A model generated the notes under the pieces. That model made no database searches. It was given only the letters and a program-made list of their open reading frames with translations, and had not been told where the DNA came from. Made by a program: the position numbers and the translations under genes. DNA of 64,000 bases from a virus: positions 32,001-96,000 of the IMG/VR virus record IMGVR_UViG_3300046167_000883. The stretch is one strand, 5' to 3'. This document shows, piece by piece, positions 1 through 64,000 of the stretch. Numbering within the stretch: the first letter of the stretch is position 1; every line of letters begins with the position of its first letter.

Positions 1-1
1 A

Positions 2-1573
2 ATAGAGGCTTTTGACTCCCTGCTCCCAAGCAAAGATCATAAGTTGGCTGACCTCTTTTGGGGAAGATTTGGGGTGAACCATAATATTCAAACTTTGCGC
101 CTGATCAATGAACTTTTGACGTTGGGCGGCTTGAATAATTACTTCCTTTTGACTAATTTCACCAAAAGTCTTAAATACATCTTTTTCTTCTTGTGTAAGA
201 AAATCAAGGTGCTGAACTGAACCGCCCTTTACTAGAATACTTTTCCAGGTTGCGGCATCGTTCTTTTCGTGCTTTTCTAGAAGTTTTTCCAAATAGGGGT
301 TTTTGTAGGTAAACTTACCCTTGGCTAAATCTTTTACAAAGTAATTTGAATTAAGTGGCTCAATGCTTGGCGAAACTTGTCCAAGAATAAAGGAACTAGA
401 TGTCGTAGGAGCAATAGCCATCGTAGTGACATTTCGCAAACCGTAACCTTTAAGTAGTTCTGGTTCGCCGTAAACCTTTGCCATTTGTTTTGAAGCATTT
501 TGTGTTTTTTCAAAAATCAATTTATGAATTTCGGAATTTAGTAATTTTGCATCAAAAGATTCGAAGGCGATATTCTTGGATTGCAACAAGGAGTGCCAAC
601 CAAGTACACCGATACCTAAAGCTCTTTGACGCTTTGCAAAATTTGCTGGTGCTTCCATGAAGGGAAGTTTTTTACATTTATCAATAAATTCCGTCATGAC
701 CGCATCTAAGAAGTATGTCAAAATTTCTGGAGCATCTGTATCCTTCCATTCGTCGTAATGAAGCAAGTTCATTGAAGAAAGATTACAAACAAAAGATTCG
801 TCTTGATTTGAATGAAGCGCGATTTCAGAACAAAGATTACTTGCATAAATCTTTAACCCTTTTTCTTGGTAAACAAGGGGAGAGTTGTTGTTCATATTGT
901 CTGAGAAGAAAATGTATGGATAGCCGCTTTCAAAGCGCTTCTTGATGATTGCTGCCCAAATTTTACGCTTTTCTTTGTCTCCAGCTAACATTTCCTTCAT
1001 CCACTCATCTGAGATTGTCACTCCGATTGAGAGATTTTGAATTGTATTGCCATCGCCTCTGATTTTTAAGAATTCCAAAATGTCTGGATGTTCAACTGGC
1101 AAATAAGCCGCAAAGCTGCCACGACGAACGTTGCTTTGAGAAACAACATTAGCCACGGTTTCAAAAATCTCCATAAAATGAACTGGGCCATTTGATTTGC
1201 CGCCGCTAGATATTTCGGCGCCACGCTCTCTGAGTTCACCAAAGTAACCAGATGTACCTCCGCCAGCTTTTGTCATCATTCCAACTTCTGCTGATTTTTT
1301 TAGAATCTCTTCCATCTTATCGGAGATGTAAGAACCAAAACAAGAAATTGGCAGACCTCTCTTCAGTCCAAAGTTTGCCCAAATTGGACTTGATAGGCTA
1401 TACCAGCCCTTGGACATATAATCCTCAAATTTTTCTGCGAATCCAGGAATCCCCAAAATCTCTTGGGCGCTTTCTGCTATTTCGGAGATTCTGCCTTCTG
1501 CTGATTGTCCTTCTTCTAGATAACCTCTTTTGAGGAACAACCTTGAATCTTTGTTTAACCAATAATATTTCAT
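2..1573 (-). CDS. nrdA: ribonucleotide reductase class I alpha subunit (3'-truncated by window edge)
   Basis: Absent from the ORF track because it has no stop in the window. Hand translation from ATG 1573: MKYYWLNKDSRLFLKRGYL...SPIWANFG..RGLPISCF...SNLCSEI...RALGIGVLGWH...MAIAPTTSSS...QKFIDQAQSLN...GVKSLY. Segments checked at both ends and the middle are in one frame. Confidence 0.95.
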   Translation of the reverse strand, partial: MKYYWLNKDSRLFLKRGYLEEGQSAEGRISEIAESAQEILGIPGFAEKFEDYMSKGWYSLSSPIWANFGLKRGLPISCFGSYISDKMEEILKKSAEVGMMTKAGGGTSGYFGELRERGAEISSGGKSNGPVHFMEIFETVANVVSQSNVRRGSFAAYLPVEHPDILEFLKIRGDGNTIQNLSIGVTISDEWMKEMLAGDKEKRKIWAAIIKKRFESGYPYIFFSDNMNNNSPLVYQEKGLKIYASNLCSEIALHSNQDESFVCNLSSMNLLHYDEWKDTDAPEILTYFLDAVMTEFIDKCKKLPFMEAPANFAKRQRALGIGVLGWHSLLQSKNIAFESFDAKLLNSEIHKLIFEKTQNASKQMAKVYGEPELLKGYGLRNVTTMAIAPTTSSSFILGQVSPSIEPLNSNYFVKDLAKGKFTYKNPYLEKLLEKHEKNDAATWKSILVKGGSVQHLDFLTQEEKDVFKTFGEISQKEVIIQAAQRQKFIDQAQSLNIMVHPKSSPKEVSQLMIFAWEQGVKSLY

Positions 1574-2172
1574 TAGAATTTTTTTCCTTTACTTAAATTT
1601 TCTTTTGCCCACAGCGGTTGTAAGTTTTTATAGTTAAAGCATACTAACTGTTCCGAATCTTTTGTCAAGTCAAATAAAGCGCAAGGTTTGACATGGTCAA
1701 TATGCCAACCGTCAACTCCATGGTTTTCCCAAGTCATCCCTTCTTGGAACTGGCTTTCTAGATAAGTTTTCAGTTCTTCAATTGAGCATCCCAATAAATC
1801 CATGATGCTTTGGGCTTTTGAGACTCCGTTCAGGGCTGACCACACCCTGCCTCTCAAACATTCTGCTATTTTTGCTTGAGGATTCGTTTTGCGTCTCATT
1901 CTTTGGTATGCGTGTTTTTTATCTTTATTATTTTGATAATATTCCGCACACTGCCGTAGTCTGGATTCCTTATTCAGATTATACCATTCTCTGTTTTTCT
2001 TTAAAGTTTTGGATTTGTTTTTGGAATAGTGTTTGTCGTAAAGACTCTTTTGACAAGACTTACAACGGTACGAAAGGCCGTCCTTTCGAGACTTGTCTTT
2101 GCTAAAGTTCTCGATAGGTAGGGTCTTTCCGCACTTATTGCAATCCTTTCTAGAACAAGTCATCTTCGTCAA
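1573..2172 (-). CDS. free-standing HNH homing endonuclease with N-terminal Cys-rich domain
   Basis: CNKC...CKSC N-terminus; C-terminal GMTWENHG..WHIDHVKPC...NYKNLQPLWAKENLSK HNH motif; overlaps the nrdB 3' end and the nrdA ATG. Confidence 0.85.
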   Translation of the reverse strand: MTKMTCSRKDCNKCGKTLPIENFSKDKSRKDGLSYRCKSCQKSLYDKHYSKNKSKTLKKNREWYNLNKESRLRQCAEYYQNNKDKKHAYQRMRRKTNPQAKIAECLRGRVWSALNGVSKAQSIMDLLGCSIEELKTYLESQFQEGMTWENHGVDGWHIDHVKPCALFDLTKDSEQLVCFNYKNLQPLWAKENLSKGKKF

Positions 2173-3121
2173 AACTCCTGTCCTTTTTGGAATATTCTAC
2201 AGGACGTTTAAAAAAGAAGTCTGTAGAACTATTCCCCAAAACGTCTTCCGAAAACCAAATTGTTTGTTCTATGACTTCCTTGTCAACACTAAAAACAGGA
2301 TCAATTCCGATTTCTTTTAGTGACTCGTTTAGCCTATTTTTAATAAATTCTTTTAGAGTATCCGCGCTGATGTTTTCTTTTTTGTAGTCGCCCAAAATCC
2401 AATCGATAATTTTAGATTCAGCTTCAAATGCGCAGTGAGCCTCTTCCTTTAATCGGGAAATTAAATCGTCATCAAACAGGTCTGGGTATTCTTCTCTGAG
2501 AATATTTACAATTTTTGTTCCAACCTTTGCGTGAATATCTTCTTCTCTACTTGTATATGCGACTTGTTGTGCGGTATCTTTTAGTAGATTCTCGTATCGA
2601 TTAAACCAGTTAATGATGTAAAATTGACTAAACAGTGAAACGTTTTCGACGAACAATGTAAACAAAATAAGTGAATATACATATTGCTTTTTTTCATCCT
2701 TGTAACATTTGTTTAAGTATTTGCGAAGATAGTCAACACGACCCTTGATGATATCAAGTTTCAAATTTTCTTCGAACACATCCTCAAGTCCAAGTACGCT
2801 CAAAAGTCTCTCATAAGCGTTATTATGAATCACCTCAATGTTTGCCATAACGTAACCAAGATCGGTTATTCCAGGATGCGGCAAATGGTTGCCTAAGTTT
2901 GCCCAAAACTTCTTTACAGAAACCTCAACTTGACCAATCGCAGATAGTGTCCTTTTTACAATTTCTCTCTCTTGATCGTTGAGGTTTACCTTAAAATCTT
3001 GGACGTCTGATTGAAAGTTAAATTCCTTGTCCGTCCAGAACCCATTATGCATGGCGTTTACGAAATCCTCTGTCCACGGGTAGAGGTTTGGCTTCCTTGA
3101 TATCTGTTCTTCAAATAACAT
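2150..3121 (-). CDS. nrdB: ribonucleotide reductase class I beta subunit
   Basis: FWTDKEF, EVIHNNAY, ENVSLFSQF, SREEDIH, DFFFKRPVEYSK. Start moved to ATG 3121 (MLFEEQ), 10 nt after a GTGTAA promoter motif; 3127 is an alternative. Confidence 0.95.
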   Translation of the reverse strand: MLFEEQISRKPNLYPWTEDFVNAMHNGFWTDKEFNFQSDVQDFKVNLNDQEREIVKRTLSAIGQVEVSVKKFWANLGNHLPHPGITDLGYVMANIEVIHNNAYERLLSVLGLEDVFEENLKLDIIKGRVDYLRKYLNKCYKDEKKQYVYSLILFTLFVENVSLFSQFYIINWFNRYENLLKDTAQQVAYTSREEDIHAKVGTKIVNILREEYPDLFDDDLISRLKEEAHCAFEAESKIIDWILGDYKKENISADTLKEFIKNRLNESLKEIGIDPVFSVDKEVIEQTIWFSEDVLGNSSTDFFFKRPVEYSKKDRSFDEDDLF

Positions 3122-3375
3122 ACCCATAAATTTACACCGCACCAAAACAAAGTCAATTATTTTCAGCAAAAAGTTAAAAAAAGTTTTTTTGGCTTGACTT
3201 TTCGTGTATTCGGTTTAATATGGAGTAAATTACGAGTGAACGAACAGGGTGAGTGAACGAGTAATTATATAATAATATATATAAATTATTTATAAGATAC
3301 TTTATAAAATATATATAAGAAATAAGGCAAAAATTTGCCTTGACTTGTTATTATATTTAATCAATAATATAAGAG

Positions 3376-3666
3376 ATGATTAAATTAGATAGCTCTAAAG
3401 AAAACTTCTACTTTTGTACGACGGCAGATTGGTCTGTTATGATTCAAGCAAAAGATGAAGCTAAGGCAGCAAATGAAGCAATAAAGTACGGATTGGATGT
3501 TCTTAAAGAAGATGCGATTGTTTCTCCTTGCTTGAGAGTAAAAAAAATTGAAGAAGATTTTGAAGATTCGGATATTCTTTTTAGAATAGATAAAATATTT
3601 GCGGACATTGGAATGTACAAAGAATCTAGGGCGATGTCTGAGTTAATGAAAAATTTAAAATCATGA
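3376..3666 (+). CDS. hypothetical protein
   Basis: 96-aa ORF; first gene after TTGACT-N17-AATAAT (3340-3368); coupled to the next gene by ATGA. Confidence 0.7.
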   Translation: MIKLDSSKENFYFCTTADWSVMIQAKDEAKAANEAIKYGLDVLKEDAIVSPCLRVKKIEEDFEDSDILFRIDKIFADIGMYKESRAMSELMKNLKS

Positions 3667-4247
3667 TTGGAATAGGCGGATTAGCAAGATCAGGAAAAGA
3701 TACCTTGGCCAAAAATTTGGCTGAAGTTATCGAAAAGGATTTGGGGCGCAAAGTTAAGATATTTTCTTTTGCTTACCCTTTAAGGTGTCAGATTGAGAGT
3801 TTTTTACAACAGTTTTACCATTTGTCTGCGTTTACTGAAGATGAGGAAGAAAAAAAGATTATTAGACCTCTTCTTGTTGCTCACGGAGAACAAATGAAAC
3901 AAAAATTTGGAAAAGATATTTGGCTTAAACAATTATTGGGTGAGATTTATGAAGACTTAAGGTATGAGGAATTTTTCCCCATCATTTCTGATGTAAGATT
4001 TGATTTTGAAGCAAAAAGCTTAAAAGAAGAGGGGTGTCAAATTATTCACATAACAAAGTTAGGTAATGAGCCGCCAAACGAAATAGAGGCTAAAAACGAC
4101 CCGCTTTTAAGAAATATTTCCGATTTAACGCACACTTGGCCAGCCTACGAGCCAGACCAAATGCACCAATGTATGGATCACGCACAAATTTTGTGGCAAA
4201 TGTTAAAAGAAACTCACGGCGAAACATGGAAGAAGATATATTCTTAA
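3663..4247 (+). CDS. deoxynucleoside monophosphate kinase
   Basis: GIGGLARSGKDT P-loop, FSFAYPLR, ISDVRF: phage dNMP kinase pattern. Confidence 0.8.
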   Translation: MIGIGGLARSGKDTLAKNLAEVIEKDLGRKVKIFSFAYPLRCQIESFLQQFYHLSAFTEDEEEKKIIRPLLVAHGEQMKQKFGKDIWLKQLLGEIYEDLRYEEFFPIISDVRFDFEAKSLKEEGCQIIHITKLGNEPPNEIEAKNDPLLRNISDLTHTWPAYEPDQMHQCMDHAQILWQMLKETHGETWKKIYS

Positions 4248-4783
4248 TAAATAGGGTAAAAAAATATGGCGACGCTGATTCCGTAAAAGAGTTGATAAAC
4301 AGACACTCTGGCATCTATGTAGAAATGGTTAATAAATATCTTCCAGAATCAATGGAAGGTGTTAACAAAGATGACGTTTTGCAGGATAAGGATTTTTGCA
4401 TATACGATGCAGCTATTAAATTTGATCAAACAAAAAATACAAAGTTCAGTACCTACATAGGAAATCTAGCCCGATGGAAATGTTTAAATATTTATAACAA
4501 AAATATTAAATTCCCACAATCGTCTATTTCTGAGATTTTTAACGACAGTGTTTCGTGTGATGCTGGCATAGAGGAACTAGAAAAACAGGAAGAAATCAAA
4601 CGAATCTTTTCTGCTATAGAAAAAATCCCAGACAAAAGAGTGAAGCGAATATTTAAAATGCGCTACAAAGGTGGCAAAAAATTAACTCCTTGGAAAAAAA
4701 TTGCAAAAAAGCTTGACTTATCAATACAAGGATGTATAAATATTCACAATAAACATTTAACAGAGATAAAAAAATATGTATAG
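4226..4783 (+). CDS. phage RNA polymerase sigma factor (sigma70 family)
   Basis: Real start probably ATG 4226 (MEEDIFL); region 2-like AAIKFDQTKNTKFSTY; region 4 HTH WKKIAKKLDLSIQGCINIH. Confidence 0.8.
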   Translation: MEEDIFLINRVKKYGDADSVKELINRHSGIYVEMVNKYLPESMEGVNKDDVLQDKDFCIYDAAIKFDQTKNTKFSTYIGNLARWKCLNIYNKNIKFPQSSISEIFNDSVSCDAGIEELEKQEEIKRIFSAIEKIPDKRVKRIFKMRYKGGKKLTPWKKIAKKLDLSIQGCINIHNKHLTEIKKYV

Positions 4784-5138
4784 TAAAACAGTAATCGTAG
4801 GGAATCTCGCACGAGATCCAGAATCACGCAAGGCTGGCGAATCAAATGTAACTCGCCTTGTTTTAGCAGTAAACGACCCACGTCAAAAGGATAAGGTTTC
4901 TTATATTGATGTTGAGGCGTGGAGTAAGCTTGGAGATATTTGTCAACAATATCTAAGCAAGGGACGACAAGTTCTTGCAGAGGGCCGACTAGTCCAAGAC
5001 ACTTGGGAAAAGGATGGCAAGAAGCAATCAAAGCTTTATGTCAAGGCTGACAATGTTCAATTTCTTGGAGGCAAGGGAGAAAAGACAGAAGGCTCTGCCC
5101 CAGCACCAGCAGGAACTGACGAAGATATTCCCTTCTAA
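4776..5138 (+). CDS. ssb: single-stranded DNA-binding protein
   Basis: VIVGNLARDPE, YLSKGRQVLAEGRL, acidic tail ending DEDIPF. Confidence 0.95.
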   Translation: MYSKTVIVGNLARDPESRKAGESNVTRLVLAVNDPRQKDKVSYIDVEAWSKLGDICQQYLSKGRQVLAEGRLVQDTWEKDGKKQSKLYVKADNVQFLGGKGEKTEGSAPAPAGTDEDIPF

Positions 5139-6226
5139 TGGATTTAATCGTAGAGTCTCCTCTTAATTCTCTCTCGTTTGGGAATGTATCATATAACATC
5201 CTCCGCCAACTTTGGCGGAAGGGTGTCAATGTGATGTTGTATCCAATAAGCAATAATGTAAATTTAAGTGCTTACGATAAAATTGACAAAGAGTTTGCGG
5301 GTTGGCTTGAAGAATCAATTCAAAATGCAAATTCAAAAATCAAATCAGACATTCCTTCCCTTAAGCTCTGGCACTTAAATGGTTCTCAAAGTCGCGTTGG
5401 TTCCAAGCAGGTTTTATATACTTTCTATGAACTTGACCAACCAACCAAAGACGAAATCAATCTTGCAAAATTTCAGGATAAGATTTATTTTTCTAGCTCT
5501 TATTCTGCAAATAAGTTTAAAGATCTTGGCGTGGATGCTGGTGTTGTTCCTGTCGGTTTCGATGAAGACTTCGAAAAAACTGGCAAAGAATACCTAAACC
5601 CCTATGTTATCCACTTTGGATTGATGGGCAAGTTTGAAAAGCGCAAACATACAGAAAAGATAATCAAATTGTGGTTAGCTAAGTACGGCAACAATAATCG
5701 ATATCAACTAAGTGTTTGTGTGACAAATCCATTCTTCAAAGAAGATGAGATGAAATCTATTCTTGTTAATTGTTTGGAAGGTAAGCGTTATACCAATATA
5801 AACTTCCTACCGTATTTAAAAACAAATTCAGAAGTTAATGATTTTATGAATGCTATTGATATTGACTTAACTGGATTAAGTGGCGCAGAGGGTTGGAATC
5901 TTCCAGCGTTCAATGCTACCTGCCTCGGTAAGTGGTCAATTGTTTTAAATGCAACATCTCATAAAGATTGGGCAAATAAGTCTAATTCAATCCTTATTGA
6001 ACCAAACGGTACTGAACCTTGCTACGATGGAAAATTCTTCCAAGAAGGAACTCCATTTAATCAAGGAAATATCTTCACTTGGGACAGTGACGTTGTGTCA
6101 CAAGCTATGGATGAAGCTGTCTCAAAAAAGGGACAAAATAACACTGAAGGAGAGAAGTTGAAAGACGAATTTTCTTACAGTAAGGCTGTAGACCGCTTAC
6201 TTAAAGGGATTGAAGAGGTTGCGTAA
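5138..6226 (+). CDS. glycosyltransferase (GT-B / GT4-like)
   Basis: GKFEKRK and SGAEGWNLPAF (E-G-W/F-x-L-P nucleotide-sugar motif). Confidence 0.75.
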   Translation: MDLIVESPLNSLSFGNVSYNILRQLWRKGVNVMLYPISNNVNLSAYDKIDKEFAGWLEESIQNANSKIKSDIPSLKLWHLNGSQSRVGSKQVLYTFYELDQPTKDEINLAKFQDKIYFSSSYSANKFKDLGVDAGVVPVGFDEDFEKTGKEYLNPYVIHFGLMGKFEKRKHTEKIIKLWLAKYGNNNRYQLSVCVTNPFFKEDEMKSILVNCLEGKRYTNINFLPYLKTNSEVNDFMNAIDIDLTGLSGAEGWNLPAFNATCLGKWSIVLNATSHKDWANKSNSILIEPNGTEPCYDGKFFQEGTPFNQGNIFTWDSDVVSQAMDEAVSKKGQNNTEGEKLKDEFSYSKAVDRLLKGIEEVA

Positions 6227-6228
6227 AA

Positions 6229-6245
6229 TTGGCACACGCTTTGCA
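6229..6245 (+). promoter_or_regulatory. sigma54 (-24/-12) promoter upstream of Hsp20
   Basis: TTGGCAC-ACGCT-TTGCA matches TGGCAC-N5-TTGCW exactly; predicted start ~6256, ATG at 6259. Confidence 0.75.
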
Positions 6246-6258
6246 AATATAAAAGCCT

Positions 6259-6624
6259 ATGTATACAAATTTACTAGATCAAATTGAAAACGCCTTTTAT
6301 GAAGGCTATAGCGATAATACTTTCCGCAAACACGGCAAGGGTTATGTTGGACCATTGAACATCAAAGAAGAAAACGATTACTTCCTTGTTAATAAGGTTA
6401 TTGTTGGATTCTCGTCCGAAGAGGTTACTGCGAATATTCGCAAGAGCATCTTAAAGGTTTTTGTTAATAATGAAAAGGGTAAATCAACTGATATCGCATC
6501 ACTTAGGATTGATCCCGATTATGTAGATGTTTCTAAAATTTCGTCAAAGCTCAAAAACGGAATCTTAGAAATCAAAATCCCTAAAGCAGAAAACTCTAAA
6601 ACGGTTCAAATCTCTGTAGATTAA
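6259..6624 (+). CDS. small heat shock protein (Hsp20/alpha-crystallin)
   Basis: VDVSKISSKLKNGILEIKIPK C-terminal alpha-crystallin motif and V-x-I tail. Confidence 0.85.
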   Translation: MYTNLLDQIENAFYEGYSDNTFRKHGKGYVGPLNIKEENDYFLVNKVIVGFSSEEVTANIRKSILKVFVNNEKGKSTDIASLRIDPDYVDVSKISSKLKNGILEIKIPKAENSKTVQISVD

Positions 6625-6628
6625 AACT

Positions 6629-6661
6629 AAGCCCCCGATTGAAAAAGTCGGGGGTTTTTTT
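6629..6661 (+). terminator. rho-independent terminator
   Basis: GCCCCCGATT-GAAA-AGTCGGGGGT followed by a T-run. Confidence 0.85.
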
Positions 6662-6671
6662 ATAATTAGTC

Positions 6672-7082
6672 ATGCCCCTGTACATTTACGAAAATAAAAA
6701 AACTGGAGAAGTTGTAGAGGTCCTGCAAAGTATGAATGATGCTCATGAGTACCATGGCGAGGACGGAACAGAGAAAGGCCTCTGGAGGCGTGTTTTTGTT
6801 AATCCTGGCATATCTTCAGATACCCAAGTAGATGCTTTTGATAGTCACAGCTTCGCAAATTCTGTATCAAAGAAAAATGATAGCTATGGAGATCTTTTTG
6901 AGCGAAGCGCTGAAGCTTCAGAAAAACGAGCGCAACGACATGGGAAAGACCCAGTCAAAGAAAAATACTACGCCGATTACAATAAAAAAACAAACGGCAA
7001 ACTACACCCGCAACAACAAAAAGAAAGATTTAACAAAGCGGTAGAAAAAGCAGATAAAGCTGGTATTAAGATTGAACTTTAA
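6672..7082 (+). CDS. FmdB-like N-terminal motif protein (Cys-less)
   Basis: MPLYIYENKKTGEVVEVLQSM resembles the MPxYxY zinc-ribbon start but has no cysteines. Confidence 0.55.
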   Translation: MPLYIYENKKTGEVVEVLQSMNDAHEYHGEDGTEKGLWRRVFVNPGISSDTQVDAFDSHSFANSVSKKNDSYGDLFERSAEASEKRAQRHGKDPVKEKYYADYNKKTNGKLHPQQQKERFNKAVEKADKAGIKIEL

Positions 7083-7089
7083 GAAAGGG

Positions 7090-9162
7090 TTATTGCGTGA
7101 ATGTTACGTTCTGCAAATCGAAACTAAAACCCAAATCAGCAACGATATCCGATCCAATTGCGGAATTATGGTTTTGCGAAATTAATTTTGCGTCGCTGAT
7201 TTGAAAATTAAAATCGTTTTCGCCATTGTCTTGGCTACTTATAGTCAAAGTGTAGCTCTCGTCAGAATTTAAAAAATCTTTTAAATTTGCTCTATCGCCG
7301 TTCACTTCAAAATTTGATACACGGTTAGAAAAATTAAATGTACTCTCAATAGGGAACAAAGCTTTTCTCGCTACAGGATGTTTCTTTCCTAAGCTGTATA
7401 TTGTTTTTCTGTTGATTGGCAGGTTCAAATCAAAGTTTTGAATAGAATCAGACTTAATTAAAAAATTGCCCACAGAATTACTTCCACTGATCGTTATATC
7501 AGTAGAGTAATGTGGCACAACCCTATCGGAGCTATTAGAATAGTATTCACCCACTCCAGATATGCTGGTAGTTAAATTTTGTGTTTGCGCCCCCGTTAAA
7601 TCAATAGACGGAACACTTACACCAGTATACAATAAACTATTAAAACCTACATCATGCGGATTAACTTCTTCGGCCTGAACATTGCTTGCAGTAAAAGAAT
7701 ACTGAGACTGCATCAAACCGTTAACAGATTGAGAAATAGAAATATTATTTAAAAAACAATTACCAAAAGATAAAAATTGCCCAAAAGATGTTTGGTTTTC
7801 TGGAAGATGCTCATCATTCCAACCGATCAAAATTTCTTCATCATAATCGTCATCATTTATGAAAAAGGCTACAGGTTTTGTAGATTCCATTTTCCACAAC
7901 CGTACACCAATTAGTGGATCAAAATCATAATTGGCCGCTGGGTTGGTTTTTGTTCCATCCAGATTAAACCCACTCCATAACTGCCAAGAAGAACTGTTAT
8001 AATATGAAATATTTACATCGGTATCTGGATACGGAGCAACTACAGTCCAATTTGGCGTGTCGGCGCCAATAGAACTTGACTCTGAAGATGCAAATGCTTG
8101 ATATTTTGTTAATTTATTGTAGCCAATATGCCCAGCAGCATCATTTCCCAAATTATCACCTATATCATTCGCAAAAGCTCCAGATGGATCATAAACATGG
8201 TAATTTGAAACTGTTTGGGGCGCACTATTTAATACATTAAATTCGTAATTATTTTTACGCTTATATACATCCGTTTCTACAGGTGCTAACAATAACTTAT
8301 CATCACTACCTTTTTTGGAACATAATATATTTTTAGTTGAATCAATAATTATTGTTGCTGTTGTTGTTGAATCTTCAAAAACGTAAGTTTCTCCAGCATT
8401 TAAAGAAGCCGAATAAGTTGCCGTCCCATTTATTCCATTAGTTACGTTTACATAAACATTCACATCAGTGTTATCTTCTAAAGATAATACTGAAATTCTG
8501 TTTGGCGCAAATCTGTTTGTGTGAAAACCAAACTGTTTTCCTGCCAGATAAAAAGGAATCAACGAGTTGTTATACCCCTCTCCGTGCCAATGTGTTGGCT
8601 TATCTCCATAGTAAACTTTTCCAGAGGTTACAGCTATTTCCACTCCAGTTGGTTCTGTATAAGTGTTTAAAACAGTTCTATTTGATCCATCAAAATCTTC
8701 TTCATATAAAGTGGTTCCAGAGTAAGGAACTGCCACATCCGTATTAGCAGAACTTAATGATTCAACACAATAATACCTAACATCATTAGCTGACCGATCT
8801 TTCCTTGCATCAACCCCTCTTTCTGGAGCAATATAAGCATAAAAATTTCTATCAATATTTAAATCATCTCTCGTATTCGCGCCACTAACCAAACCAGAAA
8901 ACAAATTACCAAAATCTTCAAAAATATTAATAGTGAAGTTCACATCTGGCGCATTTCTATTTGACTGATCAATAAAATTTTTAGCTCCTAATGCACCAAC
9001 ATTTGTTCTTGGAATATCTACGGAAAAATCAATCCCTTGAACAAGCGGTAGAAAAGATAAATTCTTAGCGCTGTTTGATCCAGTATCATGCGCTGGCGTC
9101 TGGCTTTGAAAAAGCGCGACATTTTCATAAGTAATTATTGGTCTGTCTGGATTAATTGCCAT
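7090..9162 (-). CDS. tail-tube-like minor tail protein with inserted beta-rich (IgGFc-binding-like) domain
   Basis: VQGIDFSVDIPRTNVGALG and IQNFDLNLPINRKTIYSLG..PVARK align by eye with the major tail protein; central insert SLEDNTDVNV...LNAGETYV...IDSTKNI. Confidence 0.6.
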   Translation of the reverse strand: MAINPDRPIITYENVALFQSQTPAHDTGSNSAKNLSFLPLVQGIDFSVDIPRTNVGALGAKNFIDQSNRNAPDVNFTINIFEDFGNLFSGLVSGANTRDDLNIDRNFYAYIAPERGVDARKDRSANDVRYYCVESLSSANTDVAVPYSGTTLYEEDFDGSNRTVLNTYTEPTGVEIAVTSGKVYYGDKPTHWHGEGYNNSLIPFYLAGKQFGFHTNRFAPNRISVLSLEDNTDVNVYVNVTNGINGTATYSASLNAGETYVFEDSTTTATIIIDSTKNILCSKKGSDDKLLLAPVETDVYKRKNNYEFNVLNSAPQTVSNYHVYDPSGAFANDIGDNLGNDAAGHIGYNKLTKYQAFASSESSSIGADTPNWTVVAPYPDTDVNISYYNSSSWQLWSGFNLDGTKTNPAANYDFDPLIGVRLWKMESTKPVAFFINDDDYDEEILIGWNDEHLPENQTSFGQFLSFGNCFLNNISISQSVNGLMQSQYSFTASNVQAEEVNPHDVGFNSLLYTGVSVPSIDLTGAQTQNLTTSISGVGEYYSNSSDRVVPHYSTDITISGSNSVGNFLIKSDSIQNFDLNLPINRKTIYSLGKKHPVARKALFPIESTFNFSNRVSNFEVNGDRANLKDFLNSDESYTLTISSQDNGENDFNFQISDAKLISQNHNSAIGSDIVADLGFSFDLQNVTFTQ

Positions 9163-11204
9163 TAGAATTCTGGGGTTACAGGAGCTACGATTTCTACGAA
9201 TCTTGCTTCAATTGTGTTTGAATCTTTGTAATTAAACGTGTGCTTCCATTGTGGGCAAAAGAATACTCGGTTTTGTTGAATAATATCATCGTCATAATAA
9301 TAAACAAACTGCTTATAACCAAGATGGGTTTCTAAAAAGTGTAGAATTGAATAAGTTTCCTTTTCGCTTCTATTTGTAAAAGTTAAGTCAAGTGCGTCTA
9401 TTCTGTTTTGATTGCGCGAAATATTTAGTTGTTGGGTAAACGACCTTTTAAAGTTATTAATTCTTGCCCCTTGGTCGACGGGCAATGAAACTTGTTGATC
9501 AGGTTCCCAGAAAAAAGTTCTGGTTAAACTGCCGCCATCATAAAAATCTCCATCACGATAATAAAGTTCATCAGCTATACCCGTGTAAGTTTTTAAACCT
9601 CTTATATTTGAATATGAATTAGTTATAATGGTACTTGAATTTTCTAAAACTTGTCCATTAGACGCATAAAAATAATTATTAAGTTGATTAGGATTTGCCC
9701 CCGTCACTTGATAAACATTAAATTTTTCATGAGAGCCGTCGACAAAGTAAAATTCATAACCCTGATAATCCCAAACTGGATATTTTAGTGAACTTTTTTG
9801 GACAAACCCTTCCCCATCATTTAAAACAGGAGAAACTCGGTCATTAAACATAGAAACATTTAACTCATAAACGTCGCTGCTAATATGTTTTAAATTATAA
9901 TTTGAAATTTGTGACCCACTAAAATTTTGATAATAATCTGTATCTAAATCTATTTGGACTCCGTGTTTTAATTCGCCAAAATTAATACAATCCTCTGTTC
10001 CTGAAAAAGCTACATCTCCAGTTATTGTACCAGTGGTCGCTTTTTCAATTCGGCGCAAAAGACTTTTCATATTTTTTTTGTTCCCTTGAAAAGTCAAATC
10101 CATCTCCGCTTTTATAGAGTTAAGTCCATTTGGCATAATGAACTGATAATAGTTAGACCCGCGCCAAGAAGAATTTGATGCAGAGAATGTTATAGAAGAT
10201 CCATAAATTGGAGAAACGCTTGAAGCTAAATAATCTAAATCTCTACCCAACCTATCCTGAATTTCTGAATATATTGTGGCCCTATCGTCTCTTAAAGATG
10301 TATAAAATAAAGCTTCTTGGAGCTTCCCTGTAAAAGTTTCGTCATAAGTTTCGTCAGATCCAATTGTCCCTACAATATAATTATCTCTTCCAGTTACAAC
10401 ATATCCAGAAATATAATTTTGACCGTCACCCAAACCAACCACTCCAGAGGAGTTGATTGAGTCAAATCCCGCAAATGCGTTTATAATATATCTTTGTCCA
10501 AGATTTACCTCTTCCCCAGTATAACCAAAACCATGCTGGTTGGCATCATTATCCTCCGCAATAGAGAAACCACTAAAAGAATTGGCTTGACCTCTTTCTG
10601 TATAAAGATAAAATCTATTACTATTACCTGTATATACAAAACCTACTCCAAAATCTTTTTTACCTCCACCATAATTTTCTCCAAAAATATAACTAGCTCC
10701 ATATGTATTATATTGATAAATTTCTTTCGCATCGTCACCAAGAGAAGCTATAGTAAAAGTTTCTAACCCATCAATCCCTAATATATGACTTGATAAATTT
10801 CCTGGTTCGTGAATACCATACCCTTCATTTTTTATAAGAAGGTAAGCATTCCTACCACCACTTCTAAAAATCATCGCGGGTTTATTGTTTAGTTCAACAA
10901 AACTGCCCCCAGTTATAATATACGGCATCACTCCAGTATTAATACCAGTCGCGTGTTTTCCGCCAAATTGATCATAAAATTTGGATACAACACCAATATT
11001 GTCTATATCCGCCTCTAAAGTACCATCTTTAAGGTCTGTAGCCGTATAAGATCCAGTTGTGTTTGTAGACACATTAACAACATCAACAACATATTGATTC
11101 GGATCACCATTAAGATTAAACAAAGAATAACCGTGATCAGGGATAGAATCATCTTCTACTACTATAAAATCCCTATTATAATTGAAATTTTCTATAAAAC
11201 TCAT
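9162..11204 (-). CDS. minor tail protein (gpM/Dit-like C-terminus, N-terminal YSL/FYDQ adhesin module)
   Basis: Directly follows the TMP; C-terminal FFWEPD...ILHFLETHLGYKQF...FFCPQWKHTF; N-terminal GYSL..DGTL..FYDQ module. Confidence 0.65.
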   Translation of the reverse strand: MSFIENFNYNRDFIVVEDDSIPDHGYSLFNLNGDPNQYVVDVVNVSTNTTGSYTATDLKDGTLEADIDNIGVVSKFYDQFGGKHATGINTGVMPYIITGGSFVELNNKPAMIFRSGGRNAYLLIKNEGYGIHEPGNLSSHILGIDGLETFTIASLGDDAKEIYQYNTYGASYIFGENYGGGKKDFGVGFVYTGNSNRFYLYTERGQANSFSGFSIAEDNDANQHGFGYTGEEVNLGQRYIINAFAGFDSINSSGVVGLGDGQNYISGYVVTGRDNYIVGTIGSDETYDETFTGKLQEALFYTSLRDDRATIYSEIQDRLGRDLDYLASSVSPIYGSSITFSASNSSWRGSNYYQFIMPNGLNSIKAEMDLTFQGNKKNMKSLLRRIEKATTGTITGDVAFSGTEDCINFGELKHGVQIDLDTDYYQNFSGSQISNYNLKHISSDVYELNVSMFNDRVSPVLNDGEGFVQKSSLKYPVWDYQGYEFYFVDGSHEKFNVYQVTGANPNQLNNYFYASNGQVLENSSTIITNSYSNIRGLKTYTGIADELYYRDGDFYDGGSLTRTFFWEPDQQVSLPVDQGARINNFKRSFTQQLNISRNQNRIDALDLTFTNRSEKETYSILHFLETHLGYKQFVYYYDDDIIQQNRVFFCPQWKHTFNYKDSNTIEARFVEIVAPVTPEF

Positions 11205-14200
11205 TTATCTACCTCTGCCGAATAATGAACCCGAAACCCTCTTTTCTTCATTAATTACATTGACTACTACTTCTTTGACTTTTCTTGCGAATTCTTTTGA
11301 TTGTGCTGGATTAGAACCATCGCTAGTTGCGTCTACCGTAGCTCCCCCATCCTTGGCCATATTGATTGTGATATTTACTTCGCCGACATCCGCGCCTTCC
11401 TTGGATGACCCACCAGAAGAGCTTGATGCCACATTTCCAACGGCTCCGCCGTTTTCGTAACGCATCATATTAATGCTGTCCAAAGTATCGCGACCAATAG
11501 CACTTGCAGCTTGTGCAGACATAACATATTCGCCGCCCATAAGAAGGGCGTTGGTGTTTCCAGACATTTCTCCGCCGTTTGCTCTGTTAAACAATGGACC
11601 CGTCAGTAAATTACGAGAAGAACCAGTGAGAGATCCCAAAGTGCTTGAGTTTAATTGATCCATACTCAATGCATCATACGCCCCACCAAAAGCTTTGTAA
11701 GGTTCACCAAGTGGTTCGCCCATAAATCCCTTAAGTCCTTGTGGTGTGGATGATGGTAAATTTTGAAAATACGCTCCAGCCCCAGCAGCAGCCGCATTCA
11801 CAAACGATCCAATTATAGCTTGTTTGAATTGCTCGTCCCTTGCTTTTTCTGCTTGCTTCTTTTCTTCTACAACTCTCGCTTCTTCTTCTACTCTTTGGGT
11901 GTATAAACCAAAAGCTTGTCTTTGTGCATCTTTTAAAGCTCTTCTTGCTGGGCTTTCTCTAAATCTACCAAACGTTGTTAATCTATGACTCTGATCCTCT
12001 AAACTAACAAACGCACCGCTTCCAGTAGATCTTGCTACATCTGTTTTTCCAGACGTTACTTCTTGTTGGGCGAAAGCTAACAAACTTTCCTTACCAACAA
12101 TTTCCCCTGCTCCACGAGTCCCAGGAACAAAGAAGTCCATACCTCTAGCTCTTTTTAATCTTTCGTTCGAAGCGGCGCCGCCGATTTGATTACCTGAAGG
12201 GTCGCTCCAAAATCTTCCACCTTCATATCCACCCGCTGTTTGGGTATAAAGGCCTCCACTTTGCATACCCCTAATCGCGCCAGAATTTAATCTCTCCAAG
12301 AAGTCTACTCCGTATTTTTGAACAGCAGACTTCTTGAGAACATATTCGCCACCAGTTAAAACAGCGGGTACGTCATCGCGAACACCAGATCCGCCAGTTA
12401 CCATTCCGCCAGAATTATATCCAGTTATAGCTTTAGATATTTTCCCTAAAAATCCTCCGCCAGCCGTCTCGTCTCCAAACATAGCATTAGTTAAATTCAT
12501 TGCCGTTCTTTGCGCTATTTGTCTTTGCAACTCTCTTCCAAAATTTAATGCAATTTGCAAGAATGCGTCACCAATAGAATCATAAGCGCCAGTAGCTATT
12601 TTTTCAAAAGTGTCGGCCATAGATTGCTCAAGATTTTCGGCTAAAACCCTTGGCAATTCATCCGCTTGGTTTTTAAGTCTCTCATCAACGTCCTGTGAAT
12701 ATCTTTGAAGTGAAGACATTTGAGACATTTTTTGCTGCTTATTTAAAATTTTCTGGTTCAGTTCATCCTGTACCCTTAGTTCATTATTTTGAGCCTGATA
12801 ACCTTTGACCTGTTTTTCTATTTCGTCTAAAGTATTTGTCTCGTCAAGCAACCCTTTTTCTTTTAAATCTAATACAGCTTGCAAAACTTCTTCGAATGAT
12901 TTCCCAGCCTCTATGGAGTCTAATAAAGTTTGATAATTCTTTTTATCAACAGCTTTACCCTCTAGGGCTTTAACAACATTACTACCTAATTGTGCGCCCA
13001 GTTTCGTTGAAGCTTTTGATTGACTGATTTTGAATTCAAGCAAAGCTTTGTTTGCTTCCAACCTTTCTCTCTCCAGGTCGCTTAGATTTCCCGCCAACTT
13101 CAGCTCTAGTTCGTTTGCTTTGAGTGTATTTTGTGCAAGTTGTACTTTTTGCTGATTATCTTTCGTTAATGGGTTCATCAAAAATTGATCACCACTTAAA
13201 TGCAGCCCAGATGCTGCGCCCTTTCTTTTTAATGACTCTAAATCCGAAGCGCGACTAGCTAGAGTTAATTTATCGCTTGCTGCGGCTTTTTTTTCTTGAG
13301 CTGTCATCGCTTCTGTTTTTGTAGCCTCTAGTAAATTAGTTATGAATGATGCTATATCCATAACATCTTCTACTTTCTTTCTGGAACCACGGCTAGAATA
13401 AACAACAGTTGTTTTTTTATTTTTTTCTGTTCTATCTACAACCTCTTGGAGCTTCTTTCTTCCTTCTTCACCTCCACCCAAAGCGGCAATAGCGGCTACC
13501 ATACTTTCTTTGTTTTTTATTCCGCCAAAAGCCCCTGTTGAAAGTCCTTCAATTCCCCTAAGTTGTTTTTCAAGAACTTTTTCAACGCTTGTGTCTGGGT
13601 CGGCTCCGACCTCTTCTCTTATTTTTCTTTCTCCTGTAATTCTATCCAACTCAGTCTGCAAACTAGCCCTAAACGACCGAACCGCTTCTACATTACCCTC
13701 AGAAAGTTTTACTAAATCAACACCCTCCAATTGTTGGTTTAAATTTTCAAAACCCGTTTTGGTTTTTGTTAACTCTAACAACAATGGGGCAACGACACCA
13801 GCAACCGCAACAGTAGCTCCAATTGCTGGCAAAGCCCTACCAGCCCCAGCTACAAACCTACCAGCCCCAGCTAATTTTCCTGACTTAACTGCGCCACCTG
13901 GTCCACGCCCAAGACTAGTTCCAAAATTTACTAACTTTGTACTAAGCTTGTCCAATGGTCCCTTTAACATAGCCAAACCAGATAACATTGATCCCGCTAA
14001 AGCTAACTCACTGACAAATTTACCTATACCACTCTCAGCCCCACTAAAAGCAGAACTTAAAAAACTTAAAGCTATAGAGGTGGTCATCAAGCGACCCGAA
14101 AAATCTTCCATCGACGCCGTCTGTTTTTTGTTGGCTTTAATCATTCCTTCTACCGTTTTTTCCAAACCTTTAGACATGGGCATATTAATCATACCACCTT

Positions 14201-17054
14201 GATTAAAGTTTGGAATTGCGCCAGTTGGCTCGTCTCTTGTGTTGGTAACAGCAAGACCCATTGGGTTTTGAGCGTTGCGGAGTTTTCCGTTTTGATTTAT
14301 TCTGATTTGATTAATCGGAAGACCTGCGGCCCGTTCTCTACCTACAGCATCTTCTAAAGCAGATTGAGCAAAGTTGGGGATGTAACCCCTAGCGGCTCTG
14401 TAATTTCCATAACGAGTTCTAAGTAAAGTATTAGCCCTTGACTCAATTAATTTTTCCAACCTATTTCTTGTGCTGAGGTCTAATCTTCTTTTTATTTCAC
14501 CTTTTTCCGTAAAATAGGTTCCTCCTGAACCGCCAAGCATATTCATTACTTGCTTTTTGGCTTGTAATTCTGCATTCTTTCTAGCTTCTTTCTTAAAATA
14601 TTCCTTCCTGTTCCCCTTAATGGAGTCGGCCCCAATTTCTTTCATTATTTTGGAGTAAAAACTTTCCACATTTCCAACCGAATCGGAAACTTTAAAATCT
14701 GCTACATTAACATTTTCAGGCAAGCCAAACAATTCTCTAACTCTTTGAATATTCCGACCTCCCCGTATATCGAAATCGCCGCCCTTTTCTCTTATAGCTG
14801 CCCTATAATCCAAAGCTTTTACAATCCCAACTTCAAAAGCAGAACCTATTGCTGCTTGCAAAGCTCCTTTTGCTCCAGCTATTGTTCCAAATCCGCTTTT
14901 AATATCAGCAGTTGAAACCGTTCTTCCCAAAGGTTGGAGTTCGTTAGCGTATTTTGTGGTTTGTTGAATTACACCTTCTTTAATCCTTTTCTCTATTGGG
15001 TCTGAGACTGTCTTTGCTTTGTTTGGTCGAATGCCTCTTGCTATAGCTCCTGTTAATGTTGTTTTTTTACCGCCTATCGAAGCGTCAAGTGGTTTTATTG
15101 GTTTATTCACTCCCATTTGTGGAACAAGAAATCCATAATTACTTACATCTTTTGGAACATATCCACCAGCCGCATTTATCTTTTTCGCTCCAGCGGGAAG
15201 CCCCATAGACCTAACCATATCTTGGTTAAAGATGGCATCTCCACCTCCAGCATAATTAGGGACATAATATTCGCTTGTATTAGCAACCATTGTGCCGTGC
15301 TTACCTCCACCAAAAGCAAAGTTTGGAATTGAAACTACTTTAGCGCTTGATGGTGCGCCACCAACTCCGCGAGAAACATCGCGAGCTTCGGCTGCGATAT
15401 ATCCATCAGCAGCTTTTCCCCTTCTTACGACCCCTTTTTCTCCACCCCTTAAGCCAGCGCCAAAAAGTCCAGGGGTTACAGCAGCAGCAGTCTTTTGAAC
15501 TTTCGCCAATGCTGCGGCTTGTTGGTTGTAAATTCTTAATAGCAATTGTTCTTGAGCTACTTTATTTCCTTCAAGTGCTAAAATCTCTCTTTGAATACTT
15601 TCGTTTTGAAGAAGCGTTTGAAGAACAGATTGTTGTAATGAGTTCTGCGCCTGTGTCGCTTTATTGATACCTAAAACTTGTTGTAGTGACTTCCCACCAA
15701 ACTTAGCCAAATCAATAAATAACTTTGAAAATATCGCCGTAACTATGGCAAGCCCTGGGCCAGTTAAAACTCCGCCTATACCCTTCACAATTCCTTGGGC
15801 GAATTTACTTCCTATTGAATCCCCTTGAAGTAAATCCGTAATTCCAGTGACGACAGAAGAGAAAGCTTTTAAAATATCTTTTGCGGCGTCTGTAAAACCA
15901 ATTTCTCCCATAATAGACGCTAACTTTTGTCCACCCGTTGTTAAATTATTTATTAAAGCTTCTAGGGTGTCATTAAGTTTGGCGTTCTTTGCGTCAAGAC
16001 TACCAGCAGCGCTGGCGGAAGTTTCAAGAGAATTAGCAAATTTGCTTTGTTCAGAATTTAAATCTTCAATTAAATTAATTAAAATGTCACGCTGCCTAAC
16101 ACCAGCAACTTTTTGAATAATCTCGCCAGCTTGGACGCTTTTTAATCCCATCTTATCAAGCTCTGTGGCCAACTCTTGGAATAAAGGAATTGCATCTCTT
16201 ACATTTCCTTGGGTATCTAAAACAGAAATTCCTATATCCTGAAGAGCGGCGAGTGTGTCCGTTCTCCCCATTCTTGCAAAAATGGTTTTAAAGGCGTTAC
16301 CAATAACCGCGCCACCTCGCTGAGTTCTTTCTTGAACTGTGGTTATAACACCCAAAAGCTCATCAAATGAAACACCTGCCACACGAGCGGATGCAGATGC
16401 TCGCTCAAGACCATTAATCAAATCTTCGGTAGATACAGCGAACTTTGTATCAACTTCTGCAAGTTTATCTGCGATCTGGGCCACCGTTAGTCCCGCGCCC
16501 TCAAAACCTTTAATTGCGGCAGTAAGACCTGCCACAGCTTGCTGAGAATCAATGCCAGCCACCCGAACAAGTTTCAACGCCGTTTCAACACGAGAAAGAG
16601 ACTCTTCAACACCTAAACCTTGGCGAGCTAACTCTAACGCACCTTCAGCTACTTGATCAAAAGATGTCGCTGTATTTTGGGCGACCTTAAAAATTCCATT
16701 ACCAAAAGCTTCTAATTCTTTTCTGGTTCCACCAAGAATTGTATTAATTTTTGCAAAAGTCGCTTCCACCTTAACTGTGTTAGATACAAGCGCACCAAAA
16801 GCTTCAGATAGTTTATTAATTACAGCAACAGATGCACCGAAAGCTAAAACACGAGCGTTAGAAGCTTCTAAGGATTTCTGGAACTCGGTGGCTTGTCCAG
16901 TAATCTTGCCCAACGGACGAGAGAGTTTATTAATTGATTCGGCGCCCTTGCCAAAGTTAACTCCTTTCGCTTGGGCTTGTATCCTAGCCAATGCTGCGTC
17001 CACCTTTGTAGTATTTACTGGGGTGAACTCTACTCCTACTCTTGCTCTTGCCAT
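11205..17054 (-). CDS. tail tape measure protein
   Basis: 1949 aa, Ala/Gly/Leu-rich helical; TP901-type core (ELARQG, DKLAEVD, GGAVIGNAFKTIFAR); C-terminal GGMVTGGSGVRDDVPAVLTGGEYV. Confidence 0.92.
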   Translation of the reverse strand: MARARVGVEFTPVNTTKVDAALARIQAQAKGVNFGKGAESINKLSRPLGKITGQATEFQKSLEASNARVLAFGASVAVINKLSEAFGALVSNTVKVEATFAKINTILGGTRKELEAFGNGIFKVAQNTATSFDQVAEGALELARQGLGVEESLSRVETALKLVRVAGIDSQQAVAGLTAAIKGFEGAGLTVAQIADKLAEVDTKFAVSTEDLINGLERASASARVAGVSFDELLGVITTVQERTQRGGAVIGNAFKTIFARMGRTDTLAALQDIGISVLDTQGNVRDAIPLFQELATELDKMGLKSVQAGEIIQKVAGVRQRDILINLIEDLNSEQSKFANSLETSASAAGSLDAKNAKLNDTLEALINNLTTGGQKLASIMGEIGFTDAAKDILKAFSSVVTGITDLLQGDSIGSKFAQGIVKGIGGVLTGPGLAIVTAIFSKLFIDLAKFGGKSLQQVLGINKATQAQNSLQQSVLQTLLQNESIQREILALEGNKVAQEQLLLRIYNQQAAALAKVQKTAAAVTPGLFGAGLRGGEKGVVRRGKAADGYIAAEARDVSRGVGGAPSSAKVVSIPNFAFGGGKHGTMVANTSEYYVPNYAGGGDAIFNQDMVRSMGLPAGAKKINAAGGYVPKDVSNYGFLVPQMGVNKPIKPLDASIGGKKTTLTGAIARGIRPNKAKTVSDPIEKRIKEGVIQQTTKYANELQPLGRTVSTADIKSGFGTIAGAKGALQAAIGSAFEVGIVKALDYRAAIREKGGDFDIRGGRNIQRVRELFGLPENVNVADFKVSDSVGNVESFYSKIMKEIGADSIKGNRKEYFKKEARKNAELQAKKQVMNMLGGSGGTYFTEKGEIKRRLDLSTRNRLEKLIESRANTLLRTRYGNYRAARGYIPNFAQSALEDAVGRERAAGLPINQIRINQNGKLRNAQNPMGLAVTNTRDEPTGAIPNFNQGGMINMPMSKGLEKTVEGMIKANKKQTASMEDFSGRLMTTSIALSFLSSAFSGAESGIGKFVSELALAGSMLSGLAMLKGPLDKLSTKLVNFGTSLGRGPGGAVKSGKLAGAGRFVAGAGRALPAIGATVAVAGVVAPLLLELTKTKTGFENLNQQLEGVDLVKLSEGNVEAVRSFRASLQTELDRITGERKIREEVGADPDTSVEKVLEKQLRGIEGLSTGAFGGIKNKESMVAAIAALGGGEEGRKKLQEVVDRTEKNKKTTVVYSSRGSRKKVEDVMDIASFITNLLEATKTEAMTAQEKKAAASDKLTLASRASDLESLKRKGAASGLHLSGDQFLMNPLTKDNQQKVQLAQNTLKANELELKLAGNLSDLERERLEANKALLEFKISQSKASTKLGAQLGSNVVKALEGKAVDKKNYQTLLDSIEAGKSFEEVLQAVLDLKEKGLLDETNTLDEIEKQVKGYQAQNNELRVQDELNQKILNKQQKMSQMSSLQRYSQDVDERLKNQADELPRVLAENLEQSMADTFEKIATGAYDSIGDAFLQIALNFGRELQRQIAQRTAMNLTNAMFGDETAGGGFLGKISKAITGYNSGGMVTGGSGVRDDVPAVLTGGEYVLKKSAVQKYGVDFLERLNSGAIRGMQSGGLYTQTAGGYEGGRFWSDPSGNQIGGAASNERLKRARGMDFFVPGTRGAGEIVGKESLLAFAQQEVTSGKTDVARSTGSGAFVSLEDQSHRLTTFGRFRESPARRALKDAQRQAFGLYTQRVEEEARVVEEKKQAEKARDEQFKQAIIGSFVNAAAAGAGAYFQNLPSSTPQGLKGFMGEPLGEPYKAFGGAYDALSMDQLNSSTLGSLTGSSRNLLTGPLFNRANGGEMSGNTNALLMGGEYVMSAQAASAIGRDTLDSINMMRYENGGAVGNVASSSSGGSSKEGADVGEVNITINMAKDGGATVDATSDGSNPAQSKEFARKVKEVVVNVINEEKRVSGSLFGRGR

Positions 17055-17073
17055 ATAATGGTATTACACTAAA

Positions 17074-18051
17074 TTATAGTCCGTGCATCTCCATCATTTG
17101 TTTCATATCTAATTTTCCTCCTTTTTTCTTTAATTCTTCGGAAAGTTCTACCGTTTCTTCGTTAGATTTTTTTACAATATCTAAATCATCCTTTCTGGCC
17201 CCAAAGTAAGTCGTCCCTCCAGAGCCTTGAGAGGCCCTTGTTTGTCTGCCGCCGTCATTTTTTTGAGCATCATAAAACTCTAACAACAATTCTGGGTCCT
17301 TTTGGACATATTCTGGTATTGTTTTTTGTGTATTTTTAAAAATATTTAAAAATGTTCTTGAATAAGATATAAGCTTCAACTGAAAGCATGTTAAGTCTTT
17401 CAAAGGTTTTCCAAACATACCAATCACATCTTCCGCAAAAGATAAATAAATAGAAAAATACGGAGACAAAACAGCTTTTGATATATTTGCATCACACATT
17501 CTGTTGAAAAAATCTTGCTGAAGATCCATCACCTCTATGTCTTTTGTCAAATCATTGTATTCTATATTGTCGAAAACAGAATTTTTGAAATCTTTATCTA
17601 AAAACAAAAGCTTATCGAAAAAATCCTTTTGGGATCGTTTGTTCGCGTATTTTTCAGCAGTTAAACCAATCAAAGATTCTCTATCAGAAGAAGTTTTTAT
17701 TAATTTATCCTCTTCTAGTTTTATTAATTTTTTATGGTTTTCTCTTTGAGAGGGTAAAGTAATTTTAGTTAAGGAAGACTTTAAATTCTCTATAAACTTT
17801 TTCTTTTCTTGTATCTCTCTTTCTTTTTTGTCGTCCCACATTCCCTCTTTAAATAATTCATCTAAAGACTCCTGCTCTGTGGGCAAGCCCCTCTGTTTTG
17901 CCTCTACTATATAGATTTTTTTATTTAATTCTATTCTTCTCGCGTCATCCTGAAAAAAATGCTTAACATAAATGGGGCCAAAGCTTGACTCCAAGACAGT
18001 GACCCCATCAAATATCTCTATGACTATATCGGCTAAATTATCTTCATTCAT
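17074..18051 (-). CDS. putative tail assembly chaperone
   Basis: Immediately upstream of the TMP; charged helical 325 aa. Confidence 0.5.
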   Translation of the reverse strand: MNEDNLADIVIEIFDGVTVLESSFGPIYVKHFFQDDARRIELNKKIYIVEAKQRGLPTEQESLDELFKEGMWDDKKEREIQEKKKFIENLKSSLTKITLPSQRENHKKLIKLEEDKLIKTSSDRESLIGLTAEKYANKRSQKDFFDKLLFLDKDFKNSVFDNIEYNDLTKDIEVMDLQQDFFNRMCDANISKAVLSPYFSIYLSFAEDVIGMFGKPLKDLTCFQLKLISYSRTFLNIFKNTQKTIPEYVQKDPELLLEFYDAQKNDGGRQTRASQGSGGTTYFGARKDDLDIVKKSNEETVELSEELKKKGGKLDMKQMMEMHGL

Positions 18052-18769
18052 TCTTCTCTAAGAATGCTTTAATATCTTTTTCACTTACTGTGTTGTTGTA
18101 GAACCAGTAAGATACTACGGCTAAAAATGTCTTGAGTGCTTCTTTTTCAATTTCGTCACCCCCTTCATCCTTCTCGTAAAGATCTTCTAGTTGATCTTCG
18201 TATAAAATACCATCAAAGAAGTTTTCCTCTTCTCCATCTTTTAGTTTTTTGGCTAATTGAATAGTGTACCACAAAAGCATCGATCTTTCCGCTCTTGCAT
18301 CTGCGGTATGCTCATAAACACCTTGCATAGCAACTTCAAGTTCTGCAAGCTCCTGGCGCAAAGATACAAGTTCTGCTTCTAACTCTTCTACTTTTTTTTC
18401 TTCTCCCTTTGTGGCGGTGAGAAGTTGAATTTCATTGGATAGTTCGTTACTTCTTTGTAGCTTGCGAACCATATCCTTCATTTCGTCTTCTGTTAGTGGG
18501 CCGCCAGTATCGGCATACTTCTTAATCATCATTGACTTGGTGACGATTCCACGCTTTACGTTTTTACTTAGCTCGATTGCGTATTGAGCTTCACCCTCAT
18601 CAATAATTCTTCGCGTAGGCTTTTTAACAAGAAACTCAATCGGAGTTTTAACCGTTTTATTTTGTAAAACAGTTTCCATTTCTCCAGTTTCTTTATTTTT
18701 TCGTTCTACTTCTACCTTTTTCTTTTCTTGTGTATTAAGAGTAAACTTATAAATATTTCCTTGTGCCAT
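18044..18769 (-). CDS. putative tail assembly chaperone
   Basis: Acidic coiled-coil protein in the operon upstream of the TMP. Confidence 0.45.
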   Translation of the reverse strand: MAQGNIYKFTLNTQEKKKVEVERKNKETGEMETVLQNKTVKTPIEFLVKKPTRRIIDEGEAQYAIELSKNVKRGIVTKSMMIKKYADTGGPLTEDEMKDMVRKLQRSNELSNEIQLLTATKGEEKKVEELEAELVSLRQELAELEVAMQGVYEHTADARAERSMLLWYTIQLAKKLKDGEEENFFDGILYEDQLEDLYEKDEGGDEIEKEALKTFLAVVSYWFYNNTVSEKDIKAFLEKNE

Positions 18770-18771
18770 AA

Positions 18772-19059
18772 TTATTTAAATTTAAATTCTACAGTGAGAT
18801 TCTCCACCTCACTATGATAATCCCTTAAAACAGAATTTCCAAGATCTAATACTTTTTTTCTATAATTTATAAAATAATCCTCATCAAAGTAATCAGCCAT
18901 ATTGATTAAATCATGATACTCTTCTGGTAGACTATCATAAAGTTTCGCGAAATTAACTTCGTGATTAGATTGCAAATCTTCAAGTATATTCAAAAACGAT
19001 TTGAATAAAAAACGGATATAGTAATCCGAACGATCATTTAAAAAATCCTGCGCCTTCAT
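18772..19059 (-). CDS. hypothetical protein
   Basis: 95-aa ORF preceded by GTGTAA on the minus strand (19078-19083). Confidence 0.7.
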   Translation of the reverse strand: MKAQDFLNDRSDYYIRFLFKSFLNILEDLQSNHEVNFAKLYDSLPEEYHDLINMADYFDEDYFINYRKKVLDLGNSVLRDYHSEVENLTVEFKFK

Positions 19060-19077
19060 CCTTGTGCCTGAATTTAT

Positions 19078-19096
19078 TTACACAAAATTTGTGTAA
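19078..19096. promoter_or_regulatory. back-to-back late promoters (TTACAC-N7-GTGTAA)
   Basis: Divergent GTGTAA motifs serving the minus-strand chaperone operon and the plus-strand neck operon. Confidence 0.7.
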
Positions 19097-19104
19097 TATA
19101 GAAT

Positions 19105-19563
19105 ATGCCAACCTCATATATATCAGACGCCCTAAAAACACAACTCCAAGGAACTATAGATAATCTACACGAAACCTTCGCCAGAACAATCACTGTTTAT
19201 GAAGAAGGAGAAAAAGTTTTAATCGCAGCGAGTTCTACATATAATGGTGTTTATGGCAAAACAAACACAGGAAACACCTCAGTTTCTAGAACAGTTGTTT
19301 CACATAGCATTAAAGCTAGAATTAAATATATAAACGCTAAAGACGAGACTTTATCCGACAGCGAAATAAACTCTCAACCAGATATTGATTTAATTAACGG
19401 ATCTGTAAGAATTACAGTTGATCCAAGTGGATTTGAAATTCTCAAAGAGGCAAAAAGGTGTGAATTTGAAGGGCGCAAATATGAAATTTCAAGCAAGGGA
19501 AGTGCAACTGGAATGCTTGGCCCACAATATTATCACTTTTTCCTAAAGCCTCTAGATGAGTAA
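19105..19563 (+). CDS. putative head-closure/stopper protein
   Basis: Size, beta-rich C-terminus (FEGRKYEI...YYHFFL) and position before the neck and tail tube genes. Confidence 0.5.
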   Translation: MPTSYISDALKTQLQGTIDNLHETFARTITVYEEGEKVLIAASSTYNGVYGKTNTGNTSVSRTVVSHSIKARIKYINAKDETLSDSEINSQPDIDLINGSVRITVDPSGFEILKEAKRCEFEGRKYEISSKGSATGMLGPQYYHFFLKPLDE

Positions 19564-20149
19564 TTACGAATACTACACAGAAATTCGAACAATTTTAGAA
19601 AATCAAATACCTGGACTTGCAAGAAATCAGGTACAAAAACTTTTTCGTACAGCTTTTCAGAAAAAGAAAAACCAAATGATTTCTGAGTTTTTAAACCACC
19701 CCGTGACAAAAGAGATTGAGATGGGAATAAACGCAAAAAATATTAGCGGCACACTTGGCGGCGGCAGTGGCAATCTTTTTTCTTTTATTGGTTTTGAAGA
19801 AGGATACGATCCAATTGGCCCAATTGAAGAGGTTTTACTTAGAACCGACTTTAAACTTACAAAAGTAACAAAAAGAGAAATTGAATTTTCTGTAATCCTC
19901 CCAGAGCCAAGAGATGTTTTTTCCGTCACCCCCATGCCTTGGGCAAGTGGCAGAAGCTGGGCAAAGGGCATCGAAACAGGAATATCTGGACTTGGATACT
20001 ATTTATTAAAATCAACTAAAAACAGTAGATCTGGTTTGGGTATCCAATCCCCTCGCAAAGTTAGAAAAAAGTCAAGATTTAAGAATACTCAATACATCAC
20101 AGCTTTCATAAGGAAGTACGAAAAAGAATTTTCCAACTTAGAACTATAA
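19556..20149 (+). CDS. putative neck/tail-completion protein
   Basis: Basic 197-aa protein between the stopper and terminator positions. Confidence 0.45.
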   Translation: MSNYEYYTEIRTILENQIPGLARNQVQKLFRTAFQKKKNQMISEFLNHPVTKEIEMGINAKNISGTLGGGSGNLFSFIGFEEGYDPIGPIEEVLLRTDFKLTKVTKREIEFSVILPEPRDVFSVTPMPWASGRSWAKGIETGISGLGYYLLKSTKNSRSGLGIQSPRKVRKKSRFKNTQYITAFIRKYEKEFSNLEL

Positions 20150-20165
20150 GTGTAAATATATTTTA

Positions 20166-21017
20166 ATGAAGCCGCAATACCAGCATAAAGTAATTACAAG
20201 TTTCCTTTTGTGGTTTGATAACCATCTTCTAAAAAAAGGAGAGGCTTATTCAAATAAAACTGGCACACTACACTACCTTGACGACTCAAGATTACCAGAT
20301 TCTTACAAAACTTATTCAAGCCCCTACAAGCAGTGGGTTACAGATAGCTCTATAGTTGGTTCTGAAAATCCGATTATCCCCACACAATTCATGGGTAGCG
20401 GAAGAAATGATGGTATCATTTTTGATTTTGAAAATGGTAGAATTATTGAAACGGGCGGCAGTTTTGACACGCAAGAAACAATTACTGGGACTTTTGCGGT
20501 AAAAGATTTCAATATCTATCTCACAAACGAAACAGAAGAAGATTTAATTTTAGAAAACAAATTTGTACAAAACAGTAGATATGGCGATTCTGAAAACGGA
20601 ATTAAACCATACGATCAAGTTGTGCCAGCTATTTTTATTAATAGCGAAACTATTCAAAATGTCCCATTTGCTTTTGGCGGAGAAGATGAAACAAGAATGA
20701 CGATTAAAGCTGTTGTTTTGGCAGAAGATTCTTACAGCTTAGATGGTGTGCTTTCCATCTTTGCCGACTCAAGACACGAAAATGTTAATATAATTCCATT
20801 CAGCGGTCACCCCGCCACAGAATACGGAGACATCAAAAACGGCTCCTATAACTATACAGACCTCATCAATACCCACAAGGGTTCGGAAGTTCCTTTATAT
20901 ATTGAAGATGTGGTCGTATCAAAACTTTCAGATAAAGCACAAAAACAATCCATAGGGGATTTAAAGGTTGGTTTCATTGATTTTGATGTATATCAGCATA
21001 GGTTCCCTAGATTATAA
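20166..21017 (+). CDS. putative tail terminator protein
   Basis: Directly precedes the tail tube gene; VPAIFI...PFAFGG pattern. Confidence 0.5.
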   Translation: MKPQYQHKVITSFLLWFDNHLLKKGEAYSNKTGTLHYLDDSRLPDSYKTYSSPYKQWVTDSSIVGSENPIIPTQFMGSGRNDGIIFDFENGRIIETGGSFDTQETITGTFAVKDFNIYLTNETEEDLILENKFVQNSRYGDSENGIKPYDQVVPAIFINSETIQNVPFAFGGEDETRMTIKAVVLAEDSYSLDGVLSIFADSRHENVNIIPFSGHPATEYGDIKNGSYNYTDLINTHKGSEVPLYIEDVVVSKLSDKAQKQSIGDLKVGFIDFDVYQHRFPRL

Positions 21018-21060
21018 ATTTCACATTTAACTTAAAAAACTGTAAACAATATAAAATATC

Positions 21061-22167
21061 ATGGCTAGAAATCGAGTAATTTATCAATCCGAAGCTTTGT
21101 ACGTCAGTGAAGATGCTTCTTCAACTGCGAAAACAAAGCACGAGCAACTCCAAAGAGTTCAATCCGCGAACTATTCCTTTAATATTTCGCGTCAAGACAT
21201 CAATCAGTATGGTCAACTTGGTCGCATTGATTCTGTTGTTTTAGAAGCACCAACGGTATCTTTTGATACGAGCTACTATCTTGGCGATGGTTTCAATGAG
21301 GAAGCTCTTGGGTTTGGCGAAGATAGTGCCTTTGGGGTTGGTTTTGCCTCTGGTCACATGACAGCAACATCTGGCAAAAATCTTTACATTTTGACATCTC
21401 CAGAAGGTGTTGATACAATCCAAAATGATTCAGGTAGTTCTGTAATTGGAATTGGCAACGCTTATTTAACCGATTATACACTTGACGCTTCTGTTGGATC
21501 TATCCCAACGGTTTCTGTATCCTTTGAGGGCGCTAACATCGCAGCAGATAATGCTATTAGTGGTAGCGCTGCTGGTTATAGTGGATTTAGCACCTGCGCA
21601 ATTAAAACAGATGACGGAACTAAATTAACTAATGCAGTTACATTGCCAGCAGCTACAACTGGTGTAGGTTCAGTTACAGCGCTTCGTCCTGGCGACATTT
21701 CAATTGATTTTGGAGACGCTTCTTCACAGGCTGAAGACGGCCCGATTGTTAACATTGATTCAGATGAAGACGGCGCCCACATTCAAAGCGCGTCTCTCTC
21801 AATTGGGATGTCTCGTTCACCACTTGAAAGACTTGGAACTAAGTTCCCGTTTGCAAGAACTGTTGATTTCCCAGTAACCGCCTCCCTTAGTGTTTCTGCT
21901 ATCGTCAATGAAGTTACGGCTGCAAACCTTGCCGATATTATTAGCGGTCAAGATGCAACTACTATTCAAGTGACCTTTAAAGACACTAACGGAACTGCTG
22001 CCGCTTCCTACAAGCTCGTTGGCGCAAAACTTGATTCAGAATCCTTTAGTTCTGCAATTGGTTCCAACAAAACTGCTGATCTAACATTCTCAGTTCAAAT
22101 TGGTGGTCCAAACGATACAACTAATAATATTCTGTTCTCTGGAGCAAACTCAACTACTCCATTTTAA
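21061..22167 (+). CDS. major tail (tube) protein
   Basis: Ser/Thr/Gly/Ala-rich 368 aa; has its own strong promoter (CTGTAAACAATA) and a UUCG terminator. Confidence 0.75.
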   Translation: MARNRVIYQSEALYVSEDASSTAKTKHEQLQRVQSANYSFNISRQDINQYGQLGRIDSVVLEAPTVSFDTSYYLGDGFNEEALGFGEDSAFGVGFASGHMTATSGKNLYILTSPEGVDTIQNDSGSSVIGIGNAYLTDYTLDASVGSIPTVSVSFEGANIAADNAISGSAAGYSGFSTCAIKTDDGTKLTNAVTLPAATTGVGSVTALRPGDISIDFGDASSQAEDGPIVNIDSDEDGAHIQSASLSIGMSRSPLERLGTKFPFARTVDFPVTASLSVSAIVNEVTAANLADIISGQDATTIQVTFKDTNGTAAASYKLVGAKLDSESFSSAIGSNKTADLTFSVQIGGPNDTTNNILFSGANSTTPF

Positions 22168-22192
22168 TAATATATACTAAATAAACTTACTA

Positions 22193-22218
22193 GCCGCCCT
22201 TCGGGGCGGTTTTTTTTT
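22193..22218 (+). terminator. rho-independent terminator
   Basis: GCCGCCC-TTCG-GGGCGGT followed by T8. Confidence 0.9.
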
Positions 22219-22233
22219 GTGTAAATAAACTAT

Positions 22234-25200
22234 ATGGCAAGAAATAGGACAATCTACCAATCAGAGGCTATTTATGTTAGCGATAATATTAATTCAATTA
22301 CTAAATCAGAACATAAAAACATAAGTAGGGTACAATCTGCAAATTATGGATTTTCTATTAATAGAGAAAGGGTTAACCAATACGGCCAACTTGGTGAAAT
22401 AGATTCTATTGTAGTTGAGGCGCCAAATGTTGACTTTGAAATGTCCTATTATCTCACCAATGGGGATAATGAATACTTTTTAAATTTGGATACTGGTTAT
22501 GGCGGCTTTTTAAAAAATCAAATAATAAGTTCTGGCCAAAATATCTACATCGCTAACACAAAAGAAGGTTCTGATATAAACGACACAAGCGCCAATGACT
22601 TTAATGTCATTAGTATCGGCAATGCGTTTGTAACAGATTATACAGTAGATTTTGGCGTCGGCTCCCTGCCCAAAGTAAATGTCGGATTCTCTGCTTTAAA
22701 TATTTCCTCTCAAACAAATCTAACAAAAACATCTGGTCATTTTGTTGGTATTGAAAACGCGGGTGTTAATCCACTGAACGGAGTTAAAAGCACACAACAA
22801 ATAGAAGTTCTAGCTGAAATTAATCAATCTGGACAAAGCGCAATTCGTCCATCCGATACATCCATAACAATCACCCCAACAAAAACGCTTGGGGATAACG
22901 ATTCAATATCAATCCTCTCAACACTTGATAGTGGCGCACATATTCAGACAGCTTCGCTTAATGTAAATCTAGATAGAACAAGTTTGCAAAGATTGGGTAG
23001 TAATCTCGCTTATGCTAAAGTTGTAGAACCTCCTACAAATGCCACCGTTTCAATTAGCGCTATAGTTAACGAAGTTAAATCTTCATCTCTTTCTGATATT
23101 TTAGATCACTCAAACGAATATACAATCGAGATAGAATCAGTAGATCCAGACGGATATCAGTTATGTAAGTATTCTTTAGTTGGTGCAAAATTAGACTCAG
23201 AATCTTTTGGCTCTGCCATTGGATCAAATAAAGTTGTTGATTTGACTTTTACAACTCAGTTGGGCGGAATTGGTCAAACTAACTATAATATGTTTTTTGA
23301 GAAATATGGGTTCTTGGATTTCTTCCCTTCAGCAGCCGCCGCATATTCTCTTAGAAATTTAACCGCAGACTTTGATCAAAAAATTGTTAGAGTTCGTAGA
23401 GAATCTGACAACTCTGAAAGAGATTTTACCGAATACGATATTAAAAACGGCACAATGGTTGATTGGGTTAATAAGCAAGTTATTCGCCCATTAGATATTC
23501 GAAAATTGGATGACGCAAATGGCAACCGTCCAGATACAAACGATTTTATTGATACTCCCGCCGCCGCTTATTCTCTTCGTAGTTTAGGGGAGAACCAAGC
23601 AAATATAACAATTGACGATTCTAGCGATGAGAGAGACGGGGAAACTGGAAAGTTCGTAGTACAGACGCGCCGCAACGTGGACGGAGCCACCAAGAGCTTT
23701 ACCGCTGACGAGGTTACTGACGGTACGCTGGAGAATTTTGTAAGTACTGGTGAGGTTGTTTATTCCAGCGACTTCAGCGTGAACGCAAACAACGTAATCC
23801 ACAATGTTGGTGCAACCAAATTAAGTGTAACTGGAAACAATGATGGAATAAGTGACGGCTCCGTCACTAAGGACAATGTACTGAAGGTTGAAAACATTGG
23901 TGATGTTCCTGCTGCCCCGCAGCTTAGAATTAACACCGATGAGTACGAGGACTCAACAAAGGGTTCGGTTACCTTTACTTATTACGTACCAACTGGTCAT
24001 CCTATTGTTGGCAACTACTGGCACATAGGTGCTTCCTTGGCTGTTGATGGAACTGAGACATCTTACTCTCCTGCTGGTGTTCAGATTGTAGGAGGTGTTT
24101 GGACTACAGCTACAGTTGCTTACGAGAACAAGCCAAGTACAAAACGATTTTTAACAATCATTGACGAGGAAGTAGCTGACGGTACTGCACCTGCATTTAT
24201 TCCAGAGGGTGATGTTGGTGACTTCTATTACATCAGTGAAATCAAAGTGTACCGCAACGAGGAGCTAGGGCTTCCTCTTGACCAAGCTACAGGAGCAGCA
24301 GCGGCTTACTCCCTGCGTAACCTTAGCTCAAGCTACACTGGTGATGTTGTAGAGGTACGCCGTAACGTGGACGGGGAGACTGAGGGCTTTACCGCTGCCG
24401 AGGTTACTGACGGTACGATGGAGAAGTGGGTCGAAGGTTGGGAACTTTATACACCCAGTACCAAGACGCTTATAAATGAGCCATACTGGGATTTGATTCC
24501 TACTGATAATCAAAACTTTCAGATAATAAGTAACAATGCTGACTCCGAAAGTGCAAGCTGGCGGCAAGTTAGCTTGGTTAATTCGCAAGACCTTAGAGTT
24601 GGAAAAACCCTAGTTACATTCGATGTAACGGTTAATAGTGGTACACTTAGTACTGGCAACACGGACACTTCACTTTCTTTATACGGAAGGGATGGTTCTT
24701 TAGATGGCAATATTTCTGATATTAAGCAGCTTAGTGAAGGGTTTAATTCGCATATACTGGAAACCGTTGACAACGCATTTGGTCACGTTCCAGATATTTT
24801 CTTTTCCAGCGGACCAAATAGTAAGTTTGACGTAACAATCTCCAACCTCAAGGTCTACAAAAGCGTCGTCAACGAGCTTCCTCTTGACCAAACAAACTCT
24901 TATTCCTCCGTAACCTTTACTGGGACTTGGGCTGAAGCCAAGGCTCACGCTGAGGCTAACGGGGGGAGACTTGCTGTTTTAGATACGCAACAAAAAATTG
25001 ATGCAGCCAATAAATATTTACTGTCCTTGGGAAGCTGGGGGACTCATTGGATTGGGTTAAGCGACATTGATACCGAGGGTTCATTTACTTGGATAACTGG
25101 CAAGGGACTTACCGCGAACCAATGGAAAGACGGCGAACCTAATAATGCTGGAGATGAGGATGTTGTTGAAATTGTAAACGGTGACACTTCAACTGGTGTG

Positions 25201-28200
25201 CGCGGTTGGAATGACAGTAAAGTAACAACTATAAGAAACTTTTATTTGTTTGAAACGCAGGAATCCAAAGCAGCTTACTCCCTGCGTAACCTTAGCTCAA
25301 GCTTCACTGGCAATGTGGTTGAGGTACGCCGTTCAAGCGATGATGCATACACGGAGCTTTACGGCATCCGAGGTTGCTGATGGTACGCTGGACGGATTGG
25401 GTGAATGCGGAGATTGTTCACTATGAATCCGATTTCAGTGAAAATACTAATGGGTGGAATGTAACTGATGGGTCACTGTCGGTGTCAGATGGGGCTATGG
25501 TTCTTGCGCCTAATACGAGTTCAACTACTCATTTTGCGAACAGATCCTCTAGTCTTCCCGTAGGTAAAAAACTTAGGGTCACCTTTGATGTAAAGATTCC
25601 AAGCGGTCAATCTATTGTTACTGGATTTAGAGCCACTGAAGTTAGCGGCGCTTTAATCAAATATGTTACCAGTCAAACTCAGGGTGAGTTTGTTAGCTAC
25701 TCAGAAGAAATAACTCCAACCAACACTGGGTTAATAAGATTTTTTGCCGCCACAAACACGGGCGGAGGCGTAACATTCAGCGGTAATGACTCAGAAAAGC
25801 TAATCATTAAAAACATTGTCGTAACAGTCATTGATGATGACGGACACGTCAGTACTTGGTACGACCAATCAGGCAGCGACAATCACGCAGTGCAGACGGA
25901 TACTGCAAAGCAGCCTAAGATTGTTGAGGGTGGTACGCTACTAAAGGATTCCAATAATAATCCAGAGGTTGTGTTTACTAGAGGTGATGCTCAATTCCTG
26001 ACAGCTTCATCACCCATAGCATTTAATGACGTATTCTTTAAGTTTAGACGTACCGATGCGACTAACGCGACCAACGGTATACTTACTGAAGCATCCAGTG
26101 GAGTATACCCCTACACTTATATCCATCACTCCAGTCAAACATTTTCGTTTGATGGGAATGCAAGTGACACGGTAAACTTATCCTTTAATGGTCAGTACGA
26201 GGAAAACCAAAGTACTGACAAGGGTGGGCTTGTTACTATTGATGACCACTTAGTTTATCTAAACTACACAAGCAATCCAGATGCCATCAGCGATATTGGT
26301 AAGTTGTATAATGGCTCCCCTATTTATGGTAGCTTTGGCGCAGGTGAGTTTATTTTCTACGACTCCGACCAGTCAACAAAGCGCAGAGCTATTGAGGAGA
26401 ACATCGCTAATCACTACGACATTTCCCTAGCAGCCTTCTCGCGGGATGGTACAGTCAAAACTTGGTACGACCAGAGTGAAACCAATGGTGTACCTAATGC
26501 CAATCACGCAGTGCAGACTGACCCTACGAAGCAGCCTAAGATTGTTGTGAATGGGAATCTGTTGGAGGATGGTGTCACATTTGACGAAGCCAATGAAACA
26601 GAACTCAAAGTTACTGGTGACCCAGTTATTACTGCGGACTATACTGGTACTTATAGTGCATTCAGTATTCAAAAGATTAGCAATAGTGAGTCTGGTTATT
26701 TGTACGGGAATGCATCTCCATCGGATGGCTCTTCAATTTATAATAATGGTTCTAATTACGCGGCGACCAACAAAAACAATGCGGCACTTGATGAAATAAG
26801 TAAAACCAGTTCCAAAAATTTACTGTCAGCTGTGTATAATAATGGTGACGCTGGGCTATTAGTAAACGGTGATGGGACAATGGTCGACCAGGGTACTTAT
26901 GACTTTAATGCTGGGACATCTGATTTTATTATCGGAAATAGAAACGGAGGGTCAGAGGCATCTCACTATTTAGATGGAACCATTGCTGAAATCATCATCT
27001 ACAACTCCGACCAGTCAACAAAGCGCAGAGCGATTGAGGAAAACATCGCTAATCACTACAACATTTCTCTAGCAGCCTTCTCGCGGGATGGTACAGTCAG
27101 TACTTGGTACGACCAATCAGGCAGCGACAATCACGCAACTCAGACTGACCCTACGAAGCAGCCTAAGATTGTTGATGGTGGTAGTCTATTAAAGTTAAAT
27201 GGTAAACCATCTATTGATTTCTCTACAGTTGATGGCTACCTTGAACTTAGCCAAGAAGTGGATACTAGCAATAAACCCTGTTCAATTATTGCGGCTACTG
27301 AACCAACAAATAAAGCTTTAATTGGTCAAACTTCAAATCGTCGTCTAGTTTTCAACTCTTCTGATGCTAGATTTGGATTAAGCGTTTCAGCGATAACTGA
27401 GGACTACCCTTCGGTAAGCGGAGGTGCTGTGTTTACGGCTATTCACAACGGAACAACAACTGCTCCTAATGTTGTAATTTACGCAAACGGAAGTGCCTCA
27501 ACAACAAATGATTCAAATCAAGGTTCACCTATGACCGTTGGTGTAATTGATTTCATAGGGGTTAACCTTGGTTCTGCTGTTATTTCTTATTTTGATAAAA
27601 AATTACCAGAAGTAATCATCTACAACTCCGACCAAACAGCCAACCGTACAGCTATTGAGGCTAACATAGGTGAGACCTACGGCATTACTGCAATCCCTGC
27701 TGCTAACGATACAGTCAACGGCTTCGTGCAGACGTGGTACGACCAGAGCGGTAGTGGCAATGACGCGGAGCAGACGACTGCCTCGAAGCAGCCTAAGATT
27801 GTTGTGAATGGCACTTATCTAGGAGAGATAAAGTTTGAGAATGGATTGTACGTACAAAAGACAGGTCTTAGTCTAAGTGGACCATTTTCTACATTTTCTT
27901 TATCCAACGCTAACTCTCAACATAATGGAGCGTTATTAAATTTTGGTACTAGTTTTTCACAGCAATACCGAAGTAACCTAAGCCTCCTATTGCAATATGG
28001 TGACACGAACTTCTCAAGTGCAGGCGCGTATACCGTAGGGGAGCAAAACGTAATGAGCTTCATCTTCGACACAACTGGCTTAGGATACTACAATGGTACA
28101 GAAGTAATTAATGATGCGACTACTGGTGCTACCGCAACTCAATTTAGAGTCGGAAATAGTCCGTTTGGTCTAGATGGGGATGTTAAGGAAATCATCATAT

Positions 28201-28277
28201 ACAATTCAAACCAATCAGCCAATCGTCCTGCTATTGAAGCTAACATCGCCAACCAGTACGGCATTACCCTATCTTAA
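22234..28277 (+). CDS. giant tail protein/adhesin: tail-tube paralog fused to nested ConA/LamG-like modules, CBM-like inserts and a C-type lectin (split by two +1 errors near 25348 and 25391)
   Basis: N-terminal ~350 aa is paralogous to 21061 (MARNRxIYQSEA). Removing two bases restores RRSSDDATRSFTASEVADGTLTDWV, which matches the three sister repeats and joins ORFs 22234..25380 and 25374..28277. Confidence 0.8.
25848..27180 (+). repeat. near-identical direct repeats at adhesin module junctions
   Basis: 26362-26472 matches 27004-27114 (ACTCCGACCAGTCAACAAAGCGCAGAGC...GCAGCCTTCTCGCGGGATGGTACAGTCA); 25848-25889 = 27096-27137 (GTCAGTACTTGGTACGACCAATCAGGCAGCGACAATCACGCA). Confidence 0.85.
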
Positions 28278-28279
28278 TT

Positions 28280-28513
28280 ATGTACCTAATCTACGAAACC
28301 GAACAAGGAGCTATTGACCGCGCTGACGAGGAGGGCAAGTACCTGAACTTCTCTTACTGGACTGAAGGCAAAGGCACACGCTGGCTGACCGCTCCAGTGC
28401 CTACGGCTAACGGCAAGTGGGCATTAGACGTATCTTCCTATAATCTATCTGAACTAGAATTCTTTTCTACAGAAGATGCATTTACTCCCCTTGAAGAGAG
28501 CGAAGGAGATTAA
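28280..28513 (+). CDS. small protein following the adhesin (possible fiber chaperone)
   Basis: 77 aa, YLIYETEQ...GKWALDV, directly after the adhesin stop. Confidence 0.6.
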   Translation: MYLIYETEQGAIDRADEEGKYLNFSYWTEGKGTRWLTAPVPTANGKWALDVSSYNLSELEFFSTEDAFTPLEESEGD

Positions 28514-28959
28514 TCCGCGTCGACCGTCTTAATTTCTCCAACCTGTCTTGGGCTTGATTGGTAATTATTGTATTTGCCAATCATGTCCTGTAAGTTGTTG
28601 TAAGCGTCCTGAGCGAGTCCTTTATACACTTTGGATACTTCGTTCCTATTAACAAAAGAAACGACCTGTTCGCCATCCTGAACGCTTAAAACACCATTTG
28701 TGTTGTCAGTTATGCCGCGCAAAGTGTTTCGGGCTTGTTTTGTATAGTAATGATACAAATACATCTCCTTGTAGATGTTCTGCTCTTCTAATTGCAAACC
28801 CTCTACGTTTCCATTAACGCCAGAAAAACTTGTATAAAGTACATTATTAAGCTGACCAATATTGTTATCCAGCCATCCAGAAATAGACTCAACCGTTACT
28901 CCAGTGGAGTCAAATTCGTTTTCGTAAATAGATGTGGCTAGGTTTCCAATGTCGCTCAT
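28510..28959 (-). CDS. putative head-tail adaptor
   Basis: Helical 149 aa downstream of the MCP; LSVQDGEQVVSF motif. Confidence 0.5.
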   Translation of the reverse strand: MSDIGNLATSIYENEFDSTGVTVESISGWLDNNIGQLNNVLYTSFSGVNGNVEGLQLEEQNIYKEMYLYHYYTKQARNTLRGITDNTNGVLSVQDGEQVVSFVNRNEVSKVYKGLAQDAYNNLQDMIGKYNNYQSSPRQVGEIKTVDAD

Positions 28960-29567
28960 GATTGTCTTTGATATTCTTGGCTAATGACTTTAATTAGTCT
29001 TTCTCTATCAAAGCTTGGATTAAACCCCAGACGTGCGGCAGTTTCTTGAAGCTCTGATAAAGTTTTTGATTTTAATGTTTTGTTTAAATCATTTACACTT
29101 TTAGAACCTTCAAATGCATCAGACAGCGCTCCTTTTTCTGCTTTTTTACTGGCGGTTGTTTGAACAAACCCATTAGTGGAGGCCCAAGAATGGAAAGCTT
29201 GCAACAATTCAGCCTTTTGATCCCCCTCCGAAGAATAATGTCTAGCCGCAACCCTCTCTGCTATTGTCGCCATTTCATCTCTGGACATTGTATCAAGTCG
29301 TCGTCTGAATACGCGCACATCAGCGGTTTTAAACGGGCTGATCTTGTCTGTGCCAAAAAGTTTTTCTTTTTCTTCAATGAGGTCTACTTCGTCCCTCTCT
29401 TTACCGTCGGTGTATTCTAAATTTTCTAAAGCATCACCTTTTTGCATTTCTTCATTATTGATCTCATCACCTTCTACTGCTGTAGCGATTTCTAAATCTT
29501 CTTCTACAACAGGCTGTTTGACAAATTTTTGCCCTTCTTCGTTAATCTGTTTAGATAATTCATCCAT
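28956..29567 (-). CDS. hypothetical protein
   Basis: 203-aa acidic ORF downstream of the MCP terminator. Confidence 0.7.
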   Translation of the reverse strand: MDELSKQINEEGQKFVKQPVVEEDLEIATAVEGDEINNEEMQKGDALENLEYTDGKERDEVDLIEEKEKLFGTDKISPFKTADVRVFRRRLDTMSRDEMATIAERVAARHYSSEGDQKAELLQAFHSWASTNGFVQTTASKKAEKGALSDAFEGSKSVNDLNKTLKSKTLSELQETAARLGFNPSFDRERLIKVISQEYQRQS

Positions 29568-29600
29568 AATAGTATTATAAAAACAAAATAAAAAAATTCA

Positions 29601-29632
29601 AAAAAAAAGGGCCGCCCCGAAGGACGACCCTT
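29601..29632 (-). terminator. rho-independent terminator after MCP
   Basis: Minus strand AAGGGTCGTCC-TTCG-GGGCGGCCC followed by T8. Confidence 0.9.
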
Positions 29633-29651
29633 AAAGTTTAACACAAGAGCT

Positions 29652-30804
29652 TTATGCTCCCATGATTGCTGTACCAACAAGGGCGCGATTGTCAATAACA
29701 ACTCGACCTTCTTCGATAGAACCGAAGTAACCGATCTTGTTTTGACGAATGCTGTATTGGTCATCAGCGATAAGGTTGAATTCACCACCGTTTTCGCTAT
29801 CAACAGCAACTGGGCGAACAAGAGACTCGCGAGTGCGATCGATACCGAGAACAAGTTCATCAGTACCAGCAAAAGCTTGGTCACCAGCGCCACCGCCAGC
29901 AAGAGGAATGTTTCCACTTTGATAGCCAGTGAAGATGTCGTTGAACTTTCTCGACGAACCGCCAAGTCCACTACCACCCATTTCGTTAAGCTCGATGACA
30001 TTGATACCATAGAACTCAGGAGCGCCAGCAGCTTGGAAAGCTTGTTCAGCGATCACATCAGCAGTACGAACATTGCTGTTCGCAGATGCTTGAGGAGCAG
30101 CCTTAGTGTTGATTGGGTTGTAAGCAATCGCACGAAGCTCTTCAACGATTTCAGGAGAGCAGATGATGTCTGTGATGCCGCGACCTTGGCGAGCATCAGG
30201 AGTACCACCAACAAAAGAAGTAACGATTCTCTTCGAACGAGTAATCATGCGATTAAGGTCAGCGAGAACGAATCTGTTGTTAGCAGCACCTTCTTCAAGG
30301 TGAGCAGAGTTGCTAGTGAAAGCATCTGCAAGAGCCTTAAGGACAACATTTGCAGAAATGGTGTTTTGCTTAAGAAGGATTTCTTGTGCAACACGAGTCA
30401 TTGTCTTAGCGACAACGTCCATGCGGCTCTTAGCAGCGTAACGACGGTCAAAGCTTACTGCGGAATCAAGGCTGTAAGTAGCTAACTTGAGTTCCGAAGA
30501 TGTTGGAAGAACTTCCGAAGTAGGAAGACCACCAGCACGGCTTTGGCTGTAAACTTGTACATAGTCCTTCGTCAGCAACGTCATAGTACAAATCCAACGG
30601 AATCGAAGGATTGTCGTCAGCGTTGTACTGAAGAGTCGTGAAGAGGTTAGACAATGCAGGAGCATTGTTGATAACTTCTGCGAGAACAGGTCCGATAAAC
30701 TCAGCAAGAGCAGTTTGAGCTTCGTAAGCAACGTCACGGTTGCGGGAAGCCATTGCCTTTACAAGCTCGACTTGTTCTGGAGTATTTTTCAAAGTAATTT
30801 TCAT
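29652..30804 (-). CDS. major capsid protein (split by a +1 G at ~30566)
   Basis: ORFs 30466..30804 and 29652..30737 join as DVADE-DYVQVYSQS, giving ~383 aa. Canonical position after protease/scaffold and decoration genes; biased codons; UUCG terminator. Confidence 0.85.
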
Positions 30805-30825
30805 AATTTTAAATTTCCTTTCTTA

Positions 30826-31449
30826 TTAACCAAGTTTGACGATAACATAGTCGCCACCAAACTGATCGGTGAGGCCGCCATTAGTAGTGGCGCGTGAACC
30901 AGTTCCAAGAACCATACCGATAGAAGCAGCGGAACCTACAGTAGCAGGACCTACAGTACCAGTGCCAGCAACTTCAAAACCGTCACCGATAGTGAACACA
31001 GAAGCTGCACCACCTTCGATGGCATTTGCACTCAAGGTAAAGATACCCTTAGTTGCAACAGGAACAGTTTGGCCAGGAAGAACAGCTTGAAGCTCTTCTT
31101 TCTTGGTCGTATTATAAAGAAGTTTCTCACCATTCTCATCAGTTTTAGCTGTTTGATTCAAGGTCAATCCAAGAGGAATTTCGCCCGAAGCAGCAGCAGC
31201 AACTTCTAGAGGATTAGTAGGATACATGTCGCCACCAACAAATGGGTAATCCCTCTTTCCAAGATAGTCGTTAGAACCGTAAGTAATAACGTCCTGGTCG
31301 AAGTTACCGTCAGTGACCTTAACGAAAACGCCGTTAGAACCCTCGCCGTCACCAGTGGTGGACTCAAGAACGTCGGCATTTTGAAGAGCAAAAACGTTAA
31401 CAACGTCTTGCTCGTCATATTGTCTGAATGGAAGTAATCTAAGTGCCAT
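30826..31449 (-). CDS. capsid decoration/cement protein
   Basis: Gly/Ala/Thr-rich 207 aa immediately upstream of the MCP; VPVATKGIF motif. Confidence 0.6.
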   Translation of the reverse strand: MALRLLPFRQYDEQDVVNVFALQNADVLESTTGDGEGSNGVFVKVTDGNFDQDVITYGSNDYLGKRDYPFVGGDMYPTNPLEVAAAASGEIPLGLTLNQTAKTDENGEKLLYNTTKKEELQAVLPGQTVPVATKGIFTLSANAIEGGAASVFTIGDGFEVAGTGTVGPATVGSAASIGMVLGTGSRATTNGGLTDQFGGDYVIVKLG

Positions 31450-31478
31450 AATTTTTTTAAGTTTAAATTTTGTTTTGT

Positions 31479-32183
31479 TTATCCAAGGATATTTTCGCGG
31501 CTAAATGCAGCAGCGAACTTCTCCTTCAAAGTTGTTTTTGAAGCTTGAGCTTCGTTGTTATTAGGAAGAGCTTCTTCTGTAGCTTCTGCATTTTCAAGAG
31601 CTTCTTCAACGTCTACTTCTTCAGCAACTGCTTCTTCTTTAGCTTCAGTAGCTTCTGATGCTTCTGCTGTGTTGAGGCGCTTTTCGATTTCAGCTTCGAC
31701 GCGAGCGGCGATAGCTTCTTCTTGTTTTGCTTTAGCTTCCTTGTTTTTCGATGCCCAGAAAACAGCAAGCTCATCCTTAAATGATGCAAAAGACTCTTCG
31801 GTGTCATCAAGACCCTTAATCTTTTCTGCAATAAATGAGCTATCGCTTTCTTCAAGATCGTAAATGGAATCAATTTCTTCCATACGAGCATTGAAGCGAG
31901 CAACTGCTTCTTCAGCCTTCTTTTCCGCCTCGAAAGATTCGATGCGCTCTTGAGCAGCTTTAAGTTCCTCCTTGATAGCCTCTACGGAAGCTTGAAGCTC
32001 TTCTCTCGCAGAAGCGATTTCAGCCTTCTCTTGTTCCGCAGCTTCAAGAGAAGCTTTGTACTCATCATCTTTTTGTTTAATGGCATCAGCAAAAGTTGCA
32101 GTCATGCCAGCGATAGCCTCTTCAGAGAATTTCTTCTCAGTAAGCGAGGCTTTGATTTCTGATAGTAGAGTTTCTAAGTCCAT
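31479..32183 (-). CDS. nested in-frame scaffold protein (internal start MDLETLL)
   Basis: ATG 32183 sits at the protease/coiled-coil boundary and is preceded by CTGTAAACAATACTAAAATC, nearly identical to the tail-tube upstream sequence. Confidence 0.65.
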   Translation of the reverse strand: MDLETLLSEIKASLTEKKFSEEAIAGMTATFADAIKQKDDEYKASLEAAEQEKAEIASAREELQASVEAIKEELKAAQERIESFEAEKKAEEAVARFNARMEEIDSIYDLEESDSSFIAEKIKGLDDTEESFASFKDELAVFWASKNKEAKAKQEEAIAARVEAEIEKRLNTAEASEATEAKEEAVAEEVDVEEALENAEATEEALPNNNEAQASKTTLKEKFAAAFSRENILG

Positions 32184-33023
32184 GATTTTAGTATTGTTTA
32201 CAGTATTTTTTAAATTTTGTGAAATTTTGTCAGATATTTTTTCTAAACGAGCAGCTTGTGCTTTATCAGAATCTTCCTTAAGGTTTTCTTCTTTTTTATA
32301 TTCGTTACTTATTACGCCCTTAACATTCGCGGCAGGTTTCATAGTAAACCCAATGCCAAGAGGATATACCTTGCCAGTAATCAAGCGATAAATTGGCTTA
32401 CCATCTTCAGTAACACCCTTGCCACCAAAACCTCTTAACATACCCTTCATTTCATCAACCTTTTTTGGGTCGGAAATAATTTCGGCGTCTTTTAAATTTT
32501 TACTACCAACCGCGATTTGATATTCACTGAATCCAATCTCCCAACTTGCAGAGATTGTGTTGTGCATTTTGTTTTCTGGGTCTGTGCTTTTTTCAAGCAA
32601 ATCAAAAAACTCTTTATCTACTGTTTTATAAACTACAGCACCCAAAGCGATATTGAATGGGTTGGTTTCGTTTTCATCAACGTTTACTAAAAGAGTACTA
32701 TCTGAATAATCGCTAAAACCAGCATTTACAATGTGTCCAACAACCTTCTTTTTATTGTGTTCAATGTTGGTTGGCTTATGAATAAATTGTTGTACAGAAT
32801 CAATAGCAGTTTTTGTATCAATTCCGTCGCCGTTTTTATTAAACTCGTTAACAACCGCAGCATTAAAAGCTACACCCATTAAATCAATATTCTTTTCTAA
32901 GTCTACAGAGTTTGGAATTAAGCTTCTTAGGTTTTCTATATTCGCTTTGCTCACATTAATCCCTGCAATCTCTTGACAGGCGTTAATCTCAAACTCAAAG
33001 GTTGTAGTATATTTATGACTCAT
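31479..33023 (-). CDS. prohead protease fused to scaffold
   Basis: N-terminal NKNGD, PTNIEH..KVVGHI, ISASWE, PAANVKG protease-like motifs; C-terminal Glu/Ala/Lys coiled coil. Confidence 0.8.
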   Translation of the reverse strand: MSHKYTTTFEFEINACQEIAGINVSKANIENLRSLIPNSVDLEKNIDLMGVAFNAAVVNEFNKNGDGIDTKTAIDSVQQFIHKPTNIEHNKKKVVGHIVNAGFSDYSDSTLLVNVDENETNPFNIALGAVVYKTVDKEFFDLLEKSTDPENKMHNTISASWEIGFSEYQIAVGSKNLKDAEIISDPKKVDEMKGMLRGFGGKGVTEDGKPIYRLITGKVYPLGIGFTMKPAANVKGVISNEYKKEENLKEDSDKAQAARLEKISDKISQNLKNTVNNTKIMDLETLLSEIKASLTEKKFSEEAIAGMTATFADAIKQKDDEYKASLEAAEQEKAEIASAREELQASVEAIKEELKAAQERIESFEAEKKAEEAVARFNARMEEIDSIYDLEESDSSFIAEKIKGLDDTEESFASFKDELAVFWASKNKEAKAKQEEAIAARVEAEIEKRLNTAEASEATEAKEEAVAEEVDVEEALENAEATEEALPNNNEAQASKTTLKEKFAAAFSRENILG

Positions 33024-34965
33024 TCGAATGATATAAAATTGCTGACGGGTAAATTTCTAACTTGTGAGCTTCTGATAAGGTTAAAACTTTTTCTAAAGTT
33101 CCAAGCTTCTCAATAGCGTTAAAGTCGTTTACACAAGAAATCACCGTTTCGGTCCAATTTTCTTTTTCAGATGCACAAACAACCGATTCACATAACTTAC
33201 TAATCATCTTTTCTTGATCATCGTTTAGTGATTCGGCGCCAAGCTTCTCTAACATTTTTTCTGTAGCAATAGAATTTAAAGCTTCAACCTCATAAATGGT
33301 TGCTTGAATATTCTCTCTGGAGAATTGATCCTTAGAACCTTCTGGTCTTCCAGGCATTCCGTTTGTTGGTTTTTCTTTAGGCTCCTCTTCTTCACCCTCT
33401 GGTTCAATCATTGGCACACCACCAACAACTGGATTGAAGTAACCTTTTTCTCTTTGCTCTACAAATTTTTCTTGTGCTAATTCCAATTCTTCGGCTTGTG
33501 GGAATCGTCCAGTATGGAACAGTGTCATACCTTGTTCGGCAGATAGGATTCCAAGCTCCATAAGTCTTGTAGCGACACGCATAAGTTGAGTTTCGTCACG
33601 AAGATCAATATCTTTAAACTTAACAGTAGGGCAAGATCTAAAACCTAAATCTTTTGCAATTCTGCGAATTTCTGGTTGCAAGAAATCGTGGATAAATGCT
33701 TCTCTTGCTTCTTTTAATCTGTCCAAAAATACACGAGCTTTAATTTGTGCGCCATTGTATTTGTCGTCATTTAAAATGATATTTTGAAGACCCTCTTTGA
33801 TGTCTTGGTTGATTACATCGTATTTAGCGGGGCCAACAACTTTGTTAATGTCGGGGATCACAAAGTCTGCTTTTGTGGTATAATCAGAAACCAAAACACG
33901 ACCAACCGATTCGTTTTGAAAAAGCTTTTGCATAGCCTTCACATTGTTTGGATTGATGCCACCTTTTTCTGGTTCCGCACCCATAGTAATCATAAGAATA
34001 ACATTCTCGACAGTTCTCATGATTGCTTGATCCATTTTCTTCATTTCCATCTTGGCATTAATATCCTCAAGAACAGGATAACCAAATGGAATAGCGAATG
34101 GTTCGTAGTCTTGCTTTTTATAAAAGCTGTATGAAATTTTATCGTTTTTAAGATTAATCTTTAGACCATCTTTAAAGTAAGCGCCGTCCTTGATTTGTTT
34201 TTGTACCTCTGGCTCCAAAGCGTCGAAAACAGCCTGATCGTAATCATTCTTTGGATTTGAAAGTCTTTCCATGTCAAACTCAGAAAGAATCTTCGCGTAA
34301 GCTCCATCTCTTGTATTGAATACGGTACTACGTTTTGCCACAATCTCGAAAGGATTCAAAACAACATACTTCAATGGGAACTTATTCAAAGACGGGCCTT
34401 CAGAAACGTTCTGCGAAAACTTTTTGTAATCATCTAAGGTGAACTTGCCGTCAATACGATATAGGAAAATGTTGCCACTTCTGTAGTACTCTCTAAAGTA
34501 TTGATCTTTTAAATCCCAAATTTTGATTCTGTCAAAAAGCTTCTCAAAGAAGTTTCTAGAAGTTGCGTTGCCACCCTCTAAATACAATTCTGCGTTTGCA
34601 AATTCTGACATCATATCAATAGTATTCCTAAAGATAGGTACATTCGCATATGCTTTTTGGCACAGTTCGATAGCTTCTCTTACATTGATTCCGTCTGATG
34701 AAATTTCATAAGGAAGAAGTCCTCCCCTAATTTGGCTATACTTGTTAAGGGGGGCCGTAACAGACGATCTATTGATTCTTGTGCTTGTATTAGATGATGA
34801 GAGATTGCTCACGGAACCAGATCGACTGTACGACCCCTGGGAAACATGATAAGCTTCGCCCATAGTAGCGGGTTCGACAGACTCTTGAGCTTGCACGATT
34901 TGCGGCGCAACTCTTTTAAATTTATTCCAGTAGTCAGATTTTTTGGTGTATTTTCTTTTAGCCAT
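33013..34965 (-). CDS. portal protein
   Basis: 650 aa between TerL and the protease; YFREYYRSGNIFLY and KKQDYEPFAIPFGYPVLEDI. Confidence 0.8.
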   Translation of the reverse strand: MAKRKYTKKSDYWNKFKRVAPQIVQAQESVEPATMGEAYHVSQGSYSRSGSVSNLSSSNTSTRINRSSVTAPLNKYSQIRGGLLPYEISSDGINVREAIELCQKAYANVPIFRNTIDMMSEFANAELYLEGGNATSRNFFEKLFDRIKIWDLKDQYFREYYRSGNIFLYRIDGKFTLDDYKKFSQNVSEGPSLNKFPLKYVVLNPFEIVAKRSTVFNTRDGAYAKILSEFDMERLSNPKNDYDQAVFDALEPEVQKQIKDGAYFKDGLKINLKNDKISYSFYKKQDYEPFAIPFGYPVLEDINAKMEMKKMDQAIMRTVENVILMITMGAEPEKGGINPNNVKAMQKLFQNESVGRVLVSDYTTKADFVIPDINKVVGPAKYDVINQDIKEGLQNIILNDDKYNGAQIKARVFLDRLKEAREAFIHDFLQPEIRRIAKDLGFRSCPTVKFKDIDLRDETQLMRVATRLMELGILSAEQGMTLFHTGRFPQAEELELAQEKFVEQREKGYFNPVVGGVPMIEPEGEEEEPKEKPTNGMPGRPEGSKDQFSRENIQATIYEVEALNSIATEKMLEKLGAESLNDDQEKMISKLCESVVCASEKENWTETVISCVNDFNAIEKLGTLEKVLTLSEAHKLEIYPSAILYHSNES

Positions 34966-35107
34966 CTTTTTTATCCTTAAAGGAGGTCATACATACTGCA
35001 ATTCTTTGCTTAATGTCCTTATATTCCTTCTTCATGGTTTTGTCGCCCAAGCACCTAGCCATAAATTTCTTTTGTTCCTCTTCTTTTCCTGGTTTTGGTA
35101 TAGGCAT
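34958..35107 (-). CDS. 49-aa small protein (MPIPKP...FMARC...QRIAVC)
   Basis: Hand translated: MPIPKPGKEEEQKKFMARCLGDKTMKKEYKDIKQRIAVCMTSFKDKKDG; overlaps the portal start; GTGTAA upstream. Confidence 0.7.
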   Translation of the reverse strand: MPIPKPGKEEEQKKFMARCLGDKTMKKEYKDIKQRIAVCMTSFKDKKDG

Positions 35108-35158
35108 AACTGATTATAAAGTTAATTACACTTTTTAAAAGTCACTTTTTTAACTTTT

Positions 35159-37010
35159 TTAAATAAACATTGGGGTGAATCCATAATTCGCCTCCTCTGG
35201 GACATTCATCATATCATAATAAATACTCATACCCCAGTTACCTAACACCAAAGCTGAATACGAGTCCTTTCTTGGTCTATCCACACCTTTTTGTCTTTTT
35301 AGATTACTTGGCAAATCAAAACTTTGAGTACCGCCAGCGGATGTAGATACCTGTATTAAAGCACATTCAGCCTTTGTTAGATCAATCATATCTTTCTGGT
35401 GTTCAATAAAATCAATCATCTTGGCGCCAACATTTTTTTCATCTTCGTACTTTGAAAATTTTAAATCTTTGATTGGGATTTTTTTAGCTTTTTGTATTGA
35501 ATAGTTATCATCCATAGCTGTAGCAGCAAAGTATAGCTTCTTTCTATCAAAAGCGGTTTGTAACATTTCATTAGCATTTCTAATCCAAACTGATACTGGC
35601 TTCCTCAAGTGACATATCTTTTTATTAGAAAGGTTGTAGTTTCTTCTCGCTTCTTTTAAATCTTTTACATATTCGTGCGGATTATCCAATCCCGCTTCAA
35701 AAACACCAATTTCTAGTTTCTCTTTCTTGAAGATATCACTTTCGTTACAAGAGTTGATAAATTGAACCCCACCATTGTAGTCTCCCACAATCATAATAAT
35801 ATTGAAGTGGTCTAAAAGATATTTAAAGTAAATTATATGCTTCTTTAGGTTTGTCCCAGGAAGTGCGTAACTATGAACTACAACACCCTTCTTTTCTTCT
35901 GGTAAAAGTTTTATAACCTGAATAGCAAAGTCGTCAGAAGTTTCTGATTCAGACCAAGATGGGTCAAACGCCAAAACATATTCTGCACCCTCTTCTCCAG
36001 CTACCTCAACTGCTGGAGATTCGCCGTCCTCAATAGTACATTCGGCCATTTTGCTGATTTTAAAGTAACCTGCGCTGTCATCGGTAAACTGAGCGTTAAA
36101 CTCTCGATCAATCTGAGATTGGCTCATTGTACCCCTTGCTTGAGAAATCAAATTCTCATCATACAAAGCTTTTGGAGCGCAATCATAACTAAATTGCATA
36201 ATACATCTTCTACCTTGATTCTTTCGCACCAGGGTTGAAAATCATATTCTCATAGGCTTGGTACATTTTATAGAGATACTCAAATTTGTAGCATGCGGAT
36301 GATAGACCAATCATTTTATTCGACGGCCACTCCGTTCTTTCCTCTTCTGTCATTTTGCCAGCCTCAATCATGGCGTCTTCTGCGTCTTTGATTTTTTGCC
36401 TTTCCGTTGGGTTCTCTACAACCGCTAGGAACGGCATAATAACTTCATTCAATACCTTTTCTGGCATAAGCAAAAGCTCATCAATAATAATACGCTGAAA
36501 ACGAAAGCCACGAAGCTTTTCGCCGTCACCAAGTGGCAAAGCAGTAATACGACTCTTGCCAATTTGCATCGACCATTCATCGTTTGATTTGCTTACTTTA
36601 CCAATACATTGTTGAAACAATTCCGCTTTCTTGTCTTGTGCTATATCTTCAATCTTACGAAAGATCATCTTAGACTGACGGAACGATTTTGAAATGATTC
36701 CAATATGTACACCCTGATTTAACATCGCGTCCAGTAAAGCAAAAATGCCAGTAGAAAAAGACTTAGACATACCACGAGACCAGATTCCCAAAAAGTAATC
36801 ATTCTCCATCATAGCTTTAACAGCCATATGCTGGAATGGGAAAAGCTCAATACCAGTCAACAATTCGGTGGTGAAGGTTACGTTTTCTTTTAAAAATTTA
36901 TATAACCAAATTTTAGCTTTTATGTCTTCTAAATACCCTTCAAGTTCTAGAACCTGCTGGTTAACAGGCTCTCTTTTTAGTGGCTTTTGATTTCCAATGT
37001 CCCAAGTCAT
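35159..37010 (-). CDS. terL: terminase large subunit (split by a +1 A at ~36223)
   Basis: LFPFQ Q-motif, SRGMSKS Walker A, LRGFRFQRIIIDE Walker B, GLSSA; nuclease half with FDP..SETSDDF and KDSYSAL. Confidence 0.9.
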
Positions 37011-37936
37011 TCTCTCTCCTTATCTAAAAAATATTGCACATCCACATCCCATAGCTTCTTACCCAAAAGCAAAAGTTTTGGAATGATTTCTTCACTGTGT
37101 TTTCTGTTATCTGTAAAGACAAATTGACAGTTTCCTGCAAATTCGTGTTGAATCGAAATTAAGTTTGAGAATACCCAGCCCAACTTAGGCGCCCTTCTGC
37201 CTCTAGTAAATATAGCTTCTTTTTCTATAGTTTTAATTGGCTTCTCGACAACGATATACATATAACTGTCAAGCTCCACACATCTTTTCATTTCTCTTCT
37301 AAATCTATCTACTTGGCCGCCAAATGTTGATAAGAAGTCACCAGCGCTTTTTCTATCTACAAAAGTATTTGAAAAATTATTTCCACCCAACGTATAATCT
37401 CCAAAATCTAATTTTAAAATTTGTGATTTAGGAAATTTCAATGGTTGCTGCTCTCTAGTATCTATCAAAACCTCCACATCGACGTTTTCGCTGAATTCTT
37501 TGGGCATACCCTTGTTAAAGATGGGCTTGGCGCCCATAGCTTCGCAAGCTTTTGTGTATGTCCCAAAGTGTTTCTTGTATACATCCAAATCGGGTAGTTG
37601 GCGTTTTAATAACTCTAGATAAAATGGCGCGTGAGTATATTTCTTTTGTTTGATTCTCCTTTGGGCGAGTTCGATAATATAATCCTTAACCTCTGAATCT
37701 GGTGCTGACTCGCACCACTTCACAAGTTGTGAACGGTTAATGAAATCGTTTTCGAAATATTCTTCCTTCTTCTTGAATGGCAGTGGATTGCCGTTGAGTT
37801 TATTAAAACGCGGGTAATGTTTTACATAGTAATCCGCCACATACATCTTATGTGCTTTAAGATGACTGTGCAGTGATTTTTCAGAGTCAAACTCTGCCCC
37901 ACATTCTTTGCATTTATAAGACATCGTCAATTCCAA
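37007..37936 (-). CDS. C2H2 zinc finger + ERCC4-type nuclease
   Basis: CKEC...HLKAH; IDTREQQP...LDFGDY...VDRKS. Confidence 0.75.
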   Translation of the reverse strand: MELTMSYKCKECGAEFDSEKSLHSHLKAHKMYVADYYVKHYPRFNKLNGNPLPFKKKEEYFENDFINRSQLVKWCESAPDSEVKDYIIELAQRRIKQKKYTHAPFYLELLKRQLPDLDVYKKHFGTYTKACEAMGAKPIFNKGMPKEFSENVDVEVLIDTREQQPLKFPKSQILKLDFGDYTLGGNNFSNTFVDRKSAGDFLSTFGGQVDRFRREMKRCVELDSYMYIVVEKPIKTIEKEAIFTRGRRAPKLGWVFSNLISIQHEFAGNCQFVFTDNRKHSEEIIPKLLLLGKKLWDVDVQYFLDKERE

Positions 37937-38960
37937 TACCTAGAACGCGAGCTTTCCAAGCTGCCATACCTTCGAGTCTTTGGGCTTCTTCTTTGATTAT
38001 TTCTTTTTGCATTTCTGCAATGCGTACCATGTTTTTTCGCTCTTCTTCCTCCTGGAAGAGTTGTACGATAGAAAGAAAGGATGCGGTTTCCTTTTGCTTG
38101 TTCGCTAGACGCGCTCCACGATCGCCCTGAAGCTTCTTTGTGAGATTTTCAATACGAGACTCACATTGATGATATTCGGAGCTTTTAGCCTTAATAATTT
38201 CAGCCAGACGCACTGTCATTTCGTCTTGGTCATCCGCGCTTTCAAACATATCGTTGAGTTTTTGCAAATGACCCGTAATTAACTCAAGGTTGATAATTTC
38301 CTTGGCAACATTCATATACAAGTTAAGTTCATCAGCAGTAAGGTCTGGCTTGTCCCAAGTCAGTCTGATAAACTCCTGCTCAAACAATTCCTTGTCTCTG
38401 GCATTTGTATAATTGTTTACGATAGCAACAAATCGTGAATTACTAAGATTGATACGCAGTTTGTTACAACAAGCTTTCTGATTGCGTGACATTTTATCTT
38501 CCTCTAATCCATAACCCGTAGAATCGTTGATTTTTTTAATAATCCTAGAAATAGCTTGAGGGGGAACGTAGTTGCCAGCGGCGTCTTGACCTCTCTCCTT
38601 TTCCTCTTCTCTTTCTTGGTTTACAATGTCGTTAATGACTCTCCAAGGCTTTGAAAGTCTTGTGGTCTTTCCGCCGAAAATAATATCTGCAATTTCAGAA
38701 GTATTTAAACCATCGCCTTTAAGTTCTTCAATTTTATCTAATTGTTCTTCACTTAGTTCTATTTCTTCTGCTTTTTTGCGTTTTGTGGTTTTTGTTTTGA
38801 AGCCGTTTTCTGCAAGATACTTTGTGACTGCTCTGCCTTCCTTTGATCTGCCGTCAATTTTATCATCGTTAAACACAATACGGGTTATGTTTAAGATGTT
38901 GGGGTCTTTCTGAAAACTTTCTAGGATTAAATCTTTTTGCTCTTGTGATAATTTAATCAT
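37914..38960 (-). CDS. helical DNA-binding protein, possible terminase small subunit
   Basis: HTH-like GLNTSEIADII plus coiled coil; two genes upstream of TerL. Confidence 0.4.
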   Translation of the reverse strand: MIKLSQEQKDLILESFQKDPNILNITRIVFNDDKIDGRSKEGRAVTKYLAENGFKTKTTKRKKAEEIELSEEQLDKIEELKGDGLNTSEIADIIFGGKTTRLSKPWRVINDIVNQEREEEKERGQDAAGNYVPPQAISRIIKKINDSTGYGLEEDKMSRNQKACCNKLRINLSNSRFVAIVNNYTNARDKELFEQEFIRLTWDKPDLTADELNLYMNVAKEIINLELITGHLQKLNDMFESADDQDEMTVRLAEIIKAKSSEYHQCESRIENLTKKLQGDRGARLANKQKETASFLSIVQLFQEEEERKNMVRIAEMQKEIIKEEAQRLEGMAAWKARVLGIGIDDVL

Positions 38961-39629
38961 AGTATATCTTTCTCCTTGATTATCTGTTTTGCTTTTTCTT
39001 GGAAAATCTTTTTTAAGTTTTTGATTTGCTTGTAGCCAGCAGAACGCTTCTTTTCGTTTGTTTTAAACCCTAAATATCTTGCAACTTCTTCTTCTGATTT
39101 GTTTTGGACAAACAGCATTTTAAATGCGTTGAAATGTCTGGGGCTTAAATGTGGCTTCATTTCCATAGCAAGTTTATAAGTGGCGTTTTCCAAATCTAAA
39201 AAATTGTCTGGCTTTTCATAGATTTCGTAAATATGGTTTCTCCATAGTTACTGCTAACTTTATGTCGTATGCTGCTTTTTTCTTTTGTTCCCACTCTCTA
39301 TATTCGGCACAAGAACCATCCTGAACTTCGCTTAGTGTTCTGGAGCATCCGTCTCCACCCATATTAAACTGGCAACGTAAACATGGTCTAGCATAGTTGC
39401 CGTAGTGGTTTCTTAGCAGGTTTTTAAATTGATTCGAAACGACCCTACTTAACCAAGGTTCAATTGGCTTGGACTGATCCCACAAGTGCCACTTCTTGTA
39501 GATATGAGTCATGATGACTTGCTTTATGTCATCATAATCTACATAAGCTACTGCATCCAGATCCCACTTTGCTCTTTTTCTTTCTAGCGCCGCTTCGATC
39601 TGCTTTAGCTTATCCTCAAAAGAATACAT
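38957..39629 (-). CDS. second sigma-factor-like protein (ECF-like, Cys insert; split by a +1 A at ~39238)
   Basis: DDIKQ..HIYKKWHLWD...WLSRVVSNQFKNLLR region 2; LSPRHFNAFKMLF..KSEEEVARYLG region 4; joins as TME-NHIYEIY. Confidence 0.7.
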
Positions 39630-39953
39630 TACAGATCGTCGATACTTTTGGTATTATTCTGCCTTCTTTTGGGGGCTTGCTTTCCTCCTAGAGAACCTAT
39701 GGTTTGCTGATAGCTTGCCCCAAAGGTCATCCAACTCATATTGTAGACTTGAAATGTTTGGGACAAAAGCTGAATCAGTATAACCGTCAGAGGTTTCGCT
39801 AGCTTTAGAGGGGATTGAAGTTTTACACGCAGGAATATCTTCGTCCTTTTTAGATGAAGTTTCGTTAATGTTAGTGCCACAGTTTGGGCAAAAATTGGGT
39901 GGATTGAATTTGTATTCTAGCTTATGCCCACAATTAAAACAAAATTTAGTCAT
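39629..39953 (-). CDS. zinc-ribbon protein (split by a +1 C at ~39725)
   Basis: FCFNCG...PNFCPNCG. Confidence 0.65.
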
Positions 39954-39988
39954 GGTTCATAATAAGATAAAAAATAATTTTTTAAATT

Positions 39989-40676
39989 TTATTTTTCCAA
40001 CTTAGATACAATGAATTTCAAAATTTCGCTCCTCTTAATATCTTCTGTGCCGAATGTTGTGCAGAAAATTCCTTGCTCTTTTGACTCTTCATCATCAAAT
40101 GCGTTGAAGATTTCTGCGAATCCGCTTCCACGAATATCGCTCTGCATCATGTCGCCGCAAATAATAATCTTGGAATCTTCGCCAATTCTGGTTAGAACTG
40201 TCATTAGTTCGTTGTATGTAAAGTTTTGAGCCTCATCAACAATAACGATCCTGTCATTCCAGTTCGCGCCTCTTACAAAATTAACTGGCATACATTCGAA
40301 TTGCCTTTTCTCGCGCAGGAATTTTATATCTGGTGTGTGAAGCATTTCCTCAATCTTATCATAAAACGGAGTGGCGAAAACGCCAAACTTCTCATCAATA
40401 GATCCAGGAAGCGAGCCAAGGCTTCTCTGAGAGCTTTCAGCTATGCTCCTTACGTATAGGATGTCTTTTTCAAGGTCAGAGTCCATCATGAGTTGCAAAG
40501 CGCAGTATACAGCCATATACGTCTTTGCGGTCCCAGCAGGGTCCAGATAAAAACATCAGTTTTGTTTCGTCATCAAGCGCGGTTTTTAAAAAATCGACCT
40601 GATTTTGAGTAAATCTAAATTTACGTTCCTTGAATCTTGTTTTGTGATTCAATTGTTTGAACTCTAATTTTGACAT
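39989..40676 (-). CDS. phoH: PhoH family ATPase (split by a +1 C at ~40540)
   Basis: Corrected GPAGTAKT P-loop; LGSLPG, FVRG, IVDEAQN, LTRIG, GDMMQSD. Confidence 0.9.
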
Positions 40677-40696
40677 TCTGTTTCTATTACACTATA

Positions 40697-41557
40697 TTAC
40701 TTGAGTAATTCTGTAATAGTTATATTTCCACGGGCTAAATCTCCAGCTTGAACGGAAATATTTTCAGCAGTGATGCGTCCATTAATAACTGTTGAGAATA
40801 AAGGTTGCGTGTCTGTTGCGTTTTTTACTCCAATTGTAATGCTACCTGGATTTTTCCCAGTGAGGGGTACAAGGGCTTCAATGTTATCGCCTTGAATCTG
40901 AATACTTTGTTCGGCGGTCAAAAGCTCAACAACAGATGGATAATAAGATCCAATTTCATAAACTGGTAAACGATTAGCGCTAAATTGATATTGAACCGAT
41001 TCAACCGTAGTCACGTCATTCAAAATAGATGTTCCATTAAAAGTCGAATACGCGCCGTGGCCAAATGTTGTAAAGTCTGTAGCTGGTGTTCCCGCAACAC
41101 TATTATTTTCAGCGGCAATTTTCCCACCCTCATTTGTGGTTGTTGGTGGTTTGTAAACAGCAAAGTCACATTGAACTAAAACGGGCTGATATGGAGCAAG
41201 AGTATAAGAAAAAGAGTTTAAGTACAGTCCACTCAAAGCAATACCATTTGAGTCGTCTCCAAATCTCGCAGTAGCTCCATCGTTGCCAACAGCCCCAGTA
41301 TAATCCGTTGGATGAAATTCAGTATTTGGTCCTGCATAAAAAGAAAATGACAACGAAGCGTTCGGAGGGCCAGCAAGGTTGAAATTATTCCTATTGGGGT
41401 CTTGACCTAAAACTCTTGCCTGTGCGATATTGGGGGTGTAGTTAAATTGCAGTTGTTGACACTGTACTCCCCTGTGGAGGCCTATTGTTGGTAAGGCCGA
41501 TTGATCCGCCGAATTTCCGAAATATAAAGGTATGTCCGTATAACTTATGTATGCCAT
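40697..41557 (-). CDS. tail-tube-fold minor structural protein
   Basis: QLQFNYTPNIAQARVLG and VQYQFSANRLPVYEIG repeat pair, as in the tube paralogs; GTGTAA upstream. Confidence 0.55.
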   Translation of the reverse strand: MAYISYTDIPLYFGNSADQSALPTIGLHRGVQCQQLQFNYTPNIAQARVLGQDPNRNNFNLAGPPNASLSFSFYAGPNTEFHPTDYTGAVGNDGATARFGDDSNGIALSGLYLNSFSYTLAPYQPVLVQCDFAVYKPPTTTNEGGKIAAENNSVAGTPATDFTTFGHGAYSTFNGTSILNDVTTVESVQYQFSANRLPVYEIGSYYPSVVELLTAEQSIQIQGDNIEALVPLTGKNPGSITIGVKNATDTQPLFSTVINGRITAENISVQAGDLARGNITITELLK

Positions 41558-41565
41558 AATGTTTA

Positions 41566-42360
41566 TTACACTTTTTTGTATCCTCTATACGTTAAATTAG
41601 CAACTATTGTATCGCCAACTCCAGCAGTTATGCTTTCATCTACCAAATAGGCGTTCTCTAAAGCAAAAGTATTTAAAACACTGTTGCCACTAATTTGAAT
41701 TTGGATTGTTCTGTTTCTGTCTTTTGTGGAATCAAGAAAAGAAAAGGTATCCTCTGGTTCATAATCTTCAACTTCCATAGAAATGGTAGCTTCTTGATTA
41801 ATCGGTCCCATAATAGATATATGAGATGGTGTATCCTGACCCAAACCATAAATAGGCTGCACATTGAAAGTCTCAGAGAAATTAAAAGATTGAACAGAAT
41901 TAGTTCCCCCTTTATCAAATGTAACTATTAAACCATCTTGTGGCACTTCTTCAATTGCGGGTTCACTTGAAGCACTAGATCTAATTGATGCGCCACCGCC
42001 AGTCAGAGTCCCATAAATACTTAAATCAAAAGAAATTTGAGGCAAGTCGCCAACAGAAGCCGCGACTGAATACCCGTTTATCACGCCCGTAGTAAAATCG
42101 AGTATATTATCACCGTATTCAAATTGACCCGAAATATCTGTTAGCCCTGTAAGTGTTTGCACAAATTCCTGATTTAACAAAAACTTATCAATTGCCGCCG
42201 TCACTGTTGTGGGGCCGCCGATTGTTGTGCCAGCGCACTCATTGCCTAATGTCGATATTGGAGACTCATTGACGTTCTGAGAAAAGGATACATTTTGTAC
42301 CGCGCTTAATAACGTATTGTTTATAATTATATACTCTTCGTGGGACCCGTCTAATGCCAT
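41566..42360 (-). CDS. tail-tube-fold minor structural protein
   Basis: VQNVSFSQ..SPISTLG, YSVAASVGDLPQIS (cf. YTLDASVGSIPTVS in the MTP), VQSFNFS..QPIYGLG. Confidence 0.6.
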   Translation of the reverse strand: MALDGSHEEYIIINNTLLSAVQNVSFSQNVNESPISTLGNECAGTTIGGPTTVTAAIDKFLLNQEFVQTLTGLTDISGQFEYGDNILDFTTGVINGYSVAASVGDLPQISFDLSIYGTLTGGGASIRSSASSEPAIEEVPQDGLIVTFDKGGTNSVQSFNFSETFNVQPIYGLGQDTPSHISIMGPINQEATISMEVEDYEPEDTFSFLDSTKDRNRTIQIQISGNSVLNTFALENAYLVDESITAGVGDTIVANLTYRGYKKV

Positions 42361-42484
42361 ATTTGTCTTTACACTTTTTATTTTTAATTTTTTTTTCTCT
42401 TTTTTTTAATTTTATGTGTAACACTATGCACCCCCATCTGCTTAATCGCGTGGTGTGTTTTTGCTATCGGTCGTACAAAATTTT

Positions 42485-42523
42485 AGCCCCATTTTCTCAT
42501 ATCGAGATTTTGGGGCTTTTTTT
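42485..42523 (+). terminator. rho-independent terminator
   Basis: AGCCCCA...TGGGGCT followed by a T-run. Confidence 0.65.
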
Positions 42524-42538
42524 GTGTAAACAAGTTTA

Positions 42539-44047
42539 ATGGCTGACAATCCTCATTTTTTAGAAAAAGAAATTCATTCCACATTTAATTCTGGCGAATT
42601 AGCAAACAATTTCGACAGAAAAATAAGGGCATTAACCGACGACTTTCCAACCGATAGTTCTCAAAACAAAAGTTCGATTACTCGTTGTTATAGAGAATTA
42701 AATAATCAGCTATCTCGATTTGGCTTAAATGATTATATTAAGGGAGCAATTAATGCTGGTCTTTCTCCTATCGATTTGGAAGATGTTTTTTCTATTTATC
42801 GTTCTGGTTTATATTCTCAAGCAAAAGCTGCATATAGTCTTAGAGATCTTTTTGGCACAAATCCTCGTTGTGTTAAAGTTCGTAAGGGAACTTATGATCC
42901 AAGTAATCCCGAAGATTATGAAAAAGATTTTAGGGTAAGTGAACTCACTGATGGCACTCTGGAGACTTGGGTTGGTGCAGGAAACAATGGCTATATTGAA
43001 ACATGGTATGACCAAGTAGGTAGTGTACAAGATGACCCAGAAAATATTACTGGGTTTTTGATGAGAGGTGTAACCAACCCAACTACACTCAACGGCGAAT
43101 GGAAAAAGAATGGTAGCAATAAAAGCAAACCAATATGGAAGCAGCTAGTTGAAGGAAGTGATACTGAATTTACTAATCTTAGAATAATTTGGAATGGCAG
43201 TCAGTGGTTGATGCGTATAGCAGGTGGGGACAGTTTATTTTAGATCTTCAGCTTGATACCGATTATCCATTCCATAAAGATAATGTTTGGGTGGCAGAAT
43301 CGGGCTATACAGGCACACCAACGTTTCATAGTTTTGATGGTGGATGGTATGATCCAACTGCTGGAGAAGGTGGTATGCTTACTCAAGATTCTGAATCTTT
43401 CCAACCTCTTATTGTGTCAAATGGAACCTACTTAGGGAGAAATCGATTTTTCTGATGAGTACGCTGATCCAACATCAGAGTACGAAACATCTGAACTTAA
43501 TCGCGATAGATTGAATTCTCACTTTAAATTTAACTTACAACCATGGAACGAACAGTATCTTTCTATATTCACCGTAGCTGCATTTGATAAAGATGCAGGA
43601 GAACTCGTTGATGGTAACCATAAAAATCAAGTCTTTCTCGTAAATCAAGCGCCAGTCGAAGCGGGTGATGCATTTCAACGGATGGTATTTGATAATGCTG
43701 GAAATTATAAATTTACTTTAAACGATGGGTCTGACCAGAGGTTTATTGGAAGTGGGCCAGGAGATTATGGAGATAATTCATATCATGTTTTTAGTACTAT
43801 AATATATGATGCCAGGTCGTATGGAGGCCCAAGAGCCAGGGGTGAGAATTATGTAGACGGGGGCGATTATAAAGATAGAAAAAATTTAAACGTTATAGAT
43901 TCAACGGTTGGTGAAGATACTCTCTATTCAGCGCCATCAAATCCATTCTTGGGTAAAGTTAAGGAATTGATCATCTTCGAGAATGACCAATACATAAATA
44001 GATCAGCAATAATGGCGGACATTAATAGTTACCACAAAATTTACTAA
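42539..44047 (+). CDS. virion adhesin with a single AAYSLR/TWYDQ module (split by +1 errors at ~43240, ~43253, ~43436)
   Basis: ORFs 42539, 43189 and 43511 join as ...SLFRSSADTDYPF...GTYLGEIDFSDEY...; ends GKVKELIIFENDQ..NRSAIMADINSY like the adhesin C-halves. Confidence 0.7.
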
Positions 44048-44048
44048 A

Positions 44049-44306
44049 ATGTCTGAGAACCCCCATTTTTTAGAAAAACAAATTCACTCCAATTTTGATT
44101 CGGGGTTTTTGGCCACAGGTTTTGATTCAAGAATTTCTGGTCTAGCTAACGATTACCCAACTGGTGATGCTGGCAATATATTTCTATACGATAGGACGAT
44201 TAGAGAACTCAACAGAAAGCTCGATAGTTTTGGCCTTAATTCGTACATAAAGGGCGAAACAGACGCGGGTTTTACTCCTTCAGATATTTCTGGATTTTTT
44301 AGTTGA
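44049..44306 (+). CDS. small virion protein, paralog of the 42539 N-terminus
   Basis: NPHFLEKxIHSxFxSG...RELNxxLxxFGLNxYIKG shared with 42539. Confidence 0.75.
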   Translation: MSENPHFLEKQIHSNFDSGFLATGFDSRISGLANDYPTGDAGNIFLYDRTIRELNRKLDSFGLNSYIKGETDAGFTPSDISGFFS

Positions 44307-44715
44307 CTTTTGTGTTTTTTTGAACAATATGGTTTGTATTGTTCATTGAAATTTTTAATAGTTCTGATATTCTTAGGAGTATTGGGTAATGATCCACCAT
44401 TCCAATAGGGGGTAACTAAAACGTAGTGTATAATGTGCTAAGACATAAGGCCTGTGGAATAGGCATTGATTGAGCGGTATACTGTTAGATCAATCATTTA
44501 TTATGCAAGGTAACTTCGCTACATCATCTATTGGGTTAACTATTAAGTAGACCTGCCATGCCTCTGATTCAAGCATAATTTGGCGAAAAAGTATAAGAAT
44601 CTGATCAAATCTTATATTGGTGTTTAGATTGAGTTCGTAATTCCTCTGCGACGGCGGGGGTTGATAAAGAGGATAAGGATTGCGCTTTTCGCGGTCGACT
44701 CCCTCACACTTTTAA

Positions 44716-44790
44716 GGGCTTGTGGCTGACTGGTAAAGCAGCGAACTCATAATTCGTCACATTTTGGTTCAAATCCGAACGGGCCTACCA
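44716..44790 (+). tRNA. tRNA with CAT anticodon (Ile2 or Met)
   Basis: GGGCTTG acceptor; anticodon arm GCGAA-CTCATAA-TTCGT; T-loop GGTTCAAATCC; encoded CCA. Confidence 0.85.
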
Positions 44791-44833
44791 TTTTTTCTTG
44801 ACTTATTTTATTTTGGGGCCATTATATCACTCA

Positions 44834-45442
44834 ATGCTTAAAGATAAGATACTTGACTTAAAATTAAAGGGATTGAATCAATCCGAAATAGCTCTCAAAC
44901 TTGGTTGCGCCAAATCTACTGTATGTTGGCACTTTAATCCCGAAAAACAATTAAAAAAAGCTCAACAGCGCAAAAAAAAGATCCCACCACATATTGTTAA
45001 GTGGCAACGTAACATATCGCGCTTTTCTACGGCCAAAACAAAAAATAAAGTAAAACGAGAAATAAAAGAATTGACACTTTCAGAAGCTTCTGCTAATTTT
45101 CGTGGCAGATTAAAAGATTACGCAAAAAAGCACAAATCTGATACAGAAAGAACTAAAATGGTAAATATTAAAAAAGTAGAAGAAAAATACAACATTACAG
45201 AAGAAAACACAAAAATCATCTGCCGATATACTGGTGACGTTCTTGATTGGAAGCGTCCAGGAGAATGTGAGATTGACCACACGGAACCCCGATCAAAAGG
45301 TGGCGAAAATACAATCGAAAACCTACAAATCTTGTCAAAAGCCGCGAATCAAGCAAAAGGTGATATGACTCACGACGAATTTATCGAATTTATAAAAAAG
45401 TGTTACCACCATTGTTGTGTGGATGACAATTCGGTCGAGTAG
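44834..45442 (+). CDS. HNH homing endonuclease with N-terminal HTH
   Basis: GLNQSEIALKLGCAKSTV HTH; CRYTG...EIDHTEPRSKGGENTIENLQ...NQAK; start ATG 44834 after TTGACT-N16-CATTAT. Confidence 0.85.
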   Translation: MLKDKILDLKLKGLNQSEIALKLGCAKSTVCWHFNPEKQLKKAQQRKKKIPPHIVKWQRNISRFSTAKTKNKVKREIKELTLSEASANFRGRLKDYAKKHKSDTERTKMVNIKKVEEKYNITEENTKIICRYTGDVLDWKRPGECEIDHTEPRSKGGENTIENLQILSKAANQAKGDMTHDEFIEFIKKCYHHCCVDDNSVE

Positions 45443-45505
45443 CATAATGGATAATGCAACGGATTTCTAATCCGTCGATTGCAGGTTCGAGTCCTGTCTC
45501 GACTA
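45433..45505 (+). tRNA. tRNA-Arg(TCT)
   Basis: GGTCGAG/CTCGACT acceptor; ACGGA-TTTCTAA-TCCGT; GGTTCGAGTCC; no encoded CCA. Confidence 0.9.
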
Positions 45506-45522
45506 AAATTTAAAACAAAATA

Positions 45523-45765
45523 ATGAAAGACATAACAGAAATAGCAGAATACTTACACGACGAAGCCCTCGTTCTTGAAGGCTTGGATGATTGCATCCTT
45601 GGATATAGCGAGGATGGGATTTTGATTTATTCCTACACCAGAATGCTCGACCACTTTACCGAAATTGACGGAATGAGCCAAGAAGAAGCCGCAGAATGGA
45701 TCGATTACAATGTGATGGGGCTTATGCCTAATGGTTTGGGGTTTATTATGTGTTATGAGGTATAA
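45523..45765 (+). CDS. conserved-looking phage hypothetical protein
   Basis: GLDDCILG...YSY...GMSQEEAAEWIDYN. Confidence 0.7.
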   Translation: MKDITEIAEYLHDEALVLEGLDDCILGYSEDGILIYSYTRMLDHFTEIDGMSQEEAAEWIDYNVMGLMPNGLGFIMCYEV

Positions 45766-45766
45766 A

Positions 45767-46195
45767 ATGGGAGACCTGCACCCCTTTGACAAAAATCTTG
45801 TGTTTTATAAATACCGAGGAGATAAGGAAAGGTGGGTTTCTTATAAATGGCTAAAAGAACAAAGACTTAGAGCCGCCAAATCAAATAAAAAACATTACAA
45901 CAAAAACAAAGAATATTATATCAGTAAAGCTCAAGAAAGAAAAAACAAGACCCAAAATATAAACCTTTCTGATTTTAATAAAGAAAAAATAAAAAAAATA
46001 TATACCAGCGCCGAAGATGATCATGTAGATCATATCTTTCCTTTGGTTCATCCTCATTTTTGTGGTTTGCATGTGCCTTGGAATTTGCAAGTGCTTACGG
46101 TTTTTGGGAACCTATCTAAAGGCAACAAGGTTGAAGAAAAGTATTATAGCATCCTTGCAGATAACACATTAAGGTTTGAGGAAAACAGGGTTTGA
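45767..46195 (+). CDS. HNH endonuclease
   Basis: HVDHIFPL...CGLHVPWNLQVLT..NLSKGNK; start moved to ATG 45767. Confidence 0.8.
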   Translation: MGDLHPFDKNLVFYKYRGDKERWVSYKWLKEQRLRAAKSNKKHYNKNKEYYISKAQERKNKTQNINLSDFNKEKIKKIYTSAEDDHVDHIFPLVHPHFCGLHVPWNLQVLTVFGNLSKGNKVEEKYYSILADNTLRFEENRV

Positions 46196-46409
46196 CTTTT
46201 TTTGGGTTTTTTTCTAATAAGGTCGCGACTTTGATGACGCGTTTCTCGAAAAAGGGGTGGGGTACTCGCGCCAATTTCGAATCGTGAAAAATCGCTGGGA
46301 GATAGAAATCTGTCTCCCCCCCGCTTGTCCTGTGTTTTGACCGCCTCTTTTTTTCAACAATGGGTGGGGGTATACCGCAAAAAAAAAATCACTTTTTTCG
46401 CCTAAGTGC

Positions 46410-46438
46410 TTGACTTATCGAAAAATTTTTCCTATTCT
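46410..46438 (+). promoter_or_regulatory. first early sigma70-type promoter
   Basis: TTGACT-N17-TATTCT. Similar promoters at 46673, 46852, 47471, 48271, 48510, 48745, 49663, 50828 (+) and 52971, 53450, 56483, 61063 (-). Confidence 0.75.
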
Positions 46439-46469
46439 GTAAGCATAATCAAATTAACCAAAAAAAATT

Positions 46470-46640
46470 ATGAAAACTGCAACACTAGACTTCGCCTCTC
46501 AAGTTAACATTCTCGCTATCGATAGCGAGTACCACATGGCTCTTGTCATGGATGAAGACGGAGGCGAGTTTGAAGTCTCGCTTAACCGTCTCGACAATAT
46601 CCAAGACGAAATTCTCGACCTCTCACCGCTCGAACGGTGA
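46470..46640 (+). CDS. small early protein (56 aa)
   Basis: Hand translated MKTATLDFASQVNILAIDSEYHMALVMDEDGGEFEVSLNRLDNIQDEILDLSPLER; has its own promoter. Confidence 0.7.
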   Translation: MKTATLDFASQVNILAIDSEYHMALVMDEDGGEFEVSLNRLDNIQDEILDLSPLER

Positions 46641-46707
46641 GAGAAAAAAAATTAAAAAACTTTGCGATTCGCTTGACAAACCCTAACTTTTTCGCATACT
46701 TGTAATC

Positions 46708-46872
46708 ATGAACGAAATTGAAAACGCAATCGACTTTCTCACACAAGCTAACTACAACGCGAACCGCGAGCGCGGTGAATCACCTCGCCGTCTTGCCTTG
46801 GTTTTCGGAAAAGAAAAAGTTGTGATCATGGAAAAAACTTTCCAAAATCGCTTGACAATCGCACAAAAATAA
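46708..46872 (+). CDS. small early protein (54 aa)
   Basis: MNEIENAIDFLTQANYNANRERG...; ATG 7 nt after the -10 of TTGACA-N16-CATACT. Confidence 0.7.
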   Translation: MNEIENAIDFLTQANYNANRERGESPRRLALVFGKEKVVIMEKTFQNRLTIAQK

Positions 46873-46886
46873 CCACACTCTTAATC

Positions 46887-47066
46887 ATGAAAGTCACACA
46901 AACAAAAAGTAAAACTGGAAAAGATCTGATGAAGGTCGAATGGGATTCACTTAGCCTCGACGCTTTCGCTGAAAAAAAGAGCGAGCTACTCGCGCAAGGC
47001 TATAAATACGTCAACAGCGTCGACGTTCCGATGTCGATCATTAAACACGCTTACTTCGCAAAATGA
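46887..47066 (+). CDS. small early protein (59 aa)
   Basis: MKVTQTKSKTGKDLMKVEWDS...; own TTGACA promoter. Confidence 0.7.
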   Translation: MKVTQTKSKTGKDLMKVEWDSLSLDAFAEKKSELLAQGYKYVNSVDVPMSIIKHAYFAK

Positions 47067-47212
47067 AAATTTTTGAACTACTAGCAGTCATCGCCTTCGG
47101 GCTAGTCTTAGGGCTAGCCCTCTACCTAGGGCTTAAGCTCGACGACAAAGCGCAAGAGATAAAAGAAAACTCTTGGCATCGCTTCGAAGAAATCGACAAC
47201 GCAATCAAATAA
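47063..47212 (+). CDS. small early membrane protein (49 aa)
   Basis: MKIFELLAVIAFGLVLGLALYLGLK...; ATGA-coupled to the previous gene. Confidence 0.65.
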   Translation: MKIFELLAVIAFGLVLGLALYLGLKLDDKAQEIKENSWHRFEEIDNAIK

Positions 47213-47216
47213 TAAA

Positions 47217-47330
47217 ATGGAATTAAAAATTGACAGATTCACCATTGTGTGCTTGTGCATCACGCTTTGCTTCGGCGTAGCGATCAATAAATTTGACTTG
47301 GTTAGGATGGCGCTTGGTTGGCTTATGTAA
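47217..47330 (+). CDS. small hydrophobic protein (37 aa)
   Basis: MELKIDRFTIVCLCITLCFGVAINKFDLVRMALGWLM; its TAA is supplied by the repeat element. Confidence 0.55.
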   Translation: MELKIDRFTIVCLCITLCFGVAINKFDLVRMALGWLM

Positions 47331-47403
47331 GTGCCTGAGTATCAACGACTTACGGCGCGGGGCGCCCCCCCGCCGCGCAAGTGCTTGATATACAACGACT
47401 TAC
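47327..47403. repeat. 77-bp double-palindrome element, copy 1
   Basis: GTAAGTGCCTG-AGTAT-CAACGACTTAC, 23-bp GC spacer, GCAAGTGCTTG-ATATA-CAACGACTTAC. Confidence 0.95.
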
Positions 47404-47413
47404 GAAACCGCTG

Positions 47414-47430
47414 TTCAAATGCCGTGCCAA
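47414..47430 (-). promoter_or_regulatory. sigma54-like promoter facing element 1
   Basis: Minus strand TTGGCAC-GGCAT-TTGA (one mismatch at -12). Confidence 0.5.
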
Positions 47431-47505
47431 CTTTATAAAATTTTTTTTTCACTTTTTTCTGCTTGAGGGCTTGACAGCCGCACCAAAATCCACATTGTTT
47501 TAATT

Positions 47506-47760
47506 ATGGAAGCTAAATTATATGATGTATCGGGTCTCTTTGAAACAGGAACTGAAACCGCAACTTTCGACCGCTCGCGCGAGGGTTTGGACGCCGCCTA
47601 CGAATTCGTGAATAATGCCTTCGCTTGGGAAATCAAGTGCGGGTCTGAGTTGGTCGACGAGTGCGACCCTTGGGTGGAAGAAGACCGTGATGAGTGTCGA
47701 TCTTACTCATTCAAGCAAGAGCGCCCTCACTTACTCCTCTGCCTATTCGTTTTAATCTAA
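47506..47760 (+). CDS. early hypothetical protein
   Basis: ORF track; ATG 7 nt after the -10 of TTGACA-N16-CATTGT. Confidence 0.65.
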   Translation: MEAKLYDVSGLFETGTETATFDRSREGLDAAYEFVNNAFAWEIKCGSELVDECDPWVEEDRDECRSYSFKQERPHLLLCLFVLI

Positions 47761-47779
47761 CCTATAAATCCATACTACA

Positions 47780-48106
47780 ATGAGCAAAGCAATCCTAGTT
47801 GACCCATTCGTCCCAGAAATCAAACCCGTGGAGGTCGAAGACTTCCACTGTATCCAACGCCATATCGGATGCGACGTGTTTACCTGCGTACGCTTTCCAG
47901 ACGGGAAGCACGTTGCCTACGTCGACGACGAGGGCTTAATCAACGGCACGGAACTTGCCGTTCGATTCACAGACGACATTTACCCGCAGCCTCTCGCTGG
48001 TCGCGTTCTCATTCTTGCCGACGACGGCATGGGCGGCGACGCCGACTGCGAGTTGACAGGCGCAGACATTCAAGCGGTGATTCGCGGAATTGTAAGCATT
48101 TTTTAG
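47780..48106 (+). CDS. DUF3846-like protein
   Basis: IQRHIG...YVDDEGL...PLAGRVLIL. Confidence 0.65.
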   Translation: MSKAILVDPFVPEIKPVEVEDFHCIQRHIGCDVFTCVRFPDGKHVAYVDDEGLINGTELAVRFTDDIYPQPLAGRVLILADDGMGGDADCELTGADIQAVIRGIVSIF

Positions 48107-48115
48107 TTGACATCC

Positions 48116-48191
48116 GTAAGTCCCTGCAAGTCAACGACTTGCGGGGCGGGGGCGGCCGCGGCGGCGCAAGTGCTTGATACTCAACACTTAA
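48116..48191. repeat. double-palindrome element, copy 2 (spacer apparently inverted)
   Basis: GTAAGTCCCTG-CAAGT-CAACGACTTGC, 23-bp G-rich spacer, GCAAGTGCTTG-ATACT-CAACACTTAA. Confidence 0.9.
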
Positions 48192-48305
48192 TCAAACAAA
48201 AAATTTTATGCTCCAGGTTGGCTTTCTACTATTTGGCGACCTATTTGCGTTCGATTTGCGTTCGATTTGCTTGACAACTGATTTGGATTCAATCACTATA
48301 CAAAA

Positions 48306-48536
48306 ATGAAAATTACACTAGACCTAACCAAAGAAGAGTGCCAAATCATCCGCGACGCTTTAACTAAGCGGATCTTAATCGAAGACAATTATCAACGCGA
48401 TTTACTTAGAGCGACGCAAACATCTTCCGTTTCTAACCTTATGCAATTAAGCGATCGGCAGCGCAATAAAATGTCGAACCTTCAAGATCAATTTTCTTCA
48501 CTTTTTCTGTTGACCAAGTGGAATCAATCAGCATAA
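48306..48536 (+). CDS. early hypothetical protein
   Basis: MKITLDLTKEECQIIRDAL; own promoter at 48271. Confidence 0.7.
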   Translation: MKITLDLTKEECQIIRDALTKRILIEDNYQRDLLRATQTSSVSNLMQLSDRQRNKMSNLQDQFSSLFLLTKWNQSA

Positions 48537-48565
48537 TAATAAACACAATCAACCAACACCAAACT

Positions 48566-48736
48566 ATGAGAACAGACATCACAATCACACTAGACGAAGC
48601 AAAAGACATTCTTGAAGAATACTTCGCAAAGCAACAAAACCTTGAACCAATGGAGACTTATGTCAGAATCACACTAGAGGGTTACATTGTTGACACTTTG
48701 CTTGAAGATGAGCCTGTCTACACAGCAAATGTATAA
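48566..48736 (+). CDS. early hypothetical protein
   Basis: Likely start ATG 48566 (MRTDITITLDEAK), after TTGACC-N16-CATAAT. Confidence 0.65.
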   Translation: MRTDITITLDEAKDILEEYFAKQQNLEPMETYVRITLEGYIVDTLLEDEPVYTANV

Positions 48737-48807
48737 AAAAACCCTTGACAAATTAAAACAATCTGTCATAATAGCAGCTTAATCAAAAATCCAAAAGGAG
48801 AAAAGAT

Positions 48808-49050
48808 ATGAAACTAAACGCAATACAAAAAACACGCCTCGCAATCCGCCGCGCTTTCGCTAAAAACAACATGGCAGAGATTACCTACAACAAAAAGAGC
48901 GACGATACTAAAAGCTCTTACATCATCGACATGAACTTCATCGAAGACTTCGGTGATATGTTCAACACTTACTCTTATGCTACTGGCTTTAAGAATGGCG
49001 GCGTTCGTTCGTTCTATAAGAACAGGATCGAAAAAATAAAACTCGTCTAA
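48808..49050 (+). CDS. small WYL/SH3-like beta-barrel protein
   Basis: EITYNKK...GGVRSFYKNRIEKIKLV resembles the WYL C-terminal RxFxxxRI motif. Confidence 0.5.
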   Translation: MKLNAIQKTRLAIRRAFAKNNMAEITYNKKSDDTKSSYIIDMNFIEDFGDMFNTYSYATGFKNGGVRSFYKNRIEKIKLV

Positions 49051-49080
49051 CTTTCTCGTTGGTTAAACGTGTGTGTGGTT

Positions 49081-49115
49081 GCCGCCTCGTCTTGTGGTTA
49101 GGGCGGGGCGGCTTT
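49081..49115 (+). terminator. rho-independent terminator
   Basis: GCCGCCTCGTCT...GGGCGGGGCGGC followed by TTT. Confidence 0.6.
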
Positions 49116-49132
49116 AACAAACAAAAAAAAAT

Positions 49133-49498
49133 ATGACAAACAATACAGTCAGAGTCTACCGCAACTTAAACAAAAAATGTCTTTCGGTTCAGTCTTGGGT
49201 CGAAGGTAAAGGTTGGCGCGTCACGGATCACGTTCAAAAGATCTTTCTAGACAACGCGTCTTTCAAAGTCTCGCAAGCGGGGCGCCGTAGAGTCTTAGCA
49301 GAACAAAAGAAAAATGTTCATGCGTTTATCGTTGGCAAAAGAGTTGAGCAGCCAAAGAAAACTCCCGTTGAGTTGGTGAAATACAATCCTTACCATTGCC
49401 CCAACTTCTACTATGTGGCAAACCCTAACCGTTATCCCGTTAGTGTTAGCTCTGTTGAGATCACGCCCAAAATGATAAAGGCTAGTCTCGTAGGTTAA
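49133..49498 (+). CDS. conserved-looking phage early protein
   Basis: VRVYRNLNKKCLSV...GRRRVLAEQKKNVHAF...YNPY. Confidence 0.75.
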   Translation: MTNNTVRVYRNLNKKCLSVQSWVEGKGWRVTDHVQKIFLDNASFKVSQAGRRRVLAEQKKNVHAFIVGKRVEQPKKTPVELVKYNPYHCPNFYYVANPNRYPVSVSSVEITPKMIKASLVG

Positions 49499-49506
49499 TA
49501 GGTTCC

Positions 49507-49583
49507 GTAAGTCTTTGATAACCAAGGACTTGCGTTACCTCGGCCCCCCGCGCCGCGCAAGTCGTTGATATTCAACAACTTAC
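49507..49583. repeat. 77-bp double-palindrome element, copy 3
   Basis: GTAAGTCTTTG-ATAAC-CAAGGACTTGC, 23 bp, GCAAGTCGTTG-ATATT-CAACAACTTAC. Confidence 0.95.
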
Positions 49584-49698
49584 GAAACTCTTTACGCGGC
49601 CTCGGCTCGGCTTGTCAATACTTTTCTTAAAAAAGTTTTAGAAAAATTTTTCTGAAAATCGCTTGACTTACTGACTCGCTGAATCAATACTCCTTCTT

Positions 49699-50406
49699 AT
49701 GGCTAAACTACTAAACAACGGAAATGCGAAAACTAGCAAAGGCGAAAAACTCGGTTGGATCACTTACGGTCTACACCTTGCGCCTTTTAACCTAAGCGGA
49801 AAAAATGTTTGCTCTCATGCTTCAAAAGGCTGCGCTGCTGCTTGCCTTAACACGGCAGGACGCGGCGCAATGTCAAACGTTCAAAACGCGCGAATCGCTA
49901 AAACTCAAAAATTCTTTGCGGATAAAGAAGCCTTTACTTGGCAACTTGCAAAAGAGATTGGCAATGCTGTAAAGCTCGCAACCAGGAAAGGAATGAAGCC
50001 TTGCTTTCGTCTCAACCTTACAAGCGACTTGCCTTGGGAAAACATAAAGGTAGAATCGCACGGGAAAAAGCTTTCGCTTATGGAAATGTTTCCAAATGTT
50101 CAATTCTACGACTACACGAAAAACTTTAAGCGGATGCTTTCTTTTCTCAAAGGTGAAATGCCGAAAAACTATCACCTTACTTTTTCGCGTAGTGAATGCA
50201 ACGACGACAAAGTTTCAATCGTAAAAGAACTTGGCGGCAATATCGCTGCTGTCTTTCGTAACGAGTTGCCAAAGGCTTGGAAAAATGTTCAAGTGATCGA
50301 CGGAGACGAAACTGACTTACGCTTCTTGGATGGGGCAAATAAAATTATTGGATTGGTTGAAAAAGGTCTTGCCAAAAAGGACAAATCGGGGTTTGTTATA
50401 GGCTGA
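49699..50406 (+). CDS. Gp88-like Cys-motif protein
   Basis: CSHASKGCAAACL, RLNLTSD, FYDYTK, NYHLTFS, DGDETDLRFLD. Confidence 0.7.
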   Translation: MAKLLNNGNAKTSKGEKLGWITYGLHLAPFNLSGKNVCSHASKGCAAACLNTAGRGAMSNVQNARIAKTQKFFADKEAFTWQLAKEIGNAVKLATRKGMKPCFRLNLTSDLPWENIKVESHGKKLSLMEMFPNVQFYDYTKNFKRMLSFLKGEMPKNYHLTFSRSECNDDKVSIVKELGGNIAAVFRNELPKAWKNVQVIDGDETDLRFLDGANKIIGLVEKGLAKKDKSGFVIG

Positions 50407-50452
50407 TGCTACTGTTCTTTCTTCTTATCTTTCTCACTGTAATAATAACGCG

Positions 50453-50662
50453 ATGACAAAAAATCAAAGATACTATGAAATCAAAAAAATCTGCGAATCT
50501 AAAAATCTCAAAAACGACATTAGGCAACTGCCCTCAACCGAAGCCGACTTGCTCGACGAGTTTTCTCGATTCGATACAACGCTTGAACCAACTGACAATC
50601 TACAGGACTCGGACAAATGGCAAAACAAATTCCTTCAAAACTTAATCTTTGGAACGTCTTAA
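50453..50662 (+). CDS. early hypothetical protein
   Basis: 69-aa ORF ending 10 bp before element 4. Confidence 0.6.
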   Translation: MTKNQRYYEIKKICESKNLKNDIRQLPSTEADLLDEFSRFDTTLEPTDNLQDSDKWQNKFLQNLIFGTS

Positions 50663-50672
50663 AGACGATTCC

Positions 50673-50749
50673 GTAAGTGCTTGATTATCAGGCACTTACG
50701 CGATCGCGGCCCCCCCGCGCCCGTAAGTCCTTGGTAAACAACGACTTAC
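50673..50749. repeat. 77-bp double-palindrome element, copy 4
   Basis: GTAAGTGCTTG-ATTAT-CAGGCACTTAC, 23 bp, GTAAGTCCTTG-GTAAA-CAACGACTTAC. Confidence 0.95.
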
Positions 50750-50770
50750 AGAACTCTGAATCGCGGCATA

Positions 50771-50787
50771 CGCAAACCCCGTGCCAA
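50771..50787 (-). promoter_or_regulatory. sigma54 promoter facing element 4
   Basis: Minus strand TTGGCAC-GGGGT-TTGC, perfect -24/-12 spacing. Confidence 0.65.
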
Positions 50788-50884
50788 TTTGTATCGAAAA
50801 AAAATTCACTTTTTTCGTTTTATAGGGTTGACGAAAGCAAAAATTTTTCCCATACTGTGATCTTAACCTAAAATAATAAATACT

Positions 50885-51682
50885 ATGAATATCAATACCG
50901 AACACTCCGCCAATCAAGAACTTCTTAACCTTCGCGTGTGCGCTGCCGATGAGGTAGACTTCGCAAAGGTTCAAGGCGTTACTACTCCAGAAGCCTCCGA
51001 TCGTTGGACTCCCATTGCTCACGATGCGCTCGTAAATCAATTCCGCGCGACAATCGACAACACTGAGCTTGAGATCGTTAACGAGCATCACTCGCTCCAC
51101 CGCTACGGTCAACGCTACTTTGGCTTGTTTCAAGTCAAGGGCGTGGGTCGCAAGCACGGCTCCGATGTTGGCACGGTGATGTGCCTCCGCAACTCACACG
51201 ACAAGGCTTTCCGCGCTGGCATCTCTGCTGGTGATGCGCCTTTCGTTTGCTCCAACTTGATCTTCTCAAATGAGATCGTGTTGGGTCGCCGTCACACAAC
51301 CCACATCATGCGCGACTTGCCGCAAATAATTTCCCGTGCGATTGGGCAGTTGATGGACTCGTGGACAACTACTGACAACCGCATTGACTCTTACAAGTCA
51401 ACTGATATCGATGACCGCGTGGCTCACGATCTGATCTTGCGCGGCTATCAAGCTGGCGCGTGTGGCAAGACGCAAATCGCCGACATTCTCACGCAGTGGC
51501 ACAAGCCAGAGCATGAAAACTTTGAGGGTCGCGATCTGTGGTCGCTTCAAAACGCTTTCACCAACGTGTGGCGTGGTAACACTCTCAACACCGCGAATCG
51601 CTCAAGCTCGCTGTACTCCGTGCTTGACACGTTCGCCTCGTGTGCGAATCCCGTGAAGGCTGAGGTGATTAACGCCTCGTAA
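50885..51682 (+). CDS. DUF932-like protein
   Basis: WTPIAH, LRNSHDK, FVCSNLIF, RRHT, LWSLQNAFT. Confidence 0.75.
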   Translation: MNINTEHSANQELLNLRVCAADEVDFAKVQGVTTPEASDRWTPIAHDALVNQFRATIDNTELEIVNEHHSLHRYGQRYFGLFQVKGVGRKHGSDVGTVMCLRNSHDKAFRAGISAGDAPFVCSNLIFSNEIVLGRRHTTHIMRDLPQIISRAIGQLMDSWTTTDNRIDSYKSTDIDDRVAHDLILRGYQAGACGKTQIADILTQWHKPEHENFEGRDLWSLQNAFTNVWRGNTLNTANRSSSLYSVLDTFASCANPVKAEVINAS

Positions 51683-51693
51683 ACTACCGCCGT

Positions 51694-51731
51694 GCCTCGC
51701 CTCAATCTTGGGGCGGGGCTTTTTCTTTTTT
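51694..51731 (+). terminator. rho-independent terminator
   Basis: GCCTCGCCTCAA-TC-TTGGGGCGGGGC followed by a T-run. Confidence 0.75.
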
Positions 51732-51742
51732 GCTTGACATTC

Positions 51743-51819
51743 GTAAGTGCTTGGTAATCAACGACTTACGCGGCTGCGGCCCCCCGCGACCTGTAACTCC
51801 TTGATATTCAACAACTTAC
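51743..51819. repeat. 77-bp double-palindrome element, copy 5
   Basis: GTAAGTGCTTG-GTAAT-CAACGACTTAC, 23 bp, GTAACTCCTTG-ATATT-CAACAACTTAC. Confidence 0.95.
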
Positions 51820-51949
51820 ACAACTAGGAGTTCTAAAACTATCTTAAAATTTTTTTGGTTTAGTTTACATTTGATTGCTTATTTGGTTTTGTTTACATTT
51901 GTCGAGTTATTTGGTTAGGTATAAATTGTCAAGCTTATTTGGTCGAAAT

Positions 51950-51985
51950 AAAAAAGGGGAGCGGTTTTTACGCCACCCCCCCTTC
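51950..51985 (-). terminator. terminator of the leftward early cluster
   Basis: A6-GGGGAGCG...CGCCACCCCCCTT hairpin just after the RuvB-like gene. Confidence 0.6.
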
Positions 51986-52004
51986 GAATGAATGAAACGA
52001 AGAA

Positions 52005-52934
52005 TTATTTCTTTTCGATGACGTTTAGACCTTTGCCTGTGATCTCGCGAGTGCCGTTGATCTTCATAAGACCACGCTTGAGCAGGTAGATCTCTGCATC
52101 GCGCTGGATGGCGGTGCGGCTCATGCCTGTGACAGCGGAGATCATTTGAAGCGAGCAGTTGCCACGTTCCTTGAGGATGTTGAGAATCTCAATCTCTAGG
52201 TTGGACAAACCAAGTGCTTTAATATCTAATACCTTGCACATCTTGCCCCAGTCATCTTTACTGAAGTCCTTGGAATTGTTAGTCTCGCAGTACAGCATGA
52301 TTTCTTTGCATCGTTTAACTGCGGAGCGAGCATTGCCGCGAGTGGTATCTGCAACCTCAAGACGCAGCCCATCTTCAAACTCGATCTCACCACAAACCAA
52401 ATCAATAATATCAGCCATCTCTTGTTGGGTGTATGGCTTGAAGTCCACAACAGTCAGACGATCCTTGAATGGAGCAAACAACTTATCCATCTCAGTAGTG
52501 GCAAAGATGAAATTCTGCTTGGCGAAATCGAACGCAAAAATTTGTTCGGCATGGTGGTATTCTTTGTAGCTACCTTTTTCGGTATTGAATACTGTAAGGA
52601 AGGCATTGACCAAATCTTTTGGCAGCATGTGTGCTTCATCCATAAGAATGGTGATTTCGTTGTGCATTACGATAGGCAGGAAAATCTGCTCGAAAAACGC
52701 GTTGGCGTTCTTGATGGTAGAACAGTTGATCTCAAGGAATGGGCGTTTGCTTCCGTCCTTATTCTTGAGGTTGGAGGCATACTCCTTGGCAAACTCAGTC
52801 TTACCCAATCCCTTCGCGCCACTCATCATAAGAAAAGGTGCGACACCTGTCTTGTTTTGAGCTTGAGCAAAAAATTCAAGTTGAGACTTAACTTGGTCTT
52901 GTCCAATAAGGTTTTTAAACATGGTAGTATTCAT
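52005..52934 (-). CDS. RuvB-like AAA+ ATPase
   Basis: LIGQDQVKSQL, GAKGLGKT, LMDEAH, FATT, DRL, RGNAR, C-terminal winged helix ExYLLxxGL..REIT. Confidence 0.8.
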   Translation of the reverse strand: MNTTMFKNLIGQDQVKSQLEFFAQAQNKTGVAPFLMMSGAKGLGKTEFAKEYASNLKNKDGSKRPFLEINCSTIKNANAFFEQIFLPIVMHNEITILMDEAHMLPKDLVNAFLTVFNTEKGSYKEYHHAEQIFAFDFAKQNFIFATTEMDKLFAPFKDRLTVVDFKPYTQQEMADIIDLVCGEIEFEDGLRLEVADTTRGNARSAVKRCKEIMLYCETNNSKDFSKDDWGKMCKVLDIKALGLSNLEIEILNILKERGNCSLQMISAVTGMSRTAIQRDAEIYLLKRGLMKINGTREITGKGLNVIEKK

Positions 52935-52967
52935 AGGTGGGTTATAGTGACAGATTGGTGGTGGATG

Positions 52968-53156
52968 TCAAGAAAAATTTCGATTTAAAATCGTAGTTAC
53001 ATTATCGTATACCTCATTAAATAATTCTTGCGCTTCGTCTGTAAAGACCTCAACATCATCAACCACCTCGATTGCCAGCCATTCGCCAATTCTGCGCTCG
53101 ACTTCATTCTCTGCGATTTCTGATGCGGCTTCCATTATTTTTTCTGCTGTATTCAT
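52968..53156 (-). CDS. acidic hypothetical protein
   Basis: Real start MNTAEKIME at 53156, TAATG-coupled to the upstream gene. Confidence 0.65.
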   Translation of the reverse strand: MNTAEKIMEAASEIAENEVERRIGEWLAIEVVDDVEVFTDEAQELFNEVYDNVTTILNRNFS

Positions 53157-53413
53157 TATTGGTGCAAAGTGAATGAGATTTTTTGTTCTTCTTCTGGCTC
53201 TGGTTGAGTAGGAGTAGTTGGCGTAGGTGCTGTACCTTGAATCGCCGCGCCCATCTGTTCCAACCACTTGCGTGATACAGGAATCTGCATAGCCTCACCG
53301 CAAAACATTTTGAGGTCGGCTAGTGTTACATTGGTGAAGGATGTCGAACCCTTCTTACGACCACTACCTGTTTTACGAGGTGTGCCATCTTTGTTTAGTG
53401 TTACTTTACTCAT
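53156..53413 (-). CDS. small basic DNA-binding protein (AT-hook-like)
   Basis: KDGTPRKTGSGRKKGS; own promoter TTGACT-N16-CATTAT. Confidence 0.65.
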   Translation of the reverse strand: MSKVTLNKDGTPRKTGSGRKKGSTSFTNVTLADLKMFCGEAMQIPVSRKWLEQMGAAIQGTAPTPTTPTQPEPEEEQKISFTLHQ

Positions 53414-53476
53414 GATGCCTACATAATGTCATACCATTTTAAAAAGTCAAGCGCGATTTTAATAAATTTAAAAAAA

Positions 53477-53641
53477 TTACTTCTGCTGGAGGAATGGTAC
53501 AATAGCCTTATATTCTTCCATCAAAGCCGCACCAAATTTTTCGTGTGATTCGGGGTCTTGTTCATCGAACTCTTGGATCGCCCCCATTAATCGAAAGGTT
53601 TTTTCTGTTAGGTTGTCGAGTGGGTTTGTTTCTTGTTCCAT
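53477..53641 (-). CDS. small hypothetical protein (54 aa)
   Basis: Hand translated MEQETNPLDNLTEKTFRLMGAIQEFDEQDPESHEKFGAALMEEYKAIVPFLQQK. Confidence 0.6.
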   Translation of the reverse strand: MEQETNPLDNLTEKTFRLMGAIQEFDEQDPESHEKFGAALMEEYKAIVPFLQQK

Positions 53642-53946
53642 AAGATTTTTTGTTTGGTTGGCGGTGAAGCATATTTGACACTTGGTAAGTTGTCAAGCAA
53701 TATTTGGCGATTTTTTAATTTGGCGACGAATTTAAGTGTAATATAATGTGAAGGTGGTCGCCCACAATAATCAGCTTTTAATAAATTTTTTTAAATTTGT
53801 GCTTTAAGGAAAACCTAGTAGTAGCCTCTGGAGTAATAAAAAATTATTCTGTCAGCTTAACAAGCAGCATATTTGAAACCAAGACAGTTCAACAGCATAT
53901 TTGCACTAAACCGAAATTGGCGACGATTTGGGGTTTTTTTGTTTGT

Positions 53947-54174
53947 TTAGTTTTGATTTAGTTTTTCTCTGCTTAATTCAATTTGTCTGTCCCAAAACTT
54001 ACCTTGGTAGTCCTGTACGATTCGCGGCACAAGTAAGAATGTATCCACCAGTATCCCACCGATACACGCTGCAAGCCGCACTATAGCTATAAACAGCCCA
54101 AAGAATGGGGTAATAACAGCCCCCACTATATAACATAAGGTAAGACCAAGGTAGTATCTGTGTATTGTTTTCAT
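53947..54174 (-). CDS. small membrane protein
   Basis: Long hydrophobic stretch in 75 aa. Confidence 0.55.
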   Translation of the reverse strand: MKTIHRYYLGLTLCYIVGAVITPFFGLFIAIVRLAACIGGILVDTFLLVPRIVQDYQGKFWDRQIELSREKLNQN

Positions 54175-54526
54175 AAGTTAATCGTATTAAAAATTTCGTT
54201 ATTTTAGAGAGCGAAAAGGGGCAATTCCCATCCCACTCCATATTCACCCATTTTGTCCCACATTTGTTTTTTATTCTTATACTGTTATGTATATACTCTC
54301 TATATATGTTTATGTGTGATACTATAGGGGTTTAGCGGGGGATGGCAAGAAAAATCTGAAAGAATTTTTCACCACTAAAACAAGTTGTGTGTAATAGATT
54401 TCGACAGGTAATTCGCGCCATCAGAGCGTGTTTTTTAAATAAATTTTTTTATAATCTCAAATTCGTTGTTGTTATTGCTTTCTATAGTTCGTAATACATT
54501 TGTTACCTGTTTGGCTTCATTTGTAA

Positions 54527-55114
54527 TTACATATCGTAATTGAACCGTTTGAAGTCCTCTTTCCAGAATGCCTTTACCTTTTCTTTAAGCGTTGGAGTGT
54601 AGTATTCCGTATAATGCTTGTGTGGCGTTTTGTTTTGGACGGGTAATATAGGGTTAATCAAGATACGATTCTTCCTTAAAAACAAAGAAAAATCCTTCTG
54701 TAAATTCTCAAACCTCAACACGTCTATCTTTGTATCGACATCCAAGTAATACGATTGACTATGGGAAGCGATTGTTTCCTCCTCCACGCAAAAGTCTATA
54801 AATTCCCCAAAATCTTTAAAGTCTACAGGAATAAATTCTGCCTTCTGTGAGAACTTATACTGAGACAACATTCTATCATAGGGATTTCTGCATACGGCAA
54901 AACAAAATTTTTTTAAAATTTCATCAGTGAGTACTTTTACTGCATCTGAAAGTTTACAGTGTGATGGCGCAAATATACCCATGTGATCCTTGGAATGCTT
55001 CAATGATTGCATATACTCGTCTTTGATCGTATTGATCGGAGCGACGTGATTGTATATACTAGTCGAAGCATTTTTGGGAATGCGTATAAATGTGACCAGT
55101 CTACCTTCAAACAT
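54527..55114 (-). CDS. sulfotransferase family (Sulfotransfer_2-like) protein
   Basis: FIRIPKNASTS (5'-PSB), CRNPYDRMLSQY (3'-PB), RFENL, HYTEYY, EDFKRFNY. Confidence 0.8.
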   Translation of the reverse strand: MFEGRLVTFIRIPKNASTSIYNHVAPINTIKDEYMQSLKHSKDHMGIFAPSHCKLSDAVKVLTDEILKKFCFAVCRNPYDRMLSQYKFSQKAEFIPVDFKDFGEFIDFCVEEETIASHSQSYYLDVDTKIDVLRFENLQKDFSLFLRKNRILINPILPVQNKTPHKHYTEYYTPTLKEKVKAFWKEDFKRFNYDM

Positions 55115-55295
55115 TTTTTGCTAGGATTTCCTCTAAGTCTATCTCAAAGTTGTTGTAGGCGTGTGAAGGGCTAAATTGCTTCATATCGTCGTCGAATATC
55201 TCCATAAGGTCTTGGGCTTCTTCAAAGCTTAATCTGCGCTTCTCCATAGCTTTATGTACCATACGGACGGCTTTAGTCTTATAATAGTCCTCCAT
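55107..55295 (-). CDS. hypothetical protein
   Basis: Likely start MEDYYKTK at 55295; an upstream 48-aa ORF 55295..55441 is TAATG-coupled. Confidence 0.55.
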   Translation of the reverse strand: MEDYYKTKAVRMVHKAMEKRRLSFEEAQDLMEIFDDDMKQFSPSHAYNNFEIDLEEILAKNV

Positions 55296-55579
55296 TACCC
55301 TCCGTTTCTTGTAACAAAATCCCAAATTTCTTCTGGTACTTCGTCTTTAAATTCATTGATAGCTTCTTTATCAATGCTATATAATTTTGCCAGCACAAAT
55401 ACAAGTGTCTGCTCGGTGAATGATAATCCAGTTAGTTTCATAATTTTTTAAATTTTTTTTCTGATGGTTTGGTTTGAAAAAAATGTAGCATCTGGCACTT
55501 GTCGCATTTGTATGAGTATATATAGCCTCCCATATACTGCCCATCGTTTTGATGGTCGAAAATTAACTTACCTCCACAT

Positions 55580-55786
55580 TCACAGTTCATTTTTTTTAAA
55601 TTTTTTTAAATCTTTTGCAAGTAGTTTTTTATCTTCTGCGCTTAATGATTCCACCCATTCATCTGATACATCTTCCAAGGATATCCCTTTACCAAACAAA
55701 ATTTTCTTTTCTTTTGTGTGGGGATAGAGCATATTCGTCATACCGAAATATGTATACGCTTTGGATTTAAGTGAAAAGTAACTCAT
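55580..55786 (-). CDS. hypothetical protein
   Basis: ORF track; ATGA-coupled to a 50-aa TM ORF at 55783..55935. Confidence 0.5.
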   Translation of the reverse strand: MSYFSLKSKAYTYFGMTNMLYPHTKEKKILFGKGISLEDVSDEWVESLSAEDKKLLAKDLKKFKKNEL

Positions 55787-55938
55787 TCGTTTTCAAAATA
55801 CTCTCTGTTTTTCTTTGCTATGCGTCTTTTGATTTCGCTTTGGTTATGATCGAACCAAGCGCAAAAGATTCCACAGGAAAGCACGAAGCCTAACACAATA
55901 AGCGATGCTAATATAATTCCATATTCGTAACTCATAAT

Positions 55939-56448
55939 TTAATATACCCAGATTGGTTTGTTCTTCTTCCAAGTAGCGAAGGGTTTGTCGTACTTGTAGT
56001 AAAGGCGGTACTTGCCAACTTCGTCAGCAGAATCAAAATTTTCGTGCTGTCTACAGTTCATGTGTTCACTAATTGCAATAGCAAAAGGTGTTTGGCTGCC
56101 AGCAGGATTGGATGACTTGCCGATATTCTCATAAGCCCAATGTAAAAACTCAGCAGAGAAGTGTGGATTGAAGCCGCGATCCAGACGCTCGACCTCCATG
56201 GCAAGCGAATGAGTCAGAAGCCACTTGAGATTGTCGATCGTAGCCCTAGCCCATATTGAACATGGGTGCTTCTCATAAGAATACTTGCGAGGCGTACCCT
56301 TCTTAGTCTTTGGTGCTTCTGCTAGTACCTCATGGGAAAAACAGTTAGCTACCATTTGCGCTGATTCAAGCACCATCTTGTTTACATGCTGATCGCACAG
56401 CCACTTTGCGGATTGAATCGGATCTTTATCTATGCAGAATATATTCAT
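55939..56448 (-). CDS. pyrimidine-dimer DNA glycosylase (DenV)-related protein
   Basis: MNIFCIDKDP..SA....DQHVNKMVLESAQM, HPCSIWAR, YRLYY; start fixed by TTGACT-N16-CATTAT-N7-ATG. Confidence 0.7.
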   Translation of the reverse strand: MNIFCIDKDPIQSAKWLCDQHVNKMVLESAQMVANCFSHEVLAEAPKTKKGTPRKYSYEKHPCSIWARATIDNLKWLLTHSLAMEVERLDRGFNPHFSAEFLHWAYENIGKSSNPAGSQTPFAIAISEHMNCRQHENFDSADEVGKYRLYYKYDKPFATWKKNKPIWVY

Positions 56449-56468
56449 TCTTACTATAATGGTTAATT

Positions 56469-56894
56469 TTAGGGTTGAGTCAAGGCTAATTCTACTTTTA
56501 ACCAATAGGCTTCAAGTCTTAGTTGCTTAATATCGTTGCGAGGGATTTCTACCCTACGCCAAGCAGACCCACCACCGTTCCAAATAAAAGCAAGATGTTT
56601 TGCGTTCGGCTTATCTATGCCTTTCATGTAGTGGCTGAAGATTGTATACGCTATAATATAAGCAGTCGAACGATTGTAAACAACTTCATGTGGCAAATCT
56701 TCACCAGTGATTCTGTTATAGTCCTTGACCATAATTGGTCTGATCTGCAAGCAACCTAACGCATTTTCTTTTTCGTTTATAGCGTACTTGTCTTGATTGG
56801 ATTCAACCTTTTCGATCGCGGTAATAACATCGACGATTGATACACCAGCGTTTAAGGATGAGCAAATTAAAATAAAAATTAAAAAAATCTTCAT
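56469..56894 (-). CDS. secreted lysozyme-like/transglycosylase protein
   Basis: Signal peptide MKIFLIFILICSSLNA; AIEKVES, GCLQI, WNGG lysozyme-fold motifs. Confidence 0.7.
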   Translation of the reverse strand: MKIFLIFILICSSLNAGVSIVDVITAIEKVESNQDKYAINEKENALGCLQIRPIMVKDYNRITGEDLPHEVVYNRSTAYIIAYTIFSHYMKGIDKPNAKHLAFIWNGGGSAWRRVEIPRNDIKQLRLEAYWLKVELALTQP

Positions 56895-57002
56895 AACGTG
56901 TTTTTTAAAAGTTAAGTTGGGCTTTTATGCGCTTACCCAACAGGTGATGAAAAATAACCATAGATCACACAAAACTACGACGCAATACCTTAGAGAAAAG
57001 TT

Positions 57003-57221
57003 TTAAGCGGTGTGCCGTTTAGCGAAAGAAATAAAATCGTGAGCTAAATTTTCAATATGTTCCCATACATATTCTGGATCCCAACCCTCAAAATGTTGCC
57101 ATTGATTTTCGTCAATGAATTTTAACAGTTCTTCTTCTGTCATATCTTGCCAATCAACAGGATATTCATCAGCGAGGAAGTGAGCGGATGCTCGGATAAA
57201 CGCTTCGTTTTCAATAGTCAT
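57003..57221 (-). CDS. hypothetical protein
   Basis: ORF in a co-oriented cluster. Confidence 0.65.
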   Translation of the reverse strand: MTIENEAFIRASAHFLADEYPVDWQDMTEEELLKFIDENQWQHFEGWDPEYVWEHIENLAHDFISFAKRHTA

Positions 57222-57225
57222 AATT

Positions 57226-57459
57226 TTATAGGTCTTGGTTGAGGCGATCTAAGTCGCCAATTTTATTGTTTTCGGTTGGTGAATAATCGGTTGATTTGAT
57301 AACGCCGCAAATTGAGGCGGTATAAATTTCATCTAAATCTAGAAGAGCTTCGTATTCTTTTTGAGCTTCCTCAAGTGTTTCAAAGGTTGTCCAGTTTGAA
57401 TCTTCAAAGAAACTACCATCTGGACGGTATTGTCTTACTGAATAAACTACGATATACAT
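57226..57459 (-). CDS. hypothetical protein
   Basis: FETLEEAQ motif; co-oriented cluster. Confidence 0.65.
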   Translation of the reverse strand: MYIVVYSVRQYRPDGSFFEDSNWTTFETLEEAQKEYEALLDLDEIYTASICGVIKSTDYSPTENNKIGDLDRLNQDL

Positions 57460-57467
57460 TTTTTTGT

Positions 57468-57680
57468 TTAGTCTAGTGATGTCTGATCCAAGCTATTTTT
57501 ATATTCTTTTAAGCTAAGTGTTTCGGTTTCGGTTTGAACGACAACTTCATATTCTTTGCCTGTCATAGCTTTCATTTGACGCTTACAATCCTTAGCGTAA
57601 ACCAACGCTTGTGGAAGTGATACGTCATAGAAGTTTTGTTCTTCACGAGTTTCTTTTTCTACTACTTTGTAGATTGCCAT
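57468..57680 (-). CDS. hypothetical protein
   Basis: Co-oriented cluster; A-rich leader. Confidence 0.65.
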   Translation of the reverse strand: MAIYKVVEKETREEQNFYDVSLPQALVYAKDCKRQMKAMTGKEYEVVVQTETETLSLKEYKNSLDQTSLD

Positions 57681-57714
57681 TTTTTTTAATTTTTTAATAA
57701 TTTATGTTTTAGTT

Positions 57715-57760
57715 GTTTTTTTTGTAGGGAGCGGGTAGATGTCTTCGCTACCCGCCCCCA
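57715..57760 (-). terminator. hairpin / possible terminator
   Basis: GGGAGCGGGTAG...CTACCCGCCCCC stem in an intergenic gap. Confidence 0.45.
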
Positions 57761-57772
57761 CGCTTTTGTTTG

Positions 57773-57967
57773 TTAGTTTAACTCGACTGCATCTACGAAA
57801 TCCAACGAGTTTGCTTCTGGTGGAATTTCATGAACCATGGAGAAGTAATCTTCAAAGCAAGCAAGAGCATCTTCCAGTTGTTCTGTAGGGTTGCCTTGGA
57901 TACCATGCGTTGCATCATATTCCATGTGTCCGTGCGAGTTTGTTAGTGTAATTCTAAGATGTTTCAT
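57773..57967 (-). CDS. hypothetical protein
   Basis: 64-aa ORF with TTGACT upstream. Confidence 0.6.
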   Translation of the reverse strand: MKHLRITLTNSHGHMEYDATHGIQGNPTEQLEDALACFEDYFSMVHEIPPEANSLDFVDAVELN

Positions 57968-58027
57968 TGTCGTAACTAAATAGCCAAATTAAATAAATAC
58001 AAAAGAAAGTCAATGTATAAATAACCA

Positions 58028-58873
58028 CTACTCTTCATCAGACCCTCCCATATCATCATCATAATCTTCTTCGGTGTTACCATCGGTGTAAACACCATAG
58101 AAGGGTTTGTCGAGTTCTGAATCGTTGGCGATTTCAATTTCCTCAAGAATCTCATACTTGGAGACACGGAGCTTTTGGCAAGAACAATCTTCTGGAACGC
58201 TCACAGCATCAGCAGGATTGAAGCGAACCATCAGAAGTTTACCATCACCAGATGCCCAACTTTGAGCGTAGTCAAACGAACCAACGTGCAGACCGTGTGA
58301 ACAGTTGTTGCGACGATCGTCGTCAACACAACGGCGTTGGACTTCGATTGTATCGCCAACACGATTGAGAATTTGACCACGCTCATTGACCTCACCTTGC
58401 AACACGGTTGTTTGAGTGTTGCCAGACTTTGACCAGCCATCGGAAGCTACACCCTTGTAGCCAATCACCCAACCATCTTCATCAATCGGTAGAGACTTAT
58501 AAGACAAGAAATCATACAATTCATCTACGCTGGACTTGCTTGGGTTGTCCAACAAATTTTTAATAAATTTAATAAAAGGTGCGGAATGAGACATTCCTGC
58601 TTGGAGAAGTTCCAAGAGCTTGTCAACTACTGCGCCATGCAGACGCTCGCTGTAATAATATACAGCACCATTATCAACACGCAATTCGCCATCGCTCCAA
58701 TTTGTGATTGTGGTCTTGATGTCGAGATAACTGATAGCGGTTTCAAAGTCGCCCTGCACCAACGCTTTTTTGAATGGCGTAAAGTTTGGCTGACTGCTCG
58801 ACAAAGTGTATGGCTTACCTTCGTAGATAAGAGTCGCACTTTGGTCGGATACGATATATGGATAATTTTCCAT
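58028..58873 (-). CDS. rIIB: rIIB-like protein
   Basis: GYKGV, VDDDRRNNCSHGLHVG, VRFNPADAVSVP, KLRVSKYE; adjacent to rIIA. Confidence 0.8.
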   Translation of the reverse strand: MENYPYIVSDQSATLIYEGKPYTLSSSQPNFTPFKKALVQGDFETAISYLDIKTTITNWSDGELRVDNGAVYYYSERLHGAVVDKLLELLQAGMSHSAPFIKFIKNLLDNPSKSSVDELYDFLSYKSLPIDEDGWVIGYKGVASDGWSKSGNTQTTVLQGEVNERGQILNRVGDTIEVQRRCVDDDRRNNCSHGLHVGSFDYAQSWASGDGKLLMVRFNPADAVSVPEDCSCQKLRVSKYEILEEIEIANDSELDKPFYGVYTDGNTEEDYDDDMGGSDEE

Positions 58874-59018
58874 TTGATTTTTCCTTTTGTCTTGGTTCTA
58901 GTTTTAGTTAAAGTTTATGCTAAGAATAATAGCTTTAAAGTGAAGTTTGTCAATACCTTTTTTGAGAAAATTTGCCTCGCCACAAGCTACCACCCTTGCG
59001 ACGAGGACTTATCTATGA

Positions 59019-61028
59019 CTACCAGTTAGTGAGGTAATTCACTAAATCGTTTCTTGTTTCTCCGTCAAAAATGGAGCGACCAACGTGTTTCACCATGGGA
59101 TAAGCGGATAAGAAATCTTCTTTTACTTTAGTTTCTTTGGAGATGTCAACAGGGACATCGCTAAGTGTGATCTTTGGACGCTTGGTTGTAGATTTTAGCT
59201 CTTCATACTCTTTCAAAAGTTTTTTAAAATTTAAAATAATTTTTTTGGATGGTGCTTTTTCTAAAACCTTAATGATTTCGCCACTTTCCCAACCAAGAAG
59301 TAAATCTGTCAGAGCATCTTTTCTTTTTTGCGCTTTATGAATAGGAGATTTACTAATCCAATCTTTTCTGACTTCATCTATACGAACCCAATTAGACTTC
59401 TTCTCAATCTTGTTGAGAGCTTTTTTGCGAACGCCATACACTTTTTCGAGCTTTGGATTGATTTCTTGCAACGCTCTTAATTCTGTAGAGATGTGATGTG
59501 GATGAATCAAATCACCAGACAGAGACTCAATTTTGTTAGAGTTGTAAACATAATAGTAATGTGTTTTATCGTCTGATAATTCTTCTTTTACTTCCTGCCA
59601 AAAATCAGACATCCGCATCCAATACTTACCTTCGGACGTAAACTCAAGAATATCACCCTTTTTAACTTCATTTGAACGAGCCTTTTGACCCTTACGAGAA
59701 ACTACTTTACGCTCACATTCCGAAAGAAATTTTACGTTAGGGCTTTGCATAGCCTTAGCTCGCTTTAAATCTTCGTCATTTAAATTAGAGATAAGATAAG
59801 CCTCTTGATCTTGCTCTAAGAAGGATAGGCGATTGAAAGGCGCACGAGGGCTTGGGTTGTCATCAATAATAAAAAAGCGATTTTTCTTCGGTGAACCTCT
59901 ATAGTTCCAAATAGATTGAACTTTTCTTTTTCCAAGGTTGCCGCTTCGATTTTTGACAATTTGCTCGTAGGTTGAATTGCGATCATAAGTAATAACCTCT
60001 GAACCCACTTTGAAACCCTTCCACTTTACGTCATTGATTTTAAGCCCCAACATTTGTGAAACATTTGCAAGTTTTTTGCTATAAAACTCTGTCGCTTCGT
60101 AAAGTGTTTTGGATTTACTCAATTCTCGATCAGACTCTTGCTCAAAAGAATTTTTGATTTTATCTGATGCTTCAACAAGAGCCTCAACAGTTTTGTCATT
60201 GTATTCCAAAGCCTCACGACTATGGTGCAACTTAAACTCACCAATTTTTGCTTTGTATACAACGCCACTTTTGAGGTGAGGGTATTTTTCACTAGTGGTG
60301 ACAGGATAAAGAATACCGCCCATTAAAACGTGACAGAATTTTTTTATCCTTGTGGTTTCATATTGATGATAACCATCAGCAGTATATATATCGAACACAT
60401 CGGTCGAAAAGGTAGGTGGCGTTTTATCAAACTCATCGTTTAGGAGTTTAATTTTTTCTGAGAGATACTGCGAGAAATTTTTAAATTTTGAATTAAAATC
60501 TTCAACGTCTTTGTTTTGAACAGGTACTTGTACATAGATACCATTGTCTTCTTGCGTAGACTCAGAAAACATTTTCGATACAACTGTATCATCGTTCTCA
60601 TCGACGCGAATTGTGTAAGCAGTCTTTTGACCATCACATACAGACATAACAATAAAAGAATCTGTATATGATAAAGGTGCGAAACGACCAATACCAAAGC
60701 CACCAATAACGTTGTTGGAATCGCGCTTGGTTGACTTACCATACTTGGTATAAAGACCCATCATATCTTCTTCGCTCAAACCGCAGCCATAATCTCTTAC
60801 GATAAAGGTTGGCTCAAGTTTTGTAGGAAGTTGAACCTCAACCTTGCGTCCGTTGCTTACGTCAATACCGTTCGCAATAATCTCACGGATGGTTGCGAGG
60901 ATTGTATCAGAATAGTTGTTACGCAATAGGCTTGCGATGTAACGCATATCTTCTGCATCAATAGAGCAGGATGCGGATTGAATGTTGCCAGAAGTTTGGA
61001 CTTTTTGTTTGGTAGTTTCGATAATCAT
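59019..61028 (-). CDS. rIIA: rIIA-like GHKL ATPase
   Basis: IREIIANGID, VRDYGCGLS, STKRDSN..IGGFGIG; start ATG 61028 after TTGACT-N16-CATTAT. Confidence 0.85.
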   Translation of the reverse strand: MIIETTKQKVQTSGNIQSASCSIDAEDMRYIASLLRNNYSDTILATIREIIANGIDVSNGRKVEVQLPTKLEPTFIVRDYGCGLSEEDMMGLYTKYGKSTKRDSNNVIGGFGIGRFAPLSYTDSFIVMSVCDGQKTAYTIRVDENDDTVVSKMFSESTQEDNGIYVQVPVQNKDVEDFNSKFKNFSQYLSEKIKLLNDEFDKTPPTFSTDVFDIYTADGYHQYETTRIKKFCHVLMGGILYPVTTSEKYPHLKSGVVYKAKIGEFKLHHSREALEYNDKTVEALVEASDKIKNSFEQESDRELSKSKTLYEATEFYSKKLANVSQMLGLKINDVKWKGFKVGSEVITYDRNSTYEQIVKNRSGNLGKRKVQSIWNYRGSPKKNRFFIIDDNPSPRAPFNRLSFLEQDQEAYLISNLNDEDLKRAKAMQSPNVKFLSECERKVVSRKGQKARSNEVKKGDILEFTSEGKYWMRMSDFWQEVKEELSDDKTHYYYVYNSNKIESLSGDLIHPHHISTELRALQEINPKLEKVYGVRKKALNKIEKKSNWVRIDEVRKDWISKSPIHKAQKRKDALTDLLLGWESGEIIKVLEKAPSKKIILNFKKLLKEYEELKSTTKRPKITLSDVPVDISKETKVKEDFLSAYPMVKHVGRSIFDGETRNDLVNYLTNW

Positions 61029-61074
61029 GCCCCACATAATGACTACACCTTTGAAAAAGTCAAGCTCTTTACGC

Positions 61075-61104
61075 AAAAAAAGAGGTCACAATTTGTGACC
61101 CCTT
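61075..61104 (-). terminator. terminator
   Basis: GGTCAC-AATTT-GTGACC hairpin with a preceding A-run. Confidence 0.65.
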
Positions 61105-61105
61105 C

Positions 61106-61132
61106 GTAAGTCGTTGAAAAACAACAACCTAT
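61106..61132. repeat. solo 27-bp palindrome box
   Basis: GTAAGTCGTTG-AAAAA-CAACAACCTAT, same box as in the 77-bp elements. Confidence 0.8.
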
Positions 61133-61151
61133 GAAACAAAAAAAATTTTGT

Positions 61152-61268
61152 TTACTTGCCTACAATCTTCTTTGCGAAGGAAATAACAGACTCTACAACG
61201 CGAGTGTTGTTTCTACCGACAAGAATACCTGCGACAAAACCAATCAATAAAGTAACGATAGTTTCCAT
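61152..61268 (-). CDS. small membrane peptide (38 aa)
   Basis: METIVTLLIGFVAGILVGRNN... Confidence 0.55.
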   Translation of the reverse strand: METIVTLLIGFVAGILVGRNNTRVVESVISFAKKIVGK

Positions 61269-61290
61269 TTTTTTTAAAAAATTAAATAAA

Positions 61291-61608
61291 TTAAGAGCCG
61301 CTCTTTTTTGGAGCGCGTTTACGGGTTGCCGTCTTTTTCTTGGCAGCCTTCTTCTTGGGTGCTTTACCACCTTCCCACGCCTCGTTTTGAGGTGTGCTTG
61401 GATCGTCTCCTACGAACTTACCCTTCTTCCTAGCTCTCTTCGGCTTGGAGGGTGATGATGTCTTATTTGCCTTGGTAGGCTTCGGCGACGATTTTTGCAT
61501 CTTCTTCTGCATAAAAACAAGAAGAACAGCGATGCCCACAATATATGTGAGCGGATGAGTTAGCAAACCTTCTAGAAAGGATGCTTCAGTAATAATTACT
61601 TGTTCCAT
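61291..61608 (-). CDS. membrane-anchored basic protein
   Basis: One TM helix, then RARKKGKFVGDDPSTPQNEAW and a histone-like Lys/Ala tail. Confidence 0.7.
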   Translation of the reverse strand: MEQVIITEASFLEGLLTHPLTYIVGIAVLLVFMQKKMQKSSPKPTKANKTSSPSKPKRARKKGKFVGDDPSTPQNEAWEGGKAPKKKAAKKKTATRKRAPKKSGS

Positions 61609-61648
61609 AGTATATACTTATTTGCTTTTTTATTTATTTGCGAGCGAT

Positions 61649-61924
61649 TTATTCGGATTCAGAATCCCTATGTCTGTCTGTGATATGACGCTCTTGTATT
61701 AGAATCTTCAACTTCATGTTAAGTCTAATCATATCTTTGTCTAGTGTTTGTATTTGCTTCTTCAGCTTTCCCAATGAAGCACCTACATCACCCAATGCAG
61801 GATTAACTTTTGTTGTAACCCACTTCCAGATGTGCCACACAAAAAATCCTAAGCCGACCAATGCGATCAGCGAAAAACCGAATTTGGTAACTACATCCTG
61901 CCCAATGTTGAAATTCATGTCCAC
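61649..61924 (-). CDS. membrane + coiled-coil protein (holin-like)
   Basis: FGFSLIALVGLGFFVWHIWKW followed by LDKDMIRL; paralog of the next gene. Confidence 0.55.
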   Translation of the reverse strand: MDMNFNIGQDVVTKFGFSLIALVGLGFFVWHIWKWVTTKVNPALGDVGASLGKLKKQIQTLDKDMIRLNMKLKILIQERHITDRHRDSESE

Positions 61925-61972
61925 TCATAATGTTTTATTTGCCTTATTATAAATTGTAAAGTGATTTTTCAA

Positions 61973-62257
61973 CTAATCGTCTCTACAATCTTCTTTTCCT
62001 TCACTAGCTGCGATTCTATTGATATTTGGCTCACAGCCAAAAGCGCACGAAAATTGTGCGTCGATCTTAACAATGTCATTGTTCATAACATCTATTTGAT
62101 TCTCTAGGGAAAGCAATGCTCCAGCAATTCCAGAAATCCTATCTGTGACTTGGGCTAACAAAAATTTTAAAATAATAAACAAAAACCAACCAACAGTTAA
62201 TGCTGCCGTGATTGGAATGCCGACTTGCTCTACGAAATTTAATATATCTCCTACCAT
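61973..62257 (-). CDS. membrane + coiled-coil protein (holin-like)
   Basis: VGIPITAALTVGWFLFIILKF followed by MNNDIVKID; GTGTAA upstream. Confidence 0.55.
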   Translation of the reverse strand: MVGDILNFVEQVGIPITAALTVGWFLFIILKFLLAQVTDRISGIAGALLSLENQIDVMNNDIVKIDAQFSCAFGCEPNINRIAASEGKEDCRDD

Positions 62258-62277
62258 GATATATTATTTACACTTAT

Positions 62278-62763
62278 TTAACCTTTTCTGCCCCCAGGAG
62301 TGAAGTAGAAGCCGATGATCGCCCCCAAAGTGGTGATTGCGACCAAAGAGATGTGTCCTGTGGTAATACTTGTTGTAATGTCTGCCCCACTTGGGAATTT
62401 GATGAGTCCCCAGAATAAATTGACTGCTTCTTTGTTTTCTGGAGGGGTAAAGGTGACAAGGGTTGTGTTTGGATACAGGGTGCAGAGGACTGAGATGACG
62501 AAAAAGTTGAGCATCCCCATAAAAGCAATAAGACGACGAGTAGCCCTAGTGAACATGCCAGTATCTTTATCGGTTTCGCCGACCAGCATCTTCTGAAAAT
62601 CCGTGTCCATTTCACGGATCTGCATATCCCTAATAAGCTCTCTGCGTTCTTTCGCAGCTTTAGCCTCTGAAACGCCTTGAAAAACACCACCAACGATCTT
62701 AAGCATACTGCCCATGCCAGTCGCCCCCAATGTCGATAGTAGCATCGTGATAAGTCCAAACAT
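62278..62763 (-). CDS. putative 3-TM holin
   Basis: Three hydrophobic segments ending AIIGFYF; GTGTAA upstream. Confidence 0.55.
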   Translation of the reverse strand: MFGLITMLLSTLGATGMGSMLKIVGGVFQGVSEAKAAKERRELIRDMQIREMDTDFQKMLVGETDKDTGMFTRATRRLIAFMGMLNFFVISVLCTLYPNTTLVTFTPPENKEAVNLFWGLIKFPSGADITTSITTGHISLVAITTLGAIIGFYFTPGGRKG

Positions 62764-62771
62764 ATCATATA

Positions 62772-63029
62772 TTACACTTTATTTGGCTCGATTGGAGTGA
62801 ATTTCAAGCCCATCCTACCTACATTGCTTTCTTCATCCGCGCACCAACCCTCATATTCAATGTGATTTTCTGCGTGAATTGTCCTATATATTTGGTAAAA
62901 AAGTTTTTCTTCACCCAACATAAGACAATGATGATCCTTGTCTACCGACAACAGAGAACCTTCTCCTTCAAAGTCTTTAAACTTATCTAGAGTTTGGTTA
63001 GTTCCTAGTACTTTTATTTGTCCTTTCAT
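62772..63029 (-). CDS. hypothetical protein
   Basis: 85 aa; GTGTAA 9 nt upstream. Confidence 0.65.
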   Translation of the reverse strand: MKGQIKVLGTNQTLDKFKDFEGEGSLLSVDKDHHCLMLGEEKLFYQIYRTIHAENHIEYEGWCADEESNVGRMGLKFTPIEPNKV

Positions 63030-63060
63030 GTTTCGATTTTACACTTTTCTAGCTATATTC

Positions 63061-63660
63061 TTAATCTTTATAAGAATATAACCTTTCTTTTGCTAGGCTA
63101 GATAAATCTAGACCAATTATTTTTTTTATATCTTCTATTGTTTTTCGCCAATTATCAAAATCTCCTACATAGTCGAAATGTCCATTAGCTACAATATTTT
63201 CTCTTATATTATAAATTTCATCATTAATAATTTTATTTATTTTTTTATTTTTTACATGCGATTCAAATTCATCATATCTAAAATTAGACAATGGGCGAAT
63301 TAATTCATGTAATTTGAGATTATATGTATCGTGTTTGCTTAAAAAACCAAATTTTCGAGATCCGTAGTGTTTTGTGGCGCAAAAAAATTCTTGCAAAACT
63401 CTTTTTTCTGGCAATTTAATTGTGAACCAAAAATCGTCATTTTGTTTTTTTATTTTAGCTTCATTAAAAATACCGTATAAAAAATCACATCTTTTAAATT
63501 CGTGATTATTTGGTGTCAGACGTAATGGATTTTCATTTAAATTGATTGTTTTTTTAAATTCAAAAACTTCATGTATAAATTTAGATTCTGGAAATTGGTC
63601 TGAAACCAATTCGATGATTTTGGGATAAATTCTACACGGAGTTAATTGAAATACAATCAT
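63061..63660 (-). CDS. hypothetical protein (possible degenerate sulfotransferase-like)
   Basis: Very AT-rich 199 aa; FDYVG motif. Confidence 0.5.
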   Translation of the reverse strand: MIVFQLTPCRIYPKIIELVSDQFPESKFIHEVFEFKKTINLNENPLRLTPNNHEFKRCDFLYGIFNEAKIKKQNDDFWFTIKLPEKRVLQEFFCATKHYGSRKFGFLSKHDTYNLKLHELIRPLSNFRYDEFESHVKNKKINKIINDEIYNIRENIVANGHFDYVGDFDNWRKTIEDIKKIIGLDLSSLAKERLYSYKD

Positions 63661-64000
63661 TTATTTTTTCCATATTTGGTGCGGCATCTCTAGGATGTCC
63701 GACATCTTGACAATCGAAATTAAATCCTTTCGACCTTCACGTTGGTATCCTTTGTATAACGCATCTTTACTATTTGCTACTTTGTTCTTCAAATCGCATT
63801 TGACTTGACACATACCTAACAAATAATTTCGTTTGATTAAAACAAAATCTTTATCGCGCTCAAATGCAATGATGTCGGTTTGACCACGAAGCCAGCCTTC
63901 ACGACCTTGGACATTGAGAAACTCAACCCACACTAATTCATCTTGTTCATTTTGATCTGAACGATTGATACGCTTTTTAGCTTTTACATCAATGGTTCCA
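63661..64000 (-). CDS. PD-(D/E)xK-like nuclease, 5'-truncated by the window
   Basis: TIDVKAKKR...VWVEFLNVQGREGWL.G..DIIAFE, open to the right edge. Confidence 0.6.
   Translation of the reverse strand, partial: GTIDVKAKKRINRSDQNEQDELVWVEFLNVQGREGWLRGQTDIIAFERDKDFVLIKRNYLLGMCQVKCDLKNKVANSKDALYKGYQREGRKDLISIVKMSDILEMPHQIWKK

Follow-up and report, generated by a model that had tools for sequence, protein, structure and literature searches.

Which half-domain pairs with which in a phage protein that carries four copies of one motif followed by four copies of another? The question is raised by a gene at 22234-28277 (+) in the 64,000-nt stretch of DNA analysed here (the window: IMGVR_UViG_3300046167_000883, positions 32,001-96,000, one strand). 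This gene is continuous only across two 1-base frame breaks, and its read-through product comprises ~2,010 aa. The ORF1 translation contains AAYSLR, the head of the N-half pattern AAYSLR..VRR..DGT..WV, at aa 369, 444, 690, and 1013, and the motifs start at nt 23332, 23557, 24295, and 25267 when the preceding alanines are counted. In the ORF2 translation, TWYDQ occurs at aa 161, 363, 577, and 787 (nt 25854, 26460, 27102, and 27732), and every one of these leads through KQPKIV to the terminal I(I/F)Y(N/D)S(D/N)Q..R.AIE.NI of the C-half. An HMM scan of the gene, using HMMs made from its own copies, detected exactly four N-halves and four C-halves. The translation and the scan thus bore out the earlier note, which had placed four N-halves and then four C-halves at these positions. 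Both frame breaks lie within the fourth N-half (N4), with a surplus T near 25344 and a surplus G near 25389-25390, and a three-frame reading follows the protein across them from VRRSSDDA through TRSFTASEVADGTL to TDWVNAE. With a probability of roughly 0.7, we consider this to be a single virion gene from a marine siphophage, encoding a tube-like N-terminal domain and four nested lectin-type β-sandwiches of the GH54 fold, closed inside-out from N4-C4 to N1-C1. The features are as follows.

22234..23298 (+), tail-tube-like N-terminal domain (ORF1 aa 1-355) with a paralog in the 368-aa ORF 21061-22167; Atlas clusters
23332..23478 (+), N1, N-half of the predicted outermost domain (aa 367-415); HMM E 1e-23
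23557..23751 (+), N2 (aa 442-506), long type carrying a 15-aa insert; motif and HMM scan
23752..24294 (+), passenger P2 (~180 aa) between N2 and N3, ending in an LPLDQ linker that opens the next unit
24295..24441 (+), N3 (aa 688-736); HMM E 5e-25
24442..24891 (+), passenger P3 (~150 aa), with a counterpart in the homolog L002 and a related one in P0032
24892..25263 (+), C-type lectin domain that lacks cysteines and carries EPN and WND motifs; Pfam Lectin_C E 1.1e-8
25264..25403 (+), N4, predicted innermost N-half, broken by two single-base insertions; three-frame reading
25404..25841 (+), passenger P4 at the predicted tip, the N4-C4 interval (~146 aa); Atlas lead to CBM_4_9-bearing clusters
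25842..26447 (+), C4 (ORF2 aa 157-358), predicted to pair with N4; HMM E 4e-39
26448..27089 (+), C3 (aa 359-572), predicted to pair with N3; HMM scan
27090..27710 (+), C2 (aa 573-779), predicted to pair with N2; HMM scan
27720..28277 (+), C1 (aa 783-967 and the stop codon), predicted to pair with N1; HMM scan

N3 and N4 share 70% identity as protein and 91% as DNA over 64 nt, and the tails of C3 and C4 likewise share 70% as protein and 91% as DNA over 129 nt. The C-half cores are hypervariable, with 22-32% identity between copies, and the invariant columns of a 40-protein alignment (A1) fall in the head and tail motifs. Together, this distribution of variability argues for binding over catalysis, without settling it. 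Adhesion to a polysaccharide or to the host surface is the most likely role of the protein, and it would presumably bind sugars.

As judged from homolog models, one N-half plus one C-half is a single β-sandwich of the GH54-catalytic/LamG type. We modelled two intact three-level homologs by AlphaFold2, P0018 (NNNCCC, 843 aa; pLDDT 80.2, pTM 0.75) and residues 28-1227 of L002, which is in part 80% identical to the window (pLDDT 74.5, pTM 0.64), and the window's four-level protein is read from its identical motif layout. The N-halves reach pLDDT ~90 in these models. The inner domain of P0018 (model 163-416) aligned with residues 17-334 of the GH54 chain 1wd3/6sxt with Z 22.5 and rmsd 2.8 over 244 aa, and that of L002 with Z 23.4 over 246 aa inside model 272-650; overall, the GH54 alignments gave rmsd 2.6-2.8 over 244-249 aa of the same chain range. 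The middle domain of P0018 (model 76-631) matched the Pan3 tailspike 9vyh_p (Z 18.3, 211 aa), and its outer domain (model 24-839) matched the single jelly rolls of AbnA and neurotoxin binding fragments (Z ~18, ~185 aa, rmsd 2.3-2.8). Across both models, the outer-domain jelly-roll alignments had Z 17-18 over 185-200 aa. With Foldseek, matches at E 1e-10 were to laminin LG domains and neurexin LNS domains; the neighbours in BFVD are phage proteins of a LamG-like or ConA-like type, and PHROG 10356 matches ORF2 four times. In Pfam searches, the homolog P0031 scored 28.6 bits for ArabFuran-catal (PF09206; cutoff 25), colinear from its N2 into the first C (profile 13-149), while the window's N4 reached 23.9 bits, below the cutoff of 25 and over profile 13-44 only, and ORF2 had no match to PF09206. 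Several homologs carry precomputed PF09206 assignments, and several carry PF13385. The earlier description of the domains as ConA/LamG-like was therefore right, and it can be refined to the GH54 catalytic domain fold (Z 22-23 in the homolog models).

The pairing of the halves was read from the same models by VIA-align, whose ranges give the first and last aligned residue only. In P0018, the inner (163-416), middle (76-631), and outer (24-839) ranges lie one inside another, and in L002 the inner range (272-650) lies within the outer one (1-1198), for which ~200 aa of jelly roll were aligned; only the inner and outer levels of L002 were recovered, the middle level being absent among the matches listed. 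The structure prediction that the earlier note had proposed as a check on pairing, run on P0018 and L002, accordingly returned nested rather than crossed ranges. The models thus place a guest of the same fold inside its host, with three levels in P0018 and the two recovered levels in L002, as expected for recursive nested insertion. Furthermore, in passenger-free proteins the last N-half stands 3-5 aa ahead of the first C-half, as in single-domain relatives, which fixes the innermost pair. No signal of pairing emerged when N and C positions were compared by distance-matrix correlation. The arrangement N1[N2[N3[N4-C4]C3]C2]C1, which the earlier note had put forward, is supported by the nested ranges of the two models and by the balanced order throughout the family, and we infer the same N4-C4 to N1-C1 pairing for the window's four-level protein.

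In a family of 237 proteins, 151 have equal numbers of N- and C-halves, and all 151 show balanced-bracket order, where chance alone would give 43; such order means that each C-half has an earlier N-half, and it fits nested and crossed pairing alike. The N-then-C ordering recurs across hundreds of homologs, and the motif layout and order are far beyond chance. The architectures found include NNCC, NNNCCC (in P0032 as an uninterrupted tube fusion), NNNNCCCC, tandem NCNC, and mixed forms. By motif order, the nesting depth ranges from 1 to 7 among related phages, with P0362 (N7 C5 N C3) at depth 7, and P0124 carries nine N-halves and nine C-halves. Equal numbers in homologs, as anticipated in the earlier note, hold for these balanced proteins, and a minority of complete homologs, such as NNCCC and NNNCC proteins, are exceptions. 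The chances are about even that these proteins make up a large group of adhesins of marine phages that grew by recursive insertion of one lectin domain into the N-terminal loop of the same domain, with balanced brackets, depths of 1 to at least 7, branching, inside-out folding, and a rigid stalk with an exchangeable tip, fused in the present case to a tail-tube paralog.

The window contains two further members.

42539..44047 (+), second family gene with one N-half and one C-half and an insert in the WYDQ-QP loop; HMM scan and frame reading
9162..11204 (-), minor tail protein of gpM-like type, with a degenerate contiguous N+C module as its first 315 aa; HMM scan

In the second family gene, the N-half runs straight into TWYDQ. 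However, the ORF as annotated does not hold the module intact and contiguous: it ends at a frame break soon after the N-half, the remaining C-half continues in other frames up to 44047 with two further frame changes at ~43240 and ~43440, and an insert of ~100 aa separates WYDQ from QP.IV. The degenerate module claimed for 9162-11204 was confirmed, with an N-half at aa 25-64 (HMM E 1.8e-6) and a C-half at aa 71-315 (E 4.5e-9, filters off).

Since a balanced order fits any N-before-C pairing equally, the halves could also pair one to one between neighbouring subunits, swapped on a tube ring or fibre, or in a crossed or parallel manner with N1 joining the first C-half. Both models are monomers and hence blind to pairing between chains, an oligomeric ring is probable if the N-terminus is a tube subunit, and the N-halves are so much alike that sequence alone hardly specifies the partner. 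We nevertheless regard such pairing as unlikely, because in each monomer model the inner and the outer domain are completed from a single chain, with the pTM and N-half pLDDT values given above, the alignment ranges are nested in both, and the gap of 3-5 aa sets the innermost pair. It is very improbable that the N-halves are independent small repeats serving as a linker or stalk, with the C-halves as self-sufficient tandem LamG domains and the equal numbers stemming from duplication history. Complete proteins with unequal counts would suit such independence, namely NNCCC in P0064, P0105, and P0017, NNNCC in P0068, and also NNNCCCC. The sequence of P0064 leaves no space for a concealed N-half, so that some C-halves may fold without one, unless those contigs are mis-assembled. 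The ORF at 42539, which as called stops shortly past the N-half, and the distant relatives P0130 and P0171, pure LamG arrays with no recognisable N-half, point the same way. In these arrays, however, the first strand lies immediately upstream of the W.D.SGNGN strand and is, from this placement, the N-half counterpart. Moreover, the alignments to GH54 structures start at chain residue 17-18 and continue across the N-half into the C-half, the Pfam GH54 profile is colinear over the N/C junction, and none of the 151 equal-count proteins has a C-half ahead of its N-half.

The frame breaks raise the further possibility that the gene is truly split, with ORF1 and ORF2 as separate proteins zipping together non-covalently via N1-C1, N2-C2, and N3-C3, or that it is a decaying pseudogene. 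Two 1-base insertions fall inside 46 nt, exactly at the apex of the predicted hairpin, leaving both arms whole; GAGG precedes an ATG at 25380; and the second family gene likewise has two frame breaks. On the other hand, P0032, P0005, and L002 are unbroken over the equivalent region (P0005 and L002 at the N-half equivalent to N4), and some seawater contigs lack the surplus base at 25390, although these may be other copies or relatives. The total of four single-base breaks, all in two repeat-rich genes on a single metagenomic contig, also resembles assembly or consensus errors. We thus consider a split or dead gene quite unlikely, and the breaks in the window may be assembly errors.

In the preferred nested reading, the ~50-65 aa of an N-half would form three strands with a pair of short helices, the ~200 aa of a C-half would complete the jelly roll and add a C-terminal helix, and the next domain and any passenger would be placed in the loop that joins the two halves. 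The chain would go out via N1-N4, turn at the P4 tip, and come back via C4-C1. Since an outer domain can close only once all inner sequence has been made, folding would proceed from the inside out, with closure of N4/C4, N3/C3, N2/C2, and N1/C1 in turn; N1 would then wait ~1,600 residues for C1. The product would be a stalk of two strands, made up of lectin-like beads and presenting exchangeable modules, such as CBM-like domains, an EPN-type C-type lectin and, in a relative, a β-helix. Nested insertion would be an unusual way to make a long binding arm. The N^k C^k arrangement was not annotated in the libraries searched, and we found no paper describing it.

The passengers, among them a CBM-like domain and a C-type lectin free of cysteines, occupy the same N/C loop. 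For CBM-like passengers at the junctions, as proposed earlier, P4 provides a lead, since its nearest Atlas clusters are viral and CBM_4_9-bearing (score 0.95, a lead only), and the L002 model loops a ~125-aa passenger out of the inner domain. P2 and P3 had no Pfam match. The P3 counterpart in L002 is all-β in the model, the related passenger of P0032 shares 38% identity with P3, and the close relative P0005 carries a β-helix of ~500 aa at the P4 position. The C-type lectin domain (PF00059, aa 898-995) scored 36.3 bits against a cutoff of 22.6 and matched C-type lectins in the PDB at E 1e-10. Both the translation and the PDB alignments show its EPN and WND Ca2+/sugar motifs, and the usual disulfide cysteines are absent from the translation.

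One N+C unit of the homologs shares its fold with GH54 α-L-arabinofuranosidase B (Aspergillus AbfB, 1WD3/6SXT, PF09206), with weak colinear sequence similarity in the N-terminal part and a sequence identity of only ~18%. Unlike the nested adhesin family, however, the GH54 enzymes are contiguous single domains, and AbfB has a CBM42 arabinose-binding domain that the adhesin lacks. A parallel in architectural principle is the SI3 insertion of the cyanobacterial RNA polymerase β' subunit, in which hybrid-motif domains are recursively nested, reaching six levels in Prochlorococcus rpoC2 (PMC13114784); there too, one fold is inserted within itself as a repeated A1-B1-C-B2-A2. SI3 differs in its unrelated small fold and its place in a cellular enzyme rather than a virion protein, and it is fixed per lineage, whereas the phage adhesins vary in depth from relative to relative and exchange tip passengers. 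LamG/ConA-like phage structural proteins (Laminin_G_3 PF13385, PHROG 10356) have the same jelly roll as the adhesin units. The named or solved family members, namely the single-module homolog gp059 of Synechococcus phage S-CBS4, annotated as a virion structural protein, and the cyanopodophage Pan3 tailspike chain p (9VYH), aligned above to the P0018 middle domain, are single contiguous domains, unlike the nest predicted for the adhesin.

The N-terminal 355 aa probably constitute a tail tube protein, which would position the adhesin on the tail tube. They share 44% identity over 362 aa with the adjoining upstream 368-aa ORF (BLASTP, E 4e-102), and their Atlas neighbours are clusters partly annotated with Phage_tube_2 (12-15% of members). 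The commonest sub-threshold matches among relatives were DUF2001 (3 of 30, best E 0.019) and Phage_tail_2 (2 of 30), while the domain had no Pfam or PHROG match at normal thresholds and its profile no PDB match. The earlier proposal of a tail-tube subunit as the base is thus favoured by the paralog and these weak matches and not by any regular profile hit. Decorated tail tube proteins such as λ gpV, with its C-terminal Ig-like domain, and T5 pb6 likewise project an accessory binding domain from the tail. The adhesin would resemble them as a tube subunit with a C-terminal projecting appendage, to the extent that the weakly supported tube identity holds, but its appendage of ~1,650 aa, five times the tube domain, is unlike theirs. 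Since the plain paralog is encoded alongside, the fused subunit is probably in the minority, and some tube rings of this phage would then bristle with long lectin arms. The 368-aa paralog has >3,400 close metagenome relatives, none of them named, and the adhesin gene is transcribed divergently from the tape measure block, at a distance of ~2.3 kb.

The window comes from a marine, siphophage-like contig, in which the giant adhesin gene (22234-28277, plus strand, read through two single-base breaks) lies among the following features.

7090-9162, minus strand: 690-aa protein with a large internal insert, adjoining the gpM-like gene
9162-11204, minus strand: gpM-like minor tail protein, with Phage_min_tail at aa 563-672
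11205-17054, minus strand: tape measure gene, 1,949 aa
19105-28277, plus strand: gene block holding the giant gene
21061-22167, plus strand: 368-aa tube-like protein
22234-25380, plus strand: ORF1 (P0001) of the giant gene, 1,048 aa
24892-25263, plus strand: cysteine-free C-type lectin domain bearing EPN and WND motifs, between passenger P3 and the fourth N-half
25374-28277, plus strand: ORF2 (P0002) of the giant gene, 967 aa
42539-44047, plus strand: single-module gene of the same family (one N-half, one C-half), with a leader of ~95 aa and frame changes near 43240 and 43440

The earlier note, made from the sequence alone, had proposed that four N-halves and four C-halves of one lectin-like domain are nested in the giant protein as N1[N2[N3[N4-C4]C3]C2]C1. 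Translation of the two ORFs agreed with all of its motif positions: AAYSLR occurs at aa 369, 444, 690 and 1013 of ORF1, and TWYDQ at aa 161, 363, 577 and 787 of ORF2, followed in every C-half by KQPKIV and then IIYNSDQ..R.AIE.NI. HMMs built from these copies detected four N-halves and four C-halves and no further match in the giant gene. N3 and N4 form the closest N-half pair (70% protein identity, 91% DNA identity over 64 nt), and the tails of C4 and C3 are near-identical (70% protein, 91% DNA over 129 nt), whereas the C-half cores share just 22-32% identity, so that the copies are conserved at their ends and variable in the middle. The gpM-like protein indeed carries a degenerate contiguous module, with both halves in its first 315 aa, and this baseplate-proximal protein thus shares the same lectin domain. 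In the gene at 42539, the N-half is directly joined to TWYDQ, as described, but the called ORF stops at a frame break, the C-half carries on in two other frames to 44047, and an insert of ~100 aa, also present in the second C-half of the homolog L002, separates WYDQ from QP.IV. Since each of these three genes bears the N/C module, the window holds three genes of the family, with depths of 4, 1 and 1.

The pairing of the halves was then investigated by structure prediction of two homologs. P0018, a passenger-free protein of 843 aa with the order NNNCCC, was folded with a 40-sequence alignment (pLDDT 80.2, pTM 0.75, N-halves near 90) and compared with known structures by VIA-align. The inner pair (N3 and the first C-half; model residues 163-416) matched chain residues 17-334 of GH54 enzymes (Z 22.5, rmsd 2.8, 244 aa), the middle pair (N2 and the second C-half; 76-631) matched the tailspike chain of cyanopodophage Pan3 (Z 18.3 over 211 aa), and the outer pair (N1 and the last C-half; 24-839) matched many single jelly-roll domains (Z ~18, ~185 aa, rmsd 2.3-2.8). 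In this predicted structure, the three aligned ranges are nested. L002, an intact adhesin of 1,227 aa with two passengers from an IMG/VR contig, is 80% identical to the window across the P3 region, and its residues 28-1227 gave a model with pLDDT 74.5 and pTM 0.64. By VIA-align, 246 aa within model residues 272-650 aligned with GH54 (Z 23.4), indicating that a ~125-aa passenger is looped out, and ~200 aa within residues 1-1198 aligned with jelly rolls; the middle level contains a low-confidence insert and was absent from the top VIA-align rows. In passenger-free proteins, only 3-5 residues separate the last N-half from the first C-half, which fixes the innermost pair independently of the models. 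The models of both homologs thus support the proposed nested pairing, at three levels in P0018 and at the inner and outer levels in L002. Correlations between N- and C-half distance matrices across proteins gave no usable signal (0.56 for N2 with the middle C-half, 0.20 for N3 with the first and 0.15 for N1 with the last). Matching the window's levels to those of P0032 and P0005 in search of jointly gained halves was set aside, since cores are shuffled between positions, as exemplified by the window's C1 core in the second C-half of P0005, and the orthology of levels is therefore unreliable.

We then examined the order of the halves in relatives gathered by a search with ORF2 and by a profile built from the four C-halves of the giant gene, which detected 15,166 cluster representatives at E ≤1e-3 and 768 at ≤1e-30. 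Parsing of 237 relatives with the N and C HMMs revealed equal numbers of the two halves in 151, all of which showed a balanced-bracket order, against 43 expected under random order. NNCC and NNNCCC were the commonest architectures, and tandem NCNCNC and mixed forms were also present. A balanced order means that an N-half precedes each C-half, and taken alone it suits crossing pairs as well as nested ones. Giant examples include P0124 (3,508 aa; nine N-halves and nine C-halves, depth 5) and P0362 (3,102 aa; seven N, five C, one N and three C, depth 7). The strings of the giant relatives P0362, P0124, P0125 and P0363 are balanced yet branched, and several guests per host are therefore allowed. 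The equal counts anticipated in the earlier note thus held for most but not all homologs: C-halves exceed N-halves in 47 proteins and the reverse applies to four. Many of the unequal relatives are truncated contigs or contain divergent N-halves, but true exceptions exist among complete proteins, namely P0064 (NNCCC), which lacks space for a hidden N-half, and P0068 (NNNCC). Collapse of near-identical N repeats in short-read assembly is a possible source.

As for the single module, the Pfam GH54 catalytic-domain model PF09206 reaches N4 just under threshold, while the homolog P0031 passes the threshold, with profile positions 13-149 running colinearly from its second N-half into the adjoining C-half. 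In canonical LamG arrays of distant relatives, the first strand lies just upstream of the W.D.SGNGN strand. On these grounds, we read the N-half as the first jelly-roll strand, extended by a hairpin and a pair of helices, with the insertion site at the junction with the TWYDQ strand. PDB sequence searches with ORF2, P0031 or an NNNCCC profile yielded no GH54 match, so that the evidence for this link comes from Pfam and the fold. The GH54 and LamG folds that the module shares are already known, and its single-domain relatives S-CBS4 gp059 and the Pan3 tailspike are known virion proteins.

The passengers had been described as CBM-like. None of P2, P3 and P4 has a Pfam match, but the nearest Atlas clusters of P4 are viral CBM_4_9-bearing proteins (score 0.95), which offers a lead only. 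The C-type lectin domain ahead of N4 scores above the Pfam threshold; its best PDB relatives are domains of the animal mannose-receptor and DC-SIGN type (E ~1e-10). The same lectin precedes N4 in P0005, a close relative from a JGI metagenome (C4 92% and N4 73% identical to those of the window), in which ~500 aa of beta-helix-like repeats (aa 355-878), possibly a depolymerase, replace P4. In seawater runs X1 and X3, contigs join ~25392 or ~25411 straight to ~25841-25854, omitting ~445 nt of P4, which suggests that the same waters also contain variants whose innermost domain lacks a passenger. The beta-helix swap and the contigs skipping P4 indicate that the tip loop behaves as a cassette site.

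Recursive self-insertion of a domain is very rare, and cyanobacterial RNA polymerase, in whose SI3 region one fold is recursively nested (PMC13114784), was the sole documented case found; nested lectin domains in phage proteins were not described in the literature, as far as our partial search covered it. Here, the same principle appears to operate in a large, fast-evolving family whose depth ranges from one to seven between relatives, so that the evolution of nesting can be compared directly across natural variants. The interest lies in an order rule that holds over a very large family with variable depth, and in the sharp folding problem that arises when partner segments are separated by as many as 1,600 residues. 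A naturally occurring scaffold whose tip offers a defined cassette site (CBM, C-type lectin or beta-helix) bears on host recognition by marine phages and is also of interest to protein display engineering. Callers that assume contiguous domains will mis-describe such proteins.

The ORF1/ORF2 boundary results from two single-base insertions within the fourth N-half, at ~25344 and ~25389-25390, and reading the three frames in turn gives back a normal N-half. The equivalent region is uninterrupted in P0032, P0005 (across its N4) and L002. Contigs from four seawater runs were fragmentary over the repeats and none spanned both breaks at near-identity; some carry a one-base deletion at 25390, which may stem from other copies or relatives. 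The relatives searched included no intact tube fusion of at least 1,835 aa, which is weak evidence. We consider assembly or consensus error a more likely cause of the breaks than real decay. The family genes of the window contain four single-base breaks, two in the giant gene and two in 42539-44047.

Finally, residues 1-355 of ORF1, taken in the earlier note as a tail-tube subunit, share 44% identity with the preceding 368-aa protein. The latter has more than 3,400 close marine-metagenome relatives (55-93% identity), none named or with a Pfam domain, and thus represents an abundant unannotated phage structural family. At 27% identity over 260 aa (E 2e-11), the 690-aa product of 7090-9162 is a distant relative of the tube-like domain and would make a third paralog. 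Searches of PHROG, Pfam, phage genomes (by tblastn) and the PDB (by profile) for a tube identity returned nothing above threshold, but part of the domain's Atlas neighbours carry Phage_tube_2, and DUF2001 and Phage_tail_2 were the commonest matches among 30 relatives, all sub-threshold. These weak but consistent resemblances suggest that the N-terminal domain may be a tail tube. The fusion to this domain is shared only with P0032; a leader of ~28 aa starts most family members, and L002 has a free-standing gene, which lies where the tail module ends.

Follow-up and report, generated by a model that had tools for sequence, protein, structure and literature searches.

Paired palindromic boxes with IHF-type half-sites at the boundaries of early-gene cassettes in a clade of uncultured phages

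What are the repeated elements that divide the early region of this phage into short gene cassettes, and what might they do there? An earlier note had placed five elements at 47327, 48116, 49507, 50673 and 51743, each with two 27-bp imperfect palindromes around a 23-nt spacer. We read them directly in the window, the whole 64-kb stretch of DNA analyzed here. All five were present at these positions with 27/23/27 geometry, and the two boxes of each pair start 50 nt apart (Table 1). Finer details were also borne out. Box b of element 2 has a 1-nt deletion, and the core of this copy is G-rich, opposite in polarity to the C-rich cores of the other four. The TAA of the 37-aa ORF 47217–47330 falls within box 1a. 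Elements 2, 3 and 4 start a few nucleotides past stop codons (9 nt past that of the DUF3846 gene for element 2), and element 5 follows a terminator. The spacer was said to be GC-rich in an AT-rich genome; its family mean is 90% G+C versus 0.34–0.46 in the window.

Table 1. Elements, boxes, promoters and terminators in the window.
Feature	Position	Strand	Details	Basis
Element 1	47327–47403		Box a 47327–47353; G+C core 47354–47376; box b 47377–47403	Read directly, pattern, PWM
Sigma54-type −24/−12 motif TGGCACGGCATTTGA	47415–47429	minus	Faces box 1b, 11 nt away	
Cassette 1 promoter	47437–47505	plus	A/T-rich tract; TTGACA 47473–47478	Read directly
Element 2	48116–48191		Box a 48116–48142; G-rich core 48143–48165; box b 48166–48191	Read directly, pattern
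Promoter TTGACA-N17-TATACA	48272–48305	plus	Adjoins ATG of ORF 48306–48536	
Second promoter within cassette 2	48745–48772			
Element 3	49507–49583		Starts 8 nt past stop of L5-gp82-like gene	Read directly, pattern
GP88 cassette promoter TTGACT-N17-AATACT	49663–49691	plus		Promoter scan
Element 4	50673–50749		Starts 10 nt past stop of ORF 50453–50662	Read directly, pattern
Sigma54-type motif TGGCACGGGGTTTGC	50772–50786	minus	Perfect core; faces box 4b, 22 nt away	
DUF932 cassette promoter TTGACG-N17-CATACT	50828–50856	plus	Gene 50885–51682	
DUF932 gene intrinsic terminator	51694–51729	plus	Stays with cassette in L121 and L122	
Element 5	51743–51819		3' of DUF932 gene's intrinsic terminator	Read directly, relatives compared
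Lone degenerate box	61106–61132	minus	A5/T5 centre	Pattern, PWM
Intrinsic terminator after lone box	~61102–61075	minus		
TTGACT promoter after lone box	61063–61058	minus		

The window was searched with a degenerate box pattern (≤3 mismatches), and 100 dinucleotide shuffles were used as controls. Only the boxes of the five elements and one lone box matched, and the 100 shuffles gave no match. A box PWM trained on contigs other than the window's gave scores of 33–42 bits for the nine intact window boxes and 25 bits for the lone one; it found no further box in the 64 kb and none in the shuffles. No boxes are expected by chance. The lone box, its terminator and its promoter all lie upstream of rIIA, and this layout recurs at G001:104399 in a relative.

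The 27-bp box was found in at least 120 IMG/VR stretches, nearly always in intergenic positions; among the matches listed, there were 647 boxes in 139 loci. Carriers belong mostly to one clade of uncultured phages (110–170 kb). Most boxes come in pairs, with a core of ~90% G+C between them that is specific to the lineage. Among the matches listed, core lengths are 7–35 nt depending on the lineage, and the start-to-start spacing has its mode at 50 (103 pairs). Both core polarities occur in the family (35 versus 15). In G001, 21 of 22 boxes lie within an 8.6-kb early region, and each of five complete genomes likewise has its boxes gathered into one or two regions of ~3–15 kb each. The box is also present in an unrelated 178-kb phage, fused there to terminator/promoter modules resembling PeSLs (promoter-early stem-loops). 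The paired motif was not found in isolate bacterial genomes; its bacterial matches were 7 MAGs with inconsistent taxonomy, probably phage contigs. No Rfam family matched the elements. The repeat family is large and undescribed, and the view that this cassette-boundary system belongs to no named family was upheld.

Elements begin 0–20 nt past stop codons or terminators. A/T-rich tracts and promoters come after them, the next sigma70-type promoter lying 25–100 nt downstream at a variable distance. Across the family, 72 of 284 cases had an element edge between −4 and +19 nt of a stop codon, whereas only 16 of 227 had one <30 nt from a start codon. The stop codon is itself provided by the box in 15 further family members. 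In the window, cassette 1 holds ORFs 47506–47760 and 47780–48106; its promoter has a weak −10 and is absent from the consensus-scan list. The first promoter of cassette 2 ends beside an ATG, so the mRNA of ORF 48306–48536 may be leaderless. The GP88 cassette consists of ORFs 49699–50406 and 50453–50662.

Comparison with relatives indicated that gene cassettes are swapped at the elements. The order is gp82/GP88/DUF932 in the window, gp82/DUF932/GP88 in L122 and DUF932/GP88/gp82 in L121, and L042 carries the DUF932 cassette in inverted orientation, with an element on either side. Homology between relatives begins at box b and stops at box a or in the middle of the core. Box b of element 3, together with the sequence downstream of it, shares homology with L122 from position 5848 on, where the GP88 cassette follows, and the DUF932 cassette begins with box b of element 4. 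Element 5 is a chimera, whose box a and left core resemble L122:5798 and whose box b and right core resemble L122:7636. Cassette order and orientation differ between close relatives, but synteny is broken at 62% of element junctions versus 60% of other intergenic gaps ≥100 bp, so a causal role of the elements in shuffling is not proven.

The box consensus, C-GTAAGTCGTTGAT-W-ATCAACGACTTAC-G, is palindromic over 27–29 bp. In an unbiased half-site profile conditioned on the opposite arm, information peaked at C17, A18, T24 and T25, with R26 and A19 next; conservation was maximal at CAA and TT. One half is a perfect match to the IHF consensus WATCAANNNNTTR (as cited in PMC8942017) in 7 of 9 window boxes, including both boxes of element 1, and in 49% of family boxes. 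Conservation of A22, C23, C27 and G28 exceeds what IHF needs and counts against IHF. The half-sites are also presumably ~2 bp too far apart for symmetric use by one IHF dimer, judging from the IHF–H' structure. Because the box halves are IHF-type sites, the most likely ligand would be a DNA-bending protein such as host IHF, with a candidate phage dimer as the alternative. We infer this identity; the host is assumed to have both IHF and sigma54.

The elements might instead act as RNA, in 3'-end mRNA protection, in RNase III-type processing as in the T7 early region, or as small or antisense RNAs; the earlier note had offered small RNAs as one option. Transcripts from cassette 3' ends or abutting sigma54 promoters would form stable hairpins: the folding energies of the window copies are −26 to −40 kcal/mol (z-scores −2.2 to −7.4 against shuffles). 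The elements would be co-transcribed because they lie just past stop codons. Transcription from the sigma54-type promoters would begin within the first bases of the box, in the window at an edge of two copies, and ~24 of 33 such transcripts (counted by eye) would bear the G-rich version of the core. Transcribed palindromes fold regardless of what selection acted on. The pairing tests revealed no selection for pairing. Watson–Crick frequency in the box arms equaled the independent expectation, with mutual information of ~0.02 across the family, and "not paired" cells were far more numerous than double changes, without compensatory change. The proposed arm co-variation had copy 4 as its sole support and failed across the family. 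G:T and A:C mismatches oriented by gene strand numbered 241 and 217, giving no G:U strand bias. Pairing was 75.5% in a three-hairpin model versus 74.2% in shuffles, 71.9% versus 72.4% in a long-hairpin model, and only 58.5% for the GC core at fixed register. About one-third of the boxes lie between oppositely oriented genes, and Rfam gave no support. An RNA function is improbable on these grounds. As the arms lack co-variation and G:U bias and the sequence itself is selected, the results indicate that the boxes act as duplex DNA protein sites.

Selfish REP/BIME- or MITE-like repeats, or dedicated integron-like recombination sites without a regulatory role, would spread and relocate cassettes to their own advantage. 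Many copies per genome, variants concerted by lineage, BIME/REPIN-like paired inverted palindromes, permutation and inversion exactly at the elements, and both core polarities fit this reading. It is at odds with the strict placement relative to stops and promoters and with cassettes that bring their own promoters, unlike integron cassettes. RAYT (Y1) transposase was found in 0 of 18 related records, and 17 of 18 lacked a tyrosine recombinase/integrase, the sole carrier being outside the clade. Moreover, box sequence rather than structure is kept across phages whose portal-like proteins are only 36–57% identical, suggesting purifying selection on a recognition sequence. We regard this selfish or dedicated-site reading as improbable too. 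The proposal of paired recombinase sites was half right: cassettes are permuted and inverted at the elements, but the breakpoints fall in the GC core, not in the 5-bp box center. A RecA/UvsX-like gene is present in G001 and G019, and a RuvB homologue adjoins the array. PeSL-like homologous or template-switch recombination at repeats appears more likely than a dedicated site-specific system. A stronger rival, though still rather unlikely, is that the boxes are operators of a phage-encoded dimeric regulator and the IHF match is coincidental or secondary. Such a protein could be a "stoperator"-like roadblock shutting off early genes or an unconventional enhancer-binding activator for the adjoining sigma54-type promoters. 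Consistent with this, conservation of the 27–29 bp palindrome covers more positions than IHF would need; box variants are lineage-specific and common to all copies within a genome (CTAAGT..ACTTAG in L046 and L026, GAGTTAC in L124); sigma54-type motifs keep fixed distances to the boxes (11–16 nt in 29 cases, 22–24 nt in 9); L107 and L116 show classical enhancer geometry, with box pairs 56–63 nt upstream of sigma54 promoters; and the paired motif is missing from isolate bacteria. However, the search gave no candidate protein, four relatives had no Sigma54_activat domain above threshold, the AAA+ protein beside the array is a RuvB homologue without a GAFTGA motif, and boxes do not overlap sigma70 promoters. 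The second box-bearing lineage lacks the clade's portal-like protein, and a box in more than one phage lineage favors a host factor. Of the three options in the earlier note, tandem binding sites for a protein dimer of host or phage fit best, because sequence conservation comes without compensatory changes and the half-sites equal the IHF consensus.

We favor a joint explanation, boundary modules with IHF-type boxes plus recombination at the repeats, which we hold to be about evenly poised between right and wrong. Each element would be a boundary module between early transcription units, with two recognition boxes around the ~90% G+C core; host IHF on the boxes would make two sharp bends flanking a stiff core. 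As the module directly follows a stop or terminator and precedes the next A/T-rich sigma70-type promoter, it may form a composite end/insulator-plus-promoter unit of PeSL type. Family membership of the boxes, their placement, the lack of selection for pairing, the IHF-consensus profile and the breakpoints are established here; we infer any terminator/insulator activity and the recombination mechanism, and the GC core would be a putative terminator. As the same ~77 bp recur at every boundary, relatives could exchange cassettes: recombination or template switching within the repeat, most visibly in the core, would have permuted, inverted and replaced them. Counting against this explanation are the variable distance to the downstream promoter (25–80 nt), pair spacings of 42, 50 and 58 without 10.5-bp phasing, and the absence of a nearby intrinsic terminator from only four copies.

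Several known systems resemble these elements. Stoperators of cluster A mycobacteriophages are 13-bp, asymmetric, orientation-dependent sites that bind a known phage repressor. In both systems a single protein site recurs many times in the short gaps between genes, near the stops of early and right-arm genes, and window cassettes include L5 gp82- and gp88-like genes. In contrast, our boxes are 27-bp palindromes in apparently lytic phages, with no repressor identified. As in sigma54/enhancer/IHF promoters, extended −24/−12 matches, (T)TGGCACG-N4-TTGC, lie near IHF-type sites, and paired palindromes lie about 100–150 bp upstream of sigma54 promoters in L107 and L116. In the window and most contigs, however, the promoter faces the boxes and places them at +1 to +77, the −12 element is often TTGA, CTGC or TTGT, and no enhancer-binding protein gene was found. 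Integron attC arrays likewise have short gene cassettes split by imperfect palindromes, in an order that varies between relatives. The attC sites conserve structure more than sequence, whereas our elements conserve sequence without covariation, have no integron integrase and flank cassettes with their own promoters.

The RIP/RIB type of E. coli BIME/REP elements binds IHF, its two REPs being joined by a linker that is the IHF site. Like them, our elements are extragenic, lie at 3' ends of transcription units, pair imperfect palindromes across a short linker, carry an IHF consensus, are richer in G+C than their surroundings and conserve sequence without obvious covariation. Here, however, it is the palindromes that bear the IHF consensus, joined by a GC-rich linker; RAYT is absent, the elements are in phage contigs only, and there is no sequence similarity.

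PeSL cassettes are regulatory modules of T4-type phages (Arbiol et al. 2010, PMC2839356; Comeau et al. 2014, PMC4122927). PeSLs as described lack the 27-bp palindromic box, the box–core–box geometry and an IHF-type consensus; the GC core here mostly lacks a T-run, and this phage is siphovirus-like (1949-aa tape measure protein), not a T4-type myovirus. In both systems, modules recur between the genes of a hyperplastic early region, and each joins a strong sigma70-type promoter, with an A/T-rich tract upstream, to a G/C-run stem-loop beside the stop of the preceding gene. Small ORFans adjoin the modules in both, and close relatives differ by indels, replacements and shuffling at the modules. 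In G003 and at the lone box of the window, box and terminator are fused, the terminator overlapping the promoter or lying ahead of it, as in PeSL subclasses. Because of the placement, arm, IHF-match, cassette-order and gene-content findings, the elements would work like PeSL terminator/promoter shuffling modules to which IHF-type boxes have been added.

The five elements of the window lay exactly at the positions claimed for them in the earlier note. Each consisted of two 27-bp imperfect palindromes (boxes a and b) with starts 50 nt apart and a 23-nt G+C-rich core between them, and the base said to be missing from copy 2 was indeed absent from box 2b. A degenerate box pattern, allowing up to three mismatches, matched the known boxes and one extra site in the window, the lone box, and gave zero matches in 100 shuffles. 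With a weight matrix made from other contigs only, the nine intact boxes scored about 34–42 bits and the lone box 25 bits; no other site was found over the 64-kb window. The array is set in a series of small plus-strand ORFs carrying sigma70-type promoters. The lone box has an A5/T5 centre, as does one at 104399–104425 of the related genome G001. After each come an intrinsic terminator and then the promoter of rIIA, which suggests a subtype of the module with a single box.

Coordinates of the elements and of neighbouring features in the window
Feature	Position	Strand	Remark
Large terminase, two adjacent ORFs	35159–37010	-	N-terminal ATPase 36210–37010; 356-aa ORF 35159–36229
Multidomain ORF adjoining the terminase	37007–37936	-	C2H2 zinc finger, homing-endonuclease-associated repeat and ERCC4 nuclease domain
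HNH/endonuclease VII-like ORFs	44716–46195		ORFs 44798–45442 and 45731–46195, tRNA-Met and tRNA-Arg(TCT) lie interspersed with them; a short way upstream of the array
Element 1	starts 47327		
Sigma54-type motif	47415–47429	-	TTGA at the -12 element
Element 2	starts 48116		
Tandem TTTGCGTTCGA repeat	48248–48272		directly 5' of the cassette-2 promoter
Promoter and start codon, ORF 48306	48272–48308		-10 hexamer ends about 5–7 nt before the ATG
Element 3	starts 49507		
Promoter and start codon, ORF 49699	49663–49701		-10 hexamer ends about 5–7 nt before the ATG
Element 4	starts 50673		
Sigma54-type motif	50772–50786	-	perfect core
Element 5	starts 51743		
Three 28-bp direct repeats, TTATTTGGTTTnGTTTACATTTG-like	51851–51943		between element 5 and a bidirectional terminator, beside the RuvB-like gene
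Lone box	61106–61132	-	order on the minus strand: gene stop, box, intrinsic terminator, promoter, rIIA

Scanning relatives and hosts for the box, as the earlier note had proposed, was productive on the phage side, with matches in at least 120 IMG/VR stretches, and returned zero isolate bacterial genomes with the paired motif. Outside phage contigs the paired motif occurred in only seven MAGs of inconsistent taxonomy, and these matches are probably mis-binned phage contigs. The loci fetched from the matches listed contained 647 boxes, and 64 of those loci had at least four. Boxes were mostly paired. The commonest start-to-start distance was 50 nt (103 pairs among the matches listed), and other distances (41–42, 46–49, 51–53 or 58 nt) were typical of whole lineages. 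The core between paired boxes was lineage-specific, averaged 90% G+C and carried runs of C or G. A textbook hairpin with a T-run formed the core only in some lineages (L045 and L022) and was also present at lone boxes.

The window, a portion of a large tailed-phage genome, has two tRNAs and codes for rIIA, PhoH, a small sigma-like protein and a tape measure protein of 1949 aa. Its portal-like protein was present in 13 of the 18 related records (36–90% identity), and complete members of the clade span 134–170 kb. The boxes of five complete genomes were confined to one or two regions, each about 3–15 kb. In G001, 21 of the 22 boxes fell within 8.6 kb and the remaining one was upstream of rIIA, matching the window. 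In INPHARED, neither a relative nor a box was found by querying with one element, with 7 kb of DNA or with the portal-like protein. Host inference via MAG labels and a protein atlas gave nothing informative. Away from the array, the two terminase ORFs could reflect splitting of the gene, frameshifting or an intervening element, and the adjoining ORF, unusual in its architecture, has been kept in 20 or more related loci. The box also occurred in G003 (loci L151–L156), a 178-kb genome without the portal-like protein of the clade. Each of its six lone boxes was fused to a terminator hairpin with TTGACA in the loop, followed by a -10 element, which is a PeSL (promoter-early stem-loop) layout plus box in a different phage lineage. 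A search for a comparable box-core-box repeat in GP88-bearing phages without boxes (L125, L126 and L129) turned up only unrelated promoter-like repeats.

A rough gene call put 64 of the 717 boxes within ORFs. In 72 of 284 cases the distance of an element edge from a stop codon was -4 to +19 nt, and in 15 of these the stop is the TAA of the box itself; a second mode, at 30–100 nt, would accommodate a terminator. Start codons less than 30 nt away were found for just 16 of 227 element edges. Box b was followed on its 3' side by a conserved short G(A/C)AAC, then by an A/T-rich stretch and finally by a TTGAC-type promoter. Both the window and the related locus L122 have this promoter, TTGAC(A/T/G) with the A/T-rich stretch before it, at a variable 25–80 nt past box b. 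Boxes 2a and 5a each have a TTGACA 3 nt before them; a sigma70 promoter facing into the box was considered for it and rejected, given the poor -10 that this would imply. For ORFs 48306 and 49699 the -10 hexamer is so near the ATG that leaderless early mRNAs are suggested. The tandem repeat beside the cassette-2 promoter is kept in L122 at about 2360–2390. L122 also has a block after its last element similar to the three direct repeats, which are iteron-like and may mark an origin.

Order changes between the window and its closest relatives coincided with the elements. The window has the gp82-like cassette, then GP88 + ORF 50453, then DUF932; L122 has gp82-like, DUF932, GP88 + ORF; and L121 has DUF932, GP88 + ORF, gp82-like. 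In L042, the DUF932 cassette was flipped between two elements. When the DUF932 cassette of three genomes was aligned, homology began at box b of the upstream element, covered the promoter, the gene, its terminator and box a of the next element downstream, and stopped in the core. Comparison of element 5 with L122:5798 gave 96% for box a, 92% for the left half-core and 45% for the right half-core, and box b of element 5 paired with L122:7636 instead. Several other element pairs behaved alike. Because the homology limits lie there, we define a cassette as box b, promoter, genes, an optional terminator and box a, with neighbours joined in the core. Element-bearing junctions were separated in 59% of comparisons and element-less junctions of the same regions in 25%. 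When the comparison was with other intergenic gaps, each 100 bp or longer, this enrichment was gone (62% vs 60%, not significant), and the elements were rejected as stronger synteny breakers than other long intergenic gaps. Permutation and inversion did occur at the elements, with no significant excess over such gaps. In these alignments the elements mark points of exchange, which is not proof that they cause it.

Three explanations had been offered for the elements: paired recombinase sites, binding sites for a dimeric protein, and small RNAs. The shuffling and inversion of cassettes at the elements speak for recombinase sites, but the enzymes were nearly absent. A tyrosine recombinase/integrase (PF00589) was found in one of 18 related records, one without the portal-like protein of the clade, and a RAYT (REP-associated transposase) or Y1 transposase (PF01797) in none of the 18, eight of which are at least 90% complete. 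On these 18 records, a dedicated recombinase or transposase was rejected. RecT and Erf were looked for and not found, and a RecA/UvsX-like gene was present in G001 and G019. The gene adjoining the array encodes an ordinary RuvB homologue, which PHROGs also labels clamp loader; no link to the boxes was found, and it was dropped as a box-linked factor. The shuffling would be explained economically by homologous recombination between the repeats or by template switching at them. A process of this kind has been demonstrated experimentally for PeSLs (PMC2839356).

As RNA the window copies would fold strongly (-26 to -40 kcal/mol), but pairing showed no sign of selection in either the three-hairpin or the long-hairpin model. 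Among 524 distinct boxes, Watson-Crick pairs at each variable arm position were as frequent as the single-column frequencies multiplied together predict, with mutual information of about 0.02. In 82 aligned 77-nt elements, a three-hairpin model paired 75.5% of cells (74.2% in shuffles), with unpaired cells far outnumbering double changes in the box helices; a single long hairpin paired 71.9% (72.4% in shuffles). Core folding was no better than that of shuffles, with 58.5% pairing at fixed register. When boxes were oriented by co-directional flanking genes, G:T mismatches (241) were about as frequent as A:C mismatches (217), and about one third of boxes were flanked by genes of opposite orientation. 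Rfam 15 covariance models run on 44000–56000 with E up to 1 matched two tRNAs and nothing else. The covariation and strand-bias tests spoke against RNA and ssDNA hairpin models, which were rejected, and lent no support to the small-RNA option. With no pairing selection, strand bias or Rfam match, it is the box sequence itself that is conserved, equally on both strands. That is what the protein-site option predicts, and the boxes would look like duplex-DNA sites of a protein that is two-fold symmetric or indifferent to orientation.

The right half of the box consensus, (A/T)ATCAACGACTTA, fits the IHF consensus WATCAANNNNTTR as quoted in PMC8942017. In a profile conditioned solely on the opposite arm, information was highest at T25, A18, T24 and C17, followed by R26 (A26) and A19. 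In the IHF core these positions correspond to CAA and TTR, and the four 'N' positions were weaker. A perfect IHF half in register was present in seven of the nine intact window boxes and in 276 of 564 family boxes. HU/IHF (PF00216) was encoded in only one of 34 phage records, so the predicted ligand would be host IHF; the occurrence of the box in the unrelated phage G003 likewise points to a host factor. Against a pure IHF reading, positions 22, 23, 27 and 28 were conserved as well, and box-pair spacings had no helical phasing. On motif evidence, IHF is a moderately supported, putative ligand, its presence in the host, whichever that is, being assumed.

Extended-consensus sigma54-type motifs, (T)TGGCACG-N4-TTG(C/A), aimed into the boxes at fixed gaps in more than 15 contigs (11–16 nt in 29 cases and 22–24 nt in nine). 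They separate box b from the A/T-rich tract that precedes the divergent sigma70 promoter, so the predicted transcripts, starting at the box, would be antisense to the cassette upstream. Exact sigma54 cores were otherwise rare across these genomes. In L107 and L116, genes are driven by many sigma54 promoters, and box pairs lie 56–63 nt upstream of several of them, enhancer-like. Each of these loci has more than 12 sigma54 motifs, some as divergent back-to-back pairs. Box-facing promoters of this type were also seen in L012, L085 and L086. IHF and sigma54 are classical partners, so these motifs fit the IHF reading of the boxes; the geometry in the window differs from the classical arrangement. 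An enhancer-binding activator (PF00158) had no above-cut-off match in four relatives, and the RuvB-like protein lacks the GAFTGA motif. No phage enhancer-binding protein was found in these searches, and the activator may be host-encoded. To our knowledge, sigma54 is rarely linked to phages and its use by them is little documented; a literature search on the motif, phage sigma54 use and palindromic cassette repeats found nothing relevant.

Taken together, support is good for the family, for its placement and for the breakpoints, and moderate for the predicted molecular function of the elements. A much bolder proposal, which we consider improbable, is that box-core-box is the site of a nucleoprotein machine in which some phage protein, host IHF and sigma54 RNA polymerase would insulate the cassettes and drive their exchange and inversion, as an integrase-free, phage-borne system in at least two lineages. 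Early genes are the usual seat of host-takeover and anti-defence functions. If the reading of the elements as IHF-type cassette borders is right, an entire clade of abundant uncultured aquatic phages would border its hypervariable early genes with a highly conserved IHF-type double box, and the box would be a simple sequence tag for locating early-gene cassettes in metagenomes. It would also be a second, independent case, beyond T4-type phages, of regulatory repeats driving modular gene shuffling, and would imply a testable recruitment of a host architectural protein, possibly with sigma54 polymerase, at each transcription-unit boundary.

By function, the closest known system is the PeSL of T4-type phages. 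As in PeSLs, the repeated module of the window and L122 includes a sigma70-type early promoter with an A/T-rich upstream tract, and close relatives differ by indels and shuffling, with homology ending here inside the elements. PeSLs further contain an adjoining G/C-run stem-loop with terminator or attenuator activity; the core here has C or G runs, folds no better than shuffles and takes the form of a T-run hairpin in some lineages only. PeSLs are known from T4-type myoviruses and lack the conserved box, whereas the window phage, whose tape measure protein has 1949 aa, falls in an uncultured clade for which INPHARED gave no relative. Integron attC arrays have a tyrosine integrase beside them, found here in only one of the 18 related records; attC sites conserve structure while their sequence varies, whereas here the sequence is kept and compensatory changes are rare. 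REP/BIME repeats (REPINs) are paired, extragenic, imperfect palindromes of bacterial chromosomes, whereas this paired motif was found only in phage contigs and the seven MAGs, and RAYT was absent from all 18 related records. By form, the closest system is the IHF-binding BIME of E. coli, in which the IHF consensus is in the linker and not, as here, in the palindromes. The element belongs to neither the PeSL nor the BIME family, being set apart from the former by the conserved box and the different phage group and from the latter by the position of the IHF consensus and the lack of RAYT, in agreement with the earlier note, which could assign it to no named family.
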